DNA of 64,000 nt from Bacillota bacterium (GCA_021793215.1 JAJYTE010000005.1:25593-89592); one strand, 5' to 3'; positions 1 to 64,000 are shown, counted from the first letter of the stretch. Numbers and translations are program-made. Notes: generated by a model not told the origin, from the letters alone.

Positions 1-60
1 GCGCTAAGGTGGCGCGTGAGACCAAGGGATCCCTGGCGCCTCTAGCGAAGCAGTGACCGC

Positions 61-474
61 ATGAGCGACATCTTTCGGATCAGGCAGCCTCTCGATGAAG
101 CGCTCGGCTTCACCGTGCGGCTGGCGGAACCGCGCCGCATGGAGGCAGACCTGCCGCTTCGGGGCCTCGCGGTGAACAGCGTCGGCCGCGCGCATGGCGG
201 CGGCCTCGTGTCGGTCGCCGACGCGCTGATGGCGAACCTCGCCGGCCCACCGGATGATGCGAGCGGTGCCCAGCGCGCCGTCACCGTCGACCTGCACGTC
301 CACTTCCTGCGCGCGGCGCGGGGCGAGTCGCTGCGGTTCTCTGCCGAACTGCTGCGTGCAGGGCGTCGCGTTTCCTTCGCCGAGTGCAAAGTGTACGACG
401 GGGAGGGCATGCTGGTCGCCCAGGTGAGCGGGAGCTACGCCACCCTCGACGAGGAGCCGCCCAGGGGCCTTTAG
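61..474 (+). CDS. PaaI/hotdog-fold acyl-CoA thioesterase
   Basis: 137-aa ORF with the hotdog 4HBT-like pattern (…NSVGRAHGGGLVSVADALM…VTVDLHVHFLRAA…). Confidence 0.65.
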   Translation: MSDIFRIRQPLDEALGFTVRLAEPRRMEADLPLRGLAVNSVGRAHGGGLVSVADALMANLAGPPDDASGAQRAVTVDLHVHFLRAARGESLRFSAELLRAGRRVSFAECKVYDGEGMLVAQVSGSYATLDEEPPRGL

Positions 475-953
475 AGATGCTTCAGCATCGTCCAGCTGCC
501 GTCCACGGCACCGACCTTGGTCCAACCGAGCCGCTGGTAGAGGCGCGGTGCCGGGTTGCGTGGATCGACGCTCAGCGAGAGCGCCCGGATGCCGGCGGAC
601 CGCGCGTGGGCCCCGAGCCCGGCGAGCAACCGCGTGCCGACGACCTGGCCCCGCGCCCACGGCTCGAGCGCGATGCCGATCTCGGGGACGTCTTCCGCCA
701 CGTAGCCGAAGCCGGGATGATCGCTCGGCATGAACCTCAGCCACGCGGCACCCGCCAGGCGTTCACCGCACTCCGCGACCAGGGCGAAGTCCCCGATTCG
801 GCCCCACTCGTGCAGGCAGTGGGCGATCCTCGGTTCGTCCAGGATCGTCCGCGCAGGGGGCGGCTCGCCTGGGGGGACGAAGATCGACTGATACAGCATC
901 TCGGTTAGGAAGCCGAGGTCCGCCAGCCCCGCCGGACGAAGCCCCAATCCCAC
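471..953 (-). CDS. GNAT family N-acetyltransferase
   Basis: 160 aa with a GNAT core (…GYVAEDVPEIGIAL…RGQVVGTRLLAGLGAHARSAGIRALSLSV…LYQRLGW). Its stop overlaps the neighbouring ORF. Confidence 0.65.
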   Translation of the reverse strand: MGLGLRPAGLADLGFLTEMLYQSIFVPPGEPPPARTILDEPRIAHCLHEWGRIGDFALVAECGERLAGAAWLRFMPSDHPGFGYVAEDVPEIGIALEPWARGQVVGTRLLAGLGAHARSAGIRALSLSVDPRNPAPRLYQRLGWTKVGAVDGSWTMLKHL

Positions 954-1018
954 TTCTCCACCCCGCGATCGCCGTCTTCGGCAACAACCCCGAATGCCTT
1001 TTCCACGGAGGAACCGCC

Positions 1019-1201
1019 GTGCTGATCTCCATCTTCATGATCGTCGCGCTCGTCGCCGCTCTGGTCGCGCTGCCGGTCGCCGCGCAAGGCTCCCGGCGCA
1101 GCGCGCTGATCCTCTGGATCGCGATCGGCGTGATCTGCGTCGTCGGCCTCGCGCTCGCCTACCGCCTGGCGACCAGCCCGAACCCCTTCTTCTTCACATA
1201 G
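1019..1201 (+). CDS. small hydrophobic membrane protein (2 TM), hypothetical
   Basis: 60-aa ORF with two hydrophobic helices. No recognisable family. Confidence 0.3.
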   Translation: MLISIFMIVALVAALVALPVAAQGSRRSALILWIAIGVICVVGLALAYRLATSPNPFFFT

Positions 1202-1246
1202 GCGCAAGCTGACACGCATGCCTCGTGCCGCCTCGTAGAATGCGAT

Positions 1247-1768
1247 ATGTTACCCCACTTCGCCAAGACCGGAAATCTCCCCCCGGGCATTCACAGCGCG
1301 AGCTGGCCCGAAGTACTCCGTCGGTTCGGTACGAACGGCCACCGACGCCGCCTTCTCCGACGCGTGCGGCCGGCGCTAGGCGCGCTCAAGCGGGCCGGCT
1401 GCACCAGCGTGTACCTCGCCGGGAGCTTCGTCAGCAGCAAGAAGCTGCCCGGGGACATCGACGTACTGTGGGATCCCGCCGGTGTCGACACGACTGTGCT
1501 CGACCGCCTCGCGCCGATCCTTGCGGACGATTCGCCCTCCGGAAGAGCGGAGCACAAGCGCCGCTACGGAGCGGAGTTCATCCCCACCACCGTACCGAGA
1601 TCCGGCGCCCCCTACCTCGATTTCTTTCAGACGGAGAAAGGGACCGATGCACCGCGCGGCATCGTCCGGCTGGATCTGCGACGGTTCCCCTGCATGCGGG
1701 CATCTCTCCAAGCGCATTGCCGCCGTACGCCGGTGGGTTGGCCGCGCGGTTGGCGCCAACCTCGATAA
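1247..1768 (+). CDS. nucleotidyltransferase-fold protein (minimal NTase motif GS-x9-13-DhD)
   Basis: Motif YLAGSFVSSKKLPGDIDVLWD is typical of the pol-beta superfamily nucleotidyltransferase fold. The C-terminal ~40 aa are Arg-rich, so the 3' boundary is uncertain. Confidence 0.4.
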   Translation: MLPHFAKTGNLPPGIHSASWPEVLRRFGTNGHRRRLLRRVRPALGALKRAGCTSVYLAGSFVSSKKLPGDIDVLWDPAGVDTTVLDRLAPILADDSPSGRAEHKRRYGAEFIPTTVPRSGAPYLDFFQTEKGTDAPRGIVRLDLRRFPCMRASLQAHCRRTPVGWPRGWRQPR

Positions 1769-1810
1769 CCCGGGGACACCTCGCTATGTCACCTCATACT
1801 CTGGGTTGAG

Positions 1811-2500
1811 GTGATGGATGTGATCTGTCCGTCGGGAACCTTTCCCCACAACTACCAGCAGGGGGAGACGTTCTACTCTCTCGCGCAGCGGTACCACACT
1901 ACCGTCGGTGCCATCCAGGCCGCGAACCCAACCCTCGACCCCTATAACCTCCAGCCGGGCATGGTCATCTGCATCCCGCAGGCCCCTCCGTCCAGCGCCT
2001 GTCCGCCGGGAACCTTCCCGTACACCGCGGTGCAGGGTGACACCTTCTTCCTGCTCGCCCAGCGCTTCAACACGACGGTCGCCGCGCTGAAGGCCGCAAA
2101 CCCCACCGTCGACCCCTACAACATCCAGCCAGGCATGGTCCTCTGCATCCCGCAGTCCACGCCCAGCACCTGCCCGCCGGGAACCTTCCCGTACACCGCG
2201 GTGCAGGGTGACACCTTCTACAGCCTCGCGAAGCGCTTCAACACGACCATCGCCGCACTGAAGTTGGCAAACCCCACCGTCGACCCCTACAACATCCAGC
2301 CGGGCACGGTCCTCTGCATCCCGCACTCCACGCCCAGCACCTGCCCGCCGGGAACCTTCCCGTACACCGCGGTGCAGGGTGACACCTTCTACAGCCTCGC
2401 CAAGCGTTTCAACACGACGGTCGCCGCACTGAAGGCCGCGAACCCCACCGTCGACCCCTACAACATCCAGCCCGGAACCCAGATCTGCATTCCCTGCTGA
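1811..2500 (+). CDS. LysM-domain protein with four tandem Cys-flanked LysM repeats and no signal peptide
   Basis: Four ~57-aa repeats CPPGTFPYTAVQGDTF(Y/F)SLA(K/Q)RFNTT(V/I)AALKAANPTVDPYNIQPG…CIP. An SD-like GAGGTGA sits upstream of the ATG. The protein opens directly into the first repeat. Confidence 0.85.
   Translation: MMDVICPSGTFPHNYQQGETFYSLAQRYHTTVGAIQAANPTLDPYNLQPGMVICIPQAPPSSACPPGTFPYTAVQGDTFFLLAQRFNTTVAALKAANPTVDPYNIQPGMVLCIPQSTPSTCPPGTFPYTAVQGDTFYSLAKRFNTTIAALKLANPTVDPYNIQPGTVLCIPHSTPSTCPPGTFPYTAVQGDTFYSLAKRFNTTVAALKAANPTVDPYNIQPGTQICIPC
2003..2500 (+). repeat. tandem DNA repeat, period 171 nt, 3 near-identical units (LysM modules 2-4)
   Basis: Units starting at ~2003, ~2174 and ~2345 are roughly 90-95% identical at the nucleotide level by eye. 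Confidence 0.8.
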
Positions 2501-2686
2501 TCGTACGAAAGGGGCGCCTCGCGACGTAGCGGGGCGTCCCTTTCCCTTCCGCCCACTCCTTACCGTCGGCGAACTCGAGCGGGTCTTGCGCGGTGGACTG
2601 TGGACATGCCGGGGGAGAGTTCCGTCCCTCGCTGAGCGCCGTGACGAGCAATGGTCGTGTCCGCCCGAGGCCATCCTGCTCGCGCC

Positions 2687-3595
2687 TCAAGGTGCCCGCC
2701 AGAAGACGTAGGGCTCCGCCGCCGAAGAGACGTGCAGAGAACCGTCATCTGTGACCCAGATCGCAGCCAACCCCCGCGCGGCCTCAACGATGCCGCTCTG
2801 GCCGCGCAGGAACAGGGTCTTGCTTTGCACCTCCGCCCACGCGGGATCGACGGAGATCACCGTGACGGCCAAGATCCCCTCTCCGCCAGGCCTGCCGGTG
2901 CGGGGATCGATCAGGTGGTGCACCTTCTGCCCCGCATGCATCCAAGACAGGCGAGCGATCGATGACGTGCAGACGGCGCCGCGCGCCGCGATGCGCACCG
3001 CGGCCTTGAGCGTCTCGGGCGCATGGGGATCCTCGACTCCGATCTGCCAGCCGCCGCCATCCGGCCCGCGCCCCTCGGCGATCAGGTCCCCGCCGGCATT
3101 AAGCAGGAAGTTGCCGGTTACCCGTCGCGCAATGCGGGCTGCCCAGCGGACCGCAAGCCCCTTGCCGATCCCTCCGAGGTCCAAGGGTGCGCGCAGGAGT
3201 ACCTGCCGATGGCGCGGGTCGCGCCCGAGCCAAACTCCCGGCTGTTCGGCCGGTGCATGGGCCCTCGGCACTCCGACGTAGCCGTACTCCTCCAACCGAA
3301 CCAGCACGCGGGGATCGAAGAGGCCGTCGGTACGCCGCCACGCCTGCAAGGACGCTGAGAGCGCCTTGTAGAGCCGGGGGGAAACCGCCGCCCAATCTCC
3401 GACATGCTCGTTCAGCAGCACCAGTTCCGCGCCCTCACGAAAGCGCGAAAGCGCCTGCTCGCTCGCTCCGATGTCCTCCGCCACCGCGCGCGCAACCGCC
3501 TGCCCGACGTCCTCGCCGAGCCCAGGCAGATGCAGGCTGATCGGCGAGGCCATCGCGCTCCAGCGGTAGACGCTGCGCTCGGCGCGAACCGTCAC
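2687..3595 (-). CDS. apbE: FAD:protein FMN transferase (ApbE family)
   Basis: 302 aa with hallmark ApbE segments (…DLGGIGKGLAV…, …HHLIDPRTGRP…). Its start overlaps the stop of the upstream small ORF. Confidence 0.85.
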   Translation of the reverse strand: MTVRAERSVYRWSAMASPISLHLPGLGEDVGQAVARAVAEDIGASEQALSRFREGAELVLLNEHVGDWAAVSPRLYKALSASLQAWRRTDGLFDPRVLVRLEEYGYVGVPRAHAPAEQPGVWLGRDPRHRQVLLRAPLDLGGIGKGLAVRWAARIARRVTGNFLLNAGGDLIAEGRGPDGGGWQIGVEDPHAPETLKAAVRIAARGAVCTSSIARLSWMHAGQKVHHLIDPRTGRPGGEGILAVTVISVDPAWAEVQSKTLFLRGQSGIVEAARGLAAIWVTDDGSLHVSSAAEPYVFWRAP

Positions 3596-3939
3596 GGGAG
3601 CCCGGACGCCCCCGTGGTGGCCTGGACGGTCGGTACCGAGATGCTGCCGAAGCTTTGCACCTTCGGCGCGGGCGGCGGCGTCTGCTGCTTCAGCGCGGCG
3701 AGCTCGCTCTGCAGCGAGGTCTCCTGCGCTGTGATGCTCGTGAGGGAGCGCTGGCTTTGCTTGAGCTTCGCGGCCAGGGCCTTGTCCTTCAACGCCGCCT
3801 GCTTCACCTGTCGCGCGAGCTGCGCTCTCCGCGCGCCCTGGGCGGCGACGCCTCGGAGCGACGCGACGACGGGGACCAGGGCGAAGCTATAGAGGGCGGC
3901 GGCCGCGGCGAGGATCGCCAGGAGCCGTCCGACGTACAC
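3592..3939 (-). CDS. membrane-anchored coiled-coil protein ending in …VQATTGASGLP (candidate FMN acceptor)
   Basis: Probable GTG start at 3939. One N-terminal TM helix (LLAILAAAAALYSFALVPVV) is followed by a Q/A/K-rich coiled coil. The C-terminal T-G-A-S matches the ApbE [S/T]GA[S/T] sequon. The stop overlaps the apbE start. Confidence 0.4.
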   Translation of the reverse strand: MYVGRLLAILAAAAALYSFALVPVVASLRGVAAQGARRAQLARQVKQAALKDKALAAKLKQSQRSLTSITAQETSLQSELAALKQQTPPPAPKVQSFGSISVPTVQATTGASGLP

Positions 3940-3985
3940 TCCACCCCGGTTGGGCCCCTGCCGTACAGCGTGCCTGGCGACCTGT

Positions 3986-4369
3986 CTAGTCGTCCCCGCC
4001 GCCTCCCCCGTCGTCACCGTGTCCGCCTCCGCCGGAGGCGCCTGTCGTCGTCTGCACCACTGGAGGCTGCGCCTTGGCCGCAGCTGCAGCAGCGGCCTGC
4101 GCTGCTTTGATGTCCGCCTTCGTGACCGCCACCGACACCCGCAGGTTCGCAACCTGCGCGGCCGCCTGCGCGTCCTGGCGCTCTGTCTGCTGGACCGCGG
4201 TCGTGAGCTTGCCAGCGGCCGCGCGCTGCGCGACGAGTGTCGACCGCAGGGGGCTCAGCGGCGGCGACGTGATCGGGGCCGGTTGCGCGGCATTCGCCGC
4301 AGCCACTGCACCGACCAGGGCGCCTCCGGTACCGATCACGGTTAGGGCGCGACGAAACGCTCGGTTCAT
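3986..4369 (-). CDS. secreted Ala/Gln-rich low-complexity protein ending in …VQTTTGASGGGGHGDDGGGGGDD (candidate FMN acceptor)
   Basis: N-terminal signal-like segment MNRAFRRALTVIGTGGALVGAVAAANAA. The C-terminal VQTTTGASG motif is shared with the next ORF. Its start overlaps the stop of the ferric-reductase-like gene at 4366. Confidence 0.5.
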   Translation of the reverse strand: MNRAFRRALTVIGTGGALVGAVAAANAAQPAPITSPPLSPLRSTLVAQRAAAGKLTTAVQQTERQDAQAAAQVANLRVSVAVTKADIKAAQAAAAAAAKAQPPVVQTTTGASGGGGHGDDGGGGGDD

Positions 4370-5031
4370 ACCCTCTTCCCTCCAGCCGGGGCGGCCTTGC
4401 GCCGCTGCGGCATCTCGAGCCAGTAGCGAGTCCCACCAGCTGCCAGGACGATTCCCGCGAGCCCGAAGTACATGAAACGCAGGGCGATGCTGTCACTGCC
4501 TGAAAGCATGCCATGGGTCCAGGCGAGCGCGAAGACGAGCATGGCGCCGCGGTGTATGTACAGCCAGAGTTTGGGCGGCAGCTTCTGCGCGTAGCTGGCG
4601 CTGAGCGCGGTTAGCGCCATGGCGTAGAGCGCCACGGTCCCCAGCGCGACGGCTGTCGCACGGTAACCCGCCTGCCCTGGCACGAGCGCGCCGATGATGC
4701 TCACGTGTGCGTACTTGTCCATAACGATCGCGACGATGTGCACGAGGACGAACGCGAAGACGAACGTCGACAGGTAGCGGTGCCAGACGAGCATCGACTT
4801 GGTCTGCTTCCAGAAGGCCCGGTTGATCGGGTGGCTCATCAGGGTGCCCAAGACGACGAGCCCCGCGAGCAGGACGAGCGCCGCGAGGCCAGCGCTACGG
4901 GCGATGATCCAGGGTAGGTTGCGCTCGTAGAAGGCGGTGTGCGGGACCGCGCGCCACGTCAAGGCGAGCAGCACGAGCACCAGGGCAGAGATGCCCGAAA
5001 CTGTTCCCTTGACCCCCAGGCGACCTGGCAT
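4366..5031 (-). CDS. ferric-reductase-like transmembrane heme-b protein (MsrQ/YedZ-like)
   Basis: Six predicted TM helices. His pairs spaced 13 residues apart lie in two helices (HRYLSTFVFAFVLVH; HRGAMLVFALAWTH), as in the ferric reductase heme-binding domain. Confidence 0.55.
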   Translation of the reverse strand: MPGRLGVKGTVSGISALVLVLLALTWRAVPHTAFYERNLPWIIARSAGLAALVLLAGLVVLGTLMSHPINRAFWKQTKSMLVWHRYLSTFVFAFVLVHIVAIVMDKYAHVSIIGALVPGQAGYRATAVALGTVALYAMALTALSASYAQKLPPKLWLYIHRGAMLVFALAWTHGMLSGSDSIALRFMYFGLAGIVLAAGGTRYWLEMPQRRKAAPAGGKRV

Positions 5032-5480
5032 CCGCGCCCCCCTCGTCGTACCGTCGCGGTACGGCCATTCGTGCTGGCAGTCTAGCCAATGTAGATGAAT
5101 TTTCGCCTAAAACGGGAGTGGCACCGAGCCGGGGAGATGAGCCCTCCACACACTCCCCCGCGCCGCGCTGGTATCACCATCCTTTGGGACCACGTTTCTT
5201 CTCTCTTCGAGGCCTGTCGCCAGGGTGTGTCCGTCGGGCGGCAAATCGAGGCGACTTCGCCGACTGGTGGGATGTGATCCCGGCCGCGGATCGTCTCGGT
5301 GGCGGCCGTTCCCGCCCACCGCGCGGCATGGGACCACGATCCGCGCATTGCTTCGGAGGCGCGGCTCTTGCTGGCAGTCTCGCCAGCGCAGACGCACGTT
5401 CGGCAGTGCTGCGGCGTTGCGCAAGCGGAAGGGAGCGGTTTGCGCGGCTGCGAACATACACCCCGATAGGAGGTCGTGGC

Positions 5481-6965
5481 TTGCAGACGATCGACGGCAC
5501 ATCCCTCAACCCGCTCGCGGTCACCCAGGTCGCAAAAGGCGCCCCTTTCGAGATTCCCGCGGCGGCGATCGGACGCGTCCACGCCGGCGCCGAAGCCCTT
5601 TCCCTCCTCATCGCATCCGGCGAGCCCATCTACGGCGTCACGACCGGCGTCGGGGCGCTCGATCGCTACCCGCTCGAGGTCGAGGCGCGCAGAGCCTTCC
5701 AGCTCTCCCTCGTGCGCAGCCACGCCGCCTCCGTCGGCGACGAGATGAGTCCCGTTGAAGCCCGCGCGATGATGGTCGCGCGCCTCAACGTCTTGGTTCA
5801 GGGGCATAGCGCGGCGCAGTTCGGAACGGTGCAGTTGATGGCGGACTGCCTTCGTCTAGGTGTCACCCCATGCGTGCCGCGCCTCGGATCGACGGGGGCC
5901 AGCGGCGACCTCGCGCCGCTGGCGCACCTCGCATGCATGCTGGTCGGTGAGGGTAGCGCGTGGCTTTCGGGGCGCAGGCTCCCGGCGGCGCAGGCGCTGC
6001 GCGACGTCGGACTGGCTCCGGTCCTGCTCGACGGGCGAGACGGCCTCGCGCTGATCAACGGCTGCGACCAGGCGACGGGCGCAGGTAGTCTCTACCTGCA
6101 GGACGCCGTCCACCTCGCGGATGTCGCCGACCTCGTCGGCGCCGCCTCCGCGGAAGCCCTTTTCGCCTTCTCGTCCGCCTTCGGCGAGGAACTGCACGCG
6201 CTGAAAAGCCACCCTGGCCAGGTCAGTGCCGCGCAGCACATACGGGCCCTGCTGACCGGGTCCTCCGCGATCGACGGACGACCGGGGCTGCGCGACATCC
6301 TCTCGGTGCGTTCCATGCCGCAGGTACACGGCGCGCTGCGCGACGCGCTAGAGACGGCGGAGCTTTGGCTCACGCGCGAACTGAATAGCGCCAACGACAA
6401 CCCGTTGATCTGGTGGGATCCGCCGCGCGTCGTTTCAAATGGAAGCCACTTCCATGGTCAGCACGCGGGCATGGCGCTCGATCTCATCGCGACCGCCGTG
6501 ATCCCTGTCGCGGTGATGTCCGACAGGAGACTGTCGCACATGATGGACGAGCAGCGCACAGGACTCACGCCATTCCTGGCGCCGGAGCCCGGCAGGACGA
6601 GCGGGCTCATGATCCCCCAGTACACGACCGCCGCGCTGGTGGCGCACCTGCGCGCGCAGGGGACGCCGGGGGCGATCCAATCTGTCCCGACCTCGAAGGA
6701 CACGGAGGACCACAACGCGATGACCAGCGTGTCGCTGGAGCGGCTGCGCACGGTGCTCGATCACTCGTGGCAGGTGCTGGCGGTGGAAGCGCTCTCAGCG
6801 ACGCAGGCGCTCGAGGCGCGGGGCGAACCGGTCGGCGAAGGGGCGGCGCGGCTACGCGCGCTCGTACGCACGGTTTCGCCGCCGCTCGCGGACGACCGCA
6901 GTCTCTCGCGCGAGATGATGGCTCTCAAAGAGCTCCTGCGCACCGCATCGGCGGCGGACGCCTAG
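5481..6965 (+). CDS. MIO-dependent aromatic amino acid ammonia-lyase (HAL/PAL family; histidine ammonia-lyase-like)
   Basis: Ala-Ser-Gly MIO triad in LGSTGASGDLAPLAHLA and HAL-like N-terminus (…YGVTTGVGAL…). GGAGG then TTG at 5481 is the probable start. The ORF-track start at 5118 adds an Arg/Pro-rich, implausible N-terminus. Confidence 0.8.
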   Translation: MQTIDGTSLNPLAVTQVAKGAPFEIPAAAIGRVHAGAEALSLLIASGEPIYGVTTGVGALDRYPLEVEARRAFQLSLVRSHAASVGDEMSPVEARAMMVARLNVLVQGHSAAQFGTVQLMADCLRLGVTPCVPRLGSTGASGDLAPLAHLACMLVGEGSAWLSGRRLPAAQALRDVGLAPVLLDGRDGLALINGCDQATGAGSLYLQDAVHLADVADLVGAASAEALFAFSSAFGEELHALKSHPGQVSAAQHIRALLTGSSAIDGRPGLRDILSVRSMPQVHGALRDALETAELWLTRELNSANDNPLIWWDPPRVVSNGSHFHGQHAGMALDLIATAVIPVAVMSDRRLSHMMDEQRTGLTPFLAPEPGRTSGLMIPQYTTAALVAHLRAQGTPGAIQSVPTSKDTEDHNAMTSVSLERLRTVLDHSWQVLAVEALSATQALEARGEPVGEGAARLRALVRTVSPPLADDRSLSREMMALKELLRTASAADA

Positions 6966-8998
6966 CCCGCCGGATGCTCTGAGCGCGCGGCATCGCCCAG
7001 GGGCGTGATGCGTACGCGCGTTGCGTAGAAGGTCGCGCCGCCGCCGAAGTCCGCAAGCTCCGACGAGGTCAGCTGATTGACGTTCCTCCCGCCGGCTTCT
7101 GCGTTCCAGCGCACTGCGTAACTCACCGCGGTGCCAGGCTGCGGCACAGTGCTCGGCACCGCGATGAGTTCCAGCGAGCCCCGGTCGTTCTGGACCAAGA
7201 CCGGCTTCCCGTCGCCGATCCCGAGGCGGTGCATATCCTCCTGCGCCATCAGAAGTTCGGGCTTCGGGTGGCTCTGCCGAAGGCTCGCGACGTTGCCGAA
7301 GCTGGACTTGATCGTCTCGCGGCTGGACGGTGTGAGGAGTTCGAACTCCGCCGGGCCGAGATCCCTTGCGTCCTCCCATCTCTCCACCGCGGTGCCGGGC
7401 GGGGGGATGAGGCGGAACTTGCCGGTCGGCGTCGTGATGGGCGTATCGAGGAAGGGCCTCGTCTCCTTGGCGATGCGCAACCGCTGCACGGGGTTCTCCG
7501 ACAGTGACTCGAGGTTGATACCGGACATGTAAGGATGGTCGGTGTCGAGCGCCTCGCGCATCAGCGTTTGGTCATCCGCCTGGAGCGACGGGTCTGAGAG
7601 GCCAAGCGCGCGTGACAGGCGACGGAAGAACTCCGGGTTCGACACCGCCTCTCCCGGTGGAGGAGCGGCCGGGGTGCTCATCTGCACGTATCGGTGCCAG
7701 TAGGAGGTATGAAGGTCCCAAACTTCCATCGCCATCGCGGCAGGCAGGACGAAGTCGGCGAACTTCGCGGTATCCGTAGGCATTTGCTCGTGCACCACGG
7801 TGAAAAGGTCCTCGCGGGCGAGCCCGCGCAGCACGCGCGCCTGGTCTGGGGCCGTCGCCGCAGGGTTCGAGTTGTAGACGAACAGCGCACGCACCGGCGG
7901 ATCCTCGAGGTCGCAGAGCGCATGGCCGAGTTGCACCATGTTCACCGCACGCGTTTCGGGCTGGGGCCCACCGAGCGGCCTCGGCGCGAAGGCGTCGCCG
8001 TTGCTGAGGAGGAGCCCCCCTCCCACGTCCCGCCAAGCTCCAGTTAGCAGGGAGAGCGCCGAGATGGCCCATACGGTGGCCGCACTGCGGCGCTGCCGCT
8101 GCACCCCGTAGCCGACGCGCAGGAGGAGCGGACGTGCCGCTGCGAGATCGTCGGCCAACTCGCGCAGCGCATCAATGGCTATGCCGGTGACTTCCGACGT
8201 CCGCGTGAGGGTCCAAGGCTCTGCGAGCTCACAGTAGCGATCGAAGCCCTCCGACATCTCCATGACCATCTGGCGGTCGTAGCGGCCCGTCCGCACAAGC
8301 TCCTGGCCGAGTCCCAAAGCGAGCGCGAGGTCCGTTCCCGGGCGCGGCTTCAGGTGGCGGTCGTAACGGGCGGCCGTGTCGGTGCGCAAGGGGTCCACGG
8401 TCCAGATGCGCGCCCCGGCCCTCCTCGCCTCGTCCAGCAGCGGCACCTGGTGGATGTTCGTCGCCATGGGGTTCGCTCCCCAGAGGAGGACGCTGCGCGC
8501 GAGCGGGATGGTTTCAGGGTCCGGTCCGATGCACGAGCCGAACACCCAGCGCAGGGCGGCGTTGCCCGACGCGGTGCAGATCGTCCGGTCGAGCTGCGTC
8601 GCACCGATCGCGCCGAAGAAGCGGGCGTCCAGCGCGCCGCTGCTGAGGTACCCCATGTTGCCGGCGAAGCTGTACGGCAGTACGGCCTCGCCGCCGTACT
8701 CCTCAAGGGTTTCGCGCAGGCGCCTCGCGATCTCCGTGAGCGCCTGATCCCACGAGACGCGCTCGAACTCGCCCGCGCCCTTCGGCCCCGTGCGCCGCAG
8801 CGGGTAGAGCAGGCGATCGCGGTGGTAGAGCCGTTCCATGTACCTGTTGACCTTCAGGCACAGGTAGCCGCGGGTCAGCGGGTGCGCGGGGTCCCCGGAG
8901 ATGCGCGTGATGCTCTCCCCGTTCGACTGGACGCGTAGGCCACAGGTGTCGTAGCAGTCATGTGGGCAGACGCCGTGGACCGTGACTTCCGTGGCCAT
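6962..8998 (-). CDS. molybdopterin-dependent oxidoreductase catalytic subunit (Mo-bisPGD family, N-terminal 4Fe-4S)
   Basis: Start MATEVTVHGVCPHDCYDTCG (C-x2-C-x3-C plus a later Cys) and molybdopterin oxidoreductase-like body. The ORF-track start at 9172 adds 58 implausible residues. Confidence 0.8.
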   Translation of the reverse strand: MATEVTVHGVCPHDCYDTCGLRVQSNGESITRISGDPAHPLTRGYLCLKVNRYMERLYHRDRLLYPLRRTGPKGAGEFERVSWDQALTEIARRLRETLEEYGGEAVLPYSFAGNMGYLSSGALDARFFGAIGATQLDRTICTASGNAALRWVFGSCIGPDPETIPLARSVLLWGANPMATNIHQVPLLDEARRAGARIWTVDPLRTDTAARYDRHLKPRPGTDLALALGLGQELVRTGRYDRQMVMEMSEGFDRYCELAEPWTLTRTSEVTGIAIDALRELADDLAAARPLLLRVGYGVQRQRRSAATVWAISALSLLTGAWRDVGGGLLLSNGDAFAPRPLGGPQPETRAVNMVQLGHALCDLEDPPVRALFVYNSNPAATAPDQARVLRGLAREDLFTVVHEQMPTDTAKFADFVLPAAMAMEVWDLHTSYWHRYVQMSTPAAPPPGEAVSNPEFFRRLSRALGLSDPSLQADDQTLMREALDTDHPYMSGINLESLSENPVQRLRIAKETRPFLDTPITTPTGKFRLIPPPGTAVERWEDARDLGPAEFELLTPSSRETIKSSFGNVASLRQSHPKPELLMAQEDMHRLGIGDGKPVLVQNDRGSLELIAVPSTVPQPGTAVSYAVRWNAEAGGRNVNQLTSSELADFGGGATFYATRVRITPLGDAARSEHPAG

Positions 8999-9249
8999 CC
9001 CATCCTTCCGGGCGCGCGTCGGGACCGGCGAGTGTGGAGTGACTCTCCTCTCCGTCTCAAGTTCCACCCGGCGAAGCGTCCGCCCTGCCGAAAGAGCGTC
9101 TCCTCGGTGCCTTCTCAGCGCCCACGCGGGAATCCCGATGTGCGCGCTGCCCGAGGCTGGGCGATCTGGCAACGGAAGGACCCCTTGGGCTGGGCAGGGA
9201 ATACGGCAGACGTGGCTGCGCGCGCGTCCCGCGCGATTGGGGGGCTAGG

Positions 9250-10221
9250 GTGGCAGAGCAGTTGCGCCAACCGGTCGAGGTGCGCCAAAAGTTTCGCCGG
9301 CTGATCGCGGAGTCCGAGAAGCAACGTCGTCATGCGGCCGCGGAACGCGTGAGGGACAGCGTGCCCCTGCTCGGCGCACTGCTCGGACCGATCGCGAACC
9401 TCGTGCTGTTCGACGAGGACCTGCGTCATGGCAACCGCGGGGACGACGGCGAAGGCGCGGTCGCCCGGGTTCTTCGTTCCCTGCCGAAGCACTGGCGTTT
9501 CCTGAATGACTTCGTCTTGGAACGACGGGAAAACGAGTTCATGCAGATCGACCACATCGCCGTCGGACCGTCCACGGTGGTGGTGATCGAGACGAAGAAG
9601 TGGCGTGGAGCGATCCTCGGCAAGGGAGACGCCTGGAAGGTGAAGTCGAAGGGCCGATGGCATTCAGTGGAGACGAGCCCGAGCAAGCAGGCGACGTGGC
9701 ATGCGAGCGCCATCCGCCGTCACCTGGCTTCCGCAGGGTTCGATGCCGATGTGGTGCCCCTCGTAGTGTTCGTCGAGCCGGACTGGCTGCGGGTCTACGG
9801 GTGCCCGTGCGCCGTCGTAGAGGGCGTCAGGGCGCTACGCCGCCATCTGCTGACGTTGGACCCAGGCGAACCCGAGGCGCCGGATGACTGCCGCCGGATC
9901 GCCGAGTTCCTGGCGACGGCGAAGGCGCTCGAAGGAGCGGCAGCGGGGCCGCCGATCACCGAACAGCCGACGCGGCCGGTGACCGCGTCCCCTTCTCTGA
10001 GGAAGCCCCCCTCGCCCGCTCCGCTAGGCCGAGGCGCCGCCACTGGCAAGCAGAGAGACTACGTGGAGCAGCTACTGCTCGCTGCCGGTCTGCGGCCGTC
10101 GAATGCCGGACTCGAATCACTGACGCGGGCGCAGGCGCAGTCGGTGATCGACCGACTGCGCTTCAAGCGGGACGTGCCGTTGCCGGCCGGCCTGACGGCG
10201 GATGGCGACGATGGGCCATGA
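9250..10221 (+). CDS. NERD (nuclease-related domain) protein with C-terminal DUF3072-like helical module
   Basis: NERD core (…FMQIDHIAVGPSTVVVIETKKWRG…). The C-terminal …GKQRDYVEQLLLAAGL…LTRAQAQSVIDRL… resembles the DUF3072 motif. Confidence 0.6.
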   Translation: MAEQLRQPVEVRQKFRRLIAESEKQRRHAAAERVRDSVPLLGALLGPIANLVLFDEDLRHGNRGDDGEGAVARVLRSLPKHWRFLNDFVLERRENEFMQIDHIAVGPSTVVVIETKKWRGAILGKGDAWKVKSKGRWHSVETSPSKQATWHASAIRRHLASAGFDADVVPLVVFVEPDWLRVYGCPCAVVEGVRALRRHLLTLDPGEPEAPDDCRRIAEFLATAKALEGAAAGPPITEQPTRPVTASPSLRKPPSPAPLGRGAATGKQRDYVEQLLLAAGLRPSNAGLESLTRAQAQSVIDRLRFKRDVPLPAGLTADGDDGP

Positions 10222-10259
10222 GGCGTGCGATGCCGAAGGCGACCCGCCTACTCGAAAGG

Positions 10260-11318
10260 TCACGGCGTGCGTCCTGCCGCGTAGCGGAGCAGTGGTGGCC
10301 AGAACCCTTTGTCCTCGGATCCGATGTACCAGAGGGAGACGCCGTGCACGTCGTAGCGCTGGGCGAGCCGTAGGAGCGGCGCAAGGCTGCGGGCGTTCTC
10401 GTAGTGCACTTCGTGGCGGGCTCCCCGGGGGTCCGTGTAGGCGTACCACGGCGAGGAGGAAACCTGGTCCCACCTCGGCACGATATGCAGGCGACCGAGT
10501 TCCTGGTCGGTCTGCGGGAGTGTGAGCTGGCCCGTCTGCGTGCCGTACCAGTCGTAGCCGTACGCCGGTATCCCCAAGAGTATCTTGTCGACCGGGATGT
10601 AGGCGACCGCATAGCGCAGCGCGGACTCGACCCAAGGGACGGGCGCCAAAGGTCCGGCGGGTCCACCGGGGTAGGAGTAGTCGTACGCCATCAGGTCGAC
10701 GCGGTCGACCGCACTGCCGATCGCGGCGAAATCGTACCCGCCATCCCACGTGTCGGACGGCGTGCGCGCCGGCAGATCGACTGTCAGCGTCTTGCCGATG
10801 GCGTGAAGCCGCTGACGGAGGGCGGAGAGGAAGCCGACAAAGCGACTCGCGTCCTTGGGAGGATTCAGTTCGAAATCGACGTTGAGGCCCGAGTACGGAC
10901 CATGCCGCACGGCGCTCACGAGGTTCGTTTCCAAGGTGCGCGTCAGCGTCGCACTGCGAAGGATCGCGTCCAGTTCCCCGGCATCGAAGTCGCTTGTGCC
11001 GTAGTTCGAGACGCAGAGCTGCGCCCGGATGCGGTGGGTGCGTACGAACGAAATGGCCCAAGCGGGCACCTGCACCTCCACACCTGCGCTCGGGGTGATG
11101 CTGCCAGCGTCGAACGTCACCGACTCCCATGCGTTCGCTGTGCGCATCCAGTCCCGCGCGGACGCCCCGTTGTCGTAGAAGACAACGTACCCCGTGAGCG
11201 CATGTCGGGGTGCGGCATGCGCCGCGCAAGAGGGCAGGAGCGCGCCGGCGACCGCAACGAAGCCGATCGCCCATCGTCTTCCCGAGAACGGTGATGGCAT
11301 GTCGCGACGATTCGACAT
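10260..11318 (-). CDS. secreted glycoside hydrolase family 18-like protein (YaaH/YdhD-like chitinase-fold)
   Basis: Signal peptide MSNRRDM…RRWAIGFVAVAGALLPSCAAHA. GH18 motif region …GLNVDFE… retains the catalytic Glu but is atypical upstream. (Y/W)-rich barrel segments (MAYDYSYPGG; YGYDWYG). Confidence 0.6.
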   Translation of the reverse strand: MSNRRDMPSPFSGRRWAIGFVAVAGALLPSCAAHAAPRHALTGYVVFYDNGASARDWMRTANAWESVTFDAGSITPSAGVEVQVPAWAISFVRTHRIRAQLCVSNYGTSDFDAGELDAILRSATLTRTLETNLVSAVRHGPYSGLNVDFELNPPKDASRFVGFLSALRQRLHAIGKTLTVDLPARTPSDTWDGGYDFAAIGSAVDRVDLMAYDYSYPGGPAGPLAPVPWVESALRYAVAYIPVDKILLGIPAYGYDWYGTQTGQLTLPQTDQELGRLHIVPRWDQVSSSPWYAYTDPRGARHEVHYENARSLAPLLRLAQRYDVHGVSLWYIGSEDKGFWPPLLRYAAGRTP

Positions 11319-11375
11319 CGGCCCGGTGCGACCTCTCTCCCCCGACGTACCGTCACGATCACGGGGTTCGGCCCC

Positions 11376-11453
11376 GTGCGCCACAGCGGGTAGAGTAGGG
11401 GTTGCCGTGGTAGAGCCGTTCCATGTACCGGTTGACCTTTAGGCACAGGTAGC
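11376..11453 (-). pseudogene. frameshifted fragment of a paralogous molybdopterin oxidoreductase gene (encodes …YLCLKVNRYMERLYH…)
   Basis: ~87% nucleotide identity to 8790..8868, inside the intact gene and in the same orientation. Core differences are synonymous. A 1-nt deletion after LYH breaks the frame. Confidence 0.55.
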
Positions 11454-11638
11454 GTTCCACCCGCTTGCGCAGACGCCCTTCCCCGCCTCGGATGGGCAAG
11501 CCTGGGCAGGGCTTGGCGCACGACAGCCCTCTACGCGTTTCGCAACGGTTCTGGCGGACGTCCACCGGATGGGGCGAGATGGACTGTGCGTTCATGACGC
11601 TTGCACCCCATCCGCTTCCGGACGCTGACGCGGCGCCG

Positions 11639-13126
11639 TCACGCAGAGGCGGGAGTCGTCTTGCCGCGAAGCACCGAGAGGATTGCGGCCACCACCGAGA
11701 GGATCGCGGAAACGGTGAAGGCCTCGCCGAGCCCATGGCTGAACGCGGCGTGGCCGATGGCGTGTGCGCTGACGTCTACGCCAGCGAGGAACCCCGCCAG
11801 TTGGCCCGCACCCATGGTCGTCGAGAGGATCGCGAAGGACATCGCCATCGAGAAGAGCTGCCCAGCGTTGAGCAGCAGGGTGCGGGTACTCGACGCGACC
11901 CCTCGTCGATCCGCGGGCACCGCCCCCATCACGGCGCTGGTGTTGGGCGAGTTGAAGAGGCCATTGCCGATGCCAGCGAGTAGGAGGGCGATGGCGATGG
12001 GCAGGTAGGGTCCGGTCAAGGGGATGCGGGCCAGAAGTGCCAGGGCGATGGCGGAGACCACGAGGCCGCCGGATGAGAGTTCCCGGGACCCGAGCCGGTC
12101 CGAGAGCCAGCCCGCGATCGGACCGACGATCATAATCGAGAAGCTCAACGGCAGGAGCATCACCCCTGCGATGAGCGGTGACGCACCCCGCAGCCCCTGG
12201 AACGCGAAGGTGACGAGGAACAGCAGGGCGCCGCGGGCGAGGGCGTTCAGCAGCAGAGAAGTGTTGCCGAAGGTGAAGATGCGGATCCTGAAGAGACGCA
12301 GGTCCACCAGCGGGTACCGTCGGGTGCTCTCATAGAGGGCGAACGCGATGAGGCTCAGACCTCCCGCCGCGAACAACCAGGGGTCGAACGGGTTGCCGCC
12401 CTGGATGACGAAGGTGAGGCCCAAGAGCGCGAGCAGGATGCCTCCGACGAACAGCGCCATGCCACCGGCGTCGAACGGCTCACCCTGGTCAATCGTCGCG
12501 ATCTCCTTGAGGGCGGTGAACGTCCAGATCGCGCCAAACGCGCCGATCGGCAGGTTGACGAAGAAGATCCAGCGCCAACCGAGCGTGGCGGTAATGATGC
12601 CTCCGAGGACGAGTCCGAACACGCTGCCTGAGAGTCCCGCCACCTGGTTGATGCCAAGCGCGAACCCTCTGCCGCGCCGCGGGAAGGCGTCGGTCACGAT
12701 GGCTTGCGAGTTGCACCAGAGCATGGCCGCGCCGACGCCCTGGATGAGCCGGCTGGAGAGCAGGAAGACGCCGCTACCGCTGAATCCGCACAGCGCAGAC
12801 GCAGCTGCGAAGACGATGAAGCCCATGCCGTACATGCGTACCCTGCCGTGCGTGTCCGACAGGCGTCCCAAGGGCAGCAGCAGGGTGGTGATCACGACCG
12901 TGTAGCCCATCATGATCCAGAGCATGAGGGCGACGCCCGTATGCAAGTCCCGGGCGATCGTAGGTAGGCTGACGGTGAGGATCGAGCCGTCCAAAGACGA
13001 CATGAAGGCGCCGATCGTAGTGTTGATGAGGACGATGCGTTGGTGCCGGGCCACCTCCGGGATCAGGGAGAATGAACTCTCCTGCAGCGCGTGCTCCAAA
13101 AAAGGTAGCCTCCTAGGACATTTCAC
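11639..13126 (-). CDS. MFS transporter, DHA2 (EmrB/QacA, 14-TMS) family
   Basis: 495 aa with ~14 TM segments and an MFS signature region (…LPLGRLSDTHGRVRMY…). Confidence 0.8.
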   Translation of the reverse strand: MKCPRRLPFLEHALQESSFSLIPEVARHQRIVLINTTIGAFMSSLDGSILTVSLPTIARDLHTGVALMLWIMMGYTVVITTLLLPLGRLSDTHGRVRMYGMGFIVFAAASALCGFSGSGVFLLSSRLIQGVGAAMLWCNSQAIVTDAFPRRGRGFALGINQVAGLSGSVFGLVLGGIITATLGWRWIFFVNLPIGAFGAIWTFTALKEIATIDQGEPFDAGGMALFVGGILLALLGLTFVIQGGNPFDPWLFAAGGLSLIAFALYESTRRYPLVDLRLFRIRIFTFGNTSLLLNALARGALLFLVTFAFQGLRGASPLIAGVMLLPLSFSIMIVGPIAGWLSDRLGSRELSSGGLVVSAIALALLARIPLTGPYLPIAIALLLAGIGNGLFNSPNTSAVMGAVPADRRGVASSTRTLLLNAGQLFSMAMSFAILSTTMGAGQLAGFLAGVDVSAHAIGHAAFSHGLGEAFTVSAILSVVAAILSVLRGKTTPASA

Positions 13127-13346
13127 ATTCTAACATACTGACCCTTCGACAAAGACCGCTCGTGCTCGCGGCCCACACGGGCCCCCTTGGGTTCGCGGCG
13201 AACATCCGGCTGGACAAGCCCCATCCAACACAGGGGCGGCCTCTGCCCATTGCCTCGGGACCGGGATTCGCAGGGTGGTCACATTGTTCTGTAAACTGCG
13301 TACACTGCCAGGGGTAGCACCCCAAAACCGCAGTGGAGGGCTTTTT

Positions 13347-13789
13347 ATGTGGGCCGAGACCCGTAGCACCCAGACATCGAGCTCGGACCCGACGTTCGCG
13401 CAACTGCTCGAGGAATCCATTCAGGATGAACTGTCCAGTTCTACGCCAACATCGCGAACGAAGCTCCCGATGCACTGTCGCGCATTCTCATCACGAGCAT
13501 CGTCGGCGACGAGTACGGCCACGCGCGCACGCAGGCCGCCCTGCTCCACAGCCTCAATCCGATTTCAGCGGGTGGAACACCCGTTCCCCCGCCGCCGAAC
13601 GTCGGCTACGTGGCGGACGTGCAGACGGCCATCGTCGGCGAAACCAACGCGGTGAACCGCTACGCCTACCTCGCCTCGATCGCCCCGAACCTGGAGATCC
13701 GAAACATCCTGACCTCCATCCTCGGCGACGAGTACGGCCACATTCGCACCTGGCTGGCGCTTCTCCAAAACGCCGCGACCAGCTGAAGA
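13347..13789 (+). pseudogene. ferritin-like/rubrerythrin-fold (CotJC-like, 2x DEYGH E-x-x-H motif) gene with apparent frameshift near 13425-13435
   Basis: Frame A 13347-~13430 gives MWAETRSTQTSSSDPTFAQLLEESIQDEL. Another frame from ~13428 gives …QFYANIANEAPDALSRILITSIVGDEYGHARTQAALLHSL…RNILTSILGDEYGHIRTWLALLQNAATS*. Restoring 1 nt joins them into one ~145-aa diiron-fold protein. Confidence 0.4.
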
Positions 13790-13808
13790 GCCGGACCCAT
13801 GGCGTAAA

Positions 13809-13850
13809 GAGTAGCGCCTGCCGCAAGAGCGGAAGGCGCTACTCTCTCAC
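13809..13850 (+). terminator. hairpin (10-bp perfect stem GAGTAGCGCC/GGCGCTACTC, 16-nt loop) downstream of ferritin-like gene
   Basis: Perfect inverted repeat 13809-13818 / 13835-13844. The 3' flank TCTCACC is only weakly U-rich. Confidence 0.35.
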
Positions 13851-14095
13851 CACCCCGCCGGCTGCCAGTGCGCGAGCTGATGCGGCTCCACCCGCGTGGA
13901 GTAGAAGACGAAAGATATCGTGCTTGCGACAGCCTCCGGCAGGACGCAACCGGTGTTGCGTTGGGGAGTTGGTGAAGCGGGCGTTCGCCCCAGCGGTCGA
14001 CGGCAGAGGCTCCTGCGGGCGAGTTACGGGGCGTCACGCTGTGGGCCATCGGACGAGGTAGGGACCAGCGCAAACAGGAAAGGGATCTCAGCGTC

Positions 14096-14494
14096 GTGAA
14101 CTTGATCGCCGATGGAGAACGAGGAGGCATCGTCATGGCCCACATCGATGTGGCTTCCGACAAGCTTGAGATCACCCTGAGCCTTGGTGACGAGATCCTC
14201 TCCCTGCACGGCGCATTCCATGTTCCCTACACGCACATCTCTTCCGTGTCCACCGATCGCGTGCCAGACGAGTGGTTCCGCGGCTTCAAGATCGGTACGA
14301 ACGTGCCAGGCGTGAAGACAGCCGGCACGTTCATCACCGGGGACGGCAGCATCTTCTACGACTTCCACAATCCCGAGCGGTGTCTCACCCTGAGCCTCAC
14401 CCACGAGACCTACCGACAGGTCGTAATCGAGGTGGACAAGGGTCAGGACCCTGAGACGCTCGCAGCCCAAATTCAGCAGCGTCTCAAGAGCTGA
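14096..14494 (+). CDS. hypothetical protein (possible bacterial PH-like fold)
   Basis: 132-aa ORF with a GTG start after AAAGGGA. Mixed beta-rich composition with a C-terminal helix. No family recognised. Confidence 0.35.
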   Translation: MNLIADGERGGIVMAHIDVASDKLEITLSLGDEILSLHGAFHVPYTHISSVSTDRVPDEWFRGFKIGTNVPGVKTAGTFITGDGSIFYDFHNPERCLTLSLTHETYRQVVIEVDKGQDPETLAAQIQQRLKS

Positions 14495-14506
14495 ACGTCG
14501 CCGGCT

Positions 14507-15769
14507 CTAGGCGCCGGCGACCTGCAGGTCCTCGAAGCGAACCTGGGCGGGACCGAAGTAGCCTTTGTCCTCCTCCGTCTCGCGCGAGAGCCGGCAGTTC
14601 GCGAGGGCCTCGAAGACGTTGCCCGTGACGCTTCCCTGGGCTACGGGGATGCGCTGCCCGTCCTTGTGCAGGTACCCCATCTTGATCTCCGCGGCGAACG
14701 AGCCGGTCATCGGGTCGGGCATGTTGGCCGAGAAGGCCAGGACCTCGAGCACCGGACCGCCTGTGTAGAGCTCCCTGGCCGGCGTCGTCCCGGGCTCCCA
14801 GACGAGACTTCCCAAGGGCCCGGTCGGCTCGGTGCCGAGGTAGGCGCCGAACTGCGGATCAACATGCATGTTGCGAATCACCCCGCCCTCGAGCAGCCGA
14901 AGCCGCCGGGAGGGCACGGTGGACGCGTCCGTCGGCGCAGACGCGATGCCGTAGGGCCGCAAGGGATCGCTCGAGATGCTGATCGCGTCGCCCCTCACTT
15001 CGATCAGTGCGTCGCCCACTTTCTTCTGCAGCATGCCGGTGACGACGTACTGCCCGTTGGTGTGGAGATCGATGGCGAAGAGCAGGGTCGCGAGTTCGCT
15101 TGCGGGCAGCACGACCGGCATGCGGCCGGTCGGTGGGAGAACCGCGCGGCTGCGATCGCGCACCGCCTGCAGTGCCCGCTCCAGCGCGGCCTCCGGCAGG
15201 AGCCTCTCGAGCAGGCGCGCCTCGCGCATGATCCGGAACTCGGTCGAGGCATCGCCCTCGCCGGCTGATACGACGAGGTCCAGTAGGAACTGGTCCCCCT
15301 GCCAGCGGTGGCTGCGTCCGTTCGACCCCGTGACGGTGGTGCGGCGTCGGCTGGAGAAGAGCTCCAGGTGCGCGGCCTTGGCGCCAGCCCGTTCGATCTC
15401 TGCGCGGACGCGCACCTGCCACGCCTCCAGCGCGTGGCGATCAGGAAGCTGCTCCGCCGACAGGTCGACCTCGGGGTAGTTCGCTGGGCCCTCCGGCAAA
15501 CGGTAGGGCGGGTTCAGGGCGAGAGACGCCGCGGTGAGCGCGGTGCGCACCCGTTCGCCGTCCCCCTCGTCTCCCGTCAGGTAGGCGGTCGCCGATCCCC
15601 GCTGGCCGTCGACATCGCGGTAGACCACGAGCTCGCGGTTCACGTCCTCGACCTGCCGCTCCGCGTGCAACGCGCCGAGACGCCAGTAGAGTTGCGTCTC
15701 CTCAGCCTCCGTGCTCGTGAGTACCCATTCGGCGGCGGCCTGCAGCTCCTCCGGGAGTCCGGTAATCAT
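14507..15769 (-). CDS. pmbA: PmbA/TldE-family metalloprotease partner subunit
   Basis: TldE/PmbA-like sequence. The ATG overlaps the tldD stop (ATGA), which argues for translational coupling. The ORF-track start at 16000 is too far upstream. Confidence 0.75.
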   Translation of the reverse strand: MITGLPEELQAAAEWVLTSTEAEETQLYWRLGALHAERQVEDVNRELVVYRDVDGQRGSATAYLTGDEGDGERVRTALTAASLALNPPYRLPEGPANYPEVDLSAEQLPDRHALEAWQVRVRAEIERAGAKAAHLELFSSRRRTTVTGSNGRSHRWQGDQFLLDLVVSAGEGDASTEFRIMREARLLERLLPEAALERALQAVRDRSRAVLPPTGRMPVVLPASELATLLFAIDLHTNGQYVVTGMLQKKVGDALIEVRGDAISISSDPLRPYGIASAPTDASTVPSRRLRLLEGGVIRNMHVDPQFGAYLGTEPTGPLGSLVWEPGTTPARELYTGGPVLEVLAFSANMPDPMTGSFAAEIKMGYLHKDGQRIPVAQGSVTGNVFEALANCRLSRETEEDKGYFGPAQVRFEDLQVAGA

Positions 15770-17061
15770 CCGAGCCTCGCGGTCATGCGAAGGTGCGGTC
15801 CACCCGTCCCGTTGGTCACCCATTCCTTCCATCCCTTCCCGCAGTGTCCCGGCCACATCGCGAAGTCGCTCGCGGCGGCGTCGATGCTGTGGAGCACGTC
15901 GGGCACGTAACCCGTCACCCCGATCGTGTGGTAGATCTTGCCGGTAAGACGGCCATCCCGAATCTCCTGGCCGTAGTGACAGGTGATCTGGAGGCCCCAA
16001 CTCCGCGGGTCTTCCATCCCGGACTCCACGCGCTCAAGGTAGACGCCCTGCGCAACTCCGGCGATCAACTCCTCGGGCGTGCTCTGTCCCCGCTGGAAGT
16101 ACGTGTTGGACATGCGCGGGTAGACCTTGCGCGTGAAGTCCTGGCGCCGGCCGTTGCCGCCGCTGGCGTGCAGGGTGGCTGCCGCGTCGGCGTCGGCAAG
16201 GCCGCCCACGAGCACGCCGCCGTCCAGGATGACGTGCGCCTTGGCCAAGCTGCCGTCATCATCGAAGGGGTACCCGCCGAAGCCGCCCTCGACAGTCGGG
16301 TCGTCGATGATCGTCGCGTGTTCACTTCCGACGCGTTGGCCGATGTAGCGCTGTGAGCGCGCCCGCTCCGACAGGAACAGATCCATCTCGACGCCGTGGC
16401 CGAACGCCTCGTGCGCGAGGACTCCCGACACCTCTGGCGCCGTCACCACACGGTAGGTGCCCGGTTCGACGGGCCCCGCCTCCAGGAGGCGCAGAGCCTG
16501 CTCGACCATCCCGTCGATCTCCGCCTCGTCGAGCTCGGTCACCTCAAACCCGCCGACCTCACCGCGGGAGACGTACTCGTACTCGCTGCGGCCCTCGCTA
16601 TGAACGACGATGTGCGCGGCGAAGTCTACCCGAGAGACGCGGGAGCGGCGATCGAACGCGTCGGTGGCAATGCGGGTCTCCTCCGTGGTCTCTTGGTAGC
16701 GCACCATCACCTGGACGACACGCGGATCCGTGCCCTGAAGCCGGTCCCGCAGCCGCAGCACCGTCTCGAGCTTCTCCTCGAGCGGTACGTTCGCCGTGGG
16801 TCTCAACCCGGTCCAGTCGAAGACCTCGACCGGGGCGCCACCCGGAGCCCATTCACTCCGCCAACCCGGCACGGCCCACTCGTGCTGCACACCGTCCCGC
16901 ACCTCGCGCACCACCGTGCCCTCGCGCGGAGGGTCCTGACGGATCTCGATCGTCGGACCCATCGCCGTGATCGCGAGACCGCTGCTGCGGGACATGGAGA
17001 CCCAACGACTTCTCACAGCTCCCTGCGCGGCCAGCTCGCGAAGGCCACTGCTACCCTCCAC
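15766..17061 (-). CDS. tldD: TldD-family metalloprotease
   Basis: HEAFGH motif and a Gly-rich C-terminal TldD/PmbA domain. The N-terminal boundary is uncertain. Confidence 0.8.
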   Translation of the reverse strand: MEGSSGLRELAAQGAVRSRWVSMSRSSGLAITAMGPTIEIRQDPPREGTVVREVRDGVQHEWAVPGWRSEWAPGGAPVEVFDWTGLRPTANVPLEEKLETVLRLRDRLQGTDPRVVQVMVRYQETTEETRIATDAFDRRSRVSRVDFAAHIVVHSEGRSEYEYVSRGEVGGFEVTELDEAEIDGMVEQALRLLEAGPVEPGTYRVVTAPEVSGVLAHEAFGHGVEMDLFLSERARSQRYIGQRVGSEHATIIDDPTVEGGFGGYPFDDDGSLAKAHVILDGGVLVGGLADADAAATLHASGGNGRRQDFTRKVYPRMSNTYFQRGQSTPEELIAGVAQGVYLERVESGMEDPRSWGLQITCHYGQEIRDGRLTGKIYHTIGVTGYVPDVLHSIDAAASDFAMWPGHCGKGWKEWVTNGTGGPHLRMTARLG

Positions 17062-17259
17062 CGTCGCTCACTCCTCGGCACGTCTGTCGCACGTCGCACG
17101 TTACCCAGGAAGCTTCTGCGGCGCCGTCGGGGAAGCCTCCCAGACAAACGTAGATTGGCCTTCCGGCCAATCTGGGCGCAGCAGGCCAACGCAAGTGGGT
17201 CGGAGCGTCGTGTGGCCGGAGAAGGGGTGCGTCTCCTCCGTAGGGAAGAAACGCACCCC

Positions 17260-17345
17260 TTGAGCATGGCGGGTCTCAACTGGTACAATCAATCCTACGG
17301 GCGGCGCTGTATATAGGTCAAAAGTTCCCTAATTACACTATACTA
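17260..17345 (+). promoter_or_regulatory. putative helD promoter region (extended -10 TGGTACAAT; AT-rich TATACT box)
   Basis: TGgTACAAT at 17283-17291 and TATACT at 17333-17338, within an unusually AT-rich stretch for this genome. They lie 70-120 nt upstream of the helD start. Confidence 0.35.
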
Positions 17346-17408
17346 GGTCGAAACTGCTCTGTCAAGTGCGTATTTGCACCGATTCCGATACCGGAGAGGG
17401 GGCTGCCC

Positions 17409-19721
17409 GTGACCGATTTCGACTGGCAGCAGGAGCAGGAGCGGCTGGCGTGGGTTCTCGGTGAGGTCCGGGAGCGACTTGAGAAGCTGCGCCTGGAGTT
17501 CAGCGACGTCCATCAGGAGGTCGTACAGGCGCGTAGGCAGTTCTGGAGGGACATCACCAACAAAGATGACATCCTGGACACGATCCTCGAGGTCAGCCAA
17601 CAGTCCATGGTGCTTTCGGAGGGCGAGCGCAGGTACAACCGTGATGCCGATACGATCCGGGCGCTGGAACGACTGGAGCGCTCACCGTACTTCGGGCGCG
17701 TCGACTTTCTGGAGCAGGGGATGCAAGTTCCCGACCAGATCTACATCGGAACCGCCTCGTTCCGCGGTGGAACGGGGGACGACTTCCTCGTCTACGACTG
17801 GCGCGCCCCGATCGCCAGCGTGTACTACGACTATGGACTTGGTGAAGCCAGCTACTCCGCGCCCGGCGGAGAGTACCACGGATCGGTGGAACTGAAGCGC
17901 CAGTACGTCATCCGCGATGGCACCGTGCAGATGATGTTTGACACCGGAGTCACGATCGGAGACGACCTGCTGATGCAGGCCCTGAGCCAGCACGGGAGCG
18001 CGGAGATGCGCGGCATCGTCGCCACCATCCAGACGGAGCAGAACCGGATCATCCGGGACGACACGCATCGCCTGCTGGTCGTGCACGGTGTGGCCGGCAG
18101 CGGCAAGACGTCGGCAGCCCTGCAGCGCGTCGCCTACCTCCTCTACCGGCATCGGCAGAGTCTTGAGGCCGATCAGATGATCCTCTTCTCACCCAACCGC
18201 ATGTTCAACAGTTATGTCGCGACGGTACTGCCCGACCTCGGCGAATACAACATGCAGCAGACCACATTCCAGGAGTATCTCGATCACCGCCTCGGCAGGG
18301 AGTTTCAGATCGAAGACGCGTTTGAGCAACTGGAGTACGTGCTCGCCGCGTCCACGGAACCGGGGTATGCGGCGAGATTGGAAGGCATCCGCTTCAAGTC
18401 CTCGCACGCGTATCTGGACGTCCTGTCGCTCTACGCGCAGCGCCTTGAGGAGGAGGGCATGCGCTTCGTGCCCATGCGCTTTGACGGACGGGAAGTCGTC
18501 TCGGCTGAACAGATGGAGGAGAAGTTCCGTGAGTTTGCGCCTGGCGTGCGCGTGACGGCCCGGGTCTCCTTGCTGCGGGACTGGCTGCTCGTCGAGATCA
18601 GTCGGTTCGGAAAGCGGGAGCGCACCGCCGACTGGGTCGATGAAGAGATGAACTATCTCGATGCGGATGCGTACCACCGTGCAACGGCTGAGGCCGGTCG
18701 GCGATCCGGATCAGGGAACGAGTCCGACAGCGATCTTTTGGCTGAGCGGATCATCCACAAGCGGCTGCGCTCCCTGCGCTCCTGGGTCCACCGATTTGCC
18801 TTCGTCGACCTGAAGGCGATCTATGCACAGCTGTTCCGCGACGAGCGTCTGCTCGGCGAACTCGACGCTTCCCGTGTGCCCCGGTCTTGGCCGGCGATCT
18901 GCCGGGATACCCTCAGCCATCTCAGCCGATCCCGCATGCCGTACGAGGACGCGACCCCGTACCTCTATCTGTCAGAACTCATCCGGGGAGCGCGGGTGAA
19001 CCTGCGCATCCGCCATGCGATCATCGATGAGGCGCAGGATTACTCGCCGTTCCAGTTGGAGTTCCTCCGGCGACTCTTCCCCCAGGCGCGCATGACCGTA
19101 CTCGGAGACCGCAGCCAAGCGATCCTAGCGCACGGTTCGGTGCTGGAGGACATCGGTGTCATGCACCTCTTCCCGCCCCAAGAGACGGAGATCGTCCGCC
19201 TGGACCGCAGTTATCGCTCCACGCGTGAGATCGTCGAATTCACCAGGGCGATGCTCGCAGACGGCGACTCGATCATCCCGTTCGACCGTCATGGGCAAAA
19301 GCCGCAGGTGCTGGAGGTCGACTCCGAGGAGGAGCGGATCCGTACCATTCTCGAGGACTTGCGAACACTGATGGCCGAAGGAAACCGGACCCTTGCCGTG
19401 ATCTGCCGGACCGCGGAGGAGAGCCGCAGCGTCCACCGATCCCTGCGGGAGCGACTGCCCATCGAACTCATTGGGAAGGAGACGGCGACCTTTCCAATGG
19501 GACCGGTGGTCGTTCCCGCCTACCTCGCGAAGGGGGTCGAGTTCGACGCTGTCCTGATCCACGACGCATCCAGAGCCACCTACCGCGGCGCGGACGAACG
19601 CAACCTGTTCTACACCGCGTGCACGCGGGCGATGCACGTGCTCCACCTTTACTGCCGCGGTCCCCTGACCCCGCTCCTCGATTCGGCCGATCCGTCCACC
19701 TACGAAGTCGCAACCCGCTGA
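17409..19721 (+). CDS. helD: RNA polymerase-associated UvrD-like SF1 helicase HelD
   Basis: 770 aa. HelD-type N-terminal coiled region, then Walker A VHGVAGSGKTSAAL and UvrD-like helicase motifs. Confidence 0.8.
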   Translation: MTDFDWQQEQERLAWVLGEVRERLEKLRLEFSDVHQEVVQARRQFWRDITNKDDILDTILEVSQQSMVLSEGERRYNRDADTIRALERLERSPYFGRVDFLEQGMQVPDQIYIGTASFRGGTGDDFLVYDWRAPIASVYYDYGLGEASYSAPGGEYHGSVELKRQYVIRDGTVQMMFDTGVTIGDDLLMQALSQHGSAEMRGIVATIQTEQNRIIRDDTHRLLVVHGVAGSGKTSAALQRVAYLLYRHRQSLEADQMILFSPNRMFNSYVATVLPDLGEYNMQQTTFQEYLDHRLGREFQIEDAFEQLEYVLAASTEPGYAARLEGIRFKSSHAYLDVLSLYAQRLEEEGMRFVPMRFDGREVVSAEQMEEKFREFAPGVRVTARVSLLRDWLLVEISRFGKRERTADWVDEEMNYLDADAYHRATAEAGRRSGSGNESDSDLLAERIIHKRLRSLRSWVHRFAFVDLKAIYAQLFRDERLLGELDASRVPRSWPAICRDTLSHLSRSRMPYEDATPYLYLSELIRGARVNLRIRHAIIDEAQDYSPFQLEFLRRLFPQARMTVLGDRSQAILAHGSVLEDIGVMHLFPPQETEIVRLDRSYRSTREIVEFTRAMLADGDSIIPFDRHGQKPQVLEVDSEEERIRTILEDLRTLMAEGNRTLAVICRTAEESRSVHRSLRERLPIELIGKETATFPMGPVVVPAYLAKGVEFDAVLIHDASRATYRGADERNLFYTACTRAMHVLHLYCRGPLTPLLDSADPSTYEVATR

Positions 19722-20383
19722 GGGACACATCTCCCTGGCGTCTGCTCCGGCGGGCGCCTCCGGTTGTCCAAGTGCATTGGGCAGCATCCGAAGAACTAGA
19801 TTACAGTTACGGGGTCCCTCGGAATCTCCTGCAGGTTGGCACTTATGGGGCCCTCTGTGCCATGCTGGTGTTGGGCTCGGAATTGAGAGAGAATTAGCCA
19901 CGTGGGCTAGGTGCGTCACCCCAGCAGTAGAGCCCAGCAAGCCGATGCCCACATCTACTATGCTGAACTCTACCTCGTTCCGCGCGGAGTACGTTTGGGC
20001 GCTGACCCATCCCGGCCTCGGCGTTCGGCTGTGGTGCAGGATGTTGTCTACCACCTCCGGCACGGCCAATGAGAAGGCTCTTTCGACTCCTTCGGCGAGT
20101 TGAGAAGCGATGATTCTCTTCAGCTAAAAGGTGGAGTCTGACAACGATGTTTGTCCCAAGAGGGGTGCTCCGTCCGTCCGGGCTACCCCCTGAAACGGCG
20201 TGCCGACGAGGTAAGGTTTGTCCCGGACCGCAACCGATTCGCATTCGCTACAATAAAGTTTGTGCCGGTCACAAATCGATAAGAGCCGAACGACCTACCT
20301 CCAGAGCAAGCCAAGCGGTTCTTGGCAGAAGACCGTTACGAACTCGCACCCTGCAGTGCTGACTGAGTAACAACATCACGTCG

Positions 20384-21535
20384 GTGGTAGCAGGGCGGCT
20401 GAAGTTGGGCAGCCGGTTCGCACGAGCGCTCCCTGCCGGTCACACTTTGGACCGGCACAATATCCCTGGACGCGTCGACGCCAGTCAGCGAATGGGTGCA
20501 GTTGCCGCCTGCCACTCCCGGTGGGCGAGATTTTGGATCAGACGGATCGGGGGCCACCACGCGGTGCGTGAGACAGGTAAGGGCACGTCGCAGGATCTGG
20601 GGGCCGCGCAGGTGCGGCTGATGCAGGGCCTGGCACAGGAGGTGACGACGCTGCGTCCCGAGCTCCTTGAGGGCGGCGCGACCGTCGGCGAACTCGCTTG
20701 GATATTCGGCAAAGACCGGGCGGCGCTCGGGGACACCTGGCGTCACCACTTGTGGCGCCGCGCCGACGGCAGCGGCCGACTGGACGCCTGGGCCTGGCTG
20801 TACCTCCCGTACACGGTGAACCGCAGCGACGGATCCACATCCACGTCGAACAGCGCGAACCTGGTCTGGCAGGTCCATCCGGACCGCCCGGAGCTGCTGG
20901 ACGAGATCCTCGACTGGTACGACGAGCAGGTAGCCGGTCTCGACCGGTTCATCACGCCGCAGGATGCGGACACGGACATGCTGGCCCGGCTGCCCGCGCA
21001 CGGCTACAAGCCCGATGCGGAAACGGGTGGCGACGACGGCGATTGGCACCAGTGGAACCGTCGGCCACTCGCAGACCTCTCGGAGCCAGCGCTGCCGGCC
21101 GGCTTCCGTTTCCGCACTGCCGCGGAGGTCGGCCCGGCGGCCGCAACGCGTGCGCACGTAGACGCGTGGCATCCGTCGACGTTCACCGAGACCAGCATGG
21201 CAGGCGTACAGGCCACCTGGCCTTATCGCGACGACCTGCATGTTCTCGTCGAAGCACCGGATGGCACCTTGGTGGCCAACGCCATCATGTGGTTCGATCC
21301 CGCCAGTCGCACCGCTGAATTTGAACCGGTGGGGACACATCGGTCCTATCGCCGTCAGGGTCTGGCCACCGCCCTGTTGTGGCACGGCATGCACCGGGCC
21401 CGCGACGCGGGCGCGGAGACAATGCTGGTCGCGTGCCTCGGCTCATCCGCACGTCCGGCGGCCCGCGACCTGTATTACGGGGTCGGTTTCGAACCGTTCA
21501 CCCGCGATGTCCCGCATGTCAAGCGAGCAAAGTAG
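20384..21535 (+). CDS. GNAT family acetyltransferase (C-terminal GNAT domain; N-terminal region uncharacterised)
   Basis: C-terminal GNAT core …EFEPVGTHRSYRRQGLATALLWHGMHRARDAGAETMLV…LYYGVGF. The true start may lie inside the ORF. Confidence 0.55.
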   Translation: MVAGRLKLGSRFARALPAGHTLDRHNIPGRVDASQRMGAVAACHSRWARFWIRRIGGHHAVRETGKGTSQDLGAAQVRLMQGLAQEVTTLRPELLEGGATVGELAWIFGKDRAALGDTWRHHLWRRADGSGRLDAWAWLYLPYTVNRSDGSTSTSNSANLVWQVHPDRPELLDEILDWYDEQVAGLDRFITPQDADTDMLARLPAHGYKPDAETGGDDGDWHQWNRRPLADLSEPALPAGFRFRTAAEVGPAAATRAHVDAWHPSTFTETSMAGVQATWPYRDDLHVLVEAPDGTLVANAIMWFDPASRTAEFEPVGTHRSYRRQGLATALLWHGMHRARDAGAETMLVACLGSSARPAARDLYYGVGFEPFTRDVPHVKRAK

Positions 21536-21743
21536 CCGCCGCTTGCTGGCGTCATTGACCCCATATCGAATTCGTCTCATCCGATCTCTGTTAGCTTGAC
21601 CCGAGTGACAGCGCCGAGCGCCTGGGTCATGGCGTTCGTTAGAGTGCTAGGGTCGGTGTCGCGATGGGCGGCAACACCTTGAGCGTGGTCGTCTGGCACC
21701 CTCAAGGACCACTGGCATTCGGATCGGGCTACGAGCGGTCACT

Positions 21744-21767
21744 CCGGGGCACTGATACGTGCCCCGG
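21744..21767. terminator. perfect 9-bp inverted repeat (CCGGGGCAC-TGATAC-GTGCCCCGG) between convergent GNAT gene and glmS
   Basis: The + strand is followed by AACAACCATTATTGT (partly U-rich). Candidate bidirectional terminator. Confidence 0.35.
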
Positions 21768-21899
21768 AACAACCATTATTGTAGGGACTTTGGCGCCCCT
21801 GATCGTCAGGGACCGACTTTACAAGTCCGGGACACACTTTACAAAGTGCGGACAAACACTGTTGTCACGCTCCAAAAGGAGTGCCGGCAAGTCTACTCG

Positions 21900-23717
21900 C
21901 TACTCCACCGTCACAGACTTCGCAAGGTTTCGCGGCTTGTCGACATCGTTCCCTCGCGCGACCGCCGCGTAGTACGCCAAGAGCTGCAGCGGTAGCACCG
22001 TCAGCGCAGGCGCGATCTCCTCCGCGACGTCGGGAATGGAAAGAACCTCGTCCGCGTGCCTCTCGAGCTCCACATCGCCGGCCTGCCCGATGGCGATGAC
22101 GTGCGCGCCGCGGGCCCGCACCTCCGTCATGTTCCCGATGGTCTTCTCGCGCAGTCTTTGCTGCGTGCAGAGCGCGATCACTGGCACGCCCGGCTCGATC
22201 AGCGCCAGGGTGCCGTGCTTGAGTTCTCCCGCCGGCAGTGCCTCCGCGTGCAGGTACGAGATCTCCTTCAGCTTCAGTTGCCCCTCGAGGGCAACGGCGT
22301 AGTCGAGTCCGCGCCCGATGTAGAAGATGTCCTTCGCCTGCGCGATGCGTCCCGCCAGCGCCTCGATCTCCCCCCGCAGTGAGAGCAGCAGGTCTGCCTT
22401 CGCGGGCAGCTCCATCAGCTCTTCGAGGAGACCCGCCCGAACCTCGCGCCCACGCAGCTGCGCCATGTGCAGGGCGAGCAGTGTCAGCGTAAGGATCTGG
22501 CTCGTGTACGCCTTGCTCGAGGCCACCGCGATCTCCGGTCCCGCGAGCGTCGGCAGCACGGCGTCGGCCTCGCGGTCGAGGGAGCTGCCGCGCACGTTCG
22601 TCACCGCGATCGTCTTCGCGCCTCGGCGCCGTCCTTCACGCAGAGCCGCGATCGTGTCGGCCGTCTCTCCCGACTGGGACACGGCGATCAGCAGGTCGCC
22701 CGCTTCGACGAGCGGGTTCTGGTAGCGAAACTCCGAGCCGATCTCCGAGCGCGTCTCCACCCGTGCGATGCCTTCGAGGAGCGCCCTGCCGACGAGCCCC
22801 GCGTGGTAGGACGTGCCGCAGGCGACGATGTGCAGCCTGCGAACCGTCGCAAGATCCAGGCCGTCAAGCTCCGGCAGGCGCACGCGCCCCGCCGTGACGT
22901 CGATCCTGCCCCGTGTCGTTTCGCGGAAGACATGGGGCTGCTCGAGGATCTCCTTGATCATGAAATGGTCGTGGCCGCCCTTCTCCGCGGCCGCGACGTC
23001 CCACTCGACATGCAGCGCTTCACGTTCGACCGGCGTCCCATCGTGCCGGAACACCTCGGCCGCACCGGCCGTGAGCTGCGCGCAGTCACCGTCCTCGAGG
23101 ATCAGGATCTCGCGCGTGTGTCGCAAGATGGCGGGTATGTCGGAGGCCACGAACTGCTCTCCGCGCCCGACGCCGACGACGAGCGGCGACTGTTCGCGGG
23201 CGACGACGAGCGTGCCGGGCTCGTCGCGTGAGATCGCCGCGAGGGCGTAGGACCCGTGCAAGTGGTCCGTCACGCGCATAAGCGCCTCGAGGAGCCGCCG
23301 GTCGCCCTCCTCCTCGAGGAGGTGCGCCACGACTTCCGTGTCGGTCTCGGAGCGGAAGATGTGCCCCCGCGCGCTAAGTTCCTCTCTCAGCTGCGCGTAG
23401 TTCTCGATGATGCCGTTGTGCACGATGGCGTAGCGCCCGTCGCAGCCGAAATGCGGATGGGCGTTCTCGTCGTTCGGGCGGCCGTGGGTCGCCCAGCGCG
23501 TATGCCCGATGCCGATGCTGCCTGGGACCACACCATCGCCGATGTGGCGGCGCAGGTCCACGATGCGTCCGGCGCGCTTCGAGACGAGGATCTCCCCCTC
23601 GCCACCCAACACCGCGACGCCGGCGGAGTCATACCCCCGGTACTCCAGCCGCTCCAAACCCTCGAGGAGGATCGGCAGGGCTTCCTCCGATCCGACGTAG
23701 CCGACGATGCCGCACAT
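21900..23717 (-). CDS. glmS: glutamine--fructose-6-phosphate aminotransferase
   Basis: MCGIVGYVG N-terminal nucleophile Cys and SIS domains, 605 aa. Its start overlaps the glmM stop, so no room for a glmS ribozyme leader. Confidence 0.95.
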   Translation of the reverse strand: MCGIVGYVGSEEALPILLEGLERLEYRGYDSAGVAVLGGEGEILVSKRAGRIVDLRRHIGDGVVPGSIGIGHTRWATHGRPNDENAHPHFGCDGRYAIVHNGIIENYAQLREELSARGHIFRSETDTEVVAHLLEEEGDRRLLEALMRVTDHLHGSYALAAISRDEPGTLVVAREQSPLVVGVGRGEQFVASDIPAILRHTREILILEDGDCAQLTAGAAEVFRHDGTPVEREALHVEWDVAAAEKGGHDHFMIKEILEQPHVFRETTRGRIDVTAGRVRLPELDGLDLATVRRLHIVACGTSYHAGLVGRALLEGIARVETRSEIGSEFRYQNPLVEAGDLLIAVSQSGETADTIAALREGRRRGAKTIAVTNVRGSSLDREADAVLPTLAGPEIAVASSKAYTSQILTLTLLALHMAQLRGREVRAGLLEELMELPAKADLLLSLRGEIEALAGRIAQAKDIFYIGRGLDYAVALEGQLKLKEISYLHAEALPAGELKHGTLALIEPGVPVIALCTQQRLREKTIGNMTEVRARGAHVIAIGQAGDVELERHADEVLSIPDVAEEIAPALTVLPLQLLAYYAAVARGNDVDKPRNLAKSVTVE

Positions 23718-23720
23718 GGA

Positions 23721-25037
23721 CTAGTTCCCCCCTAGCGCAGCGCAAAGCCTCTCGAGCCACATGTCGGCATCCTCGGCGCGGCGCGCCTCCACCATGACGC
23801 GCACCACGGGCTCTGTGCCGGACGGCCGCACGAGTACTCGGCCGATCCCCTCGAGCGCGCGCTCCGCCTGCTCGAGCGATGCAGCGTAGGCAGGTGCCCC
23901 GAGCGGCTTCTCGCGGTCGACGACGCGCACACTGCGGAGCCGCTGCGGGTACCGCGGCACCTCGCGGCGGAAATCCGCGAGCGACACGCCGAGCTCCGCG
24001 AGGGCGGAGAGCAGCAGGATGCCTGTCGCGAGCCCGTCGCCGGTCGTGCTGGCGCGCCGGTAGATGATGTGCCCGGACTGCTCCCCACCTAGGAGGATGC
24101 CCTCCTGGCGCATCGCCTCGATGACGTAGCGGTCCCCGACCTTGGTCACGACCGATTCGATGCCGCGCGCGTGAAGGTAATCGCGCACTCCGCCGTTCGA
24201 CATGACCGTGAGCGCGACGCCGGCCGGCCCGAGCTCGCCGCGCTCTTTCAGCCAGGTCGCGAGCAGCGCGAGGATCACATCGCCGTCGGCGACTTCCCCT
24301 TCCTCGTCCACCGCGATCAGGCGGTCCGCGTCGCCGTCGAAGGCGAGCCCGATCGCGCCGCCGAACGCCCGGTAGTGCTCCACGAGGTAACTGGGGCAGG
24401 TCGAGCCGCAGTCGACGTTGATCCGCGCCCCGTCCGGCTCGGCGGCGATCACCGCAACGCTCTGCGCCGCAGGTGAGAAGGCAAGCGGAAGGACGGACGT
24501 CGCCGCACCGTGCGCCGCGTCCAGGACAACTCCTTGCGGATAGCGGCTCCCAACGAGCGACGCGAGGTGCGCGATGTACTCCTCTCGCAGGGACCCCATC
24601 TCGCTGCGCTGCCCGATCCCCTCCCCGACCGGCAGCTCCGCTCCAGCGCGCAGCTGCATCTCGATGCGGTCCTCCACCGCGTCCGGCAGCTTGTGCCCGT
24701 CGCGGGCGAAGAACTTGATGCCGTTGTCCTCGACGGGGTTGTGCGACGCGGAGATCATCACCCCGGCGGAGAAGCCGTGGCGATGCGCGAGGTAGGCGAC
24801 TCCCGCCGTCGGCAGCACGCCTGCCGATACGACGTCGGCTCCCGCTGACATGAGTCCGGCTGAAAGGGCGGCCTCGAGCATCTCTCCGGAGAGCCGCGTG
24901 TCGCGTGCGATCAGTACTCGAGCCGGCTCCGAGCCGCCGAGTTCGATGGCGGCGGCTCGGCCGAGGGCAAGCGCAAGTTCCGGCGTGAGGTCGCGGTTCG
25001 CCACGCCGCGAACGCCGTCGGTGCCGAACAGGCGCAA
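23721..25037 (-). CDS. glmM: phosphoglucosamine mutase
   Basis: MRLFGTDGVRG… and active-site ISASHNPVEDNGIKFF. Confidence 0.95.
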   Translation of the reverse strand: MRLFGTDGVRGVANRDLTPELALALGRAAAIELGGSEPARVLIARDTRLSGEMLEAALSAGLMSAGADVVSAGVLPTAGVAYLAHRHGFSAGVMISASHNPVEDNGIKFFARDGHKLPDAVEDRIEMQLRAGAELPVGEGIGQRSEMGSLREEYIAHLASLVGSRYPQGVVLDAAHGAATSVLPLAFSPAAQSVAVIAAEPDGARINVDCGSTCPSYLVEHYRAFGGAIGLAFDGDADRLIAVDEEGEVADGDVILALLATWLKERGELGPAGVALTVMSNGGVRDYLHARGIESVVTKVGDRYVIEAMRQEGILLGGEQSGHIIYRRASTTGDGLATGILLLSALAELGVSLADFRREVPRYPQRLRSVRVVDREKPLGAPAYAASLEQAERALEGIGRVLVRPSGTEPVVRVMVEARRAEDADMWLERLCAALGGN

Positions 25038-25125
25038 AAGCGATTCCTCCCAGTTTCACAGGGCCCCAAAACGCTGGTGTTGCAGGCGGGTCCTCCTCCG
25101 CCGGTCGAACCCTGGTTTCGGTCGC

Positions 25126-25503
25126 CTACGGCGACCTCAGGGTCACCGTAGCGGTGGCCGGCATCACGGAGACCACCTGGGTTCCGCCCGCCTGGATCTC
25201 CGCGTGCAGCGCCGTCTTGTAACGCCCCGGTTTGTCATAGGGTACGCTCACGTACACCCGGATGGCTCCAGGCTGTAGCGTAGTGACCGTCTGGACCGGG
25301 CCACGCACCACGACCGAAGCGTCCTTCGGCGTGATCTCTAGGCGCAGGTGCTTCGGCGAGCTCTGCACGGTCACGGGAAGCTGGGAGACCGTATGCTTGA
25401 CGGTCGGGTTCTGGGTCACCGTTACCTGCCACCAGATCCCGAGTGCGAGGAGCAGCGAGAGTACGCGCAGCACCCAGTCGTTCGCGAGCCAGCGATCGAT
25501 CAT
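25126..25503 (-). CDS. cdaR: YbbR-domain protein (short CdaR-like regulator of CdaA), N-terminal TM
   Basis: One TM then a single YbbR-like beta domain. Overlaps the cdaA stop. Conserved position between cdaA and glmM. Confidence 0.55.
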   Translation of the reverse strand: MIDRWLANDWVLRVLSLLLALGIWWQVTVTQNPTVKHTVSQLPVTVQSSPKHLRLEITPKDASVVVRGPVQTVTTLQPGAIRVYVSVPYDKPGRYKTALHAEIQAGGTQVVSVMPATATVTLRSP

Positions 25504-26324
25504 TCGCTATGCCCCCTCCGGCTCAGCCGCGGCCTGTGCTCGGGCGGTCGCATCGCCGTCTCGAGCAGTCTGCGCAGTGAGGTGTCGTCGAGATGGCGTA
25601 TGAGACGCCCGCCTTCCGCCAGCGATACAGCACCCGTCTCCTCGGAGACGACCACGGCGACCGCGTCGGTCTGCTCGCTGACGCCGATCGCCGCGTGGTG
25701 CCGCGTCCCGAGGTCCGAGGCGGGTCCCAGGACATCCGCGAGCGGTAGGAAGCAGGCGGCAGCGACGATGCGGTTGCCGCGGACGACCGCGGCGCCGTCG
25801 TGCAGCGGCGTGCGCGGGGTGAAGATGTTGGCGATCACTTCCCAGCTGATCATGGCGTCGATCGGAACGCCGGTCTCGATGAGGTCCTTGAGGCCCGTCT
25901 CGCGCTCCATCACGAGGAGCGCCCCGACGTGGTCGTTCGATAGAACGCGGGTGGCCTTCACGACCTCCGTCAGCATCGCCTGGAACGCCTCGTCGGTGAG
26001 GTTGTGCAGAAACCCTTGCCCGCCGAAGATGCGCGAACGCCCGAGCTGCTCCAGAATGCGACGCAGTTCGGGCTGGAAGACGATCGGCACCGCGACGAGC
26101 AGCGCGAGCTCGACGGTCTGCATCAGGTAGTGCGTGGCGGAGAGGGAGAGGAGCCCCGAGAGCTGCGTCGCGACAACCAGCAGCAGGATGCCCTTCGCCA
26201 GCTGGATGGCGCGGGTGCCCCGCAGAAGGGCAAGGGTTCGGTAGAAGAGGAACGCGACGATCAGGATGTCGAGCGCGCTGCGGACGAGTGCCCAGACGCT
26301 CATGCTCTCCAGCGTCAACAGCAT
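25500..26324 (-). CDS. cdaA: diadenylate cyclase CdaA (DisA_N domain, membrane-anchored)
   Basis: Three N-terminal TM helices then DAC motifs (DGAAVVRGNRI…; GTRHHAAIGVSEQTDAV). Confidence 0.9.
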   Translation of the reverse strand: MLLTLESMSVWALVRSALDILIVAFLFYRTLALLRGTRAIQLAKGILLLVVATQLSGLLSLSATHYLMQTVELALLVAVPIVFQPELRRILEQLGRSRIFGGQGFLHNLTDEAFQAMLTEVVKATRVLSNDHVGALLVMERETGLKDLIETGVPIDAMISWEVIANIFTPRTPLHDGAAVVRGNRIVAAACFLPLADVLGPASDLGTRHHAAIGVSEQTDAVAVVVSEETGAVSLAEGGRLIRHLDDTSLRRLLETAMRPPEHRPRLSRRGHSE

Positions 26325-26345
26325 GCCCGCGCTCCCCCCTGTCGC

Positions 26346-26846
26346 TCAGTCCACGATGCGAGCCAGTACCAGTTCGTGCGCTGCGGCGATTCCCGCCGCC
26401 CCGCTTCGAGGCGGCCCGCTGTACGGCCGCATCGCCTCAAGCGTGAAGCCCTGCGTCTGCAGGAAGAATAGCGCGAGGAGATCCGCGTTGGTCACGGGCG
26501 CCACGAGACGTCGGCGGCCGGTTTCACGCGCCACCCGCGCAGCCTCGGCGACGAGCGTCGCCCCTACGTTGACCTCGCACAGCGCGGGGAAGAGACCGAA
26601 GCCGAGCAGCACGAGGTCCTCCTCATGCAGCGCGAGCGGCATCGCGCAGAGCGGTTTCTCGACCTCGATCGCCAGGAGGTAGGGCAGGCGGTCGAGGCGG
26701 AACTCCACGCCCAGCGCCACCTGCGAGAGGGGCTTCTTGAGCGGGCCGAAGCGGTCCGCAGCGCGCGCGGGCCGGCGCTCCGCGCGAAACTCTCGAACGC
26801 CTGACGGCCGCTTCACCGGTCCGATCCACTCCACGTTCTGGCTCAT
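26346..26846 (-). CDS. hypothetical protein, possibly GNAT-like
   Basis: 166 aa with a weak GNAT-like C-terminus (…VTNADLLALFFLQTQGFTL). Lies between rex and cdaA on the same strand. Confidence 0.3.
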   Translation of the reverse strand: MSQNVEWIGPVKRPSGVREFRAERRPARAADRFGPLKKPLSQVALGVEFRLDRLPYLLAIEVEKPLCAMPLALHEEDLVLLGFGLFPALCEVNVGATLVAEAARVARETGRRRLVAPVTNADLLALFFLQTQGFTLEAMRPYSGPPRSGAAGIAAAHELVLARIVD

Positions 26847-27484
26847 GCGCGGTCCGATCCCGCGCCGAGCGCGAAGTAGGCGAGCGACTGCAGCTCGGTC
26901 GTCAGATCGACGTTCTGCACGCTGACCTGCCGCTTCTCGAGCTTCGTCGGCGCGAAGTTCAGGATGGCCGTGACATCTGCGGCGCAGAGCTTCTCGAACA
27001 CGTCGCGCGCGTTCTGCTCAGGCACCGCGATCACCCCGATCCGTATCCCCTGCTCCCGGAGCGTCGCCTGAAGTTCCTCCATCGGCCGGACCCTGAGCCC
27101 TGAGATCTCCGTGCCGATCTTCTGCGGGTCGTCGTCGAACACGGCGGCGACGTACGTGTCGCGCGCGCCGAGGCTGGCGTAGCGGATCAGGGCCGTACCC
27201 AGATTCCCCGCGCCGACGAGCGCGACCGGCACAGCGGCCGTCAACCCAAGGATGCGGCGCAGGTGCTGGGTCAGCTGCGAGACGTCGTAGCCAAGCCCCC
27301 GCGTGCCGAACGCCCCGAAGTACGCCAGGTCCTTCCGAATCTGCTCCGACGAGTATCCCGAGCGGTTCGCGAGATCGGCCGAGGATGTCACTTCGACACC
27401 TTCCGATGCCAGATCCTCCAACACCCGGAGATACAGAGGCAGCCGTCGCACGGCGACGGCTGGAATGCGGCGCTGCGGCTTCAA
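26843..27484 (-). CDS. rex: redox-sensing transcriptional repressor Rex
   Basis: Winged-helix N-terminus (…LPLYLRVL…) and Rossmann GAGNLG NADH-binding motif. Confidence 0.85.
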   Translation of the reverse strand: MKPQRRIPAVAVRRLPLYLRVLEDLASEGVEVTSSADLANRSGYSSEQIRKDLAYFGAFGTRGLGYDVSQLTQHLRRILGLTAAVPVALVGAGNLGTALIRYASLGARDTYVAAVFDDDPQKIGTEISGLRVRPMEELQATLREQGIRIGVIAVPEQNARDVFEKLCAADVTAILNFAPTKLEKRQVSVQNVDLTTELQSLAYFALGAGSDRA

Positions 27485-28488
27485 GTCTGCCGCTCCAGGA
27501 CGAAGTCGGCCATCGCCAGCAGTGACGCTTTGGCCGGTAGGTCGATCAGCGGCTGGATGCTGCGCTTGGCCGTCTCGATGAAGCGATGGGCGAGTTCCTC
27601 CGCGTAGGAGAAACTGCCCGACTGGCCGAGGATCTCGCGCGCTGTCATGACCGATTCACCTGTCACGTCGTGGCTCTCCGCGATCTGCTGCAGTTCGGCC
27701 CGGCGCTGAGACTGGCGCAGGCCATGGATCACCGGCAACGTGATGACGTGGGCCCTCAGGTCGGCCCCGATCGCCTTGCCGAGCGCCTTCGGCTCGGCCG
27801 TTAGGTCGAGGAGGTCGTCGATGATCTGGTAGCCCATGCCCATCGCGTATCCGTAGTCATAAAGTGCTTGTTCCACGTCTGGAGCCGCACCGGTTGCCGC
27901 CGCGCCCGCGCGGCAGCACTCGGCGATGAACACAGCGGTCTTCTGGGCGATGCGATCAAGATACTGGTCCTCGTCGGGCAGGGCATTCTCCCGGGACTGA
28001 ACATTCTGCGCGATCTCTCCGCTGCACATGCGGTACACCACGTCCGCCATGATCCCCACGACCTTGCCGACCCCCACCTCCGAGAGGAGCGAGAAGGCCT
28101 TGGCGAACAGGTAGTCCCCTGCGAGGACGGCCGTCTGCTCACCCCACAAGGCATGAACGGTGGGCTGGCCGCGCCGCAGCTCCGCCCGATCGATCACGTC
28201 GTCATGGGCCAGGGTGGCCATATGGATGAGTTCTGCGGCTGCCGCGAGTTTGCGGACATCCTCGTACACGTACGTGCCGAACTTGGCGCCGAACAGCACA
28301 AGCGCCGGGCGAAGCCGCTTGCCGCCTGCTTGGAGCAGGTGCGATGCGACAGCCCGCACCGCCAGGGGGCCCTCGTCCAGCAGCCGGGCCAAGTACGCCT
28401 CTACGTCGGAGAGGTCGGCCGCGATATCCGCGAACACCGACCGAAGGTCCAAGTGACCACCGCCTTGCAGATCATAAGCCAGCGTCAT
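27481..28488 (-). CDS. polyprenyl diphosphate synthase (trans-IPPS; GGPPS/HepT-like)
   Basis: First and second Asp-rich motifs: LAHDDVIDRAELRRG and YQIIDDLLD. Confidence 0.85.
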   Translation of the reverse strand: MTLAYDLQGGGHLDLRSVFADIAADLSDVEAYLARLLDEGPLAVRAVASHLLQAGGKRLRPALVLFGAKFGTYVYEDVRKLAAAAELIHMATLAHDDVIDRAELRRGQPTVHALWGEQTAVLAGDYLFAKAFSLLSEVGVGKVVGIMADVVYRMCSGEIAQNVQSRENALPDEDQYLDRIAQKTAVFIAECCRAGAAATGAAPDVEQALYDYGYAMGMGYQIIDDLLDLTAEPKALGKAIGADLRAHVITLPVIHGLRQSQRRAELQQIAESHDVTGESVMTAREILGQSGSFSYAEELAHRFIETAKRSIQPLIDLPAKASLLAMADFVLERQT

Positions 28489-28539
28489 TGTAGCACAAGT
28501 TCACAAGTTGGAGACCTGCGGCCAGCGCGTCCCTTCGCC

Positions 28540-30117
28540 TCAGTGGCTGGACCGCAAAGCCCAGTGCTGTGGCGCGTAGAAGAGGACCGCCGGGTCCGGT
28601 GTGAAACCGGTGAAGCGCCGCGCGATGGCGTACGCGGACTGGGGGAAGTAGAGGAAGAGCTCCGGCGGGTCGACCTGCATCGCCGCCTGGGCGTCGCGCA
28701 AGGCGGTGGCCCGCTCACCCTGCTGCACTGCGCTCCGCTCCAGCACGAGGTCGCGGTCGACAGCGCTGTCCTGGTAGGCGCCGGGATTGAAGCCCGCTGT
28801 CGACACGGCCTCCGAACCGAAGTACGCCGCGAAGTCCGGGTCGGCGGAGAGACCGCGCACGGCGAACGCCGCCTGGAAGTTGCCCGCGACGTAGTCCTGG
28901 ACGTACTGCGTGAACGGCTCGTAGCGCACCGTGACGTCGACGCCGATCGCGCTGAGGTCCCGCACCACGAGGCCCAGCGCCGCCGTGCGGTCTGGTGCGC
29001 CCTGCGGGGCTAGGATCTGCAGTTTCAGCGCTGCGCCACGCGCGTCGCGCAGGACTCCGCCGTGCGGCGTGTAGCCCGCCGCCGCCAGCAGCGAAAGCGC
29101 GGTCTTCGGTAGGTAGTCGCGCGCGGAAAGCTGGCTGTCGTACGCCCAGGAGGCGGGGGGCAAGGGTCCGTTCGCGATGTGGGCGTAGCCGTCGAACGGC
29201 CCATCCACGATCTGCTTGCGGTTCACCGCGAAGTAGAGTGCCCGACGCAGGGCCACATCGCTGAAGGGCTGTAGCCGCACATTCCAGACGATCCCGGCGA
29301 AGGCGAGCTGATCCACCCGCGCGATCTTGACGCCCGGCCACGTCGACACGGCGTGCGCGTCCACGGGCGGCGTCTCCGCGAAGTCGAGCTTGCCCTGGCG
29401 CAGCAGCATGAGCGCAGCGTTCGGGCTTGCCGCCGCGGTGAGCACGACGCGGCTGACGTGCGGAGCTCCGCCGAAGTAGCGCCTGTTCGCCGTCAGCACG
29501 AACTGCCCGCCGGATTGGGACTGCAGCTTGAAGGGGCCGCTCCCGACCGCGCTGCTGCCGAGCGCCGCTGCAGACAGGAGCTGCTGGCCGGGACGGTATT
29601 GGGAGAGGAGGTGTGACGGCAGGATCGGCAGGGCAGCCGCCTGCATGAGGAAGGGGGCGTAGGGCCGCTGGAGCGTCACGCGCACGGCCTCCTTGCCCAC
29701 GCTGACGACCGAGCGCACGTCGGCGAGCCATGCGCTGGCGGGAGACTTGTCCGCCGGGTTCCGGTAGGCGGCGAAGCTGAATGCGACGTCCTTCGGCGAG
29801 ACACGCTGACCGTCTGGCCAGTGCGCGCGAGGGTCGAGATGGAACGTGTAGGTACGCCCGTCCGGCGAGACGTGCCAACTGCGGGCGAGGTCCGGGACGG
29901 GACGAAGCCCGGGTGAGACGCGGACAAGGCCGTCATAGATCAGCTCGTCCACGGCGGTGCCGGACGCATCCTGGACCTGAAGTGGATCGATGCTCGCTGG
30001 CGTCCCGGGCAAGGCGAGCCTCAGGGTTCCACCGCGGTGCACCGCCGCATGCGGCGACGCAGAACTGCAGCCGCCGACGACGGCCGCCAAGAGTCCCGCG
30101 GCGATCGCCGCCTTCAT
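28540..30117 (-). CDS. ABC transporter substrate-binding lipoprotein, family 5 (oligopeptide/nickel type)
   Basis: Lipobox …LLAAVVGGCSS. SBP_bac_5-like length and composition. No permease or ATPase genes are adjacent. Confidence 0.7.
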   Translation of the reverse strand: MKAAIAAGLLAAVVGGCSSASPHAAVHRGGTLRLALPGTPASIDPLQVQDASGTAVDELIYDGLVRVSPGLRPVPDLARSWHVSPDGRTYTFHLDPRAHWPDGQRVSPKDVAFSFAAYRNPADKSPASAWLADVRSVVSVGKEAVRVTLQRPYAPFLMQAAALPILPSHLLSQYRPGQQLLSAAALGSSAVGSGPFKLQSQSGGQFVLTANRRYFGGAPHVSRVVLTAAASPNAALMLLRQGKLDFAETPPVDAHAVSTWPGVKIARVDQLAFAGIVWNVRLQPFSDVALRRALYFAVNRKQIVDGPFDGYAHIANGPLPPASWAYDSQLSARDYLPKTALSLLAAAGYTPHGGVLRDARGAALKLQILAPQGAPDRTAALGLVVRDLSAIGVDVTVRYEPFTQYVQDYVAGNFQAAFAVRGLSADPDFAAYFGSEAVSTAGFNPGAYQDSAVDRDLVLERSAVQQGERATALRDAQAAMQVDPPELFLYFPQSAYAIARRFTGFTPDPAVLFYAPQHWALRSSH

Positions 30118-30163
30118 CCGGTGGCGCGTGATTCGACCCATCGTGAAAGCCCCCCGGTAAGAT

Positions 30164-31057
30164 CTAGGTATGCGGGCCTGGGTAGGGCCTTCGCGCGGCG
30201 TTCGCAATCTTCAACACGCGAGTCAGCCGATAGTACGCCCCCGCCTTGGTGAGACCCAGGTGCGCCCCGAGTTCCTCAAGTGATGCCTCCGGGAACTGCA
30301 GGCGGGCGTGCGCCGCCTCGCGCAGCTTCTCGGACAGCGACTCCAGCCCCTCGCGCGCGGCGAACTCCCGGATCAGGGCGCTCTGCGCCACCGATGCGCG
30401 CACGGACTTCTCGACGTTCGCCGACTCCGCGTTCACGAGGCGGTTCACCGCACCGCGCACGCTCCGAACGCTGCGGGCATCCTCCAGCGCCAGACGCGCT
30501 TCGGCCGCACCGAACAGCGACAGCACCTCTGCGATCTGGTCCGCACCCTGAAGGTAGACGACGCTGTACTCGCGGCGAAGGCGCCTTTGCGGTGCGAGCC
30601 CGAAGCGCCGCAGGATGCGCATCGCCTCACTCGCGACCTGTGGTCGCGCGAGGCGCAGCTCCAGGAGGTAGCCCGACTTCGGCGGCGTCAGGGCGCCTGC
30701 CGCGAGGAAGATGCCCGCGAGGTAGCCGCGGCGCTCGACGGCCCCCATCCGCCGGTGCGGCCGGGCGGCGAACTCCTCGAGGCGCTGCGCGGCCTTGCCG
30801 GGGAACGAGAGCAGGAAGCGTCTGCCGCGCGCCCCGCTCTCGCGCATCAGCACCACCGCATCGACGTTCAGCAGTTCCTTGGCGATGCGTCGCGCGACGC
30901 GGGCCGTGCGCGTCCCGTCAACCGCGACGGCCGGGGTGCCGTCTCCGAAGCGCTGCGCACCCGCGTCGATGAGCCCCCGCAGGATCCCCTGGTGGAAGGG
31001 GCGCGTCCTGTCTCCAGAGAGGATCTCGTCCTTCACCTCGCGCGTGCGACTGGTCAT
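30164..31057 (-). CDS. whiA: sporulation/cell-division transcription regulator WhiA
   Basis: Degenerate LAGLIDADG-like LAGIFLAAGAL…, C-terminal HTH. Conserved position after yvcK. Confidence 0.9.
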   Translation of the reverse strand: MTSRTREVKDEILSGDRTRPFHQGILRGLIDAGAQRFGDGTPAVAVDGTRTARVARRIAKELLNVDAVVLMRESGARGRRFLLSFPGKAAQRLEEFAARPHRRMGAVERRGYLAGIFLAAGALTPPKSGYLLELRLARPQVASEAMRILRRFGLAPQRRLRREYSVVYLQGADQIAEVLSLFGAAEARLALEDARSVRSVRGAVNRLVNAESANVEKSVRASVAQSALIREFAAREGLESLSEKLREAAHARLQFPEASLEELGAHLGLTKAGAYYRLTRVLKIANAARRPYPGPHT

Positions 31058-32355
31058 CGCCCGTCGGAGCGCAGGTTCTCGCGCAGCAGCAGGAGATCCA
31101 GAAGGCGCCCGGGTTCAGGTCGCCGCGCCCTCGCCCAGCGCGAGAGGATGGTGCGGGCGACGAGGTGGGAATCATGGCGGGCGTAGGGACCCTCGGCGAG
31201 CAGCGGCAGCGCGATGACCTCATAGCCGGCCGCAGCGAGCCCCTGCTCGTTGCAGTGCACCGCCTCGGAGCGGCGAAGGCGGTAGCGCTGTGCCACCTCG
31301 TCCCCGAGCGGCGCCGCGTTCAGTACGACGCAGTCTACGAGCCCGGTGCCTGCATGCCGGACGATCGCCTCCAGGTGCTCCTCGGCCGACATGCCATCCG
31401 TCTCGCCCGGCTGGGTCATGATGTTCTGGACGTACACGCGCAGCGCCGACGAGCGGCGAATCGCATCTGCGATGCCTGGCACGAGGAGGTTCGGCATCAG
31501 GCTCGTGAAGAGCGAGCCCGGGGAGAGTACGATCACGTCCGCCTCGGCGATCGCCCGCAGCGCCTCCTGGGTCGGAGACGCGTCCGGGGGGTCGAGCGCG
31601 ACCCGCAGGATCGTGCCGTTCGCCTCCGGGATGTGCGACTCGCCGCTGATCACGCGGCCATCCTCGAGGTCGGCCCGCAGCGTGACCTGGTCGTCCGTCG
31701 CCGGCAGCACCTGCCCCCTGACCGCGAGCACGCGGCTCGAAGCGCGGATGGCGTCCTGCAGGTCCCCTGTCACGGTCGTCATCGCGGCGAGGAAGAGGTT
31801 GCCGAAGGCGTGTCCCGTGAGGCCCTCGCCTGACTCGAAGCGGTACTGGAACAGTTGCTCCATCAGGGGCTCCGTTTCGGCCAGCGCCAAAAGGCAGTTG
31901 CGAAGGTCGCCAGGCGGCGGCACGCCCAGCTCGCCGCGCAGTCGTCCGGAGCTGCCGCCGTCGTCGGTCACTGCGACGATCGCGGTGATGTTCGAGGTGA
32001 ACTGCTTGATCCCGCGCAGCATCACAGGCAGTCCGGTACCGCCGCCGAGCGCGACGACGCGCGGCCCACGCAGCAGCGCGCGCGACCGCCAATAGGTCTC
32101 GGCGATCTCCCCGGTCCCCTCCGGAAGCAGCACGGTCACAACAGAGGTGATCAGCTGGCGCACGCTGAGGGATGCCAGGACAGCTCCGACGAGCACGAGG
32201 CCGATGTCGAACGCGATGTCGGCGTGGCGCCGACTCCAGTCGGAGTGCAAGAGCACGACACCGGCCGCCGCGAGCGCGATGCCGAGCGTGAACAGCGCGA
32301 GCCAGCGCTTGACGCGCAGGCCCGGCAGCAGCCAGCGCAGCGCCCTGTTCCTCAC
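31054..32355 (-). CDS. yvcK: gluconeogenesis factor YvcK/CuvA family (UPF0052, CofD-like) with ~90-aa N-terminal 2-TM extension
   Basis: VVALGGGTGLPVMLRG…AVTDDGGSSGRLR… core. The N-terminus MRNRALRWLLPGL…LFTLGIALAAAGVVLL…LVLVGAVLASL is hydrophobic. Confidence 0.85.
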   Translation of the reverse strand: MRNRALRWLLPGLRVKRWLALFTLGIALAAAGVVLLHSDWSRRHADIAFDIGLVLVGAVLASLSVRQLITSVVTVLLPEGTGEIAETYWRSRALLRGPRVVALGGGTGLPVMLRGIKQFTSNITAIVAVTDDGGSSGRLRGELGVPPPGDLRNCLLALAETEPLMEQLFQYRFESGEGLTGHAFGNLFLAAMTTVTGDLQDAIRASSRVLAVRGQVLPATDDQVTLRADLEDGRVISGESHIPEANGTILRVALDPPDASPTQEALRAIAEADVIVLSPGSLFTSLMPNLLVPGIADAIRRSSALRVYVQNIMTQPGETDGMSAEEHLEAIVRHAGTGLVDCVVLNAAPLGDEVAQRYRLRRSEAVHCNEQGLAAAGYEVIALPLLAEGPYARHDSHLVARTILSRWARARRPEPGRLLDLLLLRENLRSDGR

Positions 32356-33266
32356 GCCCCGCCTCCTCCGACGCGGGTGCGATCCCGGTGCTGGACGCCG
32401 ATGCGGCGCGCGGGGTTCTCAAGGCGCCGCGCCAGGTCCTCCGCGATCACGACGCTGCGGTGCTGCCCGCCGGTACAGCCGATCGCCACCACGATCTGCG
32501 TCTTGCCCTCCGCCGCGTACTGCGGCAGGAGGAAGTCGATCAAACTTCCGAGGTGGGCCAGAAGTTCGCGCGCGACCGGCCAGCGCAGCACGTAGCTCCG
32601 CACCTCAGGATCGCTTCCCGTCTTCTGGCGCAGCTCTGGAACGTAGTTCGGGTTCGGCAGGAAGCGCACGTCGAACACGAGATCCGCGTCGAGCGGCAGT
32701 CCGTACTTGAAGCCGAACGAAACGATCTGCACCAGGAGCTGGTTGTCGGAGCTGTCAGTCGCGAAGAGGCGCCCAAGCTCTGCGCGCAGTTGCGCCGGGG
32801 TGAGGTCCGAGGTGTCGAGGGTGAAGTGCGCCCTTCCGCGCACTTCTTCGAGCTGCTGGCGCTCGAGCCGGATCGCCTCGAGCACCCGCCCCTCCGTGGC
32901 GAGGGGATGGCGCCGCCGCGTCTCCTTGTAGCGGCGCAGCAGGATCTCCTCACGCGCCTCGAGGAACAGGATGCGGTAGCCGACGCCGTGCTCCTCAAGC
33001 TCCGTCAGGGCCGCCGCCGCGCGCTCGAAGAAGGCGCCCCCGCGCACGTCGATCGCCACGGCGACGCGGTCAACGCGCTGCTGCGCATCGAGCAGCTCGA
33101 CGAACTTGCCCACGAGGTCGGAAGGGAGATTGTCCACGCAGAAGAAGCCCATGTCCTCCAAGGCGTGCATCGCCTGGCTCTTGCCGGCACCGGAGAGTCC
33201 CGTGACGACGATGAACTGCATCGCGGCCTCCTTGCTGCGAGCCTCTCTCAGCGCTGGCTTTCCCAA
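32352..33266 (-). CDS. rapZ: RNase adapter protein RapZ (YvcJ), P-loop NTPase
   Basis: IVVTGLSGAGKSQA Walker A, ~300 aa. Overlaps the yvcK start. Confidence 0.9.
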   Translation of the reverse strand: MGKPALREARSKEAAMQFIVVTGLSGAGKSQAMHALEDMGFFCVDNLPSDLVGKFVELLDAQQRVDRVAVAIDVRGGAFFERAAAALTELEEHGVGYRILFLEAREEILLRRYKETRRRHPLATEGRVLEAIRLERQQLEEVRGRAHFTLDTSDLTPAQLRAELGRLFATDSSDNQLLVQIVSFGFKYGLPLDADLVFDVRFLPNPNYVPELRQKTGSDPEVRSYVLRWPVARELLAHLGSLIDFLLPQYAAEGKTQIVVAIGCTGGQHRSVVIAEDLARRLENPARRIGVQHRDRTRVGGGGA

Positions 33267-34330
33267 ACCGCCCGGTGGAACCTCGAACGCACCGACTTCA
33301 GGCGCTCCTCGGGCCTACGCACCGGATGGACGCGGCTCGTGAGTAGAACCACGAGGAGACCTGACGGCGGCGCGATCGCGAACGACGTGCCGGTGAACCC
33401 CGTGTGCCCCCAGGCCGGCAGGAAGAAGTCATCCCCATCGCGCGTCCCCCACTCGAAGAAGCCGAGGCCGCGCCGTTCCGGCGGCGGCGTCTGGGGAGCC
33501 AAGAGCAGCTCGGCCTCCGCCGCGGGGAGCATCTGCCCCAAACGCCCGCTGCCGCCGTCGAGCACCGCCTGGGCGTAGAGCGCGACGTCCAGCGCCGGTG
33601 CGAAGAGTCCGGCGTGCCCTGCGACCCCGCCCATGAGCCGCGTCTTTCCGTCGTGCACGACGCCCTCGAGCAGCCCCTCGGGCCTCCTCTCGGACGCGAC
33701 GATCGGCTGCTCTCGGGTGTCCTTGGGCCCGAAGCCGCTGCGCACGAGGCCAAGCGGCGCCTGCACGATCCGGCCGAACAGGCGCGGCAGCGGTTCTTGC
33801 CCCGCCGCCTCGGCCACGAGGCCGAGCAGGTAGTAGCCGAGGTCCGAGTAGACCGGGTTTGGGAGCGGAGTCTCGCCGACCACCTGCAGGAGTTCGCCGT
33901 GCCGCTCCTCCGGTTCCTTCGCCCAGCCGATGTCCGCGGTGGCCGGGAGGCCGCCGCGGTGCGTCAGGAGGTCCTTGACCCTCGCGTCGCCGACGAAAGA
34001 GCCTGCGGTCCACGGCAGATGCCTGGACAGGGGGTCGTCCAGCGAGAGCCTGCATTCCGCCGAGAGACGCAGGATGATCGGGGCTGTGACGATCGCCTTC
34101 GTCAGCGAGGCGAGGTCGAAGATGCAGTCATGCGTCATGGCGACGGCAGGTTGCACGCTTCGGCGCAGGCCGAGCGCCCAGAACCCCGCGATCACGCCGT
34201 GGCGCGCGATCAGTGCGACAGCGCCCGCGTAGGCGTCCTGCTCCAGCCCGTCCACCAGCACCTCGTACGCCGCGAGCAGCCCATCGCGCGATAGCGACGC
34301 CTCCTCGGCACTCCCGAACCGCAGGCTCAT
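33248..34330 (-). CDS. serine hydrolase, beta-lactamase (class C/esterase) family
   Basis: S-x-x-K active-site motif FDLASLTKAIV. 360 aa. Confidence 0.75.
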   Translation of the reverse strand: MSLRFGSAEEASLSRDGLLAAYEVLVDGLEQDAYAGAVALIARHGVIAGFWALGLRRSVQPAVAMTHDCIFDLASLTKAIVTAPIILRLSAECRLSLDDPLSRHLPWTAGSFVGDARVKDLLTHRGGLPATADIGWAKEPEERHGELLQVVGETPLPNPVYSDLGYYLLGLVAEAAGQEPLPRLFGRIVQAPLGLVRSGFGPKDTREQPIVASERRPEGLLEGVVHDGKTRLMGGVAGHAGLFAPALDVALYAQAVLDGGSGRLGQMLPAAEAELLLAPQTPPPERRGLGFFEWGTRDGDDFFLPAWGHTGFTGTSFAIAPPSGLLVVLLTSRVHPVRRPEERLKSVRSRFHRAVWESQR

Positions 34331-35115
34331 GGCGCGATCGCCTCGGCGATGGCGGCGATGAGGTCCGGCGGCGGCGGTCCGAGCTCCGGCCGAAGGGCGA
34401 GCACAGCAGCAGCCGCCGTCCTCGGAGCGAACGGTCGTCCGACCGCCTTCAGCATCTCGACGTCGTTCTCCGCGTCGCCGGCGGCGGCCATCTCGTCGAG
34501 ACCGATCCCGAGCACCTCTGCGAGCGCCGCGAGCGCCACGCCCTTGTGCACGCCGGGCGGAACGATCTCCACGAAGTTCGGCTCGGAGCGGAAGCAGTGC
34601 AGCTCCCCTCCGAGCTCGCGGGTGAGGTCATCGATCAGGGCGCCGGTCTCGTCAGGCGGCAAGAGCGCAAGGAGCTTCTGCGGCGACGCGGAGATGCCGG
34701 CGAGGTCCACGAGGTGGGACGGCACCCGCGTGCGGCGCGCGTACGCTTCCGTCTGCGCGGTGCGCTGAAGGATGCGCAGGTCTCCTTCGACGTACCCCTG
34801 CACCTCGGCGCCGCGCGCAAGGCAGATGTCGACGGCGCGGCGCGCCGCGCGCTCTTCGATCGCGCGCTGCCAGATCGCCTTCTCGCCGAGCGGGTAGGTC
34901 CAGAGCTCCGCGCCGTTCAGGGCGATGATGTGCCCGGCTTCGGCTCCCGTCTCGGCGAAGATCTGCGCGGCGGACTGCACCATCCGGCCGGTGGCGATCG
35001 CGATCTCGACGCCCTGCGCCCTCAGGCGCGCGAAGGGCGCCTGCGCCTCCCGCGCGCCGCGGCCGTCGCGCGCCATGAGGGTGCCGTCGAGGTCCACCGC
35101 GAGCAGGCGCGTCAC
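34327..35115 (-). CDS. Cof-type HAD-IIB family hydrolase (sugar-phosphatase-like)
   Basis: N-terminal AVDLDGTL motif and C-terminal GDAENDVEM motif. Confidence 0.8.
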   Translation of the reverse strand: MTRLLAVDLDGTLMARDGRGAREAQAPFARLRAQGVEIAIATGRMVQSAAQIFAETGAEAGHIIALNGAELWTYPLGEKAIWQRAIEERAARRAVDICLARGAEVQGYVEGDLRILQRTAQTEAYARRTRVPSHLVDLAGISASPQKLLALLPPDETGALIDDLTRELGGELHCFRSEPNFVEIVPPGVHKGVALAALAEVLGIGLDEMAAAGDAENDVEMLKAVGRPFAPRTAAAAVLALRPELGPPPPDLIAAIAEAIAP

Positions 35116-35447
35116 TTCGTCCCCAGGATCGAGCTGATCACGGCGGTGGCGATGCCCGTAAGGAGCGCACCGACGATCGCCGACCCGAAGCCGCGCACGT
35201 GGAAGCCCGGCGTGAAGGAGGCGGCCAGCAGGAAGACGATGCCGTTCACGACGAGCGTGAAGAGCCCCAGGGTCAGGAGGTTGATCGGCAGGGTGAGCAG
35301 CAGGAGGAGCGGGCGCACGAGGAGGTTCGCGAGACCGAGCACCAGGGCCGCGATCAGGGCGGCCCAGAAGTTGCGTACTTCGACACCGATGCCGAGCAGG
35401 GCGACGAGGTAGATGCTGACGGCTGAGATCAGCCAGCGTGCGAGCAT
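35112..35447 (-). CDS. DUF360/phage-holin-4-like small membrane protein (YvlD-like)
   Basis: 4-TM protein starting at MLARWLISAVSIYL… The ORF-track start at 35537 adds an Arg-rich leader. Confidence 0.55.
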   Translation of the reverse strand: MLARWLISAVSIYLVALLGIGVEVRNFWAALIAALVLGLANLLVRPLLLLLTLPINLLTLGLFTLVVNGIVFLLAASFTPGFHVRGFGSAIVGALLTGIATAVISSILGTK

Positions 35448-35604
35448 GGGTGTCCCCTTCTCCGCGTTTCCTAGATCGTAACCTTCCGTCCGGGTCCGCT
35501 CAACCCGCCGCCGCGATCTAAGGCGCCCGCAGCGCAACCCGCGAGATTCCTGCGTGACCGCAGTATGATGCGATCAAGGACGGCCGGACTCGCTGCGGCG
35601 GGAG

Positions 35605-37254
35605 GTGCGTATGGAGTTCGATCTGATCGTGGTCGGTGCGGGTCTCGCGGGCTTGGTCGCAACCGTCGAGGCCGTACGCCCGGGCAGAAGGGTGCTGCTC
35701 TTGGACCAGGAGCCCGACGCCTCGTTCGGCGGACAAGCCTGGTGGTCGTTCGGCGGCCTCTTCCTCGTCGACTCGCCTGAGCAGCGCAGGATGGGGATCC
35801 GTGACTCCCTTGGCCTCGCGTGGCAGGACTGGCTCGGCTCCGCCGGCTTCGACCGCGACGAGGACTCCTGGGGGCGGAAGTGGGCGGAGGAGTACGTCGC
35901 GTTCGCGGCTGGCGAGAAGCGCGCATGGCTGCGGTCCTTGGGAGTCCGCTTCTTCCCGATCGTCGGGTGGGCCGAGCGCGGCGGCTACCTCGCGGAGGGG
36001 CACGGCAACTCCGTGCCGCGCTTCCACATCGTCTGGGGCACGGGTCCAGCGCTCGTCGCGCCGTTCGAGGCAAGGGTGCGCAATGCTGCCGAGTCCGGGC
36101 TCGTCGAGTACCGGCCGCGCCACAGGGTCGACGAACTGATCCTGCGCCAGGGAGCGGTCGTCGGCGTGCGGGGGTCCATCCTCGCCCCGAGTACCGCCGC
36201 GCGCGGCGAGGCTTCCTCACGCGACGTGGTCGGAGAGTTCGAGTTCCAGGGGCAGGCGGTGCTCGTCACCAGCGGCGGCATCGGGGGGAACGAGGAACTG
36301 GTACGTCGCAACTGGCCGCGAAGACTGGGCGCAGCGCCACGCTCACTGCTCTCCGGCGTACCGGCGCACGTCGACGGCCGAATGCTCGATGTGGCCGCGA
36401 CGGCTGGCGGGCGCATCGTGAATGCGGATCGCATGTGGCACTACACCGAGGGCATCGCGAACTGGAACTCGGTCTGGCCGAGGCACGGCATCCGGATCAT
36501 CCCCGGTCCCTCTTCGATCTGGCTCGACGCGCGCGGTGCGCGCCTGCCGGCCCCGAACTTTCCGGGATTCGACACACTTGGCACGCTGCAGGCAATCCTT
36601 GAAACCGGCTACGACTACTCCTGGTTCGTTCTCACGAGAAAGGTGATCGAGCGAGAGTTCGCGCTCTCGGGCTCGGAGCAGAATCCGGACTTGACCGGCA
36701 AGAACGTACGCATGGTGCTCTCGCGCCGACGCGCAGGCGTCCCAGGTCCGGTGCAGGCCTTCCTCGACCATGGCGAGGACTTCATCGTCGCAACCACGCT
36801 GGCGGAGTTGGTCGACGGGATGAATCGGACGACGGGCGAAAACCTGATCGCGCTCGCGGATCTCGAACGCCAAATCGCCGCGCGGGACCGGGAGATGGAC
36901 AACGCCTACGGCAAGGACCTTCAGATGATGGCCGTGCGCGGCGCGCGGCGCTACATTGGAGACCGGCTGATCCGGGTCGCCGCACCGCACAAGTTCCTGG
37001 ACCCAATCAACGGACCCCTGATCGCCGTGCGGCTGCACATCCTCAGTCGGAAGACGCTCGGTGGGCTGCAGACGGACCTCTCAGGGCGGGTGCTCGACGA
37101 CGCCGGGAACCCGGTCCCCGGGCTCTACGCAGCGGGCGAAGCGGCCGGGTTCGGCGGCGGCGGCGTGCACGGCTACCGCGCGCTCGAGGGCACCTTCCTC
37201 GGGGGGTGCCTCTTCACCGGGCGTCAGGCGGGCCAGGCGCTGGCGAAACTCTGA
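35605..37254 (+). CDS. FAD-binding dehydrogenase (fumarate reductase/succinate dehydrogenase flavoprotein-like; COG3573-type)
   Basis: N-terminal dinucleotide fold DLIVVGAGLAGLVA. C-terminal …GLYAAGEAAGFGGGGVHGY… is typical of FAD-dependent oxidoreductases. Confidence 0.7.
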   Translation: MRMEFDLIVVGAGLAGLVATVEAVRPGRRVLLLDQEPDASFGGQAWWSFGGLFLVDSPEQRRMGIRDSLGLAWQDWLGSAGFDRDEDSWGRKWAEEYVAFAAGEKRAWLRSLGVRFFPIVGWAERGGYLAEGHGNSVPRFHIVWGTGPALVAPFEARVRNAAESGLVEYRPRHRVDELILRQGAVVGVRGSILAPSTAARGEASSRDVVGEFEFQGQAVLVTSGGIGGNEELVRRNWPRRLGAAPRSLLSGVPAHVDGRMLDVAATAGGRIVNADRMWHYTEGIANWNSVWPRHGIRIIPGPSSIWLDARGARLPAPNFPGFDTLGTLQAILETGYDYSWFVLTRKVIEREFALSGSEQNPDLTGKNVRMVLSRRRAGVPGPVQAFLDHGEDFIVATTLAELVDGMNRTTGENLIALADLERQIAARDREMDNAYGKDLQMMAVRGARRYIGDRLIRVAAPHKFLDPINGPLIAVRLHILSRKTLGGLQTDLSGRVLDDAGNPVPGLYAAGEAAGFGGGGVHGYRALEGTFLGGCLFTGRQAGQALAKL

Positions 37255-37396
37255 TGCAAGCAGTGATCTCTCCGATGTCGGAGAGATCGAATGGAAGCTC
37301 GGCGGGACGCATCGCGCGAAGGGATCAACGGTGCCCTTGGCCAACCTCTCGAACGAGGCCGATGTCAACTGCCCGTTCAGGGAGGTGCCAAGCCCG

Positions 37397-38100
37397 TGAA
37401 GCGACTGGTGATCTGGATCGGAGTCCTCGCCATCATCGCCCTGATAGCGGCGGTGATACCCCATGTCGCGAAGGCGCCGGCGCCTTCTCCGCAGACGTCG
37501 GACAAGGGGTGGCGGACCATCGCCGCGGCGACCGGCCAGGGCTCTGGAGCCACGGCGCCCTTCGTCACCAATAGCCGCTGGCGTGTCGTTTGGTCGGCGG
37601 GACCTCCGTCCGGCAAGGCGCAAGACTTTGGCATCCTGGTGGAGCAGCCCGGCGCTTCCACCGCGTACGACACGATGGCGAACACAGTCGGCAGCGGCCA
37701 TGGCACGCACGTGGAGGAGGGCCGCGGCACCTTCTACCTTGACATGCAGACGAGTGAGCCATATAGGCTCGAGGTGCAGACCTACGGCACCCCAGCTGCG
37801 CAACCGAAGTACACGTGGCAGACCGCCTACGCTGCGTCCGGCGCCGCGGGGCGGTCCATACCCCTGCCGCCCCTCAAGGCGCCGTGGCGCATCGTCTGGT
37901 CCGCGGGGCAGGGCGGCCCGCAGGGCAACTTCGCGATCTCCGTGCTGCAGCCGGCAGGCGGTCTGCCGTTCGACTACGTCGCGAACATCTCGGGACCGGC
38001 GCATGGTACCGCCTACGAGTACACCGGAGGCAGTTTCGTTCTGAAGGTCGCAGCGACCGAGTCCTACAACATCACGGTCCAGGAGGGGGCGAAGGACTGA
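37397..38100 (+). CDS. membrane-anchored protein with two tandem ~95-aa homologous domains (hypothetical)
   Basis: GGAGG then GTG at 37397. N-terminal TM LVIWIGVLAIIALIAAVI. Repeats WRVVWSAGPPSGKAQDFGILVEQPG…YRLEVQ and WRIVWSAGQGGPQGNFAISVLQPAG…YNITVQ. Confidence 0.45.
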
Positions 38101-38137
38101 CGCGCGGCGTCGGCTCGCGCGCGGCAGAGTAGCCCGT

Positions 38138-38175
38138 GACGCGAACGACCGTGCGGCTGCCCGGTCTTTCGCGTC
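38138..38175. terminator. imperfect long hairpin between convergent genes (GACGCGAACGACCG…CGGTCTTTCGCGTC)
   Basis: Nested inverted repeats seen in the sequence. Sits between the stop of the 37397 gene and the uvrC stop. Confidence 0.3.
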
Positions 38176-38201
38176 CGCACAGAACTTCACCAGCGGAGCC
38201 G

Positions 38202-40021
38202 CTAGCCGATCTCCTCTTTGACGCGCTTGGCGAGGGTCACGGTGAAACCCCGTACCGCCGCGATCTCCTCGACCGTCGCGGACTGCACGCCGCGTACCGA
38301 GCCGAAGTGCTCAAGCAGCGCGCGCCGCCGCTTCGGCCCGATGCCGGGCACGTCGTCGAGCCGCGAGTGCAACGACGCCTTGCCGCGCCGCTGGCGATGC
38401 AGTCCGAGCGCGAAACGGTGCGATTCGTCGCGTACGAGCTGCAGCAGAATGCGGCCCGGGTTCCCCTCTCCGAGCTGAAGTGGCTCGGGCTCCTCCGGCA
38501 GGTAGACCTCCTCGTGTTGCTTCGCGAGGGAGATCGTAGGCTGGTCCTGCAGACCAAGCTCCTGCAGGACCGACATCACCGAGCTGAGCTGACCCTTGCC
38601 GCCGTCGATCAGCAGGAGGTCCGGGAATTCGGCGAACTTCCCCCCGCCCTCTCGCTGCTCTCGCAGGCCGCGCTGGAAGCGCCGCCCGACCGCCTCCGCG
38701 AGGGACGCGAAGTCGTTCGGCCCCTGCACCGTCTTGATGCGAAAGCGCCGGTACTCGCCGTACGCGGGCTGTCCGTCGATGAACACGACCATCGAGGCGA
38801 CGCTCTCGCGCCCTTGCGTATTGGAGATGTCGAAGCCCTCGATGCGACGCGGCGGCTCAGGCAGCGCGAGCGCCTCCTGCAGCGCTTCCATCATCCGGCG
38901 CGGTCTCGCCTCGCGGTCCTGCGTCGCCATGTCCGAGAGAGCGATCCGGGCGTTCTCCTGGGCGAGACGCAGCTGCACCGTGCCGCTGCCGCGCTGCGGC
39001 ACGCGCACCTCCGCCTTCGCCTCCCGCCGGCTCGCAAGCCAGGTCGTGAGTACCTCGGACTCCTCTGGGAGCGCCGGCACCAGCACCTCGCGCGGCGGCC
39101 GCTCCTCCTGGTAGTGGAGCGCCAGCACCGCCGAGACGATCTCTCCCTCGGCGTCGTCCTCCGCGATCCGCAGGACGTAGCGCTCGCGCCCGACGAGCTT
39201 GCCTTCGCGCACGCGGAAGATCTGGGCGACGGCCCGGTCGCCCTCCTGCGCGATGCCGACGACGTCGCGCTCCTGCGCCTGCCCGGTATCGACCTTCTGG
39301 ACGGGGCTCGTGACGTACTCCACCGCGCGGATGCGGTTCCTGAGCTCCGCCGCCTCCTCGAACCTCAGCTCCTCGGCCGCTTCGTCCATGCGCGCGCGCA
39401 GGCGGCGCAGCACCTCCTCCGGGCGGCCGGAGAGGAACGCGTCGGCCTCGAGGGCCGTCTCGCGGTACTGCGCCTCATCGACGATGCCCGTGCAGGGCGC
39501 GCTGCAGCGCCCGATGTGGTACATGAGGCAAGGGCGCGTCACCGTGCGGAACTTCTGGTCTGAGCACGTGCGCAACGGGAAGAGCCGCCGCATCACCCGC
39601 AGCGTTTCCTGCATGCGCCCGGCGCTGGGGAACGGCCCGAAGTAGCGGGCGCCGTCCGCCTGCACCTTGCGCACCACGACAAGCCGCGGGAACTTCTCGT
39701 TCGTCAGCTTGAGGTAGGGGTAGCGCTTGTCGTCCTTCAGGAGGACGTTGTACTTCGGGCGGTGCTCCTTGATCAGGTTCTGCTCTAGGACGAGCGCCTC
39801 GACCTCGCTGCGCGTGACGATGTACTCGAGGCGATCGGCGTCCTGCACCAGCCGAATCGTCTTCGCCGCGAGGCCGCGACTCGACTGGAAGTAGCTGCGC
39901 GTGCGCGCGCGCAGGCTCTTCGCCTTGCCGACGTAGAGCACCGTGCCTTCCGCGTCGCGAAAGACGTAGACTCCAGGCCGCTCGGGCATCGCCCGGGCGA
40001 CGTCGCGCAACTGCTCGAACA

Positions 40022-40022
<1 letters not shown>
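38202..40022 (-). CDS. uvrC: excinuclease ABC subunit C
   Basis: GIY-YIG N-terminus (GVYVFRDAEGTVLYVGKAKSLRAR), UVR domain, C-terminal HhH. Overlaps the uvrA stop. Confidence 0.95.
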
Positions 40023-42847
<2,825 letters not shown>

Positions 42848-43001
42848 TCCGCTTCCTCCCCGGCCGGCGTCTGCTCACGAGTATAGCACAGGTAGTACGT
42901 ACATTTGTTCTTTATTGGCATTGGCAGGATCGCCAACTCGTTTGGACCTTTGCAAAAGAATTCAACGGCCGTAGAATTACGCCAGCGGATCGGGAGAGAG
43001 G

Positions 43002-44138
43002 GTGCCCGCGATGTGGGCGATGATCGTGAAGGAGTTCCTGCAGCTGCGGCGAGACAAGCGAACGCTCGCGATGATGATCGTGCTGCCCGTCGTGATGCTG
43101 GTCGTCTTCGGCTACGCCGCGAGCTTCGACGTCTCGAAGATCCCGGCGCTCGTCGTCGGACCCGAGGCCGCATCCTACGCGAAGCATCTGCGCGCTCCGT
43201 TCGCCCCGGTAACCGTCGCGCCGCGCGAGAGCGTCTCCCGGGCGAAGGAAGCGCTGCAGGACGGTACGGCCGAAGTGGTATTCGTCGCGGGTGAGCACAG
43301 CGTGCAAGCCCTCATCGACGGCGCGGACCTCTTCTCCGCCCAGGCGACCCGCGCGGCGATCGCACGCCAGGCGTCGCCCCAGGCACTTTTGCGAAGCTTC
43401 GAGAAGGCCCTGCCGCCGGGGCACTTCGTTCTCACGCCCATCGGCGCGCTGCCGCCGAAGGTGGACATCCTCTACAATCCCGGGCTCAAGACGGCGGTCG
43501 TCATGGTCCCAGGGCTCGCAGGCGTGATCCTCGTCTTCATCGGCACGCTGATCGCCAGCCTCAGCGTGGTGCGCGAGCGGCAGGCCGGCACGCTCGAGCA
43601 GCTCGGAGTGATGCCGCTCTCACCCTGGGATGTGCTGATCGGCAAGGTCGCCCCCTACTTCCTTGTGGCTGCGGTGGATCTCGCGATCGTCCTCGGGGCG
43701 GGCATGCTGCTCTTCGGCGTGCCCCTTCACGGCTCGGCCCTGGTGCTCATCCTCGGGGCACTCCTCTTCCTGTTCGTGACGCTCAGCCTCGGCGTGCTGA
43801 TCTCCAGCGTCTCGCAGAATCAGGGGCAGGCGATCCAGCTCGCGGTGATGACCGTCCTCCCGCAGATCCTGCTCTCCGGTCTGATCTTCCCGCTCTCGTC
43901 GATGGCGATCGGGGTGCGCTGGATCGCCTACATCCTGCCCCTCACCTACTTCGTCGAGATCGCCCGCGACGTGATGCTCAAGGGAACCCCGATCTGGGAC
44001 CTCTGGCAGCCGCTCGGCTTCCTCGCCCTGCTCGGCGCGGTGACGGTCAGCCTGGCCACGCTGCGCTTCTGGCGTCTGCTCTCGCCGTCCTCGGGGCGCG
44101 AGCGCCACGCCAGGGGGGCGGCGGGGGCGGCGTCGTGA
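43002..44138 (+). CDS. ABC-2 family transporter permease
   Basis: One N-terminal TM, a large extracytoplasmic loop, then 5 C-terminal TMs (ABC2_membrane topology). Its stop overlaps the next ORF. Confidence 0.8.
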   Translation: MPAMWAMIVKEFLQLRRDKRTLAMMIVLPVVMLVVFGYAASFDVSKIPALVVGPEAASYAKHLRAPFAPVTVAPRESVSRAKEALQDGTAEVVFVAGEHSVQALIDGADLFSAQATRAAIARQASPQALLRSFEKALPPGHFVLTPIGALPPKVDILYNPGLKTAVVMVPGLAGVILVFIGTLIASLSVVRERQAGTLEQLGVMPLSPWDVLIGKVAPYFLVAAVDLAIVLGAGMLLFGVPLHGSALVLILGALLFLFVTLSLGVLISSVSQNQGQAIQLAVMTVLPQILLSGLIFPLSSMAIGVRWIAYILPLTYFVEIARDVMLKGTPIWDLWQPLGFLALLGAVTVSLATLRFWRLLSPSSGRERHARGAAGAAS

Positions 44139-44989
44139 ACTGGGGAGTGCGCTCCCTCACGGTACGCTTCGGCGCGCGCTGCGCGCTGCGCGACGTCACG
44201 TTCGAGGCCGCTCCGGGAGAGGTGCGCGGCGTCGTCGGGGGCGACGGTGCGGGCAAGACGACGCTCGTGCGCGCGCTCGTGGGCGCGATCGGCCACGCGC
44301 AGGGCGAGGTACGGCGACCTCCGGCGCGCGAGATCGGGTACATGCCCGCAGGCTCCGGCGTCTTCCAGGATCTCTCCGTCGACGAGAACCTGGCCTTCAC
44401 CGCCGCCGCCTACGGCATGCCCCGGGCCGAGAGAGACGAGCGGGCGACGCAGCTCCTCGAGCGCACGGGCCTTCTGGACGCGCGCAAGCGCCTCGGCGGC
44501 GAGCTCTCCGGCGGCATGCGCCAGAAGCTGGGCGTGCTGCTCGCCATGCTGCACGGCCCCAGTCTCCTCGTGCTCGACGAGCCGACGACCGGTGTCGACC
44601 CCTTGAGCCGCGCCGACCTCTGGCGCCTGATCGCCCAAGCGGCGTCGGAGGGCGCCCAAGTCGTGCTCTCGACGTCCTACCTCGACGAGGCGGAGCGCAC
44701 CTCGCAGCTCCTCTTCCTGCAGGCCGGCCGCGCGCTCGCGTCTGGCACGGCGGCCGACGTGGTCCGCGCGATGCCTGGCCGCGTGCGCTGGGCGCCCGAG
44801 CGACCGCCTGGCGACGCCCTCGAGCGCTCCTGGCGACGCGGCGCGAGTTGGCGCATCTGGACGCCGCCAGGCGTCAGCGAGGAGCGGAAGGACTGGGAGG
44901 CGGTCTCGCCGGATCTGCAGGACGCGGTGACGGTCGCGGCCCTGGCCCATGAGCTGCAGGGCGCGCACCAGGGAGGTGCATCGCAGTGA
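44135..44989 (+). CDS. ABC transporter ATP-binding protein (canonical LSGG signature, degenerate H-loop)
   Basis: Walker A GGDGAGKTT, signature LSGGMRQK, Walker B LLVLDEPTTGVD. The H-loop position reads STSYLDE, with no His. Confidence 0.85.
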   Translation: MNWGVRSLTVRFGARCALRDVTFEAAPGEVRGVVGGDGAGKTTLVRALVGAIGHAQGEVRRPPAREIGYMPAGSGVFQDLSVDENLAFTAAAYGMPRAERDERATQLLERTGLLDARKRLGGELSGGMRQKLGVLLAMLHGPSLLVLDEPTTGVDPLSRADLWRLIAQAASEGAQVVLSTSYLDEAERTSQLLFLQAGRALASGTAADVVRAMPGRVRWAPERPPGDALERSWRRGASWRIWTPPGVSEERKDWEAVSPDLQDAVTVAALAHELQGAHQGGASQ

Positions 44990-45855
44990 CTGCACCGCTC
45001 GCCGAGAGCATCGCCGCGACGCGCCGCTTCCAAGACCACGTCGCCGTCGACGGCGTGGATCTGAGCGTGCGCCCCGGGGAAGTCGTCGGACTCCTCGGCG
45101 CGAACGGCGCCGGCAAGACGACGCTGCTGAGGCTGCTTTTGGGCCTCCTCCCGCCGACGTCGGGCGAGGTGCGCCTGTTCGGCGCCGGGCCGTCCCGCGC
45201 GACGCGACGGAGGATCGGCTACGTTCCCCAGAACCTCGGGCTCTACGCTGACCTGACGGCCGAGGAGAACCTTCGCTTCGCCGCCGCCGTCTACGGCAGT
45301 GCCCCGGGAGCGCTGCCGGCGGACCTCCGAGGTCAGGACGGCCCGGTCGGCAGCCTGCCGCTCGGTGCCCAGCGCCGCATCGCCTTCGTCCAGGCACTGG
45401 CGCACGATCCCGCGCTGCTCGTGCTCGACGAGCCGACCTCCGGCGTCGACCCCTTGATGCGCGCGCGGCTCTGGGAGGTGGTGCGCTCGGCGGCGGACCG
45501 CGGCTGCGGCGCGCTGGTGACGACGCACTACATGGAGGAAGCGGAGGAGTGCGACCGGCTGGTGATCATGGCGCAGGGCCGGATCGTGGCCGAGGGCGAC
45601 CTCTCTTCGATCCTCGGCGACGCGCGCGTCGTCGTCGTCGAGGTGGACGATTGGGCGGCGGCGCTCGGGGCGCTCGAGCAGCGCGGCATGTCGCCCACGC
45701 TCATGGGTCGCAGCCTACGCGTTCCCGGTGTGCCGGCCAAGGACGTAGAGGAGGCGCTCGCCGCGGTCCCGTGCCGCGTCGGAGAAGCGCGCGCCACGCT
45801 CGAGGAGCGTTTCGTGCAGATCACCCGCGAGAGCGCGCAGGCGGGCGCCCTGTGA
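44986..45855 (+). CDS. ABC transporter ATP-binding protein (degenerate signature, canonical H-loop)
   Basis: Walker A GANGAGKTT, Walker B LLVLDEPTSGVD, H-loop VTTHYMEE. The signature position reads LPLGAQRR, not LSGGQ. Confidence 0.85.
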   Translation: MTAPLAESIAATRRFQDHVAVDGVDLSVRPGEVVGLLGANGAGKTTLLRLLLGLLPPTSGEVRLFGAGPSRATRRRIGYVPQNLGLYADLTAEENLRFAAAVYGSAPGALPADLRGQDGPVGSLPLGAQRRIAFVQALAHDPALLVLDEPTSGVDPLMRARLWEVVRSAADRGCGALVTTHYMEEAEECDRLVIMAQGRIVAEGDLSSILGDARVVVVEVDDWAAALGALEQRGMSPTLMGRSLRVPGVPAKDVEEALAAVPCRVGEARATLEERFVQITRESAQAGAL

Positions 45856-46487
45856 CCGAGGAGCAGGGCGCGGGGCGACGGCTCGGCCGTCGCCCGGGTG
45901 GGACCACCACCCGTAGCGCCATCCTCGCGTCCGCGCGAACCCTCTTCGCGGAGCAGGGGTACGATCGCACGGGCGTCCGGGAGATCGCCGCGAAGGCGGG
46001 CGTCGACCCCGCCCTCGTCCACCATTTCTTCGGCAGCAAGGAGCAACTGTTCATCGCCGCAATGCGGCTTCCGAACATTCCGGATCTCGTGGCGCAGGCG
46101 CTTGCCCAAGACCCGGAGGCACTCATGCAGGGACGCCTGGGCGAGCTCCTGGCCCGGCTCGTGCTGACGGTGTGGGAGGACAAGGCCGTGCAGCGTCCGG
46201 CGCTCGGCCTCCTTCGCTCCGCAGTCACCCACCCGCGGGCGGCCGCTATGCTTCGCGATTTCGCCCGCGAGGCGATCCTTGCGCGCATCGCCACCCAGCT
46301 CCCCGCCCCTGATCGGGAACTGCGCGTTTCTCTCGTGGCGAGCCAGGTCGTCGGCCTCCTGATGGCGCGCCACGTGCTGCACCTCGAGCCACTCGCCTCC
46401 GCGAGCACGGATGAGGTGGTGCGGGCGATCGGACCCACGCTGCAGCGCTACCTCGCTGGTGATGTCTGCGGCGAAGGTGGATTCTAG
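45854..46487 (+). CDS. TetR/AcrR family transcriptional regulator
   Basis: GTG start overlapping the ATPase stop (GTGA). HTH …TRSAILASARTLFAEQGYDRTGVREIAAKAGVDPALVHHFFGSKEQLF. Confidence 0.75.
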
Positions 46488-46536
46488 AGAGCAACGCGCG
46501 CACGCCGGTGCGGCCTGGGCACGCTAGCGGACGGAG

Positions 46537-47763
46537 GTGGCCGCCATGAGCCCGATCCCCGCGAACCGCCTGCGCGACGTACCGCGCTACATTTTCAGCA
46601 CGCTCGAGAAGACGATCGAATCCGCGCGCCAGGATGGGCGCGAGATCTGCGACCTCTCGCAGTCGGATCCGAACTGGCCCGCGTCCGCCCGGATCGTCGA
46701 AGCGCTGCGCCGCGCGGCGCTCGAACCAGGCGCACATCGCTATCCGCCCTACGAGGGTGCGAACGGTCTGCGCGACGCCTTCGCCGACTGGTACAGCAGA
46801 ACGTACGACGCCCGCTGCCGGCGCGAGAACGTCCTGATCTTCGAAGGCTCGAAGCTGGCGATCGCGATGTTGCCGCTCGCCTACGTCGACCCCGGCGAGA
46901 GCGCACTCGTCCCCGATCCCGGCTACCCGACCTACGCGGCCGGCGTGGGGCTCGCGGGAGGAGAGGCCGTCCCGCTCGTCCTGCGCCCGGAGCTCCACTA
47001 CCTGCCGGACTACGCAGACCTCGACGAGGAGCGCATCGAGAACGCCCGCCTGATGTTCCTCAACTACCCCCACAACCCGACGGGCGCGACCGCGAGCGTT
47101 CCCTTCCTCGAGGAGACGATCGCCTTCTGCCGCCGCCGCGACCTGCCCCTCGCGTACGACCTCGCCTACGCGAAGATCGTACTTCGCGGGCAGGGACCCG
47201 CTCTCTCGGTGCGATCCGCCGTGCGGGGCGCGGAGGATCTGGCGATCGAACTGTTCACCTTCTCGAAGTCGTACGACATGCAAGGTTTCCGACTGGGTGC
47301 CGCAGTGGGCAGCCCGGACCTCTTGGCCCCGCTCGCCCGCGTGCACGAGAACGTGGCTGCGGGCGCCTACCTGCCGATCCAGGCGGCAGGCTGCGCCGCC
47401 CTCGACCCGCACGAGGACCAGTCGCTCGCCCAGCGCGTCGCGGGCTACGCTCGCCGCCAGGACCTCATCTCCTCGGCCATCTCCGAGCTGGGAGGGCACG
47501 CGACACGCCCGGACGCGACGGTCTACATCTGGATGCACGCGCCGCGGGACATGAACGGCGAGGCGTTCGCCCAGGAACTCCTCGAGCAGGCCGGTGTCGC
47601 GGTGACACCTGGCATCGCATTCGGCCAGCAGGGTGATCGCTACGTGCGCTTCTCCCTCACGGCTGAGGACGAGGAGATCGAGGAAGCCGCGCGGCGCCTG
47701 CACCAGGTGTACGCCGCCGGCTTCGACAAGGCGCCAGTGCGCGCGGCGCGCGGACCCTCCTAG
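46537..47763 (+). CDS. pyridoxal-phosphate-dependent aminotransferase, class I/II
   Basis: PLP-lysine context FSKSYDMQGFRLG and aminotransferase I/II fold length (408 aa). Confidence 0.85.
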   Translation: MAAMSPIPANRLRDVPRYIFSTLEKTIESARQDGREICDLSQSDPNWPASARIVEALRRAALEPGAHRYPPYEGANGLRDAFADWYSRTYDARCRRENVLIFEGSKLAIAMLPLAYVDPGESALVPDPGYPTYAAGVGLAGGEAVPLVLRPELHYLPDYADLDEERIENARLMFLNYPHNPTGATASVPFLEETIAFCRRRDLPLAYDLAYAKIVLRGQGPALSVRSAVRGAEDLAIELFTFSKSYDMQGFRLGAAVGSPDLLAPLARVHENVAAGAYLPIQAAGCAALDPHEDQSLAQRVAGYARRQDLISSAISELGGHATRPDATVYIWMHAPRDMNGEAFAQELLEQAGVAVTPGIAFGQQGDRYVRFSLTAEDEEIEEAARRLHQVYAAGFDKAPVRAARGPS

Positions 47764-47913
47764 GTCCAGCGTCGCCGGACGCGTAAGAAGGCCCGCCCCT
47801 GGGGACGGTCAGATGTCGTTGACGCTGCCGCGCACGATACCTTATCCTTCAACTCAGGATTTTCGGGCCGCTGCTCCGCACTCTCTTCCCACAGCGGCCT
47901 GCTGAACTGCGAG

Positions 47914-48894
47914 GTGATCTCGGTGCGCCAGCGCAGCATGCCTCTCATGGGCAGCGTAGCGTTCTACCTGTTCGGCACGATCGTGTGCGCGGTGCTCCTC
48001 TGGCAGGCTGCCACCGCGCAGGGGAACCCGAACCCGTCCCTCCACCACCTAAGCCACTTCGCCGCCGTCGTGGATACTGGCGTGCTGGTCTTCCGGGAAG
48101 GACTCGAAGCGATCCTCGTGCTCGCAGCGATCACGGCCAGCTTGGTGAAGAAGCAGAGAACGCTGCTGCGGCCGGTGGCCGTTGGGGCCGGAGTCGGCTT
48201 CGCGGCTACGGTCGCGACATGGTTCGCCGTCGTCTGGCTCCTCTCTGCGGTGCCGCTTCCAGAGCTCGACATCCAGGCCGCAACCGGTCTCCTCGCGATC
48301 CTCGTCCTGCTGCTCGTGATGAACTGGTTCTTCCATCGCGTCTACTGGACGGGCTGGATCACGCTGCACACTGCGAAGAAGAACGAGATCGTCCAGGATC
48401 CGAATCGCCTCTCCAAGGCGTTCCTCGGCCTCGCGGTGCTCGGCCTCACTTCTGTGTACCGAGAGGGATTCGAGGTTGTCCTGTTCCTTCAGACGATCCG
48501 GATGCAGGTCGGTACGGCCACGGTCGTCCTAGGCACGACGGTCGGGATCGTCCTGACGCTGATGGTGGCCTTTCTGACGTTCCGCGCCCATCAGCGCTTG
48601 CCGTACAAGAAGATGCTCGTGCTCACGGGCGTGATGCTGGGCGCGGTTCTCCTGGTCATGGTCGGAGAAAGCGTGCAGGAGATGCAGCTCGCGGGCTGGC
48701 TGCCTTCGACCGAGATCGCAGGCTGGGTCTGGCCGGCCTGGCTGAACGTTTGGTTCGCCGTATACCCGACGGCGGAGAGCCTCGCTGCGCAGGCGCTTGC
48801 CGCCGTCGCCGTGCTCGGCTCCTACGCGACCGCGGAGTACGCGCGCGTCTGGCGTCCCCGCAGGTTGGCGCGTCAGCACCTCGCGCACGACTGA
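47914..48894 (+). CDS. FTR1/EfeU family high-affinity iron permease
   Basis: Two REGLE-type motifs (FREGLEAILVL; YREGFEVVLFL) and 7 TMs. Confidence 0.8.
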   Translation: MISVRQRSMPLMGSVAFYLFGTIVCAVLLWQAATAQGNPNPSLHHLSHFAAVVDTGVLVFREGLEAILVLAAITASLVKKQRTLLRPVAVGAGVGFAATVATWFAVVWLLSAVPLPELDIQAATGLLAILVLLLVMNWFFHRVYWTGWITLHTAKKNEIVQDPNRLSKAFLGLAVLGLTSVYREGFEVVLFLQTIRMQVGTATVVLGTTVGIVLTLMVAFLTFRAHQRLPYKKMLVLTGVMLGAVLLVMVGESVQEMQLAGWLPSTEIAGWVWPAWLNVWFAVYPTAESLAAQALAAVAVLGSYATAEYARVWRPRRLARQHLAHD

Positions 48895-49064
48895 GCGAAG
48901 GCTTGGTCACCGACGTGAGGTTGCGCCGGCTGCGGCCACCGACCGTTGTCTGGAAGAGACCGACGCCGAAGGCGCGACCTGCGGGCAGGATCGATCGTCC
49001 GCCCGCGACACCGCTTCCGCCGTCCAGCTCCTCGCAAAGACTCCAGCCAATGCGCGCGACAGAG

Positions 49065-49102
49065 GTGCCCTTCGCGCCTGCAGAGGCAGCCGCGAGGGGC
49101 AC
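49065..49102 (+). terminator. hairpin (12-bp stem, 1 mismatch) followed by TTCTTCGGT
   Basis: GTGCCCTTCGCG…CGCGAGGGGCAC inverted repeat between the convergent FTR1 and coxL-like genes. Confidence 0.3.
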
Positions 49103-49140
49103 TTCTTCGGTGAAGGGGCAGGCATCCCCGCGGTCGTCCG

Positions 49141-51393
49141 CTACTTGGCCTGCGCGTCGGCGATCAGCCGCACGACGCGCTCTGGCGTCAGCGGAAGTTC
49201 GCGCGCCATCCCGCCGCCGAGCGGGCGCAGCGCGTCTTCCACAGCGCCCGCCACGGCTGCGAGGGCCGGGACCGTGCCACCCTCGCCTACCCCCTTAACC
49301 CCGAGCGGGTTGCGCGGTGACGGTGAGCACAGGTGGTGGATCTCCGCCCCGGGAACGTCGAGCGCAGTCGGCAGCGGGTAGTCCATGAAGCTGCCCGTGA
49401 GCAGTTGACCCTGCTCGTCGTAGACCAGTTCCTCGAGCAGCGCCGCCGCCACGCCGTAGGAGAGGCCGCCTTGGATCTGGCCGTCCACCTGGCGCGGGCT
49501 GATGACCACCCCGCAGTCGTCGACGATCACGTAGCGCAGGATCTCGACGCCCCCCGTCTGCGGGTCTACCGCGACGATCGCGATGTGGCAGCCGTCGGCG
49601 TACGTCGCCTGCTCCGGGCGGAAGTCGGCCAGCGCGCGCAGGGGCGTTCCCTTCGCCGCAGCCTGCGCCGCGAGCTCCGAGAGCGCGAGCGAGCCCTCTG
49701 GCCCCTCGACCCTGCCGGGCGAGAGTGAGAGAAGGTCCTTGTCCTGCCTGAGCACCGCGGCGGCCTCCTGCAGCAGGAGCTCCTTGAGTTTGCCGCATGC
49801 GAGGTAGAGCGCCGAACCCGCGAGCACCGTCGCGCGCGAGCCGAAAGTGCCGATCCCGGCAGGCACGAGCGCGGTATCCGTGTCCGCGTAGACGATCTCG
49901 TCCGGCGTCTGCGACAGGGCGGAGCAGGCGATCTGGGTGAAGCTCGTCTCGTGGCCCTGCCCCTGCGCGGGGGACCCTGTCGCGATAAGGATCCGTCCAT
50001 CCGCCGCGAGCTCCGTGACCGCCATCTCGAAGGGCGCAACGCCGGTGTCCTCGGTGAACATGGCGATGCCAATGCCGATGCGCCGGCCATCGGCGAGCGG
50101 CTCCGCCTGGCGGCTCCGCCAAGCGTCAAGATCCGCGGCGTTGAGCGCCGTTTCCAGCGCCAAGGGGTAGTCACCGCTGTCGTAGACGATCGAGCCATGG
50201 CCGTACCGGTCGGGGATGAGCGTGTCGTACGGCATCTCGTGCGGCTCGATCAGGTTGCGGCGCCGGACCTCAGCGCGATCCAGCCCGAGGCGCTCCGCGA
50301 GCGCGTCCAGCATCCGCTCCATCACGAAGTTGCCCTCCGGTCTTCCGGCGCCGCGGTACGGCCCGACGGGCACCTTGTGCGTCTTGACGTTGCGCACGCG
50401 GCAGCGATAGGCGGAGAGGTGGTATGGGCCAGGGATCGTGACCGCCGTCGCCATCCCGTAGTTGATGCGGGCCGTGTAGGCTCCCGCGTCGAGCAGCATG
50501 TCGTCGTCGATGGCGAGGAGTGTCCCGTCGCGCCGCGCGGCGAGGCGCACGCGGTGGACCTGCGCGCGAGAGTGCACAGTCGAAAGGAAGTGCTCGCGCC
50601 GGTCCTCCTGGAACCGCACCGGCCGCTGCAGCTTCAGCGCCAGGTAGGCCGCGAGCACGTCCTCGGGGTACGTGCCGTTCTTCACGCCGAACCCGCCACC
50701 CACGTCCTGCGCCACGACGCGCACGCGCTCTGGCGGCAGCGAGAGCGCGCTCGCGATGCCCTGGCGCATCCCGTGCGGACCCTGGGTCGCGGCGTAGATC
50801 AGAAGGCCCTCGCCCTCCGGTACGGCGAGGATCGCACGGCCCTCCAAGGGCTGGGCCGTTGCCCGGCCGATCGCGAGCCGCTCCTCCAGTACGATGTCGG
50901 CGGCGGCGAACAACGGATCGATCTCGCCGAACGCGATCACCGCGTCGTCGTGCGAAGCGGCATCGCCGCCCGCCTGGGTCACGATGCGCTCCACGTCTGC
51001 GAGCACGTCGAGCCGCCGGTAGCGGACGAACAGCTTCTCAAGGGCATCCTCCGCGAGGTAGCGATCCTCGGCTACCGCTACCGCCACTCCCTGTCCGACG
51101 TAGAGCACCTCGTCCGTCGCGAGCGGCGGCTGCACGCCGCCGAAGAGATGCGGCGCCTCCTGGAGCAACGCGGCTCCGCCCATCGCGCACGAGACGCCCG
51201 GCAGGTCCGTGGCGCCGCGGTCCTCCAGGGAGATGATCGCCGCGTGCGCGTGCGGGCTTCGGAGCACCGCCATCTCGAGCACGTCCGGCAGTGGCAGGTC
51301 CCCGACGTAGCGGCCCTTGCCGGTCAGGAGGCGCTGGTCCTCGATGCGGAGGATGTCCTCGCCGATGCCTCCGCGCGTCTTGACCCGCGGCAT
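49141..51393 (-). CDS. xanthine dehydrogenase family molybdopterin-binding large subunit, form II CoxL-like (active-site loop …PYRGAGRPEGN…)
   Basis: Start MPRVKTRGGIGEDILRIEDQRLLTGKG…. Aldehyde oxidase/xanthine dehydrogenase a/b hammerhead and MoCo-binding domains. YRGAGR is the form II motif, not form I AYxCSFR. The ORF-track start at 52161 reads through the upstream genes in another frame. Confidence 0.8.
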   Translation of the reverse strand: MPRVKTRGGIGEDILRIEDQRLLTGKGRYVGDLPLPDVLEMAVLRSPHAHAAIISLEDRGATDLPGVSCAMGGAALLQEAPHLFGGVQPPLATDEVLYVGQGVAVAVAEDRYLAEDALEKLFVRYRRLDVLADVERIVTQAGGDAASHDDAVIAFGEIDPLFAAADIVLEERLAIGRATAQPLEGRAILAVPEGEGLLIYAATQGPHGMRQGIASALSLPPERVRVVAQDVGGGFGVKNGTYPEDVLAAYLALKLQRPVRFQEDRREHFLSTVHSRAQVHRVRLAARRDGTLLAIDDDMLLDAGAYTARINYGMATAVTIPGPYHLSAYRCRVRNVKTHKVPVGPYRGAGRPEGNFVMERMLDALAERLGLDRAEVRRRNLIEPHEMPYDTLIPDRYGHGSIVYDSGDYPLALETALNAADLDAWRSRQAEPLADGRRIGIGIAMFTEDTGVAPFEMAVTELAADGRILIATGSPAQGQGHETSFTQIACSALSQTPDEIVYADTDTALVPAGIGTFGSRATVLAGSALYLACGKLKELLLQEAAAVLRQDKDLLSLSPGRVEGPEGSLALSELAAQAAAKGTPLRALADFRPEQATYADGCHIAIVAVDPQTGGVEILRYVIVDDCGVVISPRQVDGQIQGGLSYGVAAALLEELVYDEQGQLLTGSFMDYPLPTALDVPGAEIHHLCSPSPRNPLGVKGVGEGGTVPALAAVAGAVEDALRPLGGGMARELPLTPERVVRLIADAQAK

Positions 51394-51893
51394 CAGGCTT
51401 GCCTCCGCTGGTCGGCCTGGAGCGTCCCGGCGGCTTCCCGCACCGCCTGAACGATGTTCTCGTAGCCGGTGCAGCGGCAGATCTGGCCCGAGAGCGCCGT
51501 GCGAATCTCCTGCTCGCTGGGGCTTGGGTTCTCTCTGAGGAACTCGGTGGCGGTCATCAGGAAGCCCGGGGTGCAGTAGCCGCACTGCAGCGCGTGCCGA
51601 CGCCGAAAGGCCTCCTGCAGAGGGGTGAGGTCTCCGTCGCCCGCGAGCCCCTCGACCGTCTGCACGGCGGCGCCGTCCAGCTGGGCCGCGAAGGTGAGGC
51701 ACGAGCGCATGGCCACGCCGTCCACCAGCACGGTGCAGGCGCCGCACACACCCTGCTCGCAGCCCGTGTGCGTCCCTCGCAGGCCGAGGTCGTCGCGCAG
51801 GAAGTCCGCGAGCGTCCGCCGCGCCTCGACCAGGCGCGAGACTTCGCTGCCGTTGACGGTCAGTTGGACCCTGACGCGATCCTGCGGTTCCAT
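51393..51893 (-). CDS. [2Fe-2S]-binding small subunit (CoxS/XdhC-type)
   Basis: Plant-ferredoxin-type and helical 2Fe-2S motifs (CEQGVCGACTV…; CGYCTPGF…CRCTGY). Overlaps its neighbours by 1 nt. Confidence 0.85.
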   Translation of the reverse strand: MEPQDRVRVQLTVNGSEVSRLVEARRTLADFLRDDLGLRGTHTGCEQGVCGACTVLVDGVAMRSCLTFAAQLDGAAVQTVEGLAGDGDLTPLQEAFRRRHALQCGYCTPGFLMTATEFLRENPSPSEQEIRTALSGQICRCTGYENIVQAVREAAGTLQADQRRQA

Positions 51894-52771
51894 CAGGCCA
51901 CCTCCCGTACTGCGCGCGCCGCGGCGGTCGCGAGGGCGCGCTCGACGAGCGTCCGCGCGAGTTCCCTTCGGTATCCTTCCGACGCTTGCACGTCGCTCTG
52001 CGGCTCGATCTCCTGTGAAGCGAGGCGCGCCCCCTCCGCGAAGGCGGTAGGCTCCGCCCTCTTCCCGGTGAGGAAGGCTTCCGCCTGCGACGCCCGCACG
52101 CATGCGGGCCCGACGCCCGCAAGGGCAAGCGCCGCCCGCGCGATGCTGCCGTCGCTGCCAAGCGTCACAAGCGCGGCGACGCCTACGATGGCGAAATCCC
52201 CATGGCGGCGCGCGAACTCGAGGAACGACGCCCCGGTTCCGGCTGGGGGGAGTGGGAAGACGAGGTCCGTCGCGACCTCGTCGGGCGCGAGCGCCGTCTG
52301 GAAGAATCCGAGGAAGAAGTCCTGCGAGGGGACATCGCGCAACCCTTGCGAGCCCTCAAGCCGCACGCTGCCATCGACCGCCGCGAGCACCGCGGGGATC
52401 TCGGCGGAGGGATCTGCGTGGCAGCAGCTCCCGACGAGCGTACCGCGGCTGCGGATCTGCGAGTGGCCGATCTGCGAGATCGCCTCGGCGAGGATCGGCA
52501 GGTTCGCGCGCACGAGCTCCGAGCGCTCCGCACTGCGCTGACGCGCGAGCATCTCCACGCGCAGAGCGCCCCGCTCGACGTAGATGCCATCCTTCTGGGG
52601 GATGCGGTTGAGGTCGATGAGGATCTCCGGGCGCGACAGGCGAAGGTTCATCATCGGAACGAGGCTCTGGCCACCGGCGAGCAGCTTCGCAGCGTCGGAG
52701 TGCTCGGACAGGAGGTCCACCGCTTCCGTGACGCTGCGGGCGGCCGCGTAGCGAAAACTCGCGGGCTTCAT
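51893..52771 (-). CDS. FAD-binding medium subunit (CoxM/XdhB-type)
   Basis: FAD_binding_5 pattern (…AGGQSLVPMMNLRL…; …GTLVGSCCHADPSAEIPAVL…). Confidence 0.8.
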   Translation of the reverse strand: MKPASFRYAAARSVTEAVDLLSEHSDAAKLLAGGQSLVPMMNLRLSRPEILIDLNRIPQKDGIYVERGALRVEMLARQRSAERSELVRANLPILAEAISQIGHSQIRSRGTLVGSCCHADPSAEIPAVLAAVDGSVRLEGSQGLRDVPSQDFFLGFFQTALAPDEVATDLVFPLPPAGTGASFLEFARRHGDFAIVGVAALVTLGSDGSIARAALALAGVGPACVRASQAEAFLTGKRAEPTAFAEGARLASQEIEPQSDVQASEGYRRELARTLVERALATAAARAVREVA

Positions 52772-52859
52772 ACGACACCTCCGTGGGTGCGGCAAAGGCT
52801 GGCTGGCCCATGCCTCATCTGCTGCAGATGATTCGCGTGCGTTCCGCGCGATGCCTGCC

Positions 52860-54848
52860 TCAGCGCTTCGACCTGGCCTCGGTGCGGCGCGACTCGAGCT
52901 CCGCGATCAGGTCGCGCACCACGGCCGCGCGCTCGAACTCGAGGGCGCGGGCCGCCTCCCGCATCTCACGCCGCAGCTTCTCGAGAAGTCGCGGAATGTC
53001 GCGCGGCTTCACGCTCTCGATGCCCTTCTCGTCGAGCGCCTGCACGCCGATCGGCTTTGTCGCCTCGATCACGTCGCGCACGGCCTTCTCCACACCCTGC
53101 GGCGTGATGCCGTGCTCTGCGTTGAACTCCGCTTGCAGCGCGCGCCGCCGCTCGGTTTCCGAGATCGCCTGCGCCATCGAGTCCGTGACGACGTCGGCGT
53201 AGAGGATCACCCGCCCGTCGAGGTTTCTGGCCGCGCGGCCGATCGTCTGCACGAGCGCCGTCGCGGATCTGAGGTAGCCCTCCTTGTCGGCGTCGAGGAT
53301 GGCGACGAGCGCCACCTCCGGCAGGTCGAGACCCTCGCGCAGAAGGTTGATGCCGACGAGCACGTCGAAGACGCCGAGCCGCAGGTCGCGGATGATCGCC
53401 ATCCGCTCGATCGTCTCGACATCGGAGTGCATGTAGCGGACCTTCACACCGACCTCCTTGAGGTAGTCGGTGAGTTCCTCGGACATCTTCTTGGTCAAGG
53501 TGGTGACGAGGACGCGCTGGTGCCGTTCGGCCCGCACGCGGATCTCGTGCAGCAGGTCGTCGATCTGCCCCTTCGTCGGCCGCACCTCGACCTCGGGGTC
53601 CAGAAGACCCGTGGGCCGCACGATCTGTTCCATCACGCGCGACGAGCGGGAGAGCTCGAAGTTCGACGGCGTCGCCGAGACGTACACGACCTGGTTGAGG
53701 CGTTCGAGGAACTCGTCGAAGCGCAGCGGGCGGTTGTCGAACGCCGAGGGGAGGCGGAACCCGAAGTCCACGAGGGACTCCTTGCGCGAGCGGTCGCCCG
53801 CGTACATCGCGCGCACCTGCGGCAGCGACTGGTGCGACTCGTCGACGAACAGCAGGAAGTCCTTGGGGAAGAAGTCGAGCAGCGTGTACGGAGGTGCGCC
53901 CGGGGGGCGGCCCGTCAGGTGGCGCGAGTAGTTCTCGATGCCCGGGCAGAAGCCGATCTCCTGCAGCATCTCCATGTCATGGCGCGTGCGCTGCTCGATC
54001 CGCTGGGCCTCGAGGAGCTTGCCCTGGGAGCGGAGCATGAGCAGCTGGTTCTCGAGTTCCTCCTCGATGGTCACGATCGCGCGCTCGCGCTTGTCCTTCG
54101 ATGTGACGTAATGCGAGGCCGGGTAGATCGCGACGTGGTGACGCGAACCGAGGATCTCTCCTGTGAGGACGTCGACCTCGAGGATCCGCTCGATCAGGTC
54201 GCCGTTGAACTCGATGCGGATCGCCCGCTCCTCGTTCGAGGCCGGAAGCACTTCGAGCACCTCGCCGCGCAGGCGGAAGGTGCCGCGCGTGAAGTTCACG
54301 TCGTTGCGGTCGTACTGGATGTCGACGAGCTTGCGCAGAATCTCGCGCCGGTCTCGCTCCTGACCCGCGCGCAGCGAGAGGCAGAGGGCGTGGTAGTCCT
54401 CCGGCGAGCCGAGCCCGTAGATGCAGCTCACGGACGCCACGATGATCACGTCGCGCCGCTCGAAGAGCGCCGTGGTGGCGGCGTGGCGCAGCTTGTCGAT
54501 CTCGTCGTTGATCGTCGCGTCCTTCTCGATGTAGGTGTCGCTCGTCGCGATGTACGCCTCGGGCTGGTAGTAGTCGTAGTAGGAGACGAAGTACTCGACG
54601 GCGTTTCGTGGGAAGAAGGCCTGGAATTCGCCGCAAAGTTGCGCCGCCAGCGTCTTGTTGTGGGCGAGGACGAGCGTGGGGCGCTGCAGCTCCTCGATCA
54701 CCCAGGCCATCGTCGCCGTCTTGCCCGAACCGGTCACCCCAAGGAGCGTCTGCTCGCGCAGCCCTTCGCGCAGCCCTTCGCTGAGCCCGGCGATCGCCTT
54801 CGGCTGGTCACCCGCAGGCCGGTAGCTCGACTCGATCTGAAAGTCCAT
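52860..54848 (-). CDS. uvrB: excinuclease ABC subunit B
   Basis: Start [16 protein letters not shown]… preceded by GGAGGAGG. Helicase motifs GVTGSGKT and DESH, C-terminal UVR domain. Confidence 0.95.
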
Positions 54849-54893
54849 GCAGGCCTCCTCCGTGCAGCGCACGCCGCCTGCGAGGCGGCGACA

Positions 54894-54922
54894 GAACCGT
54901 GCACTTGTTCGGTTTCAGTATA
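54894..54922 (-). promoter_or_regulatory. putative uvrB promoter (-10 TATACT) with overlapping GAAC-N9-GTTC dyad (candidate LexA-type SOS operator)
   Basis: Minus strand reads …cgcTATACTgaaaccGAACaagtgcacgGTTCtg…, with GTGCAC at the centre. ~45 nt upstream of the uvrB ATG. Confidence 0.35.
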
Positions 54923-55038
54923 GCGTGCGCGCCGTCCGCGCGTCGCCCCAGACCGCTTCGACCTTCCAGAACGGGAGAGGGCGCTGCCTTCGGCGCAGCG
55001 CCCTCTCCTGTTCGTTCCGCCCGGGCGCGCCCGGACGT

Positions 55039-55257
55039 TCAGCGGCGTGCCCTCCTGCGCACGGCCGAGAGCAGCAGCATGGACTGCGCGATCGGCAGGC
55101 CCACGAGGTAGATGCCGAGCCCAAGGAGCACGAGGCCGATCGGCAGCACCACCCAGTCGGCGCGCGTCAGGGCGGTGTAGCTGAGGGCTGTGCCGACGAC
55201 GCCCGCCAGCATCCCCGGGATGATGCGCCAAGGGGTCGGGGGCGGCGGCAGGCGCAT
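55039..55257 (-). CDS. small 2-TM membrane protein (hypothetical)
   Basis: 72 aa MRLPPPPTPWRIIPGMLAGVVGTALSYTAL…LPIGLVLLGLGIYLVGL…. Its ATG overlaps the upstream stop by 1 nt. Confidence 0.3.
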   Translation of the reverse strand: MRLPPPPTPWRIIPGMLAGVVGTALSYTALTRADWVVLPIGLVLLGLGIYLVGLPIAQSMLLLSAVRRRARR

Positions 55258-56186
55258 CACTCTCTCCTCGCTTTGCGCCAGATCAGGCGGTGCAGCCCGA
55301 CGCCGCGAGGGATGTCGCGCAGCCCGGGGATGAACGGCACGAGCATGAGGAGGAGCGAGAGGAGTCCGATCGTAAGGCCGACCAGGAGGTCCGCCGAGGC
55401 GGACGTGCTGTAGGGCGGAATCTGGTAGAGCGCCGTGTAGAGCCACAGCCAGACTGCGCCTGGGTAGTTGTCCGGTTCGCGCATCATGCCCCACTGCGCG
55501 CCGAGCATGTGCAGCGGCGTCGCGGCCGCACCCATGGCCTGACCCTGCAAGAGCAGCATCTGGGACGTCAGGTCCGTCTGGTACACGGAGCCGTTCTGGC
55601 CGACCGCCGCCTCGAGCAGCCCGCTGCGCGCGAGCCGGAAGTAGCCGTCGAGCATCGTCGGCAGCGGACCGTAGTGGCCCTTGGGCAGCACGACGCCCGA
55701 CGCATCGTAGCGCGCCTTGCCGAGCGCCTTCAGCGCCGCTCCGGTCCATGCTTGCTGCTGGCTTCGCGGCGCGGCTTCGTAGGTCGTGAGGGCGCCTTTC
55801 AGGTTCGGCGAGAGCGCAGCCGCCGATTGCAGCGGCCGAAGGACGAACACCTTCGCCGCGTTGATCGGGATCTGCACGCCGGCCCATGCCTCGGGCGAGA
55901 AGCCGCCAATCGACTGCGAAGCGCCGGGCTGGTTGTTGTATGGTGGCCCGTACTGCGCGATGGCCGACTGGCCAGCCAGCGCTCTCAGGGCGGTCCCCGC
56001 GAGGATGGCGGGTTCGACCTTCGCGACGCGCTGCGCGGTGAGGGACGGTTCGTCCGGGGAGGAGAAGGCCGCCGCGAGGACGACCCCAAGCGCCAGCACG
56101 ATCGCGAGCGCCCACGCGAGTTCCTTCAGGAGGTCGTCCGGCTTCATCGATACGCCGCGGTAGTAGCGGCGCTGGCGATCGCTCAT
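55257..56186 (-). CDS. membrane protein (N- and C-terminal TM helices, large Cys-free extracytoplasmic domain), co-operonic with cytochrome b
   Basis: Start MSDRQRRYY… overlaps the cytochrome b stop (ATGA). No CxxCH or Rieske motifs. Confidence 0.45.
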   Translation of the reverse strand: MSDRQRRYYRGVSMKPDDLLKELAWALAIVLALGVVLAAAFSSPDEPSLTAQRVAKVEPAILAGTALRALAGQSAIAQYGPPYNNQPGASQSIGGFSPEAWAGVQIPINAAKVFVLRPLQSAAALSPNLKGALTTYEAAPRSQQQAWTGAALKALGKARYDASGVVLPKGHYGPLPTMLDGYFRLARSGLLEAAVGQNGSVYQTDLTSQMLLLQGQAMGAAATPLHMLGAQWGMMREPDNYPGAVWLWLYTALYQIPPYSTSASADLLVGLTIGLLSLLLMLVPFIPGLRDIPRGVGLHRLIWRKARRE

Positions 56187-56797
56187 GACCGGCGCACCAC
56201 CTTCGGCGGCGGGTCGTCGATCGGGCGTACGACCCCGTGCCAGCGCACAAGCAGAATGTGCAGTCCGATCAGGATGGCGAGCACGAGCGGCAGGATGACG
56301 ATGTGAAAGCCGTACATCTGCCCGAAGTTCAGGAGGTTGAAGAAGCCACCCACGCCGAGGGCGTTCATGGCGTCCTTGCCCTGCACCGCGATCCACTGGC
56401 TGTCGAAGTTCTGCTGCGACAGGAAGCCCGTGAGCGCTGTGGGGACGGAGATCAGGAACAGCAGTACGCCGACCACCCAGGTCCACTGCCGCCCGTCGCG
56501 CCACGCGGCCATGAAGAACTGGGACCATAGGTGCAGGACCATGGCGAAGAAGAACATCTGGACCGTCCAGAAGTGCAGGCTGTTGAAGAAGTGCCCGACG
56601 CCCGAGACGTGCCACCACTGCGGGCCGAACGCAGCCAGAATGATGCCGCTCACGACGAGCAGCACGAAGCTCGCCAGCGTCGCGACGCCGAAGTAGTAGA
56701 CGTACGAGTGTACGTAGCGCGGCAGCTCGGACGGCAGCAGATCCTCGTACGGCAGCTCCCGCTGCAGGGTCTGCTGGACCTTCTTCGTCCAGTTCAC
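56183..56797 (-). CDS. cytochrome b/b6 N-terminal-domain protein (di-heme, ~204 aa)
   Basis: Four TM helices with His pairs (…GHFFNSLHFWTVQMFFFAMVLHLW… and …FHIVILPLVLAILIGLHILLVRWHG…), the bis-His ligation pattern of cytochrome b6/bc. GTG start. Confidence 0.7.
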   Translation of the reverse strand: MNWTKKVQQTLQRELPYEDLLPSELPRYVHSYVYYFGVATLASFVLLVVSGIILAAFGPQWWHVSGVGHFFNSLHFWTVQMFFFAMVLHLWSQFFMAAWRDGRQWTWVVGVLLFLISVPTALTGFLSQQNFDSQWIAVQGKDAMNALGVGGFFNLLNFGQMYGFHIVILPLVLAILIGLHILLVRWHGVVRPIDDPPPKVVRRS

Positions 56798-56949
56798 TTC
56801 CCCGCCCCCCTGCGGCGGACAGGCAGCCAGACGGCCAAAGCGAACAGGACGACCATCAGGGTGATCGTCAGGACGTCCACCGCCGTCAGGCTGAGGAATC
56901 CGAGGCCGATCTCCGTCCCTGGAGTCGCGCCGGGAACGAGCGGGTCCAT
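56794..56949 (-). CDS. small single-TM protein (51 aa) immediately upstream of cytochrome b
   Basis: MDPLVPGATPGTEIGLGFLSLTAVDVLTITLMVVLFALAVWLPVRRRGRGK. Its TGA overlaps the cytochrome b GTG (GTGA). Confidence 0.25.
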   Translation of the reverse strand: MDPLVPGATPGTEIGLGFLSLTAVDVLTITLMVVLFALAVWLPVRRRGAGK

Positions 56950-57009
56950 TCCGCCACCTCACTTCGTCCGCGCGCTGAGCGCGCACGCCCGCGCCTCAGT
57001 CGAGACGAT

Positions 57010-57579
57010 CTACTTCGGTACCCACTTGGCGAACTGCGCCAGATGCCCCCAGTAGCCCGCATACCCGGTGAAGAGGAAGACGACGGCCGCGATCCCGAGG
57101 AAGATGGCCGCCACGATCGCGATGCCGCGCTGCTTGCGCCAGTTGATCGCCGGCAAGGTAAGCATGCCGCCGATGCCTGCCGCAATATACCCGATCGAGG
57201 TCAGCGCCGGCTGAGAGGTCATCCCGAGGTCCCCGATGCGGATCCCGACGACCACCGCCAAGAGCCCTCCGAAGAACCCGTACAGGGCGGGGATCAAGGG
57301 GTCCCAGCGCAGCGCCAACGTGATGCCGGCGCCGACGAACGCCACGCTGAGGTACAGCGCCGGCTCCCCGAACGCGATGTTGTACGAACCGGGCAGGGGC
57401 CAGTTCACGATCATCGGCACGGAAGTGACAAGGCCCAGCAGGCCCGCGGCGAAGAAGCCGGCGGCCCAGGCCTGGCGGTCGCCGGGCTCAGGATTGCGGT
57501 ACAGGTAGTGCGCAAGGATGACGAAGCCGGAGGAAAGACCAACGAGCATCACGGCAAGGTAATCGGTGAACAACTGCAT
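57010..57579 (-). CDS. polytopic membrane protein (5-6 TM; DUF981-like?), hypothetical
   Basis: Start MQLFTDYLAVML… preceded by AAGGTGGGGGG. Hydrophobic throughout. Confidence 0.5.
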   Translation of the reverse strand: MQLFTDYLAVMLVGLSSGFVILAHYLYRNPEPGDRQAWAAGFFAAGLLGLVTSVPMIVNWPLPGSYNIAFGEPALYLSVAFVGAGITLALRWDPLIPALYGFFGGLLAVVVGIRIGDLGMTSQPALTSIGYIAAGIGGMLTLPAINWRKQRGIAIVAAIFLGIAAVVFLFTGYAGYWGHLAQFAKWVPK

Positions 57580-57689
57580 CCCCCCACCTTGAGATCGGAG
57601 GGCGGCCCCCCGCGAGTATGAGCCCACTATGAGGAGTCGGGTAGGAATTGGCAAGTGCACGGGCCCATGAGCATGCGGCCATGGGACGA

Positions 57690-57724
57690 AGGTCGGGGCA
57701 TGGGTTCCAGACCCATGCCCCGAC
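57690..57724 (-). terminator. perfect 15-bp stem / 5-nt loop hairpin downstream of bactofilin gene
   Basis: GGTCGGGGCATGGGT-TCCAG-ACCCATGCCCCGACC. The 3' flank on the minus strand (TTCGTCCC) is weakly U-rich. Confidence 0.45.
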
Positions 57725-57740
57725 CGCGGACGCCGAGCCG

Positions 57741-58148
57741 CTACTGCGCGGCGGCCTTCGCCTCGCCCTGTTTGCCCTTGGTCGGCTGGTTGGCGGCGAG
57801 ATCGCCGTTCAGCGACGCGCCCTCCGCGACCGAAAGCTTCTGCGCCCGGATCTCCCCGTTGACGCGCGCCGTCTCGCCGATCTCGCAGCGCTCCGCCTGG
57901 ATCGATCCCTCGACCAAGCCTTGCACCACCAGCTCGCGGACGGTCAGCTTGGCATGCACCTCGGCGCGCGGTCCGATCACGACCGTGCCCTCGTGCTCTA
58001 CCTGACCGGTCACCTTGCCCTCGATGCGCAGGACGCCCTTGCCGCGCAAGGTACCCTCGAACTGCACATCCGTACCGATGTACGTCGCAGAGGAGTCGAC
58101 CGGCGCTGCATCCTCACCGGAACGCTTGTTGGCGAACATCCGTGACAT
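57741..58148 (-). CDS. bactofilin (polymer-forming cytoskeletal protein)
   Basis: 135 aa. Repetitive beta-helix pattern (…GTVVIGPRAEVHAKLTVRELVVQGLVEGSIQAERCEIGETARVNGEI…) typical of the DUF583 bactofilin domain. Confidence 0.85.
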   Translation of the reverse strand: MSRMFANKRSGEDAAPVDSSATYIGTDVQFEGTLRGKGVLRIEGKVTGQVEHEGTVVIGPRAEVHAKLTVRELVVQGLVEGSIQAERCEIGETARVNGEIRAQKLSVAEGASLNGDLAANQPTKGKQGEAKAAAQ

Positions 58149-58151
58149 GGC

Positions 58152-59000
58152 TCAGTTCACCCCTTGGGGATTCGAATGGATGAAGGTCCAAGGATTCGTC
58201 GGGAGTCCCCTGTAGTGGATCCCGAAATGCACATGCGGTCCGGTTGAGTTGCCCGTGTCGCCCGAGAGCGCGATGACCTGCCCCCGTTTGACACTCTCCC
58301 CCTTGTGGACGAGAATCTTCGAATTATGACCGAAGAAGCTCTCGATACCGTACCCGTTGTCGATCTGAACGTACAGACCGTACCCGTTGTACCAGCCCGC
58401 GTAGGACACCACGCCGGAGCCCGGCGAATGCACCGGCGAGCCAACCGGGACCGCGATGTCGATCCCGTCGTGGAACTCTGCACCGTTCCCGCCGAGCGGG
58501 TTCGTGCGCCAGCCGAAGCCGGATACGACCTTCCCGTTCACGGGCAGCATGTCTGGTTTGTGCGCCAGGAACTGGCTGCGCACCTCGGAGGCAGATAGAA
58601 CCGCCGGAAGCTGCTTTTGTATTTGGTGCAGGCGAGTGAAGAGGTTGTCGAGTCCCTTGCCGCCAGTACTCAGGGTCAGGCCGAGGATGCCGGCGACGTG
58701 GTTCATGTCCGACGTCATCGCCTGCACTTCCGACAGGGCCTGGCGGTTCTGCTGCTGGTCGGCGGCGACCTGCTTCCGGAGCGTACGGTTCTGCGCCTGC
58801 ACGTTCGCAGCAACGGCAAGCTCCCGGCGCAGATGGTTCACGGCGGTTACGTCCTGGTATGCGGCGATCAGCACGAAGACAAAACTTGCCACGAGAAGAG
58901 ACGCAACCACGCCCGCGACGCTGAGCCAAGCGCGGTGTCTTTGCTGAAATCGCCACTCTCTGGCCTCTCCGCCACGCTCCGGGAAGACCAAGACGCGCAA
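58152..59000 (-). CDS. M23 family metallopeptidase (LytM-like) with N-terminal TM and coiled coil
   Basis: HDGIDIAVPVGSPV…GYGLYVQIDNGYG…GDTGNSTGPHVHFGIH catalytic motifs. Confidence 0.85.
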   Translation of the reverse strand: MRVLVFPERGGEAREWRFQQRHRAWLSVAGVVASLLVASFVFVLIAAYQDVTAVNHLRRELAVAANVQAQNRTLRKQVAADQQQNRQALSEVQAMTSDMNHVAGILGLTLSTGGKGLDNLFTRLHQIQKQLPAVLSASEVRSQFLAHKPDMLPVNGKVVSGFGWRTNPLGGNGAEFHDGIDIAVPVGSPVHSPGSGVVSYAGWYNGYGLYVQIDNGYGIESFFGHNSKILVHKGESVKRGQVIALSGDTGNSTGPHVHFGIHYRGLPTNPWTFIHSNPQGVN

Positions 59001-59119
59001 GTCTTCCCGAGGTATGGTGCTTTCGCCTCCTTAAGAGGGACATTCCGCCGTCGGTTCCACCATACTGCTATTCTCTCCACGAACAAACAACCCTCTTGCG
59101 CAGTATGAGTTTCTCGTTG

Positions 59120-59152
59120 GAGCAAAAAGGAGATCGCACCGATCGGTGCGAC
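59120..59152 (-). terminator. rho-independent terminator after EnvC-like M23 gene
   Basis: Minus strand: GGTCGCACCGATCGGTGCGATC hairpin then TCTCCTTTTTGCTCC. Confidence 0.55.
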
Positions 59153-59180
59153 CTCTGCTTTCAGAGATCAGAGATGCGCG

Positions 59181-60329
59181 CTACGGCTTCGGGGGCATGT
59201 AGGGCATCGGGTTCACCGGCTTTCCGTCGATTCGCACCTCGAAGTGCAGGTGAGGTCCTGTGGCCCAGCCCGTCATCCCGACGTAGCCGATGACCTGACC
59301 CTGCTGCACCTCTTCCCCCACCTGGGATCCGAAGCGCGACTGGTGGGCGTAGAGGTTCGAGATTCCCTGGCCGTCGTCGACGATGATCGTGTAGCCGTAG
59401 CCGTTCAGCCACTGGGCGACGATCACCTTTCCCGACGCGGCGGCGTGGATCGGCGTGCCCTCCGGAACGCCGATGTCGATCCCGGTGTGGATCCACCACT
59501 GGTGCATCACCGGGTCGAGGCGCCAGCCGAACGGAGAGGTGATCGGACCAACGACCGGCCAGATGAACTTGACGCCGCGCACCCCGGCGCCGCTGCCGTG
59601 GCTCTCGAGGCTCTGGATGATCTGCTCGATCTCCTGGGAGTTGCCCTCGTCGGAGTGCACGGCGCTGCTCTGCTTGGCGTAGGAGGCGTCGAGCGCCGCG
59701 ATCGCCTGTTGCTGGTACTTGAGCTGCGAGGAGAGAGCCGCCTGCTCCTGGCGGCGGACCGACGCGACGTGGACGTACTGCGAGCGCTCGGCGGCCAGGG
59801 TGCTCTTTTCGTTCTTGAGCTGCTTCTCCGCCGTCTGGACGGTGCGGATGACCTGCACGTCGGCCGCGACGATCTGGCTCAGAAGGCCCAGCCGCACGGT
59901 GAAGTCGGTGAAGGACTGGGCTCCGAGCAGCACGTTGAGGTAGCCCCCGGCGCCCTCCTGCTCGATCGCGACGAGGGCGCCGCCGACGACCTTCTGGTCA
60001 TGGACGACCTTGAGCTGCGTCGTGGCGATCTCCTTCTGCTTGAAGCCGATCCGCCGGCCGAGCGTCGCCTCCCAGTTGAGCGCCTGGTCGAGCTGCGCCG
60101 TGGTCTTGTCGAGGCTCTGATGCACGGCGGCCACCGTAGAGCGCTCGCTCGCGAGCGACTGCTGCGTCTGCTGCAGCATCTGCTTGTCCCGCTGCAACTG
60201 CTCCTGGATCTGCTTTAGCTGCTGCTGCGCCTGCTGCAGCGTTTCCGCATGCGCCGTCGGCGCGACGAACGCGGCGCAGACGGTGAGAGAGACCCCCAGT
60301 GCGACCATTCGCTTGGCGCGTCCCATCAT
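59181..60329 (-). CDS. FtsEX-associated M23 peptidase with long N-terminal coiled coil (EnvC/PcsB-like)
   Basis: Signal peptide, ~250-aa Q-rich coiled coil, C-terminal M23 motifs (HTGIDIGVPEGTPI…GMTGWATGPHLHFEV). Start overlaps the ftsX stop. Confidence 0.8.
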   Translation of the reverse strand: MMGRAKRMVALGVSLTVCAAFVAPTAHAETLQQAQQQLKQIQEQLQRDKQMLQQTQQSLASERSTVAAVHQSLDKTTAQLDQALNWEATLGRRIGFKQKEIATTQLKVVHDQKVVGGALVAIEQEGAGGYLNVLLGAQSFTDFTVRLGLLSQIVAADVQVIRTVQTAEKQLKNEKSTLAAERSQYVHVASVRRQEQAALSSQLKYQQQAIAALDASYAKQSSAVHSDEGNSQEIEQIIQSLESHGSGAGVRGVKFIWPVVGPITSPFGWRLDPVMHQWWIHTGIDIGVPEGTPIHAAASGKVIVAQWLNGYGYTIIVDDGQGISNLYAHQSRFGSQVGEEVQQGQVIGYVGMTGWATGPHLHFEVRIDGKPVNPMPYMPPKP

Positions 60330-61213
60330 ACCCGAGCGAGCCTCCGGACCGACAGTCTGAAGCCGACGGCCCCGAGCAGCACCCCGAGCACCACGATCAG
60401 CACGGCGACATCGCGCGCGGTCGGGATCGGAGTGACCAGTGGAACGAACGGCAGGGAGTGCGCCGCACCGGTGTAGAGCGCAGCGTAGCCCCACCACGCG
60501 ATGACGGCGGCCAGCACGGACCCGATCAGCCCGAGGATCAGACCTTCGAGGATGAACGGCCAGTGCACGAGGGACTCGGTCGCCCCGACGAGGCGCATGA
60601 TCGCGATCTCCCTGCGGCGCGACACGATGCCGAGCCGGATGGCGTTGTTGATCACGAGGAGCGCCCCGAGCAGCAGGAGGATGCCGATGCCGAGCCCGAC
60701 GATGCGGATCGCGTTGATCAGGCTGAAGAGCCGGGTGACGACCTGGCTCTGGTAGGAGACCTTGACGACGCCAGTGAGGTTCCCGAGCGACTTCGCAAGC
60801 GGCGCGACGTCCGCCGGGCTCTTGGCGGTCACGGACAGGGAGTCCTCAAGCGGGTTCGCAGTGCCGAGGCTGTTCAACACGCTCGCCTGGTCGCCGAACT
60901 CGGACTTCAGCTGTCGCAGCGCCTCTTGACGCGTGATGATCTTGGCGGAACGAACCTTTGGCCACTTGCGCACCTCGGCGAGCGCCGACTGCTCCTGGGC
61001 GGTCTTGGTGGACTGTTTGAAGAATGCGCGCACGGCGACCTGGTTCTCGATGTTGCTGGTGATCTGGTTGACGTTCGCGGTGAGCAACAGGAACATTCCC
61101 AGCACCAGCAGCGACACGGCCGTCGTGGTGATCGAGGCGATGGCGAGCACAGGGTTGCGCAGAAGGTTCTGGTTCGCTTCGCTCAGGCAGAACGACCAGG
61201 TCCGCAGCCTCAC
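60326..61213 (-). CDS. ftsX: cell division ABC transporter permease FtsX
   Basis: N-terminal TM, large extracytoplasmic domain, 3 C-terminal TMs. Overlaps ftsE. Confidence 0.9.
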   Translation of the reverse strand: MRLRTWSFCLSEANQNLLRNPVLAIASITTTAVSLLVLGMFLLLTANVNQITSNIENQVAVRAFFKQSTKTAQEQSALAEVRKWPKVRSAKIITRQEALRQLKSEFGDQASVLNSLGTANPLEDSLSVTAKSPADVAPLAKSLGNLTGVVKVSYQSQVVTRLFSLINAIRIVGLGIGILLLLGALLVINNAIRLGIVSRRREIAIMRLVGATESLVHWPFILEGLILGLIGSVLAAVIAWWGYAALYTGAAHSLPFVPLVTPIPTARDVAVLIVVLGVLLGAVGFRLSVRRLARV

Positions 61214-61914
61214 TCCACCACCCCCTCGGAGTAGGACGCTGCCAACTCGTCTCGCCGGATCTGCCCGTCCACCATCGCCACGACGCGCTGACGCGCCCGG
61301 TCGACGAGGTGGGCGGCGTGGGTCGCCATCACAACGGTCGTCCCGAGCCGGTTGATCTCGAGGAGGGTCTTCATCATCTCGGCCGCGTTCACGGGGTCTA
61401 GGTTGCCAGTGGGCTCGTCCGCCAGAAGGACAAGCGGACGGCCGACCATCGCGCGCGCGAGCGCTACCCGCTGCTGCTCTCCGCCAGAGAGTTGCCCCGG
61501 CAGGGCACCGGCGCGGTCGGGCAGGCCGACGAGATCGAGCACTTGCGCCACGCGCCGCTTGATCTCCTTGGGGTGCACCTCGACAACGCGCAGCGCGAAG
61601 GCGATGTTCTCGGTCACGGTGCGCTGCGGCAGGAGGCGGAAATCCTGGAACACGACGCCGATCTGCCGCCTTAGGAACGGAATCTGCCTGCGGCGCATGC
61701 GCCCGACGTCATGGCCGTTGACAGATACCACGCCGGTGGTGGGCACGTCCTCCCGGAAGAGAAGGCGCAGAAGCGTCGACTTCCCAGCGCCGCTCGGTCC
61801 CACGAGGAACGCGAACTCGCCCTTGGAGATCTCGAGGTCCACGTCGCGTAGCGCCACGACCCCGTTCGGGAACGCCTTGCCGACATTGCGCAGGCTGATC
61901 AATTGAACGCACAC
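61210..61914 (-). CDS. ftsE: cell division ATP-binding protein FtsE
   Basis: Walker A GPSGAGKST, signature LSGGEQQRVALARA, Walker B LLLADEPTGNLD. Confidence 0.9.
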   Translation of the reverse strand: MCVQLISLRNVGKAFPNGVVALRDVDLEISKGEFAFLVGPSGAGKSTLLRLLFREDVPTTGVVSVNGHDVGRMRRRQIPFLRRQIGVVFQDFRLLPQRTVTENIAFALRVVEVHPKEIKRRVAQVLDLVGLPDRAGALPGQLSGGEQQRVALARAMVGRPLVLLADEPTGNLDPVNAAEMMKTLLEINRLGTTVVMATHAAHLVDRARQRVVAMVDGQIRRDELAASYSEGVVE

Positions 61915-62010
61915 CTACCAACAACAGGTTGTCACCTCCTCCTTCGACTGTCGAAGGACGACTCCTGCCGTCGAACTTCGTTCCACATATTGGCTCGAGG
62001 CCAGGGTCCG

Positions 62011-62874
62011 TCAAGGGCGCCGCCGGAACCCTGCGCGCCGGCGACCTTCCAACTCCTTGAATCCCTCGCCCAGTACCTCGTGCACGGTGCTGATGATCAG
62101 GAAGGCGTCGCGGTCCAGGTGGTAGACGATGTCCTTGAGGTCCTGCACCTCGCTGCGCGAGATGACGATGAGCGCCACCGGGCGCTCGGTCTGCGTGTAC
62201 GCGCCATGACCCGAGAGCATCGTCACCCCGCGGCCCATGCGCCGGATGACCTCCTGGGCGATCTCCTCGCCGCGTTCGCTGATCACGAGCGCCTCGCGGC
62301 GGAAGTCGAGCCCCTCCTGGATGAGATCGACGACACGCGTCCCGACGAACAGCGCGACCGCGGAGTACATCCCGAGGCGCAGGCCGAAGAGGAGCGCGGT
62401 CGCAGCGATCACGACGGTATCGGTACCGAGGAGACCCGCCCCCATCGAGGTGTTGGTGAAGTGGCGGAGCACCCGCGCGACGAGGTCCGTGCCGCCCGTC
62501 GATCCCCCAACGCGGAAGACGACGCCTAGGCCCGTCCCCGACAGCACCCCGCCGTAGAGCGCGGCGAGCAGCAGGTCCTTCGTCACCGCATGCTGCGGCA
62601 ACACGGCGAGCCACACCGACAGCAGCGTGACCCCCATCAAGGTGCGCACGACGAACGGCATGCCGATCAGGTAGCTGACGGCCGCGATCAGTGGCACGTT
62701 CAGGACGAAGACGAGCGGGCCGATCGGCAGGTGGGCGAGGTAGTGCAAAACGACGGCGAGGCCCGTGAGCCCCCCGTCGTTCATGCGGTTCGGAACCAGG
62801 AAGAATGAGAGCCCGCACGCAGTGATGAACGTGCCGACGGCGGTTCCGAGGAAGTCCCGCGCGTAGCGTTTCAC
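62011..62874 (-). CDS. YitT/DUF2179 (UPF0750) family membrane protein (B. subtilis YvjA-like)
   Basis: 5 TM plus a C-terminal DUF2179 domain (…ALIVISRSEVQDLKDIVYHLDRDAFLIISTVHEV…). Confidence 0.8.
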   Translation of the reverse strand: MKRYARDFLGTAVGTFITACGLSFFLVPNRMNDGGLTGLAVVLHYLAHLPIGPLVFVLNVPLIAAVSYLIGMPFVVRTLMGVTLLSVWLAVLPQHAVTKDLLLAALYGGVLSGTGLGVVFRVGGSTGGTDLVARVLRHFTNTSMGAGLLGTDTVVIAATALLFGLRLGMYSAVALFVGTRVVDLIQEGLDFRREALVISERGEEIAQEVIRRMGRGVTMLSGHGAYTQTERPVALIVISRSEVQDLKDIVYHLDRDAFLIISTVHEVLGEGFKELEGRRRAGFRRRP

Positions 62875-62890
62875 CGCGGCGCCCCTCCCC

Positions 62891-63502
62891 TCAGGAGGCC
62901 GGCTCTAGCGTGTACTGCCCCATGACGATCACCAGGAGCCTGCTCAGTCCGACCGGCGCGATCGCGCGCCCATCGGTGCGCGCGGCGAGCAGCAGGTGGT
63001 TCGGCGGCACCTTGGCGCCCTGCGCAAGGTCCACGCCGCCCGTGAGGTCGGAGAATCCACCGGCGGACGTCGCCGCCAGCGAGACGGTGGCGCTGCCGCC
63101 ACGAAGGATGAACTCGGTGCCCTGCTGCGCCACAAGCTTCTCGCCGGGCAGCACGGTCACGACCGCGACCTGCGCCCCGCCGCCCTGCGGCTGGTGCGCG
63201 AGGGCGGATTGCACGGTACTCTGCACCAGCGGCGTCACGACGCCTGGCAGGGCGCTCTGCAGCCCTTGCGTCACGAGCGGCGGCACCTGCTGCGTCAGTG
63301 CCGGACCGAGGGCCTGCGTGACGAGACTGGGCACCTGCTGCGTGAGAGCGGTCTGTATCGCCTGCGCAACGTAGCTCACGCTGGCCAGGGGGTCCTGGGA
63401 GGATCCGGGCGCGGCGCTGCCCTGCGCGTCCGCACGACCGGCGAAGAAGGCGCCACCCACGATGGCGATGCCGACGAGGGGCCACACATAGCTGCGCCGC
63501 AT
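62891..63502 (-). CDS. secreted protein with short TQQVP(S/P)LVTQ(A/G)L repeats (hypothetical)
   Basis: Signal peptide MRRSYVWPLVGIAIVGGAFFAGRADA, then imperfect Gln/Val/Thr-rich repeats. Confidence 0.45.
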   Translation of the reverse strand: MRRSYVWPLVGIAIVGGAFFAGRADAQGSAAPGSSQDPLASVSYVAQAIQTALTQQVPSLVTQALGPALTQQVPPLVTQGLQSALPGVVTPLVQSTVQSALAHQPQGGGAQVAVVTVLPGEKLVAQQGTEFILRGGSATVSLAATSAGGFSDLTGGVDLAQGAKVPPNHLLLAARTDGRAIAPVGLSRLLVIVMGQYTLEPAS

Positions 63503-63555
63503 GGTTCAACACCTCTCCCGCGCGATTCGACGAGCTTCCCGGAACTCCTCGCGTC

Positions 63556-64000
63556 TTAGGAGGCTCCACTCGCCTGCTTGCGCAGGAAGGACTCGATGAA
63601 AGGGTCCAGTTCTCCGTCCATCACGGCCTGGACGTTCCCGATCTCGGTGCCCGTGCGGTGGTCCTTGACGAGCGTGTAGGGCTGGAACACGTAGGAGCGG
63701 ATCTGGTTGCCCCAGGCGATCGCCCCCTGGTCGCCGCGCAGTTCGGCGACTTCCTGGCGCTCCTCCTCCTCCTTGCGCTCGAGCAACTTGGCGCGCAGCA
63801 TGCGCATGGCGGTCTCACGGTTGGAATGCTGCGAGCGCTCGTTCTGGCACGCGACGACGATGCCCGTGGGGAGGTGGGTGATGCGCACGGCGGACTCCGT
63901 CTTGTTCACGTGCTGGCCACCCGCACCGCCGGAGCGGAACGTGTCGATCTTGAGGTCCTCAGGATCGATCGCCACCACGGCCTCGTCCTCCAGCACGGGC
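63556..64000 (-). CDS. prfB: peptide chain release factor 2, C-terminal portion (gene continues beyond window end)
   Basis: GGQ motif (…[27 protein letters not shown]…). The RF2-type C-terminus …[30 protein letters not shown] matches the E. coli RF2 consensus recalled from memory. Confidence 0.85.

What the first reader, a model, noticed from the sequence alone, without database searches (positions are those of the whole stretch)
2687..5031. ApbE operon with two small proteins sharing a C-terminal VQ(T/A)TTGASG motif and a ferric-reductase-like heme membrane protein
Four co-directional genes with overlapping stops and starts on the minus strand. The order is a 6-TM bis-His ferric-reductase/MsrQ-like protein, a signal-peptide low-complexity protein ending …PPVVQTTTGASGGGGHGDDGGGGGDD, a TM-anchored coiled-coil protein ending …VPTVQATTGASGLP, and ApbE. 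The two small proteins have no globular FMN-binding domain. They do share an identical C-terminal tail whose T-G-A-S core fits the [S/T]-G-A-[S/T] sequon that ApbE flavinylates in NqrC/RnfG-type proteins. I propose they are minimal flavinylated tag proteins coupled to a transmembrane heme electron conduit.
Basis: partly seen in the sequence, partly recalled or inferred. Interest (0 to 1): 0.75.

Follow-up and report, generated by a model that had tools for sequence, protein, structure and literature searches.

The report
Natural flavin-tag tails beside leaderless ApbE
Two small rod-like proteins with no flavin-binding domain end in a conserved tail that matches the site where the enzyme ApbE attaches a flavin, and they sit in a four-gene operon with ApbE and a two-haem membrane protein that recurs in three bacterial phyla; this points to an undescribed kind of tethered-flavin electron carrier.

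Summary
On the minus strand, 5031-2687 encodes four genes:
- a 221-aa ferric-reductase/MsrQ-like membrane protein (PF01794, four conserved His);
- a 127-aa secreted helical protein ending PVVQTTTGASG plus a Gly/Asp/His tail;
- a 141-aa membrane-anchored helical protein ending PTVQATTGASGLP*;
- ApbE (PF02424).

Their starts and stops overlap. Neither small protein matches any Pfam or NCBIfam family, and AlphaFold gives one long helix plus disordered tails.

The tail is not chance. A DNA scan for the tail alone found 15 true relatives in Actinomycetota, Chloroflexota and Bacillota. ApbE lay directly downstream in 11 of the 12 loci with enough DNA to judge, and usually the haem protein was there too. 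Actinobacterial versions add a NuoF-like NADH module. Sulfobacillus acidophilus DSM 10332 carries the full operon. T-G-A-S is invariant while the rest is 26-53% identical, and a third, unrelated secreted protein carries the same tail next to the same ApbE clade.

Two related loci have degenerate tags. I rate it a new variant of a known kind.

The parts
4366..5031 (-). Ferric-reductase-domain (MsrQ-like) membrane protein, 221 aa, putative two-haem transmembrane electron conduit
   Evidence: PF01794 E=5.4e-9. H84/H98 (H-x13-H) and H160/H173 (H-x12-H) align with His in the Sulfobacillus and actinobacterial homologues. The stop overlaps the ORF2 start as ATGA.
3986..4369 (-). ORF2-type: secreted helical protein, 127 aa, with the C-terminal tag followed by an acidic Gly/Asp/His tail
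   Evidence: No Pfam or NCBIfam family. AF2 gives helices 3-27 and 38-99 and coil for the rest. Orthologues are P0003 and those in L002, L008, L013, L017-L026. Third-position-biased substitutions.
4289..4369 (-). Predicted Sec signal peptide of ORF2 (residues 1-27, cleavage after A-N-A)
   Evidence: Read from the sequence. Equivalent n-region, h-region and AxA sites are seen in homologues. Inferred; no predictor was run.
4031..4063 (-). ORF2 tag P-V-V-Q-T-T-T-G-A-S-G; putative FMN acceptor Ser112 (codon 4034-4036)
   Evidence: Matches [S/T]-G-A-[S/T] (PMC8238504; PMC12052999).
3989..4030 (-). Gly/Asp/His-rich acidic tail (GGGHGDDGGGGGDD) that follows the tag only in the secreted type
   Evidence: Its character is conserved in L002, L008, L009, L012-L024, P0134 and P0135. 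Function inferred (metal binding?).
3592..4017 (-). ORF3-type: membrane-anchored helical stalk protein, 141 aa, ending in tag-x-Pro-stop
   Evidence: GTG start with GGAGG-N8. The exact 141-aa protein is in the public gene calls. AF2 gives a single helix 25-112.
3856..3924 (-). Single transmembrane segment of ORF3 (about residues 32-54), preceded by an Arg-rich N-terminus (predicted N-in, C-out)
   Evidence: Sequence. Topology is inferred from the positive-inside rule, not computed.
3595..3633 (-). ORF3 tag P-T-V-Q-A-T-T-G-A-S-G-L-P; putative FMN acceptor Ser138 (codon 3604-3606)
   Evidence: In 25 distinct ORF3-type tails, T-G-A-S and the terminal Pro are invariant (15 of these were found with a pattern that required them).
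2687..3595 (-). Leaderless ApbE (FAD:protein FMN transferase family), 302 aa
   Evidence: PF02424 E=1.4e-42. Matches solved ApbE/Ftp/FmnB structures with the DLGGIGKG, AGGD and HHLIDPRTG blocks aligned. No start codon lies upstream in frame. No hydrophobic N-terminus here or in the 120 nearest homologues.
5032..5480 (.). Intergenic region between the operon and the divergent histidine/aromatic ammonia-lyase gene; presumed promoter region
   Evidence: The HAL start is inferred from the L001 gene call. There is no Rfam match and no FMN riboswitch, and no convincing sigma-70 site.

Best explanation
This is a lineage-restricted variant of the MsrQ-like, flavinylation-associated transmembrane electron-transfer system. 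In it, the usual globular FMN-binding-domain protein is replaced by a pair of non-globular helical stalk proteins. Each stalk protein carries a natural terminal flavin tag.

**Proposed mechanism**
1. ApbE uses FAD to attach FMN by a phosphoester bond to the Ser of the conserved T-G-A-S. This is Ser112 of the secreted protein and Ser138 of the membrane-anchored one.
2. The membrane protein carries two b-type haems on its four conserved His. It moves electrons from the inside to the outer face of the membrane. The donor is probably the quinol pool in this organism, and an operon-encoded NuoF-like NADH module in actinobacterial versions.
3. The FMN sits at the end of a roughly 60-90-residue helix followed by a flexible linker (Pro-rich in many homologues). 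It acts as a tethered shuttle that collects electrons at the haem protein and delivers them to an extracytoplasmic acceptor.
4. That acceptor may be a metal ion held by the Gly/Asp/His tail next to the flavin, which would make this a ferric-reductase-type function.

**What is shown:** gene content, architecture, motif conservation, linkage to apbE and to the haem protein, absence of a flavin-binding fold, and conservation of ApbE family blocks.

**What is inferred:** FMN attachment, topology, haem binding, direction of electron flow, pairing of the two stalk proteins, and the acceptor.
For: **Architecture**
- Operon structure and domains.
- The tail matches the ApbE sequon register. Q/H-[A/T]-[T/V]-T-G-A-S compares with D-x-x-[S/T]-G-A-[S/T]. 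One homologue has the canonical Asp (SVDTVTGAS in L029).

**Literature on the sequon (PMC12052999)**
- Seven residues suffice.
- Terminal placement works best.
- Asp-to-Ala has only minor effects.
- Ser is accepted.

**Conservation**
- The tag is invariant against 26-53% background identity.
- All 13 profile hits in 1.84e9 representatives carry it.

**Linkage**
- A motif-only DNA scan of 185,579 species genomes returned 17 loci. Fifteen have the same TM, helix, linker and tag architecture.
- ApbE is directly downstream in 11 of the 12 informative loci, and the haem protein is present in 9.
- The ORF2-type partner is present wherever upstream DNA exists.
- A NuoF-like protein (PF01512+PF10589) follows the haem protein in L023 and L026. 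This matches the 31 MsrQ-like/NuoF-like clusters noted in PMC8238504.
- The full operon is in Sulfobacillus acidophilus DSM 10332.

**Specificity of the tag**
- The small proteins are the only operon products with an [ST]G[AS][ST] site.
- A third, unrelated secreted protein type ends in VHTSSGASG* or THSTTGASG* next to the same ApbE clade. The tag therefore behaves as a portable module.

**No alternative domain**
- No globular domain and no known family.
- ApbE is a bona fide family member.
- PMC8238504 states that unidentified ApbE substrates remain.
Against: - There is no biochemical evidence of FMN attachment.
- ApbE here, and all 120 nearest homologues, lack a signal peptide or lipobox. 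The tags are predicted to be outside the membrane, so enzyme and substrate appear to be in different compartments.
- The window's tags lack the canonical Asp and use Ser rather than the preferred Thr.
- There is no flavin-binding pocket, so the redox properties would be those of near-free FMN.
- In two related loci the ORF2-type has lost the motif, and the ORF3-type ends HATTAASGG* or ACTTGSGKPC*.
- A Thermaerobacter MAG is syntenic with the window and keeps ApbE but lacks the haem protein and both small proteins. One locus has the pair without an adjacent apbE (L018).
- The window has no operon-encoded cytoplasmic electron donor.
- Fifteen of the tails were found with a pattern that required the motif. 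Their motif conservation is circular, although their linkage to apbE is not.
Confidence: 0.6

Rival explanations
1. The small proteins are structural or scaffolding partners of the haem protein, forming a coiled-coil stalk. Their conserved tail is a docking peptide, or carries some other modification, and is not an FMN acceptor. The leaderless ApbE flavinylates an unlinked cytoplasmic protein, or only processes FAD.
For: - ApbE is leaderless, as is its whole clade, whereas the tails are predicted to be outside.
- Cytoplasmic ApbEs with cytoplasmic targets are known (PMC12052999).
- ApbE persists without the module in L003 and L005.
- The module persists with degenerate tags in L028 and L032.
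- The canonical Asp is absent in most tags.
Against: - The invariant residues are exactly the four that define the ApbE sequon.
- The same tail is found on three unrelated protein architectures, always beside this ApbE clade.
- One tag has the full canonical DTVTGAS.
- No other operon protein has a sequon.
- ApbE directly follows the tagged gene, often with overlapping codons.
Confidence: 0.22
2. The ApbE-family protein acts here mainly as a flavin-trafficking or FAD-pyrophosphatase enzyme, like T. pallidum Ftp. It would supply FMN to the haem protein or a partner non-covalently, and the tails would bind metal or cell-wall components.
For: - The family includes an FAD pyrophosphatase (PMC4767422, listed).
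- The Gly/Asp/His tails look like metal-binding sequences.
- MsrQ-type proteins are discussed as iron-reduction partners.
Against: - This does not explain the invariant T-G-A-S, nor its presence on proteins that lack acidic tails (ORF3-type and the L007 type).
- Pyrophosphatase-type Ftp is periplasmic, and this enzyme is not.
Confidence: 0.08
3. The small ORFs are not real genes. They would be chance open frames in 70% G+C DNA, or the shared motif would reflect another known motif (the MIO-forming Ala-Ser-Gly of ammonia-lyases, or the TGxxGxxG Rossmann motif of SDRs).
For: - High G+C DNA gives many spurious long ORFs.
- TGASG also occurs in the neighbouring ammonia-lyase at 5892-5906.
- VTGASG is an SDR motif in the literature hits.
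Against: - Substitutions are biased to the third codon position and to synonymous changes.
- Architecture and order are conserved across three phyla.
- Independent gene calls exist.
- MIO formation and Rossmann motifs need a folded context that these tails lack.
- The ammonia-lyase is not linked in other taxa.
Confidence: 0.02

Closest known systems
MsrQ-like flavinylation-associated gene clusters (Meheust et al. 2021, eLife, PMC8238504)
   Same: A PF01794 six-helix two-haem membrane protein is clustered with apbE. Some clusters add a NuoF-like NADH module, as the actinobacterial relatives do here. The proposed role is transmembrane electron transfer to an extracytoplasmic flavin, possibly for iron reduction.
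   Different: Those clusters typically contain an FMN-binding-domain (PF04205) protein as substrate. Here there is none, and two non-globular helical proteins carry the sequon at their C-termini. That study also filtered for signal-peptide-bearing components, whereas this ApbE is leaderless.
FMN-bind domain substrates of ApbE (NqrC, RnfG, PplA, NosR, PceC)
   Same: Membrane-anchored or secreted proteins with an [S/T]-G-A-[S/T] acceptor that takes electrons from a membrane complex.
   Different: Those have a roughly 120-residue folded domain that cradles the isoalloxazine ring. Here the acceptor lies in a predicted disordered tail, 3-15 residues from the C-terminus, with Q/H in place of the conserved Asp and Ser in place of Thr.
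Engineered Flavin-tag (Tong, Lee, Drenth and Fraaije 2021; reviewed in PMC12052999)
   Same: A short linear ApbE recognition peptide at a protein terminus, flavinylated without any flavin-binding fold.
   Different: That is a laboratory construct. This would be a natural equivalent, conserved in operons across phyla and presumably redox-active in vivo.
Flavinylated FMN reductase with a C-terminal extension (Huang et al. 2024, PMC11334425)
   Same: The acceptor Ser is on a C-terminal extension.
   Different: There the extension folds back onto an existing FMN pocket of a globular flavoprotein. Here there is no pocket.
Cytoplasmic ApbE of Klebsiella pneumoniae (flavinylates a soluble fumarate reductase; cited in PMC12052999)
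   Same: An ApbE without a signal peptide.
   Different: Its substrate is cytoplasmic. Here the putative substrates carry export signals.
DUF2271 and DUF3570 (orphan-apbE substrates validated in PMC8238504)
   Same: Substrate classes discovered through a conserved sequon in genes next to orphan apbE. The logic of inference is the same.
   Different: Both are folded domains and were validated experimentally. This family is helical and disordered, and is not validated.

Membership tests
ApbE / FAD:protein FMN transferase (PF02424) | Pfam ApbE domain above the gathering threshold | tested here: met
   146.5 bits against a cut-off of 25.6, E=1.4e-42, covering 31-274 of 302.
ApbE / FAD:protein FMN transferase (PF02424) | Sequence similarity to solved FMN transferases, including the conserved blocks around the FAD/Mg site | tested here: met
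   Hits to 1vrm, 2o18/4xgv, 6nxi, 7esa and 4ifu at E=3e-20 to 4e-10. DLGGIGKG, AGGD and HHLIDPRTG align. Individual catalytic residues were not mapped one by one.
ApbE / FAD:protein FMN transferase (PF02424) | N-terminal lipoprotein or secretion signal (typical, not universal) | tested here: not met
   The protein starts 14 residues before the first strand, with no in-frame start upstream. None of the 120 nearest homologues has a hydrophobic N-terminus.
ApbE / FAD:protein FMN transferase (PF02424) | Mg2+-dependent transfer of FMN from FAD to Ser/Thr | not testable with these tools
   Needs an enzyme assay.
MsrQ-like flavinylation-associated cluster (PMC8238504 definition) | PF01794 gene within a cluster that contains apbE or a flavinylation substrate | tested here: met
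   Conserved in relatives.
MsrQ-like flavinylation-associated cluster (PMC8238504 definition) | FMN-binding-domain (PF04205) gene in the cluster (typical) | tested here: not met
   No Pfam hit at E<=0.1 for ORF2 or ORF3 or for actinobacterial and Sulfobacillus counterparts. No NCBIfam family.
MsrQ-like flavinylation-associated cluster (PMC8238504 definition) | Cytoplasmic NAD(P)H module (fused PF00175 or NuoF-like PF10589) in a subset | tested here: not met
   Absent from the window. Present in relatives L023 and L026.
Ferric reductase domain superfamily (PF01794) | Two His pairs on two transmembrane helices (H-x13-H and H-x12-H) able to ligate two b haems | tested here: met
   H84/H98 and H160/H173 are conserved in L008 and L026. 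Haem binding itself is not testable here.
ApbE substrate sequon D-x-x-[S/T]-G-A-[S/T] | [S/T]-G-A-[S/T] core | tested here: met
   T-G-A-S in both proteins. Invariant in the family, except L009 ORF2 (TGSS), L028 (TAAS) and L032.
ApbE substrate sequon D-x-x-[S/T]-G-A-[S/T] | Asp six residues before the acceptor | tested here: not met
   Gln in the window. His or Gln in 22 of 25 tails. Asp only in L029. The literature reports that Asp-to-Ala has minor effects.
ApbE substrate sequon D-x-x-[S/T]-G-A-[S/T] | Covalent FMN on the last Ser/Thr | not testable with these tools
   Needs in-gel fluorescence or mass spectrometry.
FMN_bind domain proteins (NqrC/RnfG-like) | Folded FMN-binding domain | tested here: not met
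   AF2 gives one long helix plus coil for ORF3, and a signal helix, a long helix and coil for ORF2. The models have low to moderate confidence (pLDDT about 61, 5-sequence alignment).

The most novel reading that the evidence does not exclude
The tag is flavinylated in the cytoplasm by the leaderless ApbE before the protein is exported. Its invariable position at the extreme C-terminus of a disordered tail lets it be modified last-in-line and then threaded through Sec. This would give a pocket-less, protein-tethered FMN on a long helical stalk with a flexible linker, which works outside the membrane as a swinging-arm electron shuttle. Such a shuttle would be a non-diffusible counterpart of secreted flavin shuttles. 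The route would bypass the need to export FAD. It would be the first natural 'flavin-tag' and the first case of ApbE modification preceding export.
Probability: 0.3. Interest if true: 0.85.

Novelty: new variant of a known kind. Interest (0 to 1): 0.7.

Why it matters
ApbE flavinylation is a major route for moving electrons outside the bacterial cytoplasm. The field's own survey says that substrates of 'orphan' apbE genes remain unidentified (PMC8238504).

If these tails carry FMN, several things follow:
- They would define a substrate class with no flavin-binding fold.
- They would show that nature uses the minimal linear tag that was later engineered as the Flavin-tag.
- They would give a new design for extracytoplasmic electron transfer: a flavin on a stalk fed by a two-haem conduit. 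This is relevant to iron reduction in acidophilic and thermophilic Bacillota such as Sulfobacillus, and in Acidimicrobiia and Actinomycetes.

The mismatch between a leaderless enzyme and exported substrates poses a sharp, testable question about where and when flavinylation happens.

The system is directly testable in a cultured organism. Sulfobacillus acidophilus DSM 10332 carries it at CP003179.1, about 3,392,425-3,394,987.

Tried and rejected
- **Programmed -1 frameshift fusing ORF3 to ApbE, which would anchor ApbE outside.** Rejected. The junction is GTGA in the window and L009, a 1-nt overlap in L002 and a 17-nt gap in Sulfobacillus, so no frame relation is conserved.
- **Tat export of a pre-flavinylated ORF2.** The window has an RR pair in its signal, but homologues have KR or a single R. 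Not supported.
- **An N-terminal extension of ApbE hidden in the overlapping frame.** There is no start codon in the window. Upstream translations in relatives have no hydrophobic stretch.
- **Link to the adjacent ammonia-lyase** (urocanate and urocanate-reductase logic; shared TGASG = MIO signature). The lyase is absent from the operon in other taxa, and the FAD_binding_2 protein at 35569-37251 has no sequon.
- **SDR TGxxGxxG motif.** Wrong position and context.
- **FMN riboswitch or other RNA upstream.** No Rfam match at E<=1.
- **Promoter and terminator scan.** Uninformative.
- **The search for related loci with the 12-sequence alignment.** Replaced by a hand-made degenerate DNA pattern.
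- **Supplementary tables of PMC8238504, searched for Sulfobacillus and Thermaerobacter.** Nothing found, but the stored file is truncated.
- **Context of the S. thermosulfidooxidans ApbE.** No DNA was available.
- **Word-index protein searches with ORF2 and ORF3.** They found only 3 close relatives. The full HMM scan was needed.
Full report
**1. What is in the window**

The minus strand between 5031 and 2687 carries four co-directional genes with coupled junctions.

- **Haem protein.** The first gene (5031-4366, 221 aa) matches the ferric-reductase transmembrane family PF01794 (E=5.4e-9). It has two His pairs, H84/H98 and H160/H173. These align with His in its Sulfobacillus and actinobacterial homologues and form the pattern expected for two stacked b haems. 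Its TGA overlaps the ATG of the next gene (ATGA, 4366-4369).
- **ORF2** (4369-3986, 127 aa) begins with a typical signal peptide (MNRAFRRALTVIGTGGALVGAVAAANA|AQ). It ends PPVVQTTTGASG followed by GGGHGDDGGGGGDD.
- **ORF3** most plausibly starts at GTG 4017, preceded by GGAGG-N8. This gives 141 aa, and that exact protein exists as an independent gene call. It has an Arg-rich N-terminus and one hydrophobic segment, and it ends VPTVQATTGASGLP*. Its TGA overlaps the GTG of ApbE (3592-3595).
- **ApbE** (3595-2687, 302 aa) hits PF02424 at E=1.4e-42. It also matches solved FMN transferases from Thermotoga, E. coli, Vibrio, Listeria and Treponema, with the DLGGIGKG, AGGD and HHLIDPRTG blocks aligned.

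Neither small protein hits any Pfam or NCBIfam model. AlphaFold2 models have modest confidence (pLDDT about 61, shallow alignments). ORF3 is one helix (25-112) with coil at both ends. ORF2 is a signal helix, one long helix (38-99) and a coil tail.

**2. Is it more than chance, and are the ORFs real?**

- In the six-frame translation of the window, the expected number of VQ[AT]TTGASG is 8.5e-6. Two occur, in neighbouring genes.
- Against a 90%-identical relative (L001), differences fall mainly at third codon positions: 4/8/29 for ORF2 and 8/7/21 for ORF3. Synonymous codon changes outnumber non-synonymous ones, 26:13 and 20:11.
- A relative with only 53% identity in ORF3 (L002) keeps VPMVQATTGASGLP*. 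Its ORF2 counterpart keeps AVQATTGASG plus an acidic tail, and a leaderless ApbE follows.

**3. Relatives elsewhere**

Word-index searches found almost nothing. A full HMM scan of 1.84 billion representatives with a five-sequence profile found 13 proteins. Every one ends either TGASG-x-P* (ORF3-type) or TGASG followed by a Gly/Asp-rich tail (ORF2-type). In an alignment of 12 ORF3-type proteins (26-53% identity), the invariant columns are essentially T-G-A-S and the terminal Pro.

*Sampling loci through ApbE homologues.* This route is independent of the motif.
- Sulfobacillus acidophilus DSM 10332 has the same four genes. Its tails are SSVHTVTGASG plus an acidic tail, and PPVHTVTGASGMP*.
- L009 has TVQTVTGSSG plus an acidic tail, and TVQTTTGASSLP*.
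- L029 has SVDTVTGASS..., which has the canonical Asp, and QVQTTTGAS*. The haem protein lies after ApbE.

*Scanning for the tail only.* I scanned one genome per species (185,579 species) with a DNA pattern for the tail alone: P-x-V-[QH]-x-x-T-G-A-S-G-x-P-stop. It returned 17 loci.
- Fifteen encode the same architecture of TM segment, long helix, Pro/Ala-rich linker and tag. They come from Actinomycetes, Acidimicrobiales, Jatrophihabitans, Chloroflexota and Bacillota MAGs.
- Two look like chance matches: Myxococcus and Rubrivivax.

With local HMMs, ApbE lies immediately downstream in 11 of the 12 loci that have enough downstream DNA. The haem protein is in the same operon in 9. The exception is L018, where a GntR-like gene follows the pair. 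An ORF2-type gene with an acidic tail precedes the ORF3-type gene wherever upstream DNA is available.

The gene order differs between phyla:
- Actinobacteria: ORF2-type, ORF3-type, ApbE, haem protein. In L023 and L026 a NuoF-like protein (PF01512+PF10589) follows.
- Bacillota: haem protein, ORF2, ORF3, ApbE.

**4. A portable tag**

In loci whose ApbE is 62-64% identical to the window's, there is no haem protein or helical pair. About 3 kb upstream lies a 143-146-aa secreted, Cys-containing, non-helical protein ending KP[SA]VHTSSGASG* (L007, L010). A metagenome scan with that protein found a 52%-identical homologue ending APSTHSTTGASG*, with ApbE directly downstream (L031). Three unrelated architectures therefore carry the same C-terminal tail next to the same ApbE clade. 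Within the operons, the small proteins are the only products with an [ST]G[AS][ST] site. The haem proteins, NuoF-like proteins and ApbE have none.

**5. Comparison with what is known**

*The sequon.* ApbE transfers FMN from FAD to the last residue of D-x-x-[S/T]-G-A-[S/T]. According to PMC12052999:
- seven residues suffice;
- the engineered 'Flavin-tag' works best at a terminus;
- Asp-to-Ala has minor effects;
- Gly-to-Ala or Ala-to-Val roughly halves modification;
- Ser is accepted, though less well than Thr.

The tails here align in register, [Q/H/D]-[A/T]-[T/V]-T-G-A-S.

*The cluster type.* MsrQ-like (PF01794) flavinylation clusters are described as common in Actinobacteria. [quoted passage not shown] That study kept only signal-peptide-bearing components. 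It states that substrates of the remaining orphan apbE genes are unidentified.

*Precedent for a C-terminal acceptor.* Huang et al. 2024 describe an FMN reductase flavinylated on a C-terminal extension, and coiled-coil proteins decorated with FMN-bind domains. They do not describe a pocket-less tag (PMC11334425).

*Literature check.* I found no paper mentioning this tail in bacteria, or ApbE in Sulfobacillus. The locus is therefore a member of the MsrQ-like cluster kind with a substrate type that I could not find described.

**6. Complications**

- **Leaderless ApbE.** No in-frame start lies upstream. None of the 120 nearest homologues (40-100% identity) has a hydrophobic N-terminus. The same holds in the actinobacterial loci. 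ORF2-type proteins nevertheless have Sec-type signals with AxA sites, and ORF3-type proteins have Arg-rich N-termini before their single TM segment. The tails should therefore be outside the cell. This topology is inferred; no predictor was run.
- **Degenerate tags.** In a sister subclade (L028, L032) the haem protein, helical pair and ApbE are kept. The ORF2-type ends only in an acidic or His-rich tail, and the ORF3-type ends HATTAASGG* or ACTTGSGKPC*.
- **ApbE without the module.** A Thermaerobacter MAG is syntenic with the window (Mo-oxidoreductase ... ApbE ... LysM). It lacks the lyase, the haem protein and both small proteins. L005 and L006 also lack tagged neighbours.
- **Motif-independent sampling.** Of nine ApbE-sampled loci, five have the helical pair (three with good tags, two degenerate), two have the third tagged protein, and two have none.

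**7. Mechanism**

The best-supported reading has four steps:
1. ApbE attaches FMN to Ser112 (ORF2) and Ser138 (ORF3).
2. The two-haem protein conducts electrons outward. The donor is probably quinol in this organism, since no donor is encoded in the window, and a NuoF-like NADH module in Actinobacteria.
3. The tethered FMN, on a long helix and flexible linker, shuttles electrons to an external acceptor.
4. The Gly/Asp/His tail next to the flavin in the secreted partner suggests a bound metal as acceptor. The two helical proteins may pair, which would keep the secreted one at the membrane.

All steps after gene content are inference.

The extreme C-terminal position of the tag in all three protein types, together with a cytoplasmic enzyme, fits flavinylation before export. 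I give that reading about 0.3.

**8. Verdict**

- It is a new variant of a known kind.
- It is directly testable in a cultured organism.
- Interest is 0.7.

Noticed in passing
L007 2498-2929; L010 2467-2907; L030 5001-5432; L031 615-1049: A third tag-bearing protein family. It is a secreted, Cys-containing protein of about 145 aa with no predicted coiled coil and no Pfam hit. It ends VHTSSGASG* or THSTTGASG* and lies 0-3 kb upstream of the same leaderless ApbE clade. L007 and L010 also carry large secreted proteins without Pfam matches and small thioredoxin-like genes around ApbE.
   Followed up: partly
window 2687-3595 and proteins P0004-P0123: The whole clade of the 120 nearest ApbE homologues (Bacillota, Chloroflexota, Actinomycetota) lacks a signal peptide or lipobox. 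Some database names nevertheless call them 'lipoprotein'.
   Followed up: yes
window 5481-6965 (+), motif at 5892-5906: A divergently transcribed aromatic/histidine ammonia-lyase (PF00221, E=1e-141). Its MIO-forming signature GSTGASGDLAPL contains the same TGASG pentapeptide as the tags. I judge this coincidental, because the lyase is not linked to the operon in other taxa.
   Followed up: yes
L003 3525-9176 versus window 1811-9172: A Thermaerobacter sp. MAG is syntenic with the window (Mo-oxidoreductase, ApbE, LysM protein, GNAT, thioesterase). It lacks the lyase, haem protein, ORF2 and ORF3, and has a 76-aa Imm_superinfect-like membrane protein instead. The module looks like an insertion or deletion next to a resident apbE.
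   Followed up: partly
L028 3301-5004; L032 2271-3968: A sister subclade keeps the haem protein, helical pair and ApbE, but with degenerate tails. The ORF2-type ends SGEDEHHDHDGDEGEHGDD* or QEPEDDD*. The ORF3-type ends HATTAASGG* or ACTTGSGKPC*.
   Followed up: partly
L021 815-1552 (-); L019 576-2309 (-); L011 2459-2926: The acidic tails of ORF2-type proteins can be long and repetitive, for example six copies of the EHDGT unit in L021. They often contain His, which suggests metal binding.
   Followed up: no
window 3986-4017: The 3' end of ORF2 and the 5' end of ORF3 overlap by 32 nt in different frames. The Gly/Asp tail codons of ORF2 include the GGAGG ribosome-binding site and the GTG start of ORF3.
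   Followed up: partly
protein P0126: A 160-aa database protein joins an ApbE N-terminus to an ORF3-type C-terminus (…TVQATTGASGMP). It is probably an assembly or gene-call chimera.
   Followed up: no
window 1811-2500 (+): A 229-aa protein made of four near-identical LysM repeats (PF01476, E=3e-58). It lies convergent with apbE, and a similar LysM protein sits in the same relative position in L003.
   Followed up: no
window 6962-8992 (-): A molybdopterin oxidoreductase (Fe4S4, Molybdopterin and Molydop_binding domains). At its likely start (MATEVTVHGVCPHDCYDTCGL) there is no Tat signal, so it is probably cytoplasmic. It is conserved next to the locus in L001 and L003.
   Followed up: no
window 21900-34627 and 38202-42874: Housekeeping genes in an arrangement I recognise as typical of Bacillota: glmS, glmM, cdaA, polyprenyl synthase, whiA, cofD-like, rapZ, uvrC and uvrA. 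G+C is 0.65-0.72. This fits a Thermaerobacter-like high-GC Bacillota source (nearest named ApbE 69%).
   Followed up: partly
window 35569-37251 (+): A 561-aa FAD_binding_2 flavoprotein from the fumarate/urocanate-reductase-like superfamily. It has no FMN_bind domain and no [ST]G[AS][ST] site, so it is not an obvious ApbE substrate.
   Followed up: yes
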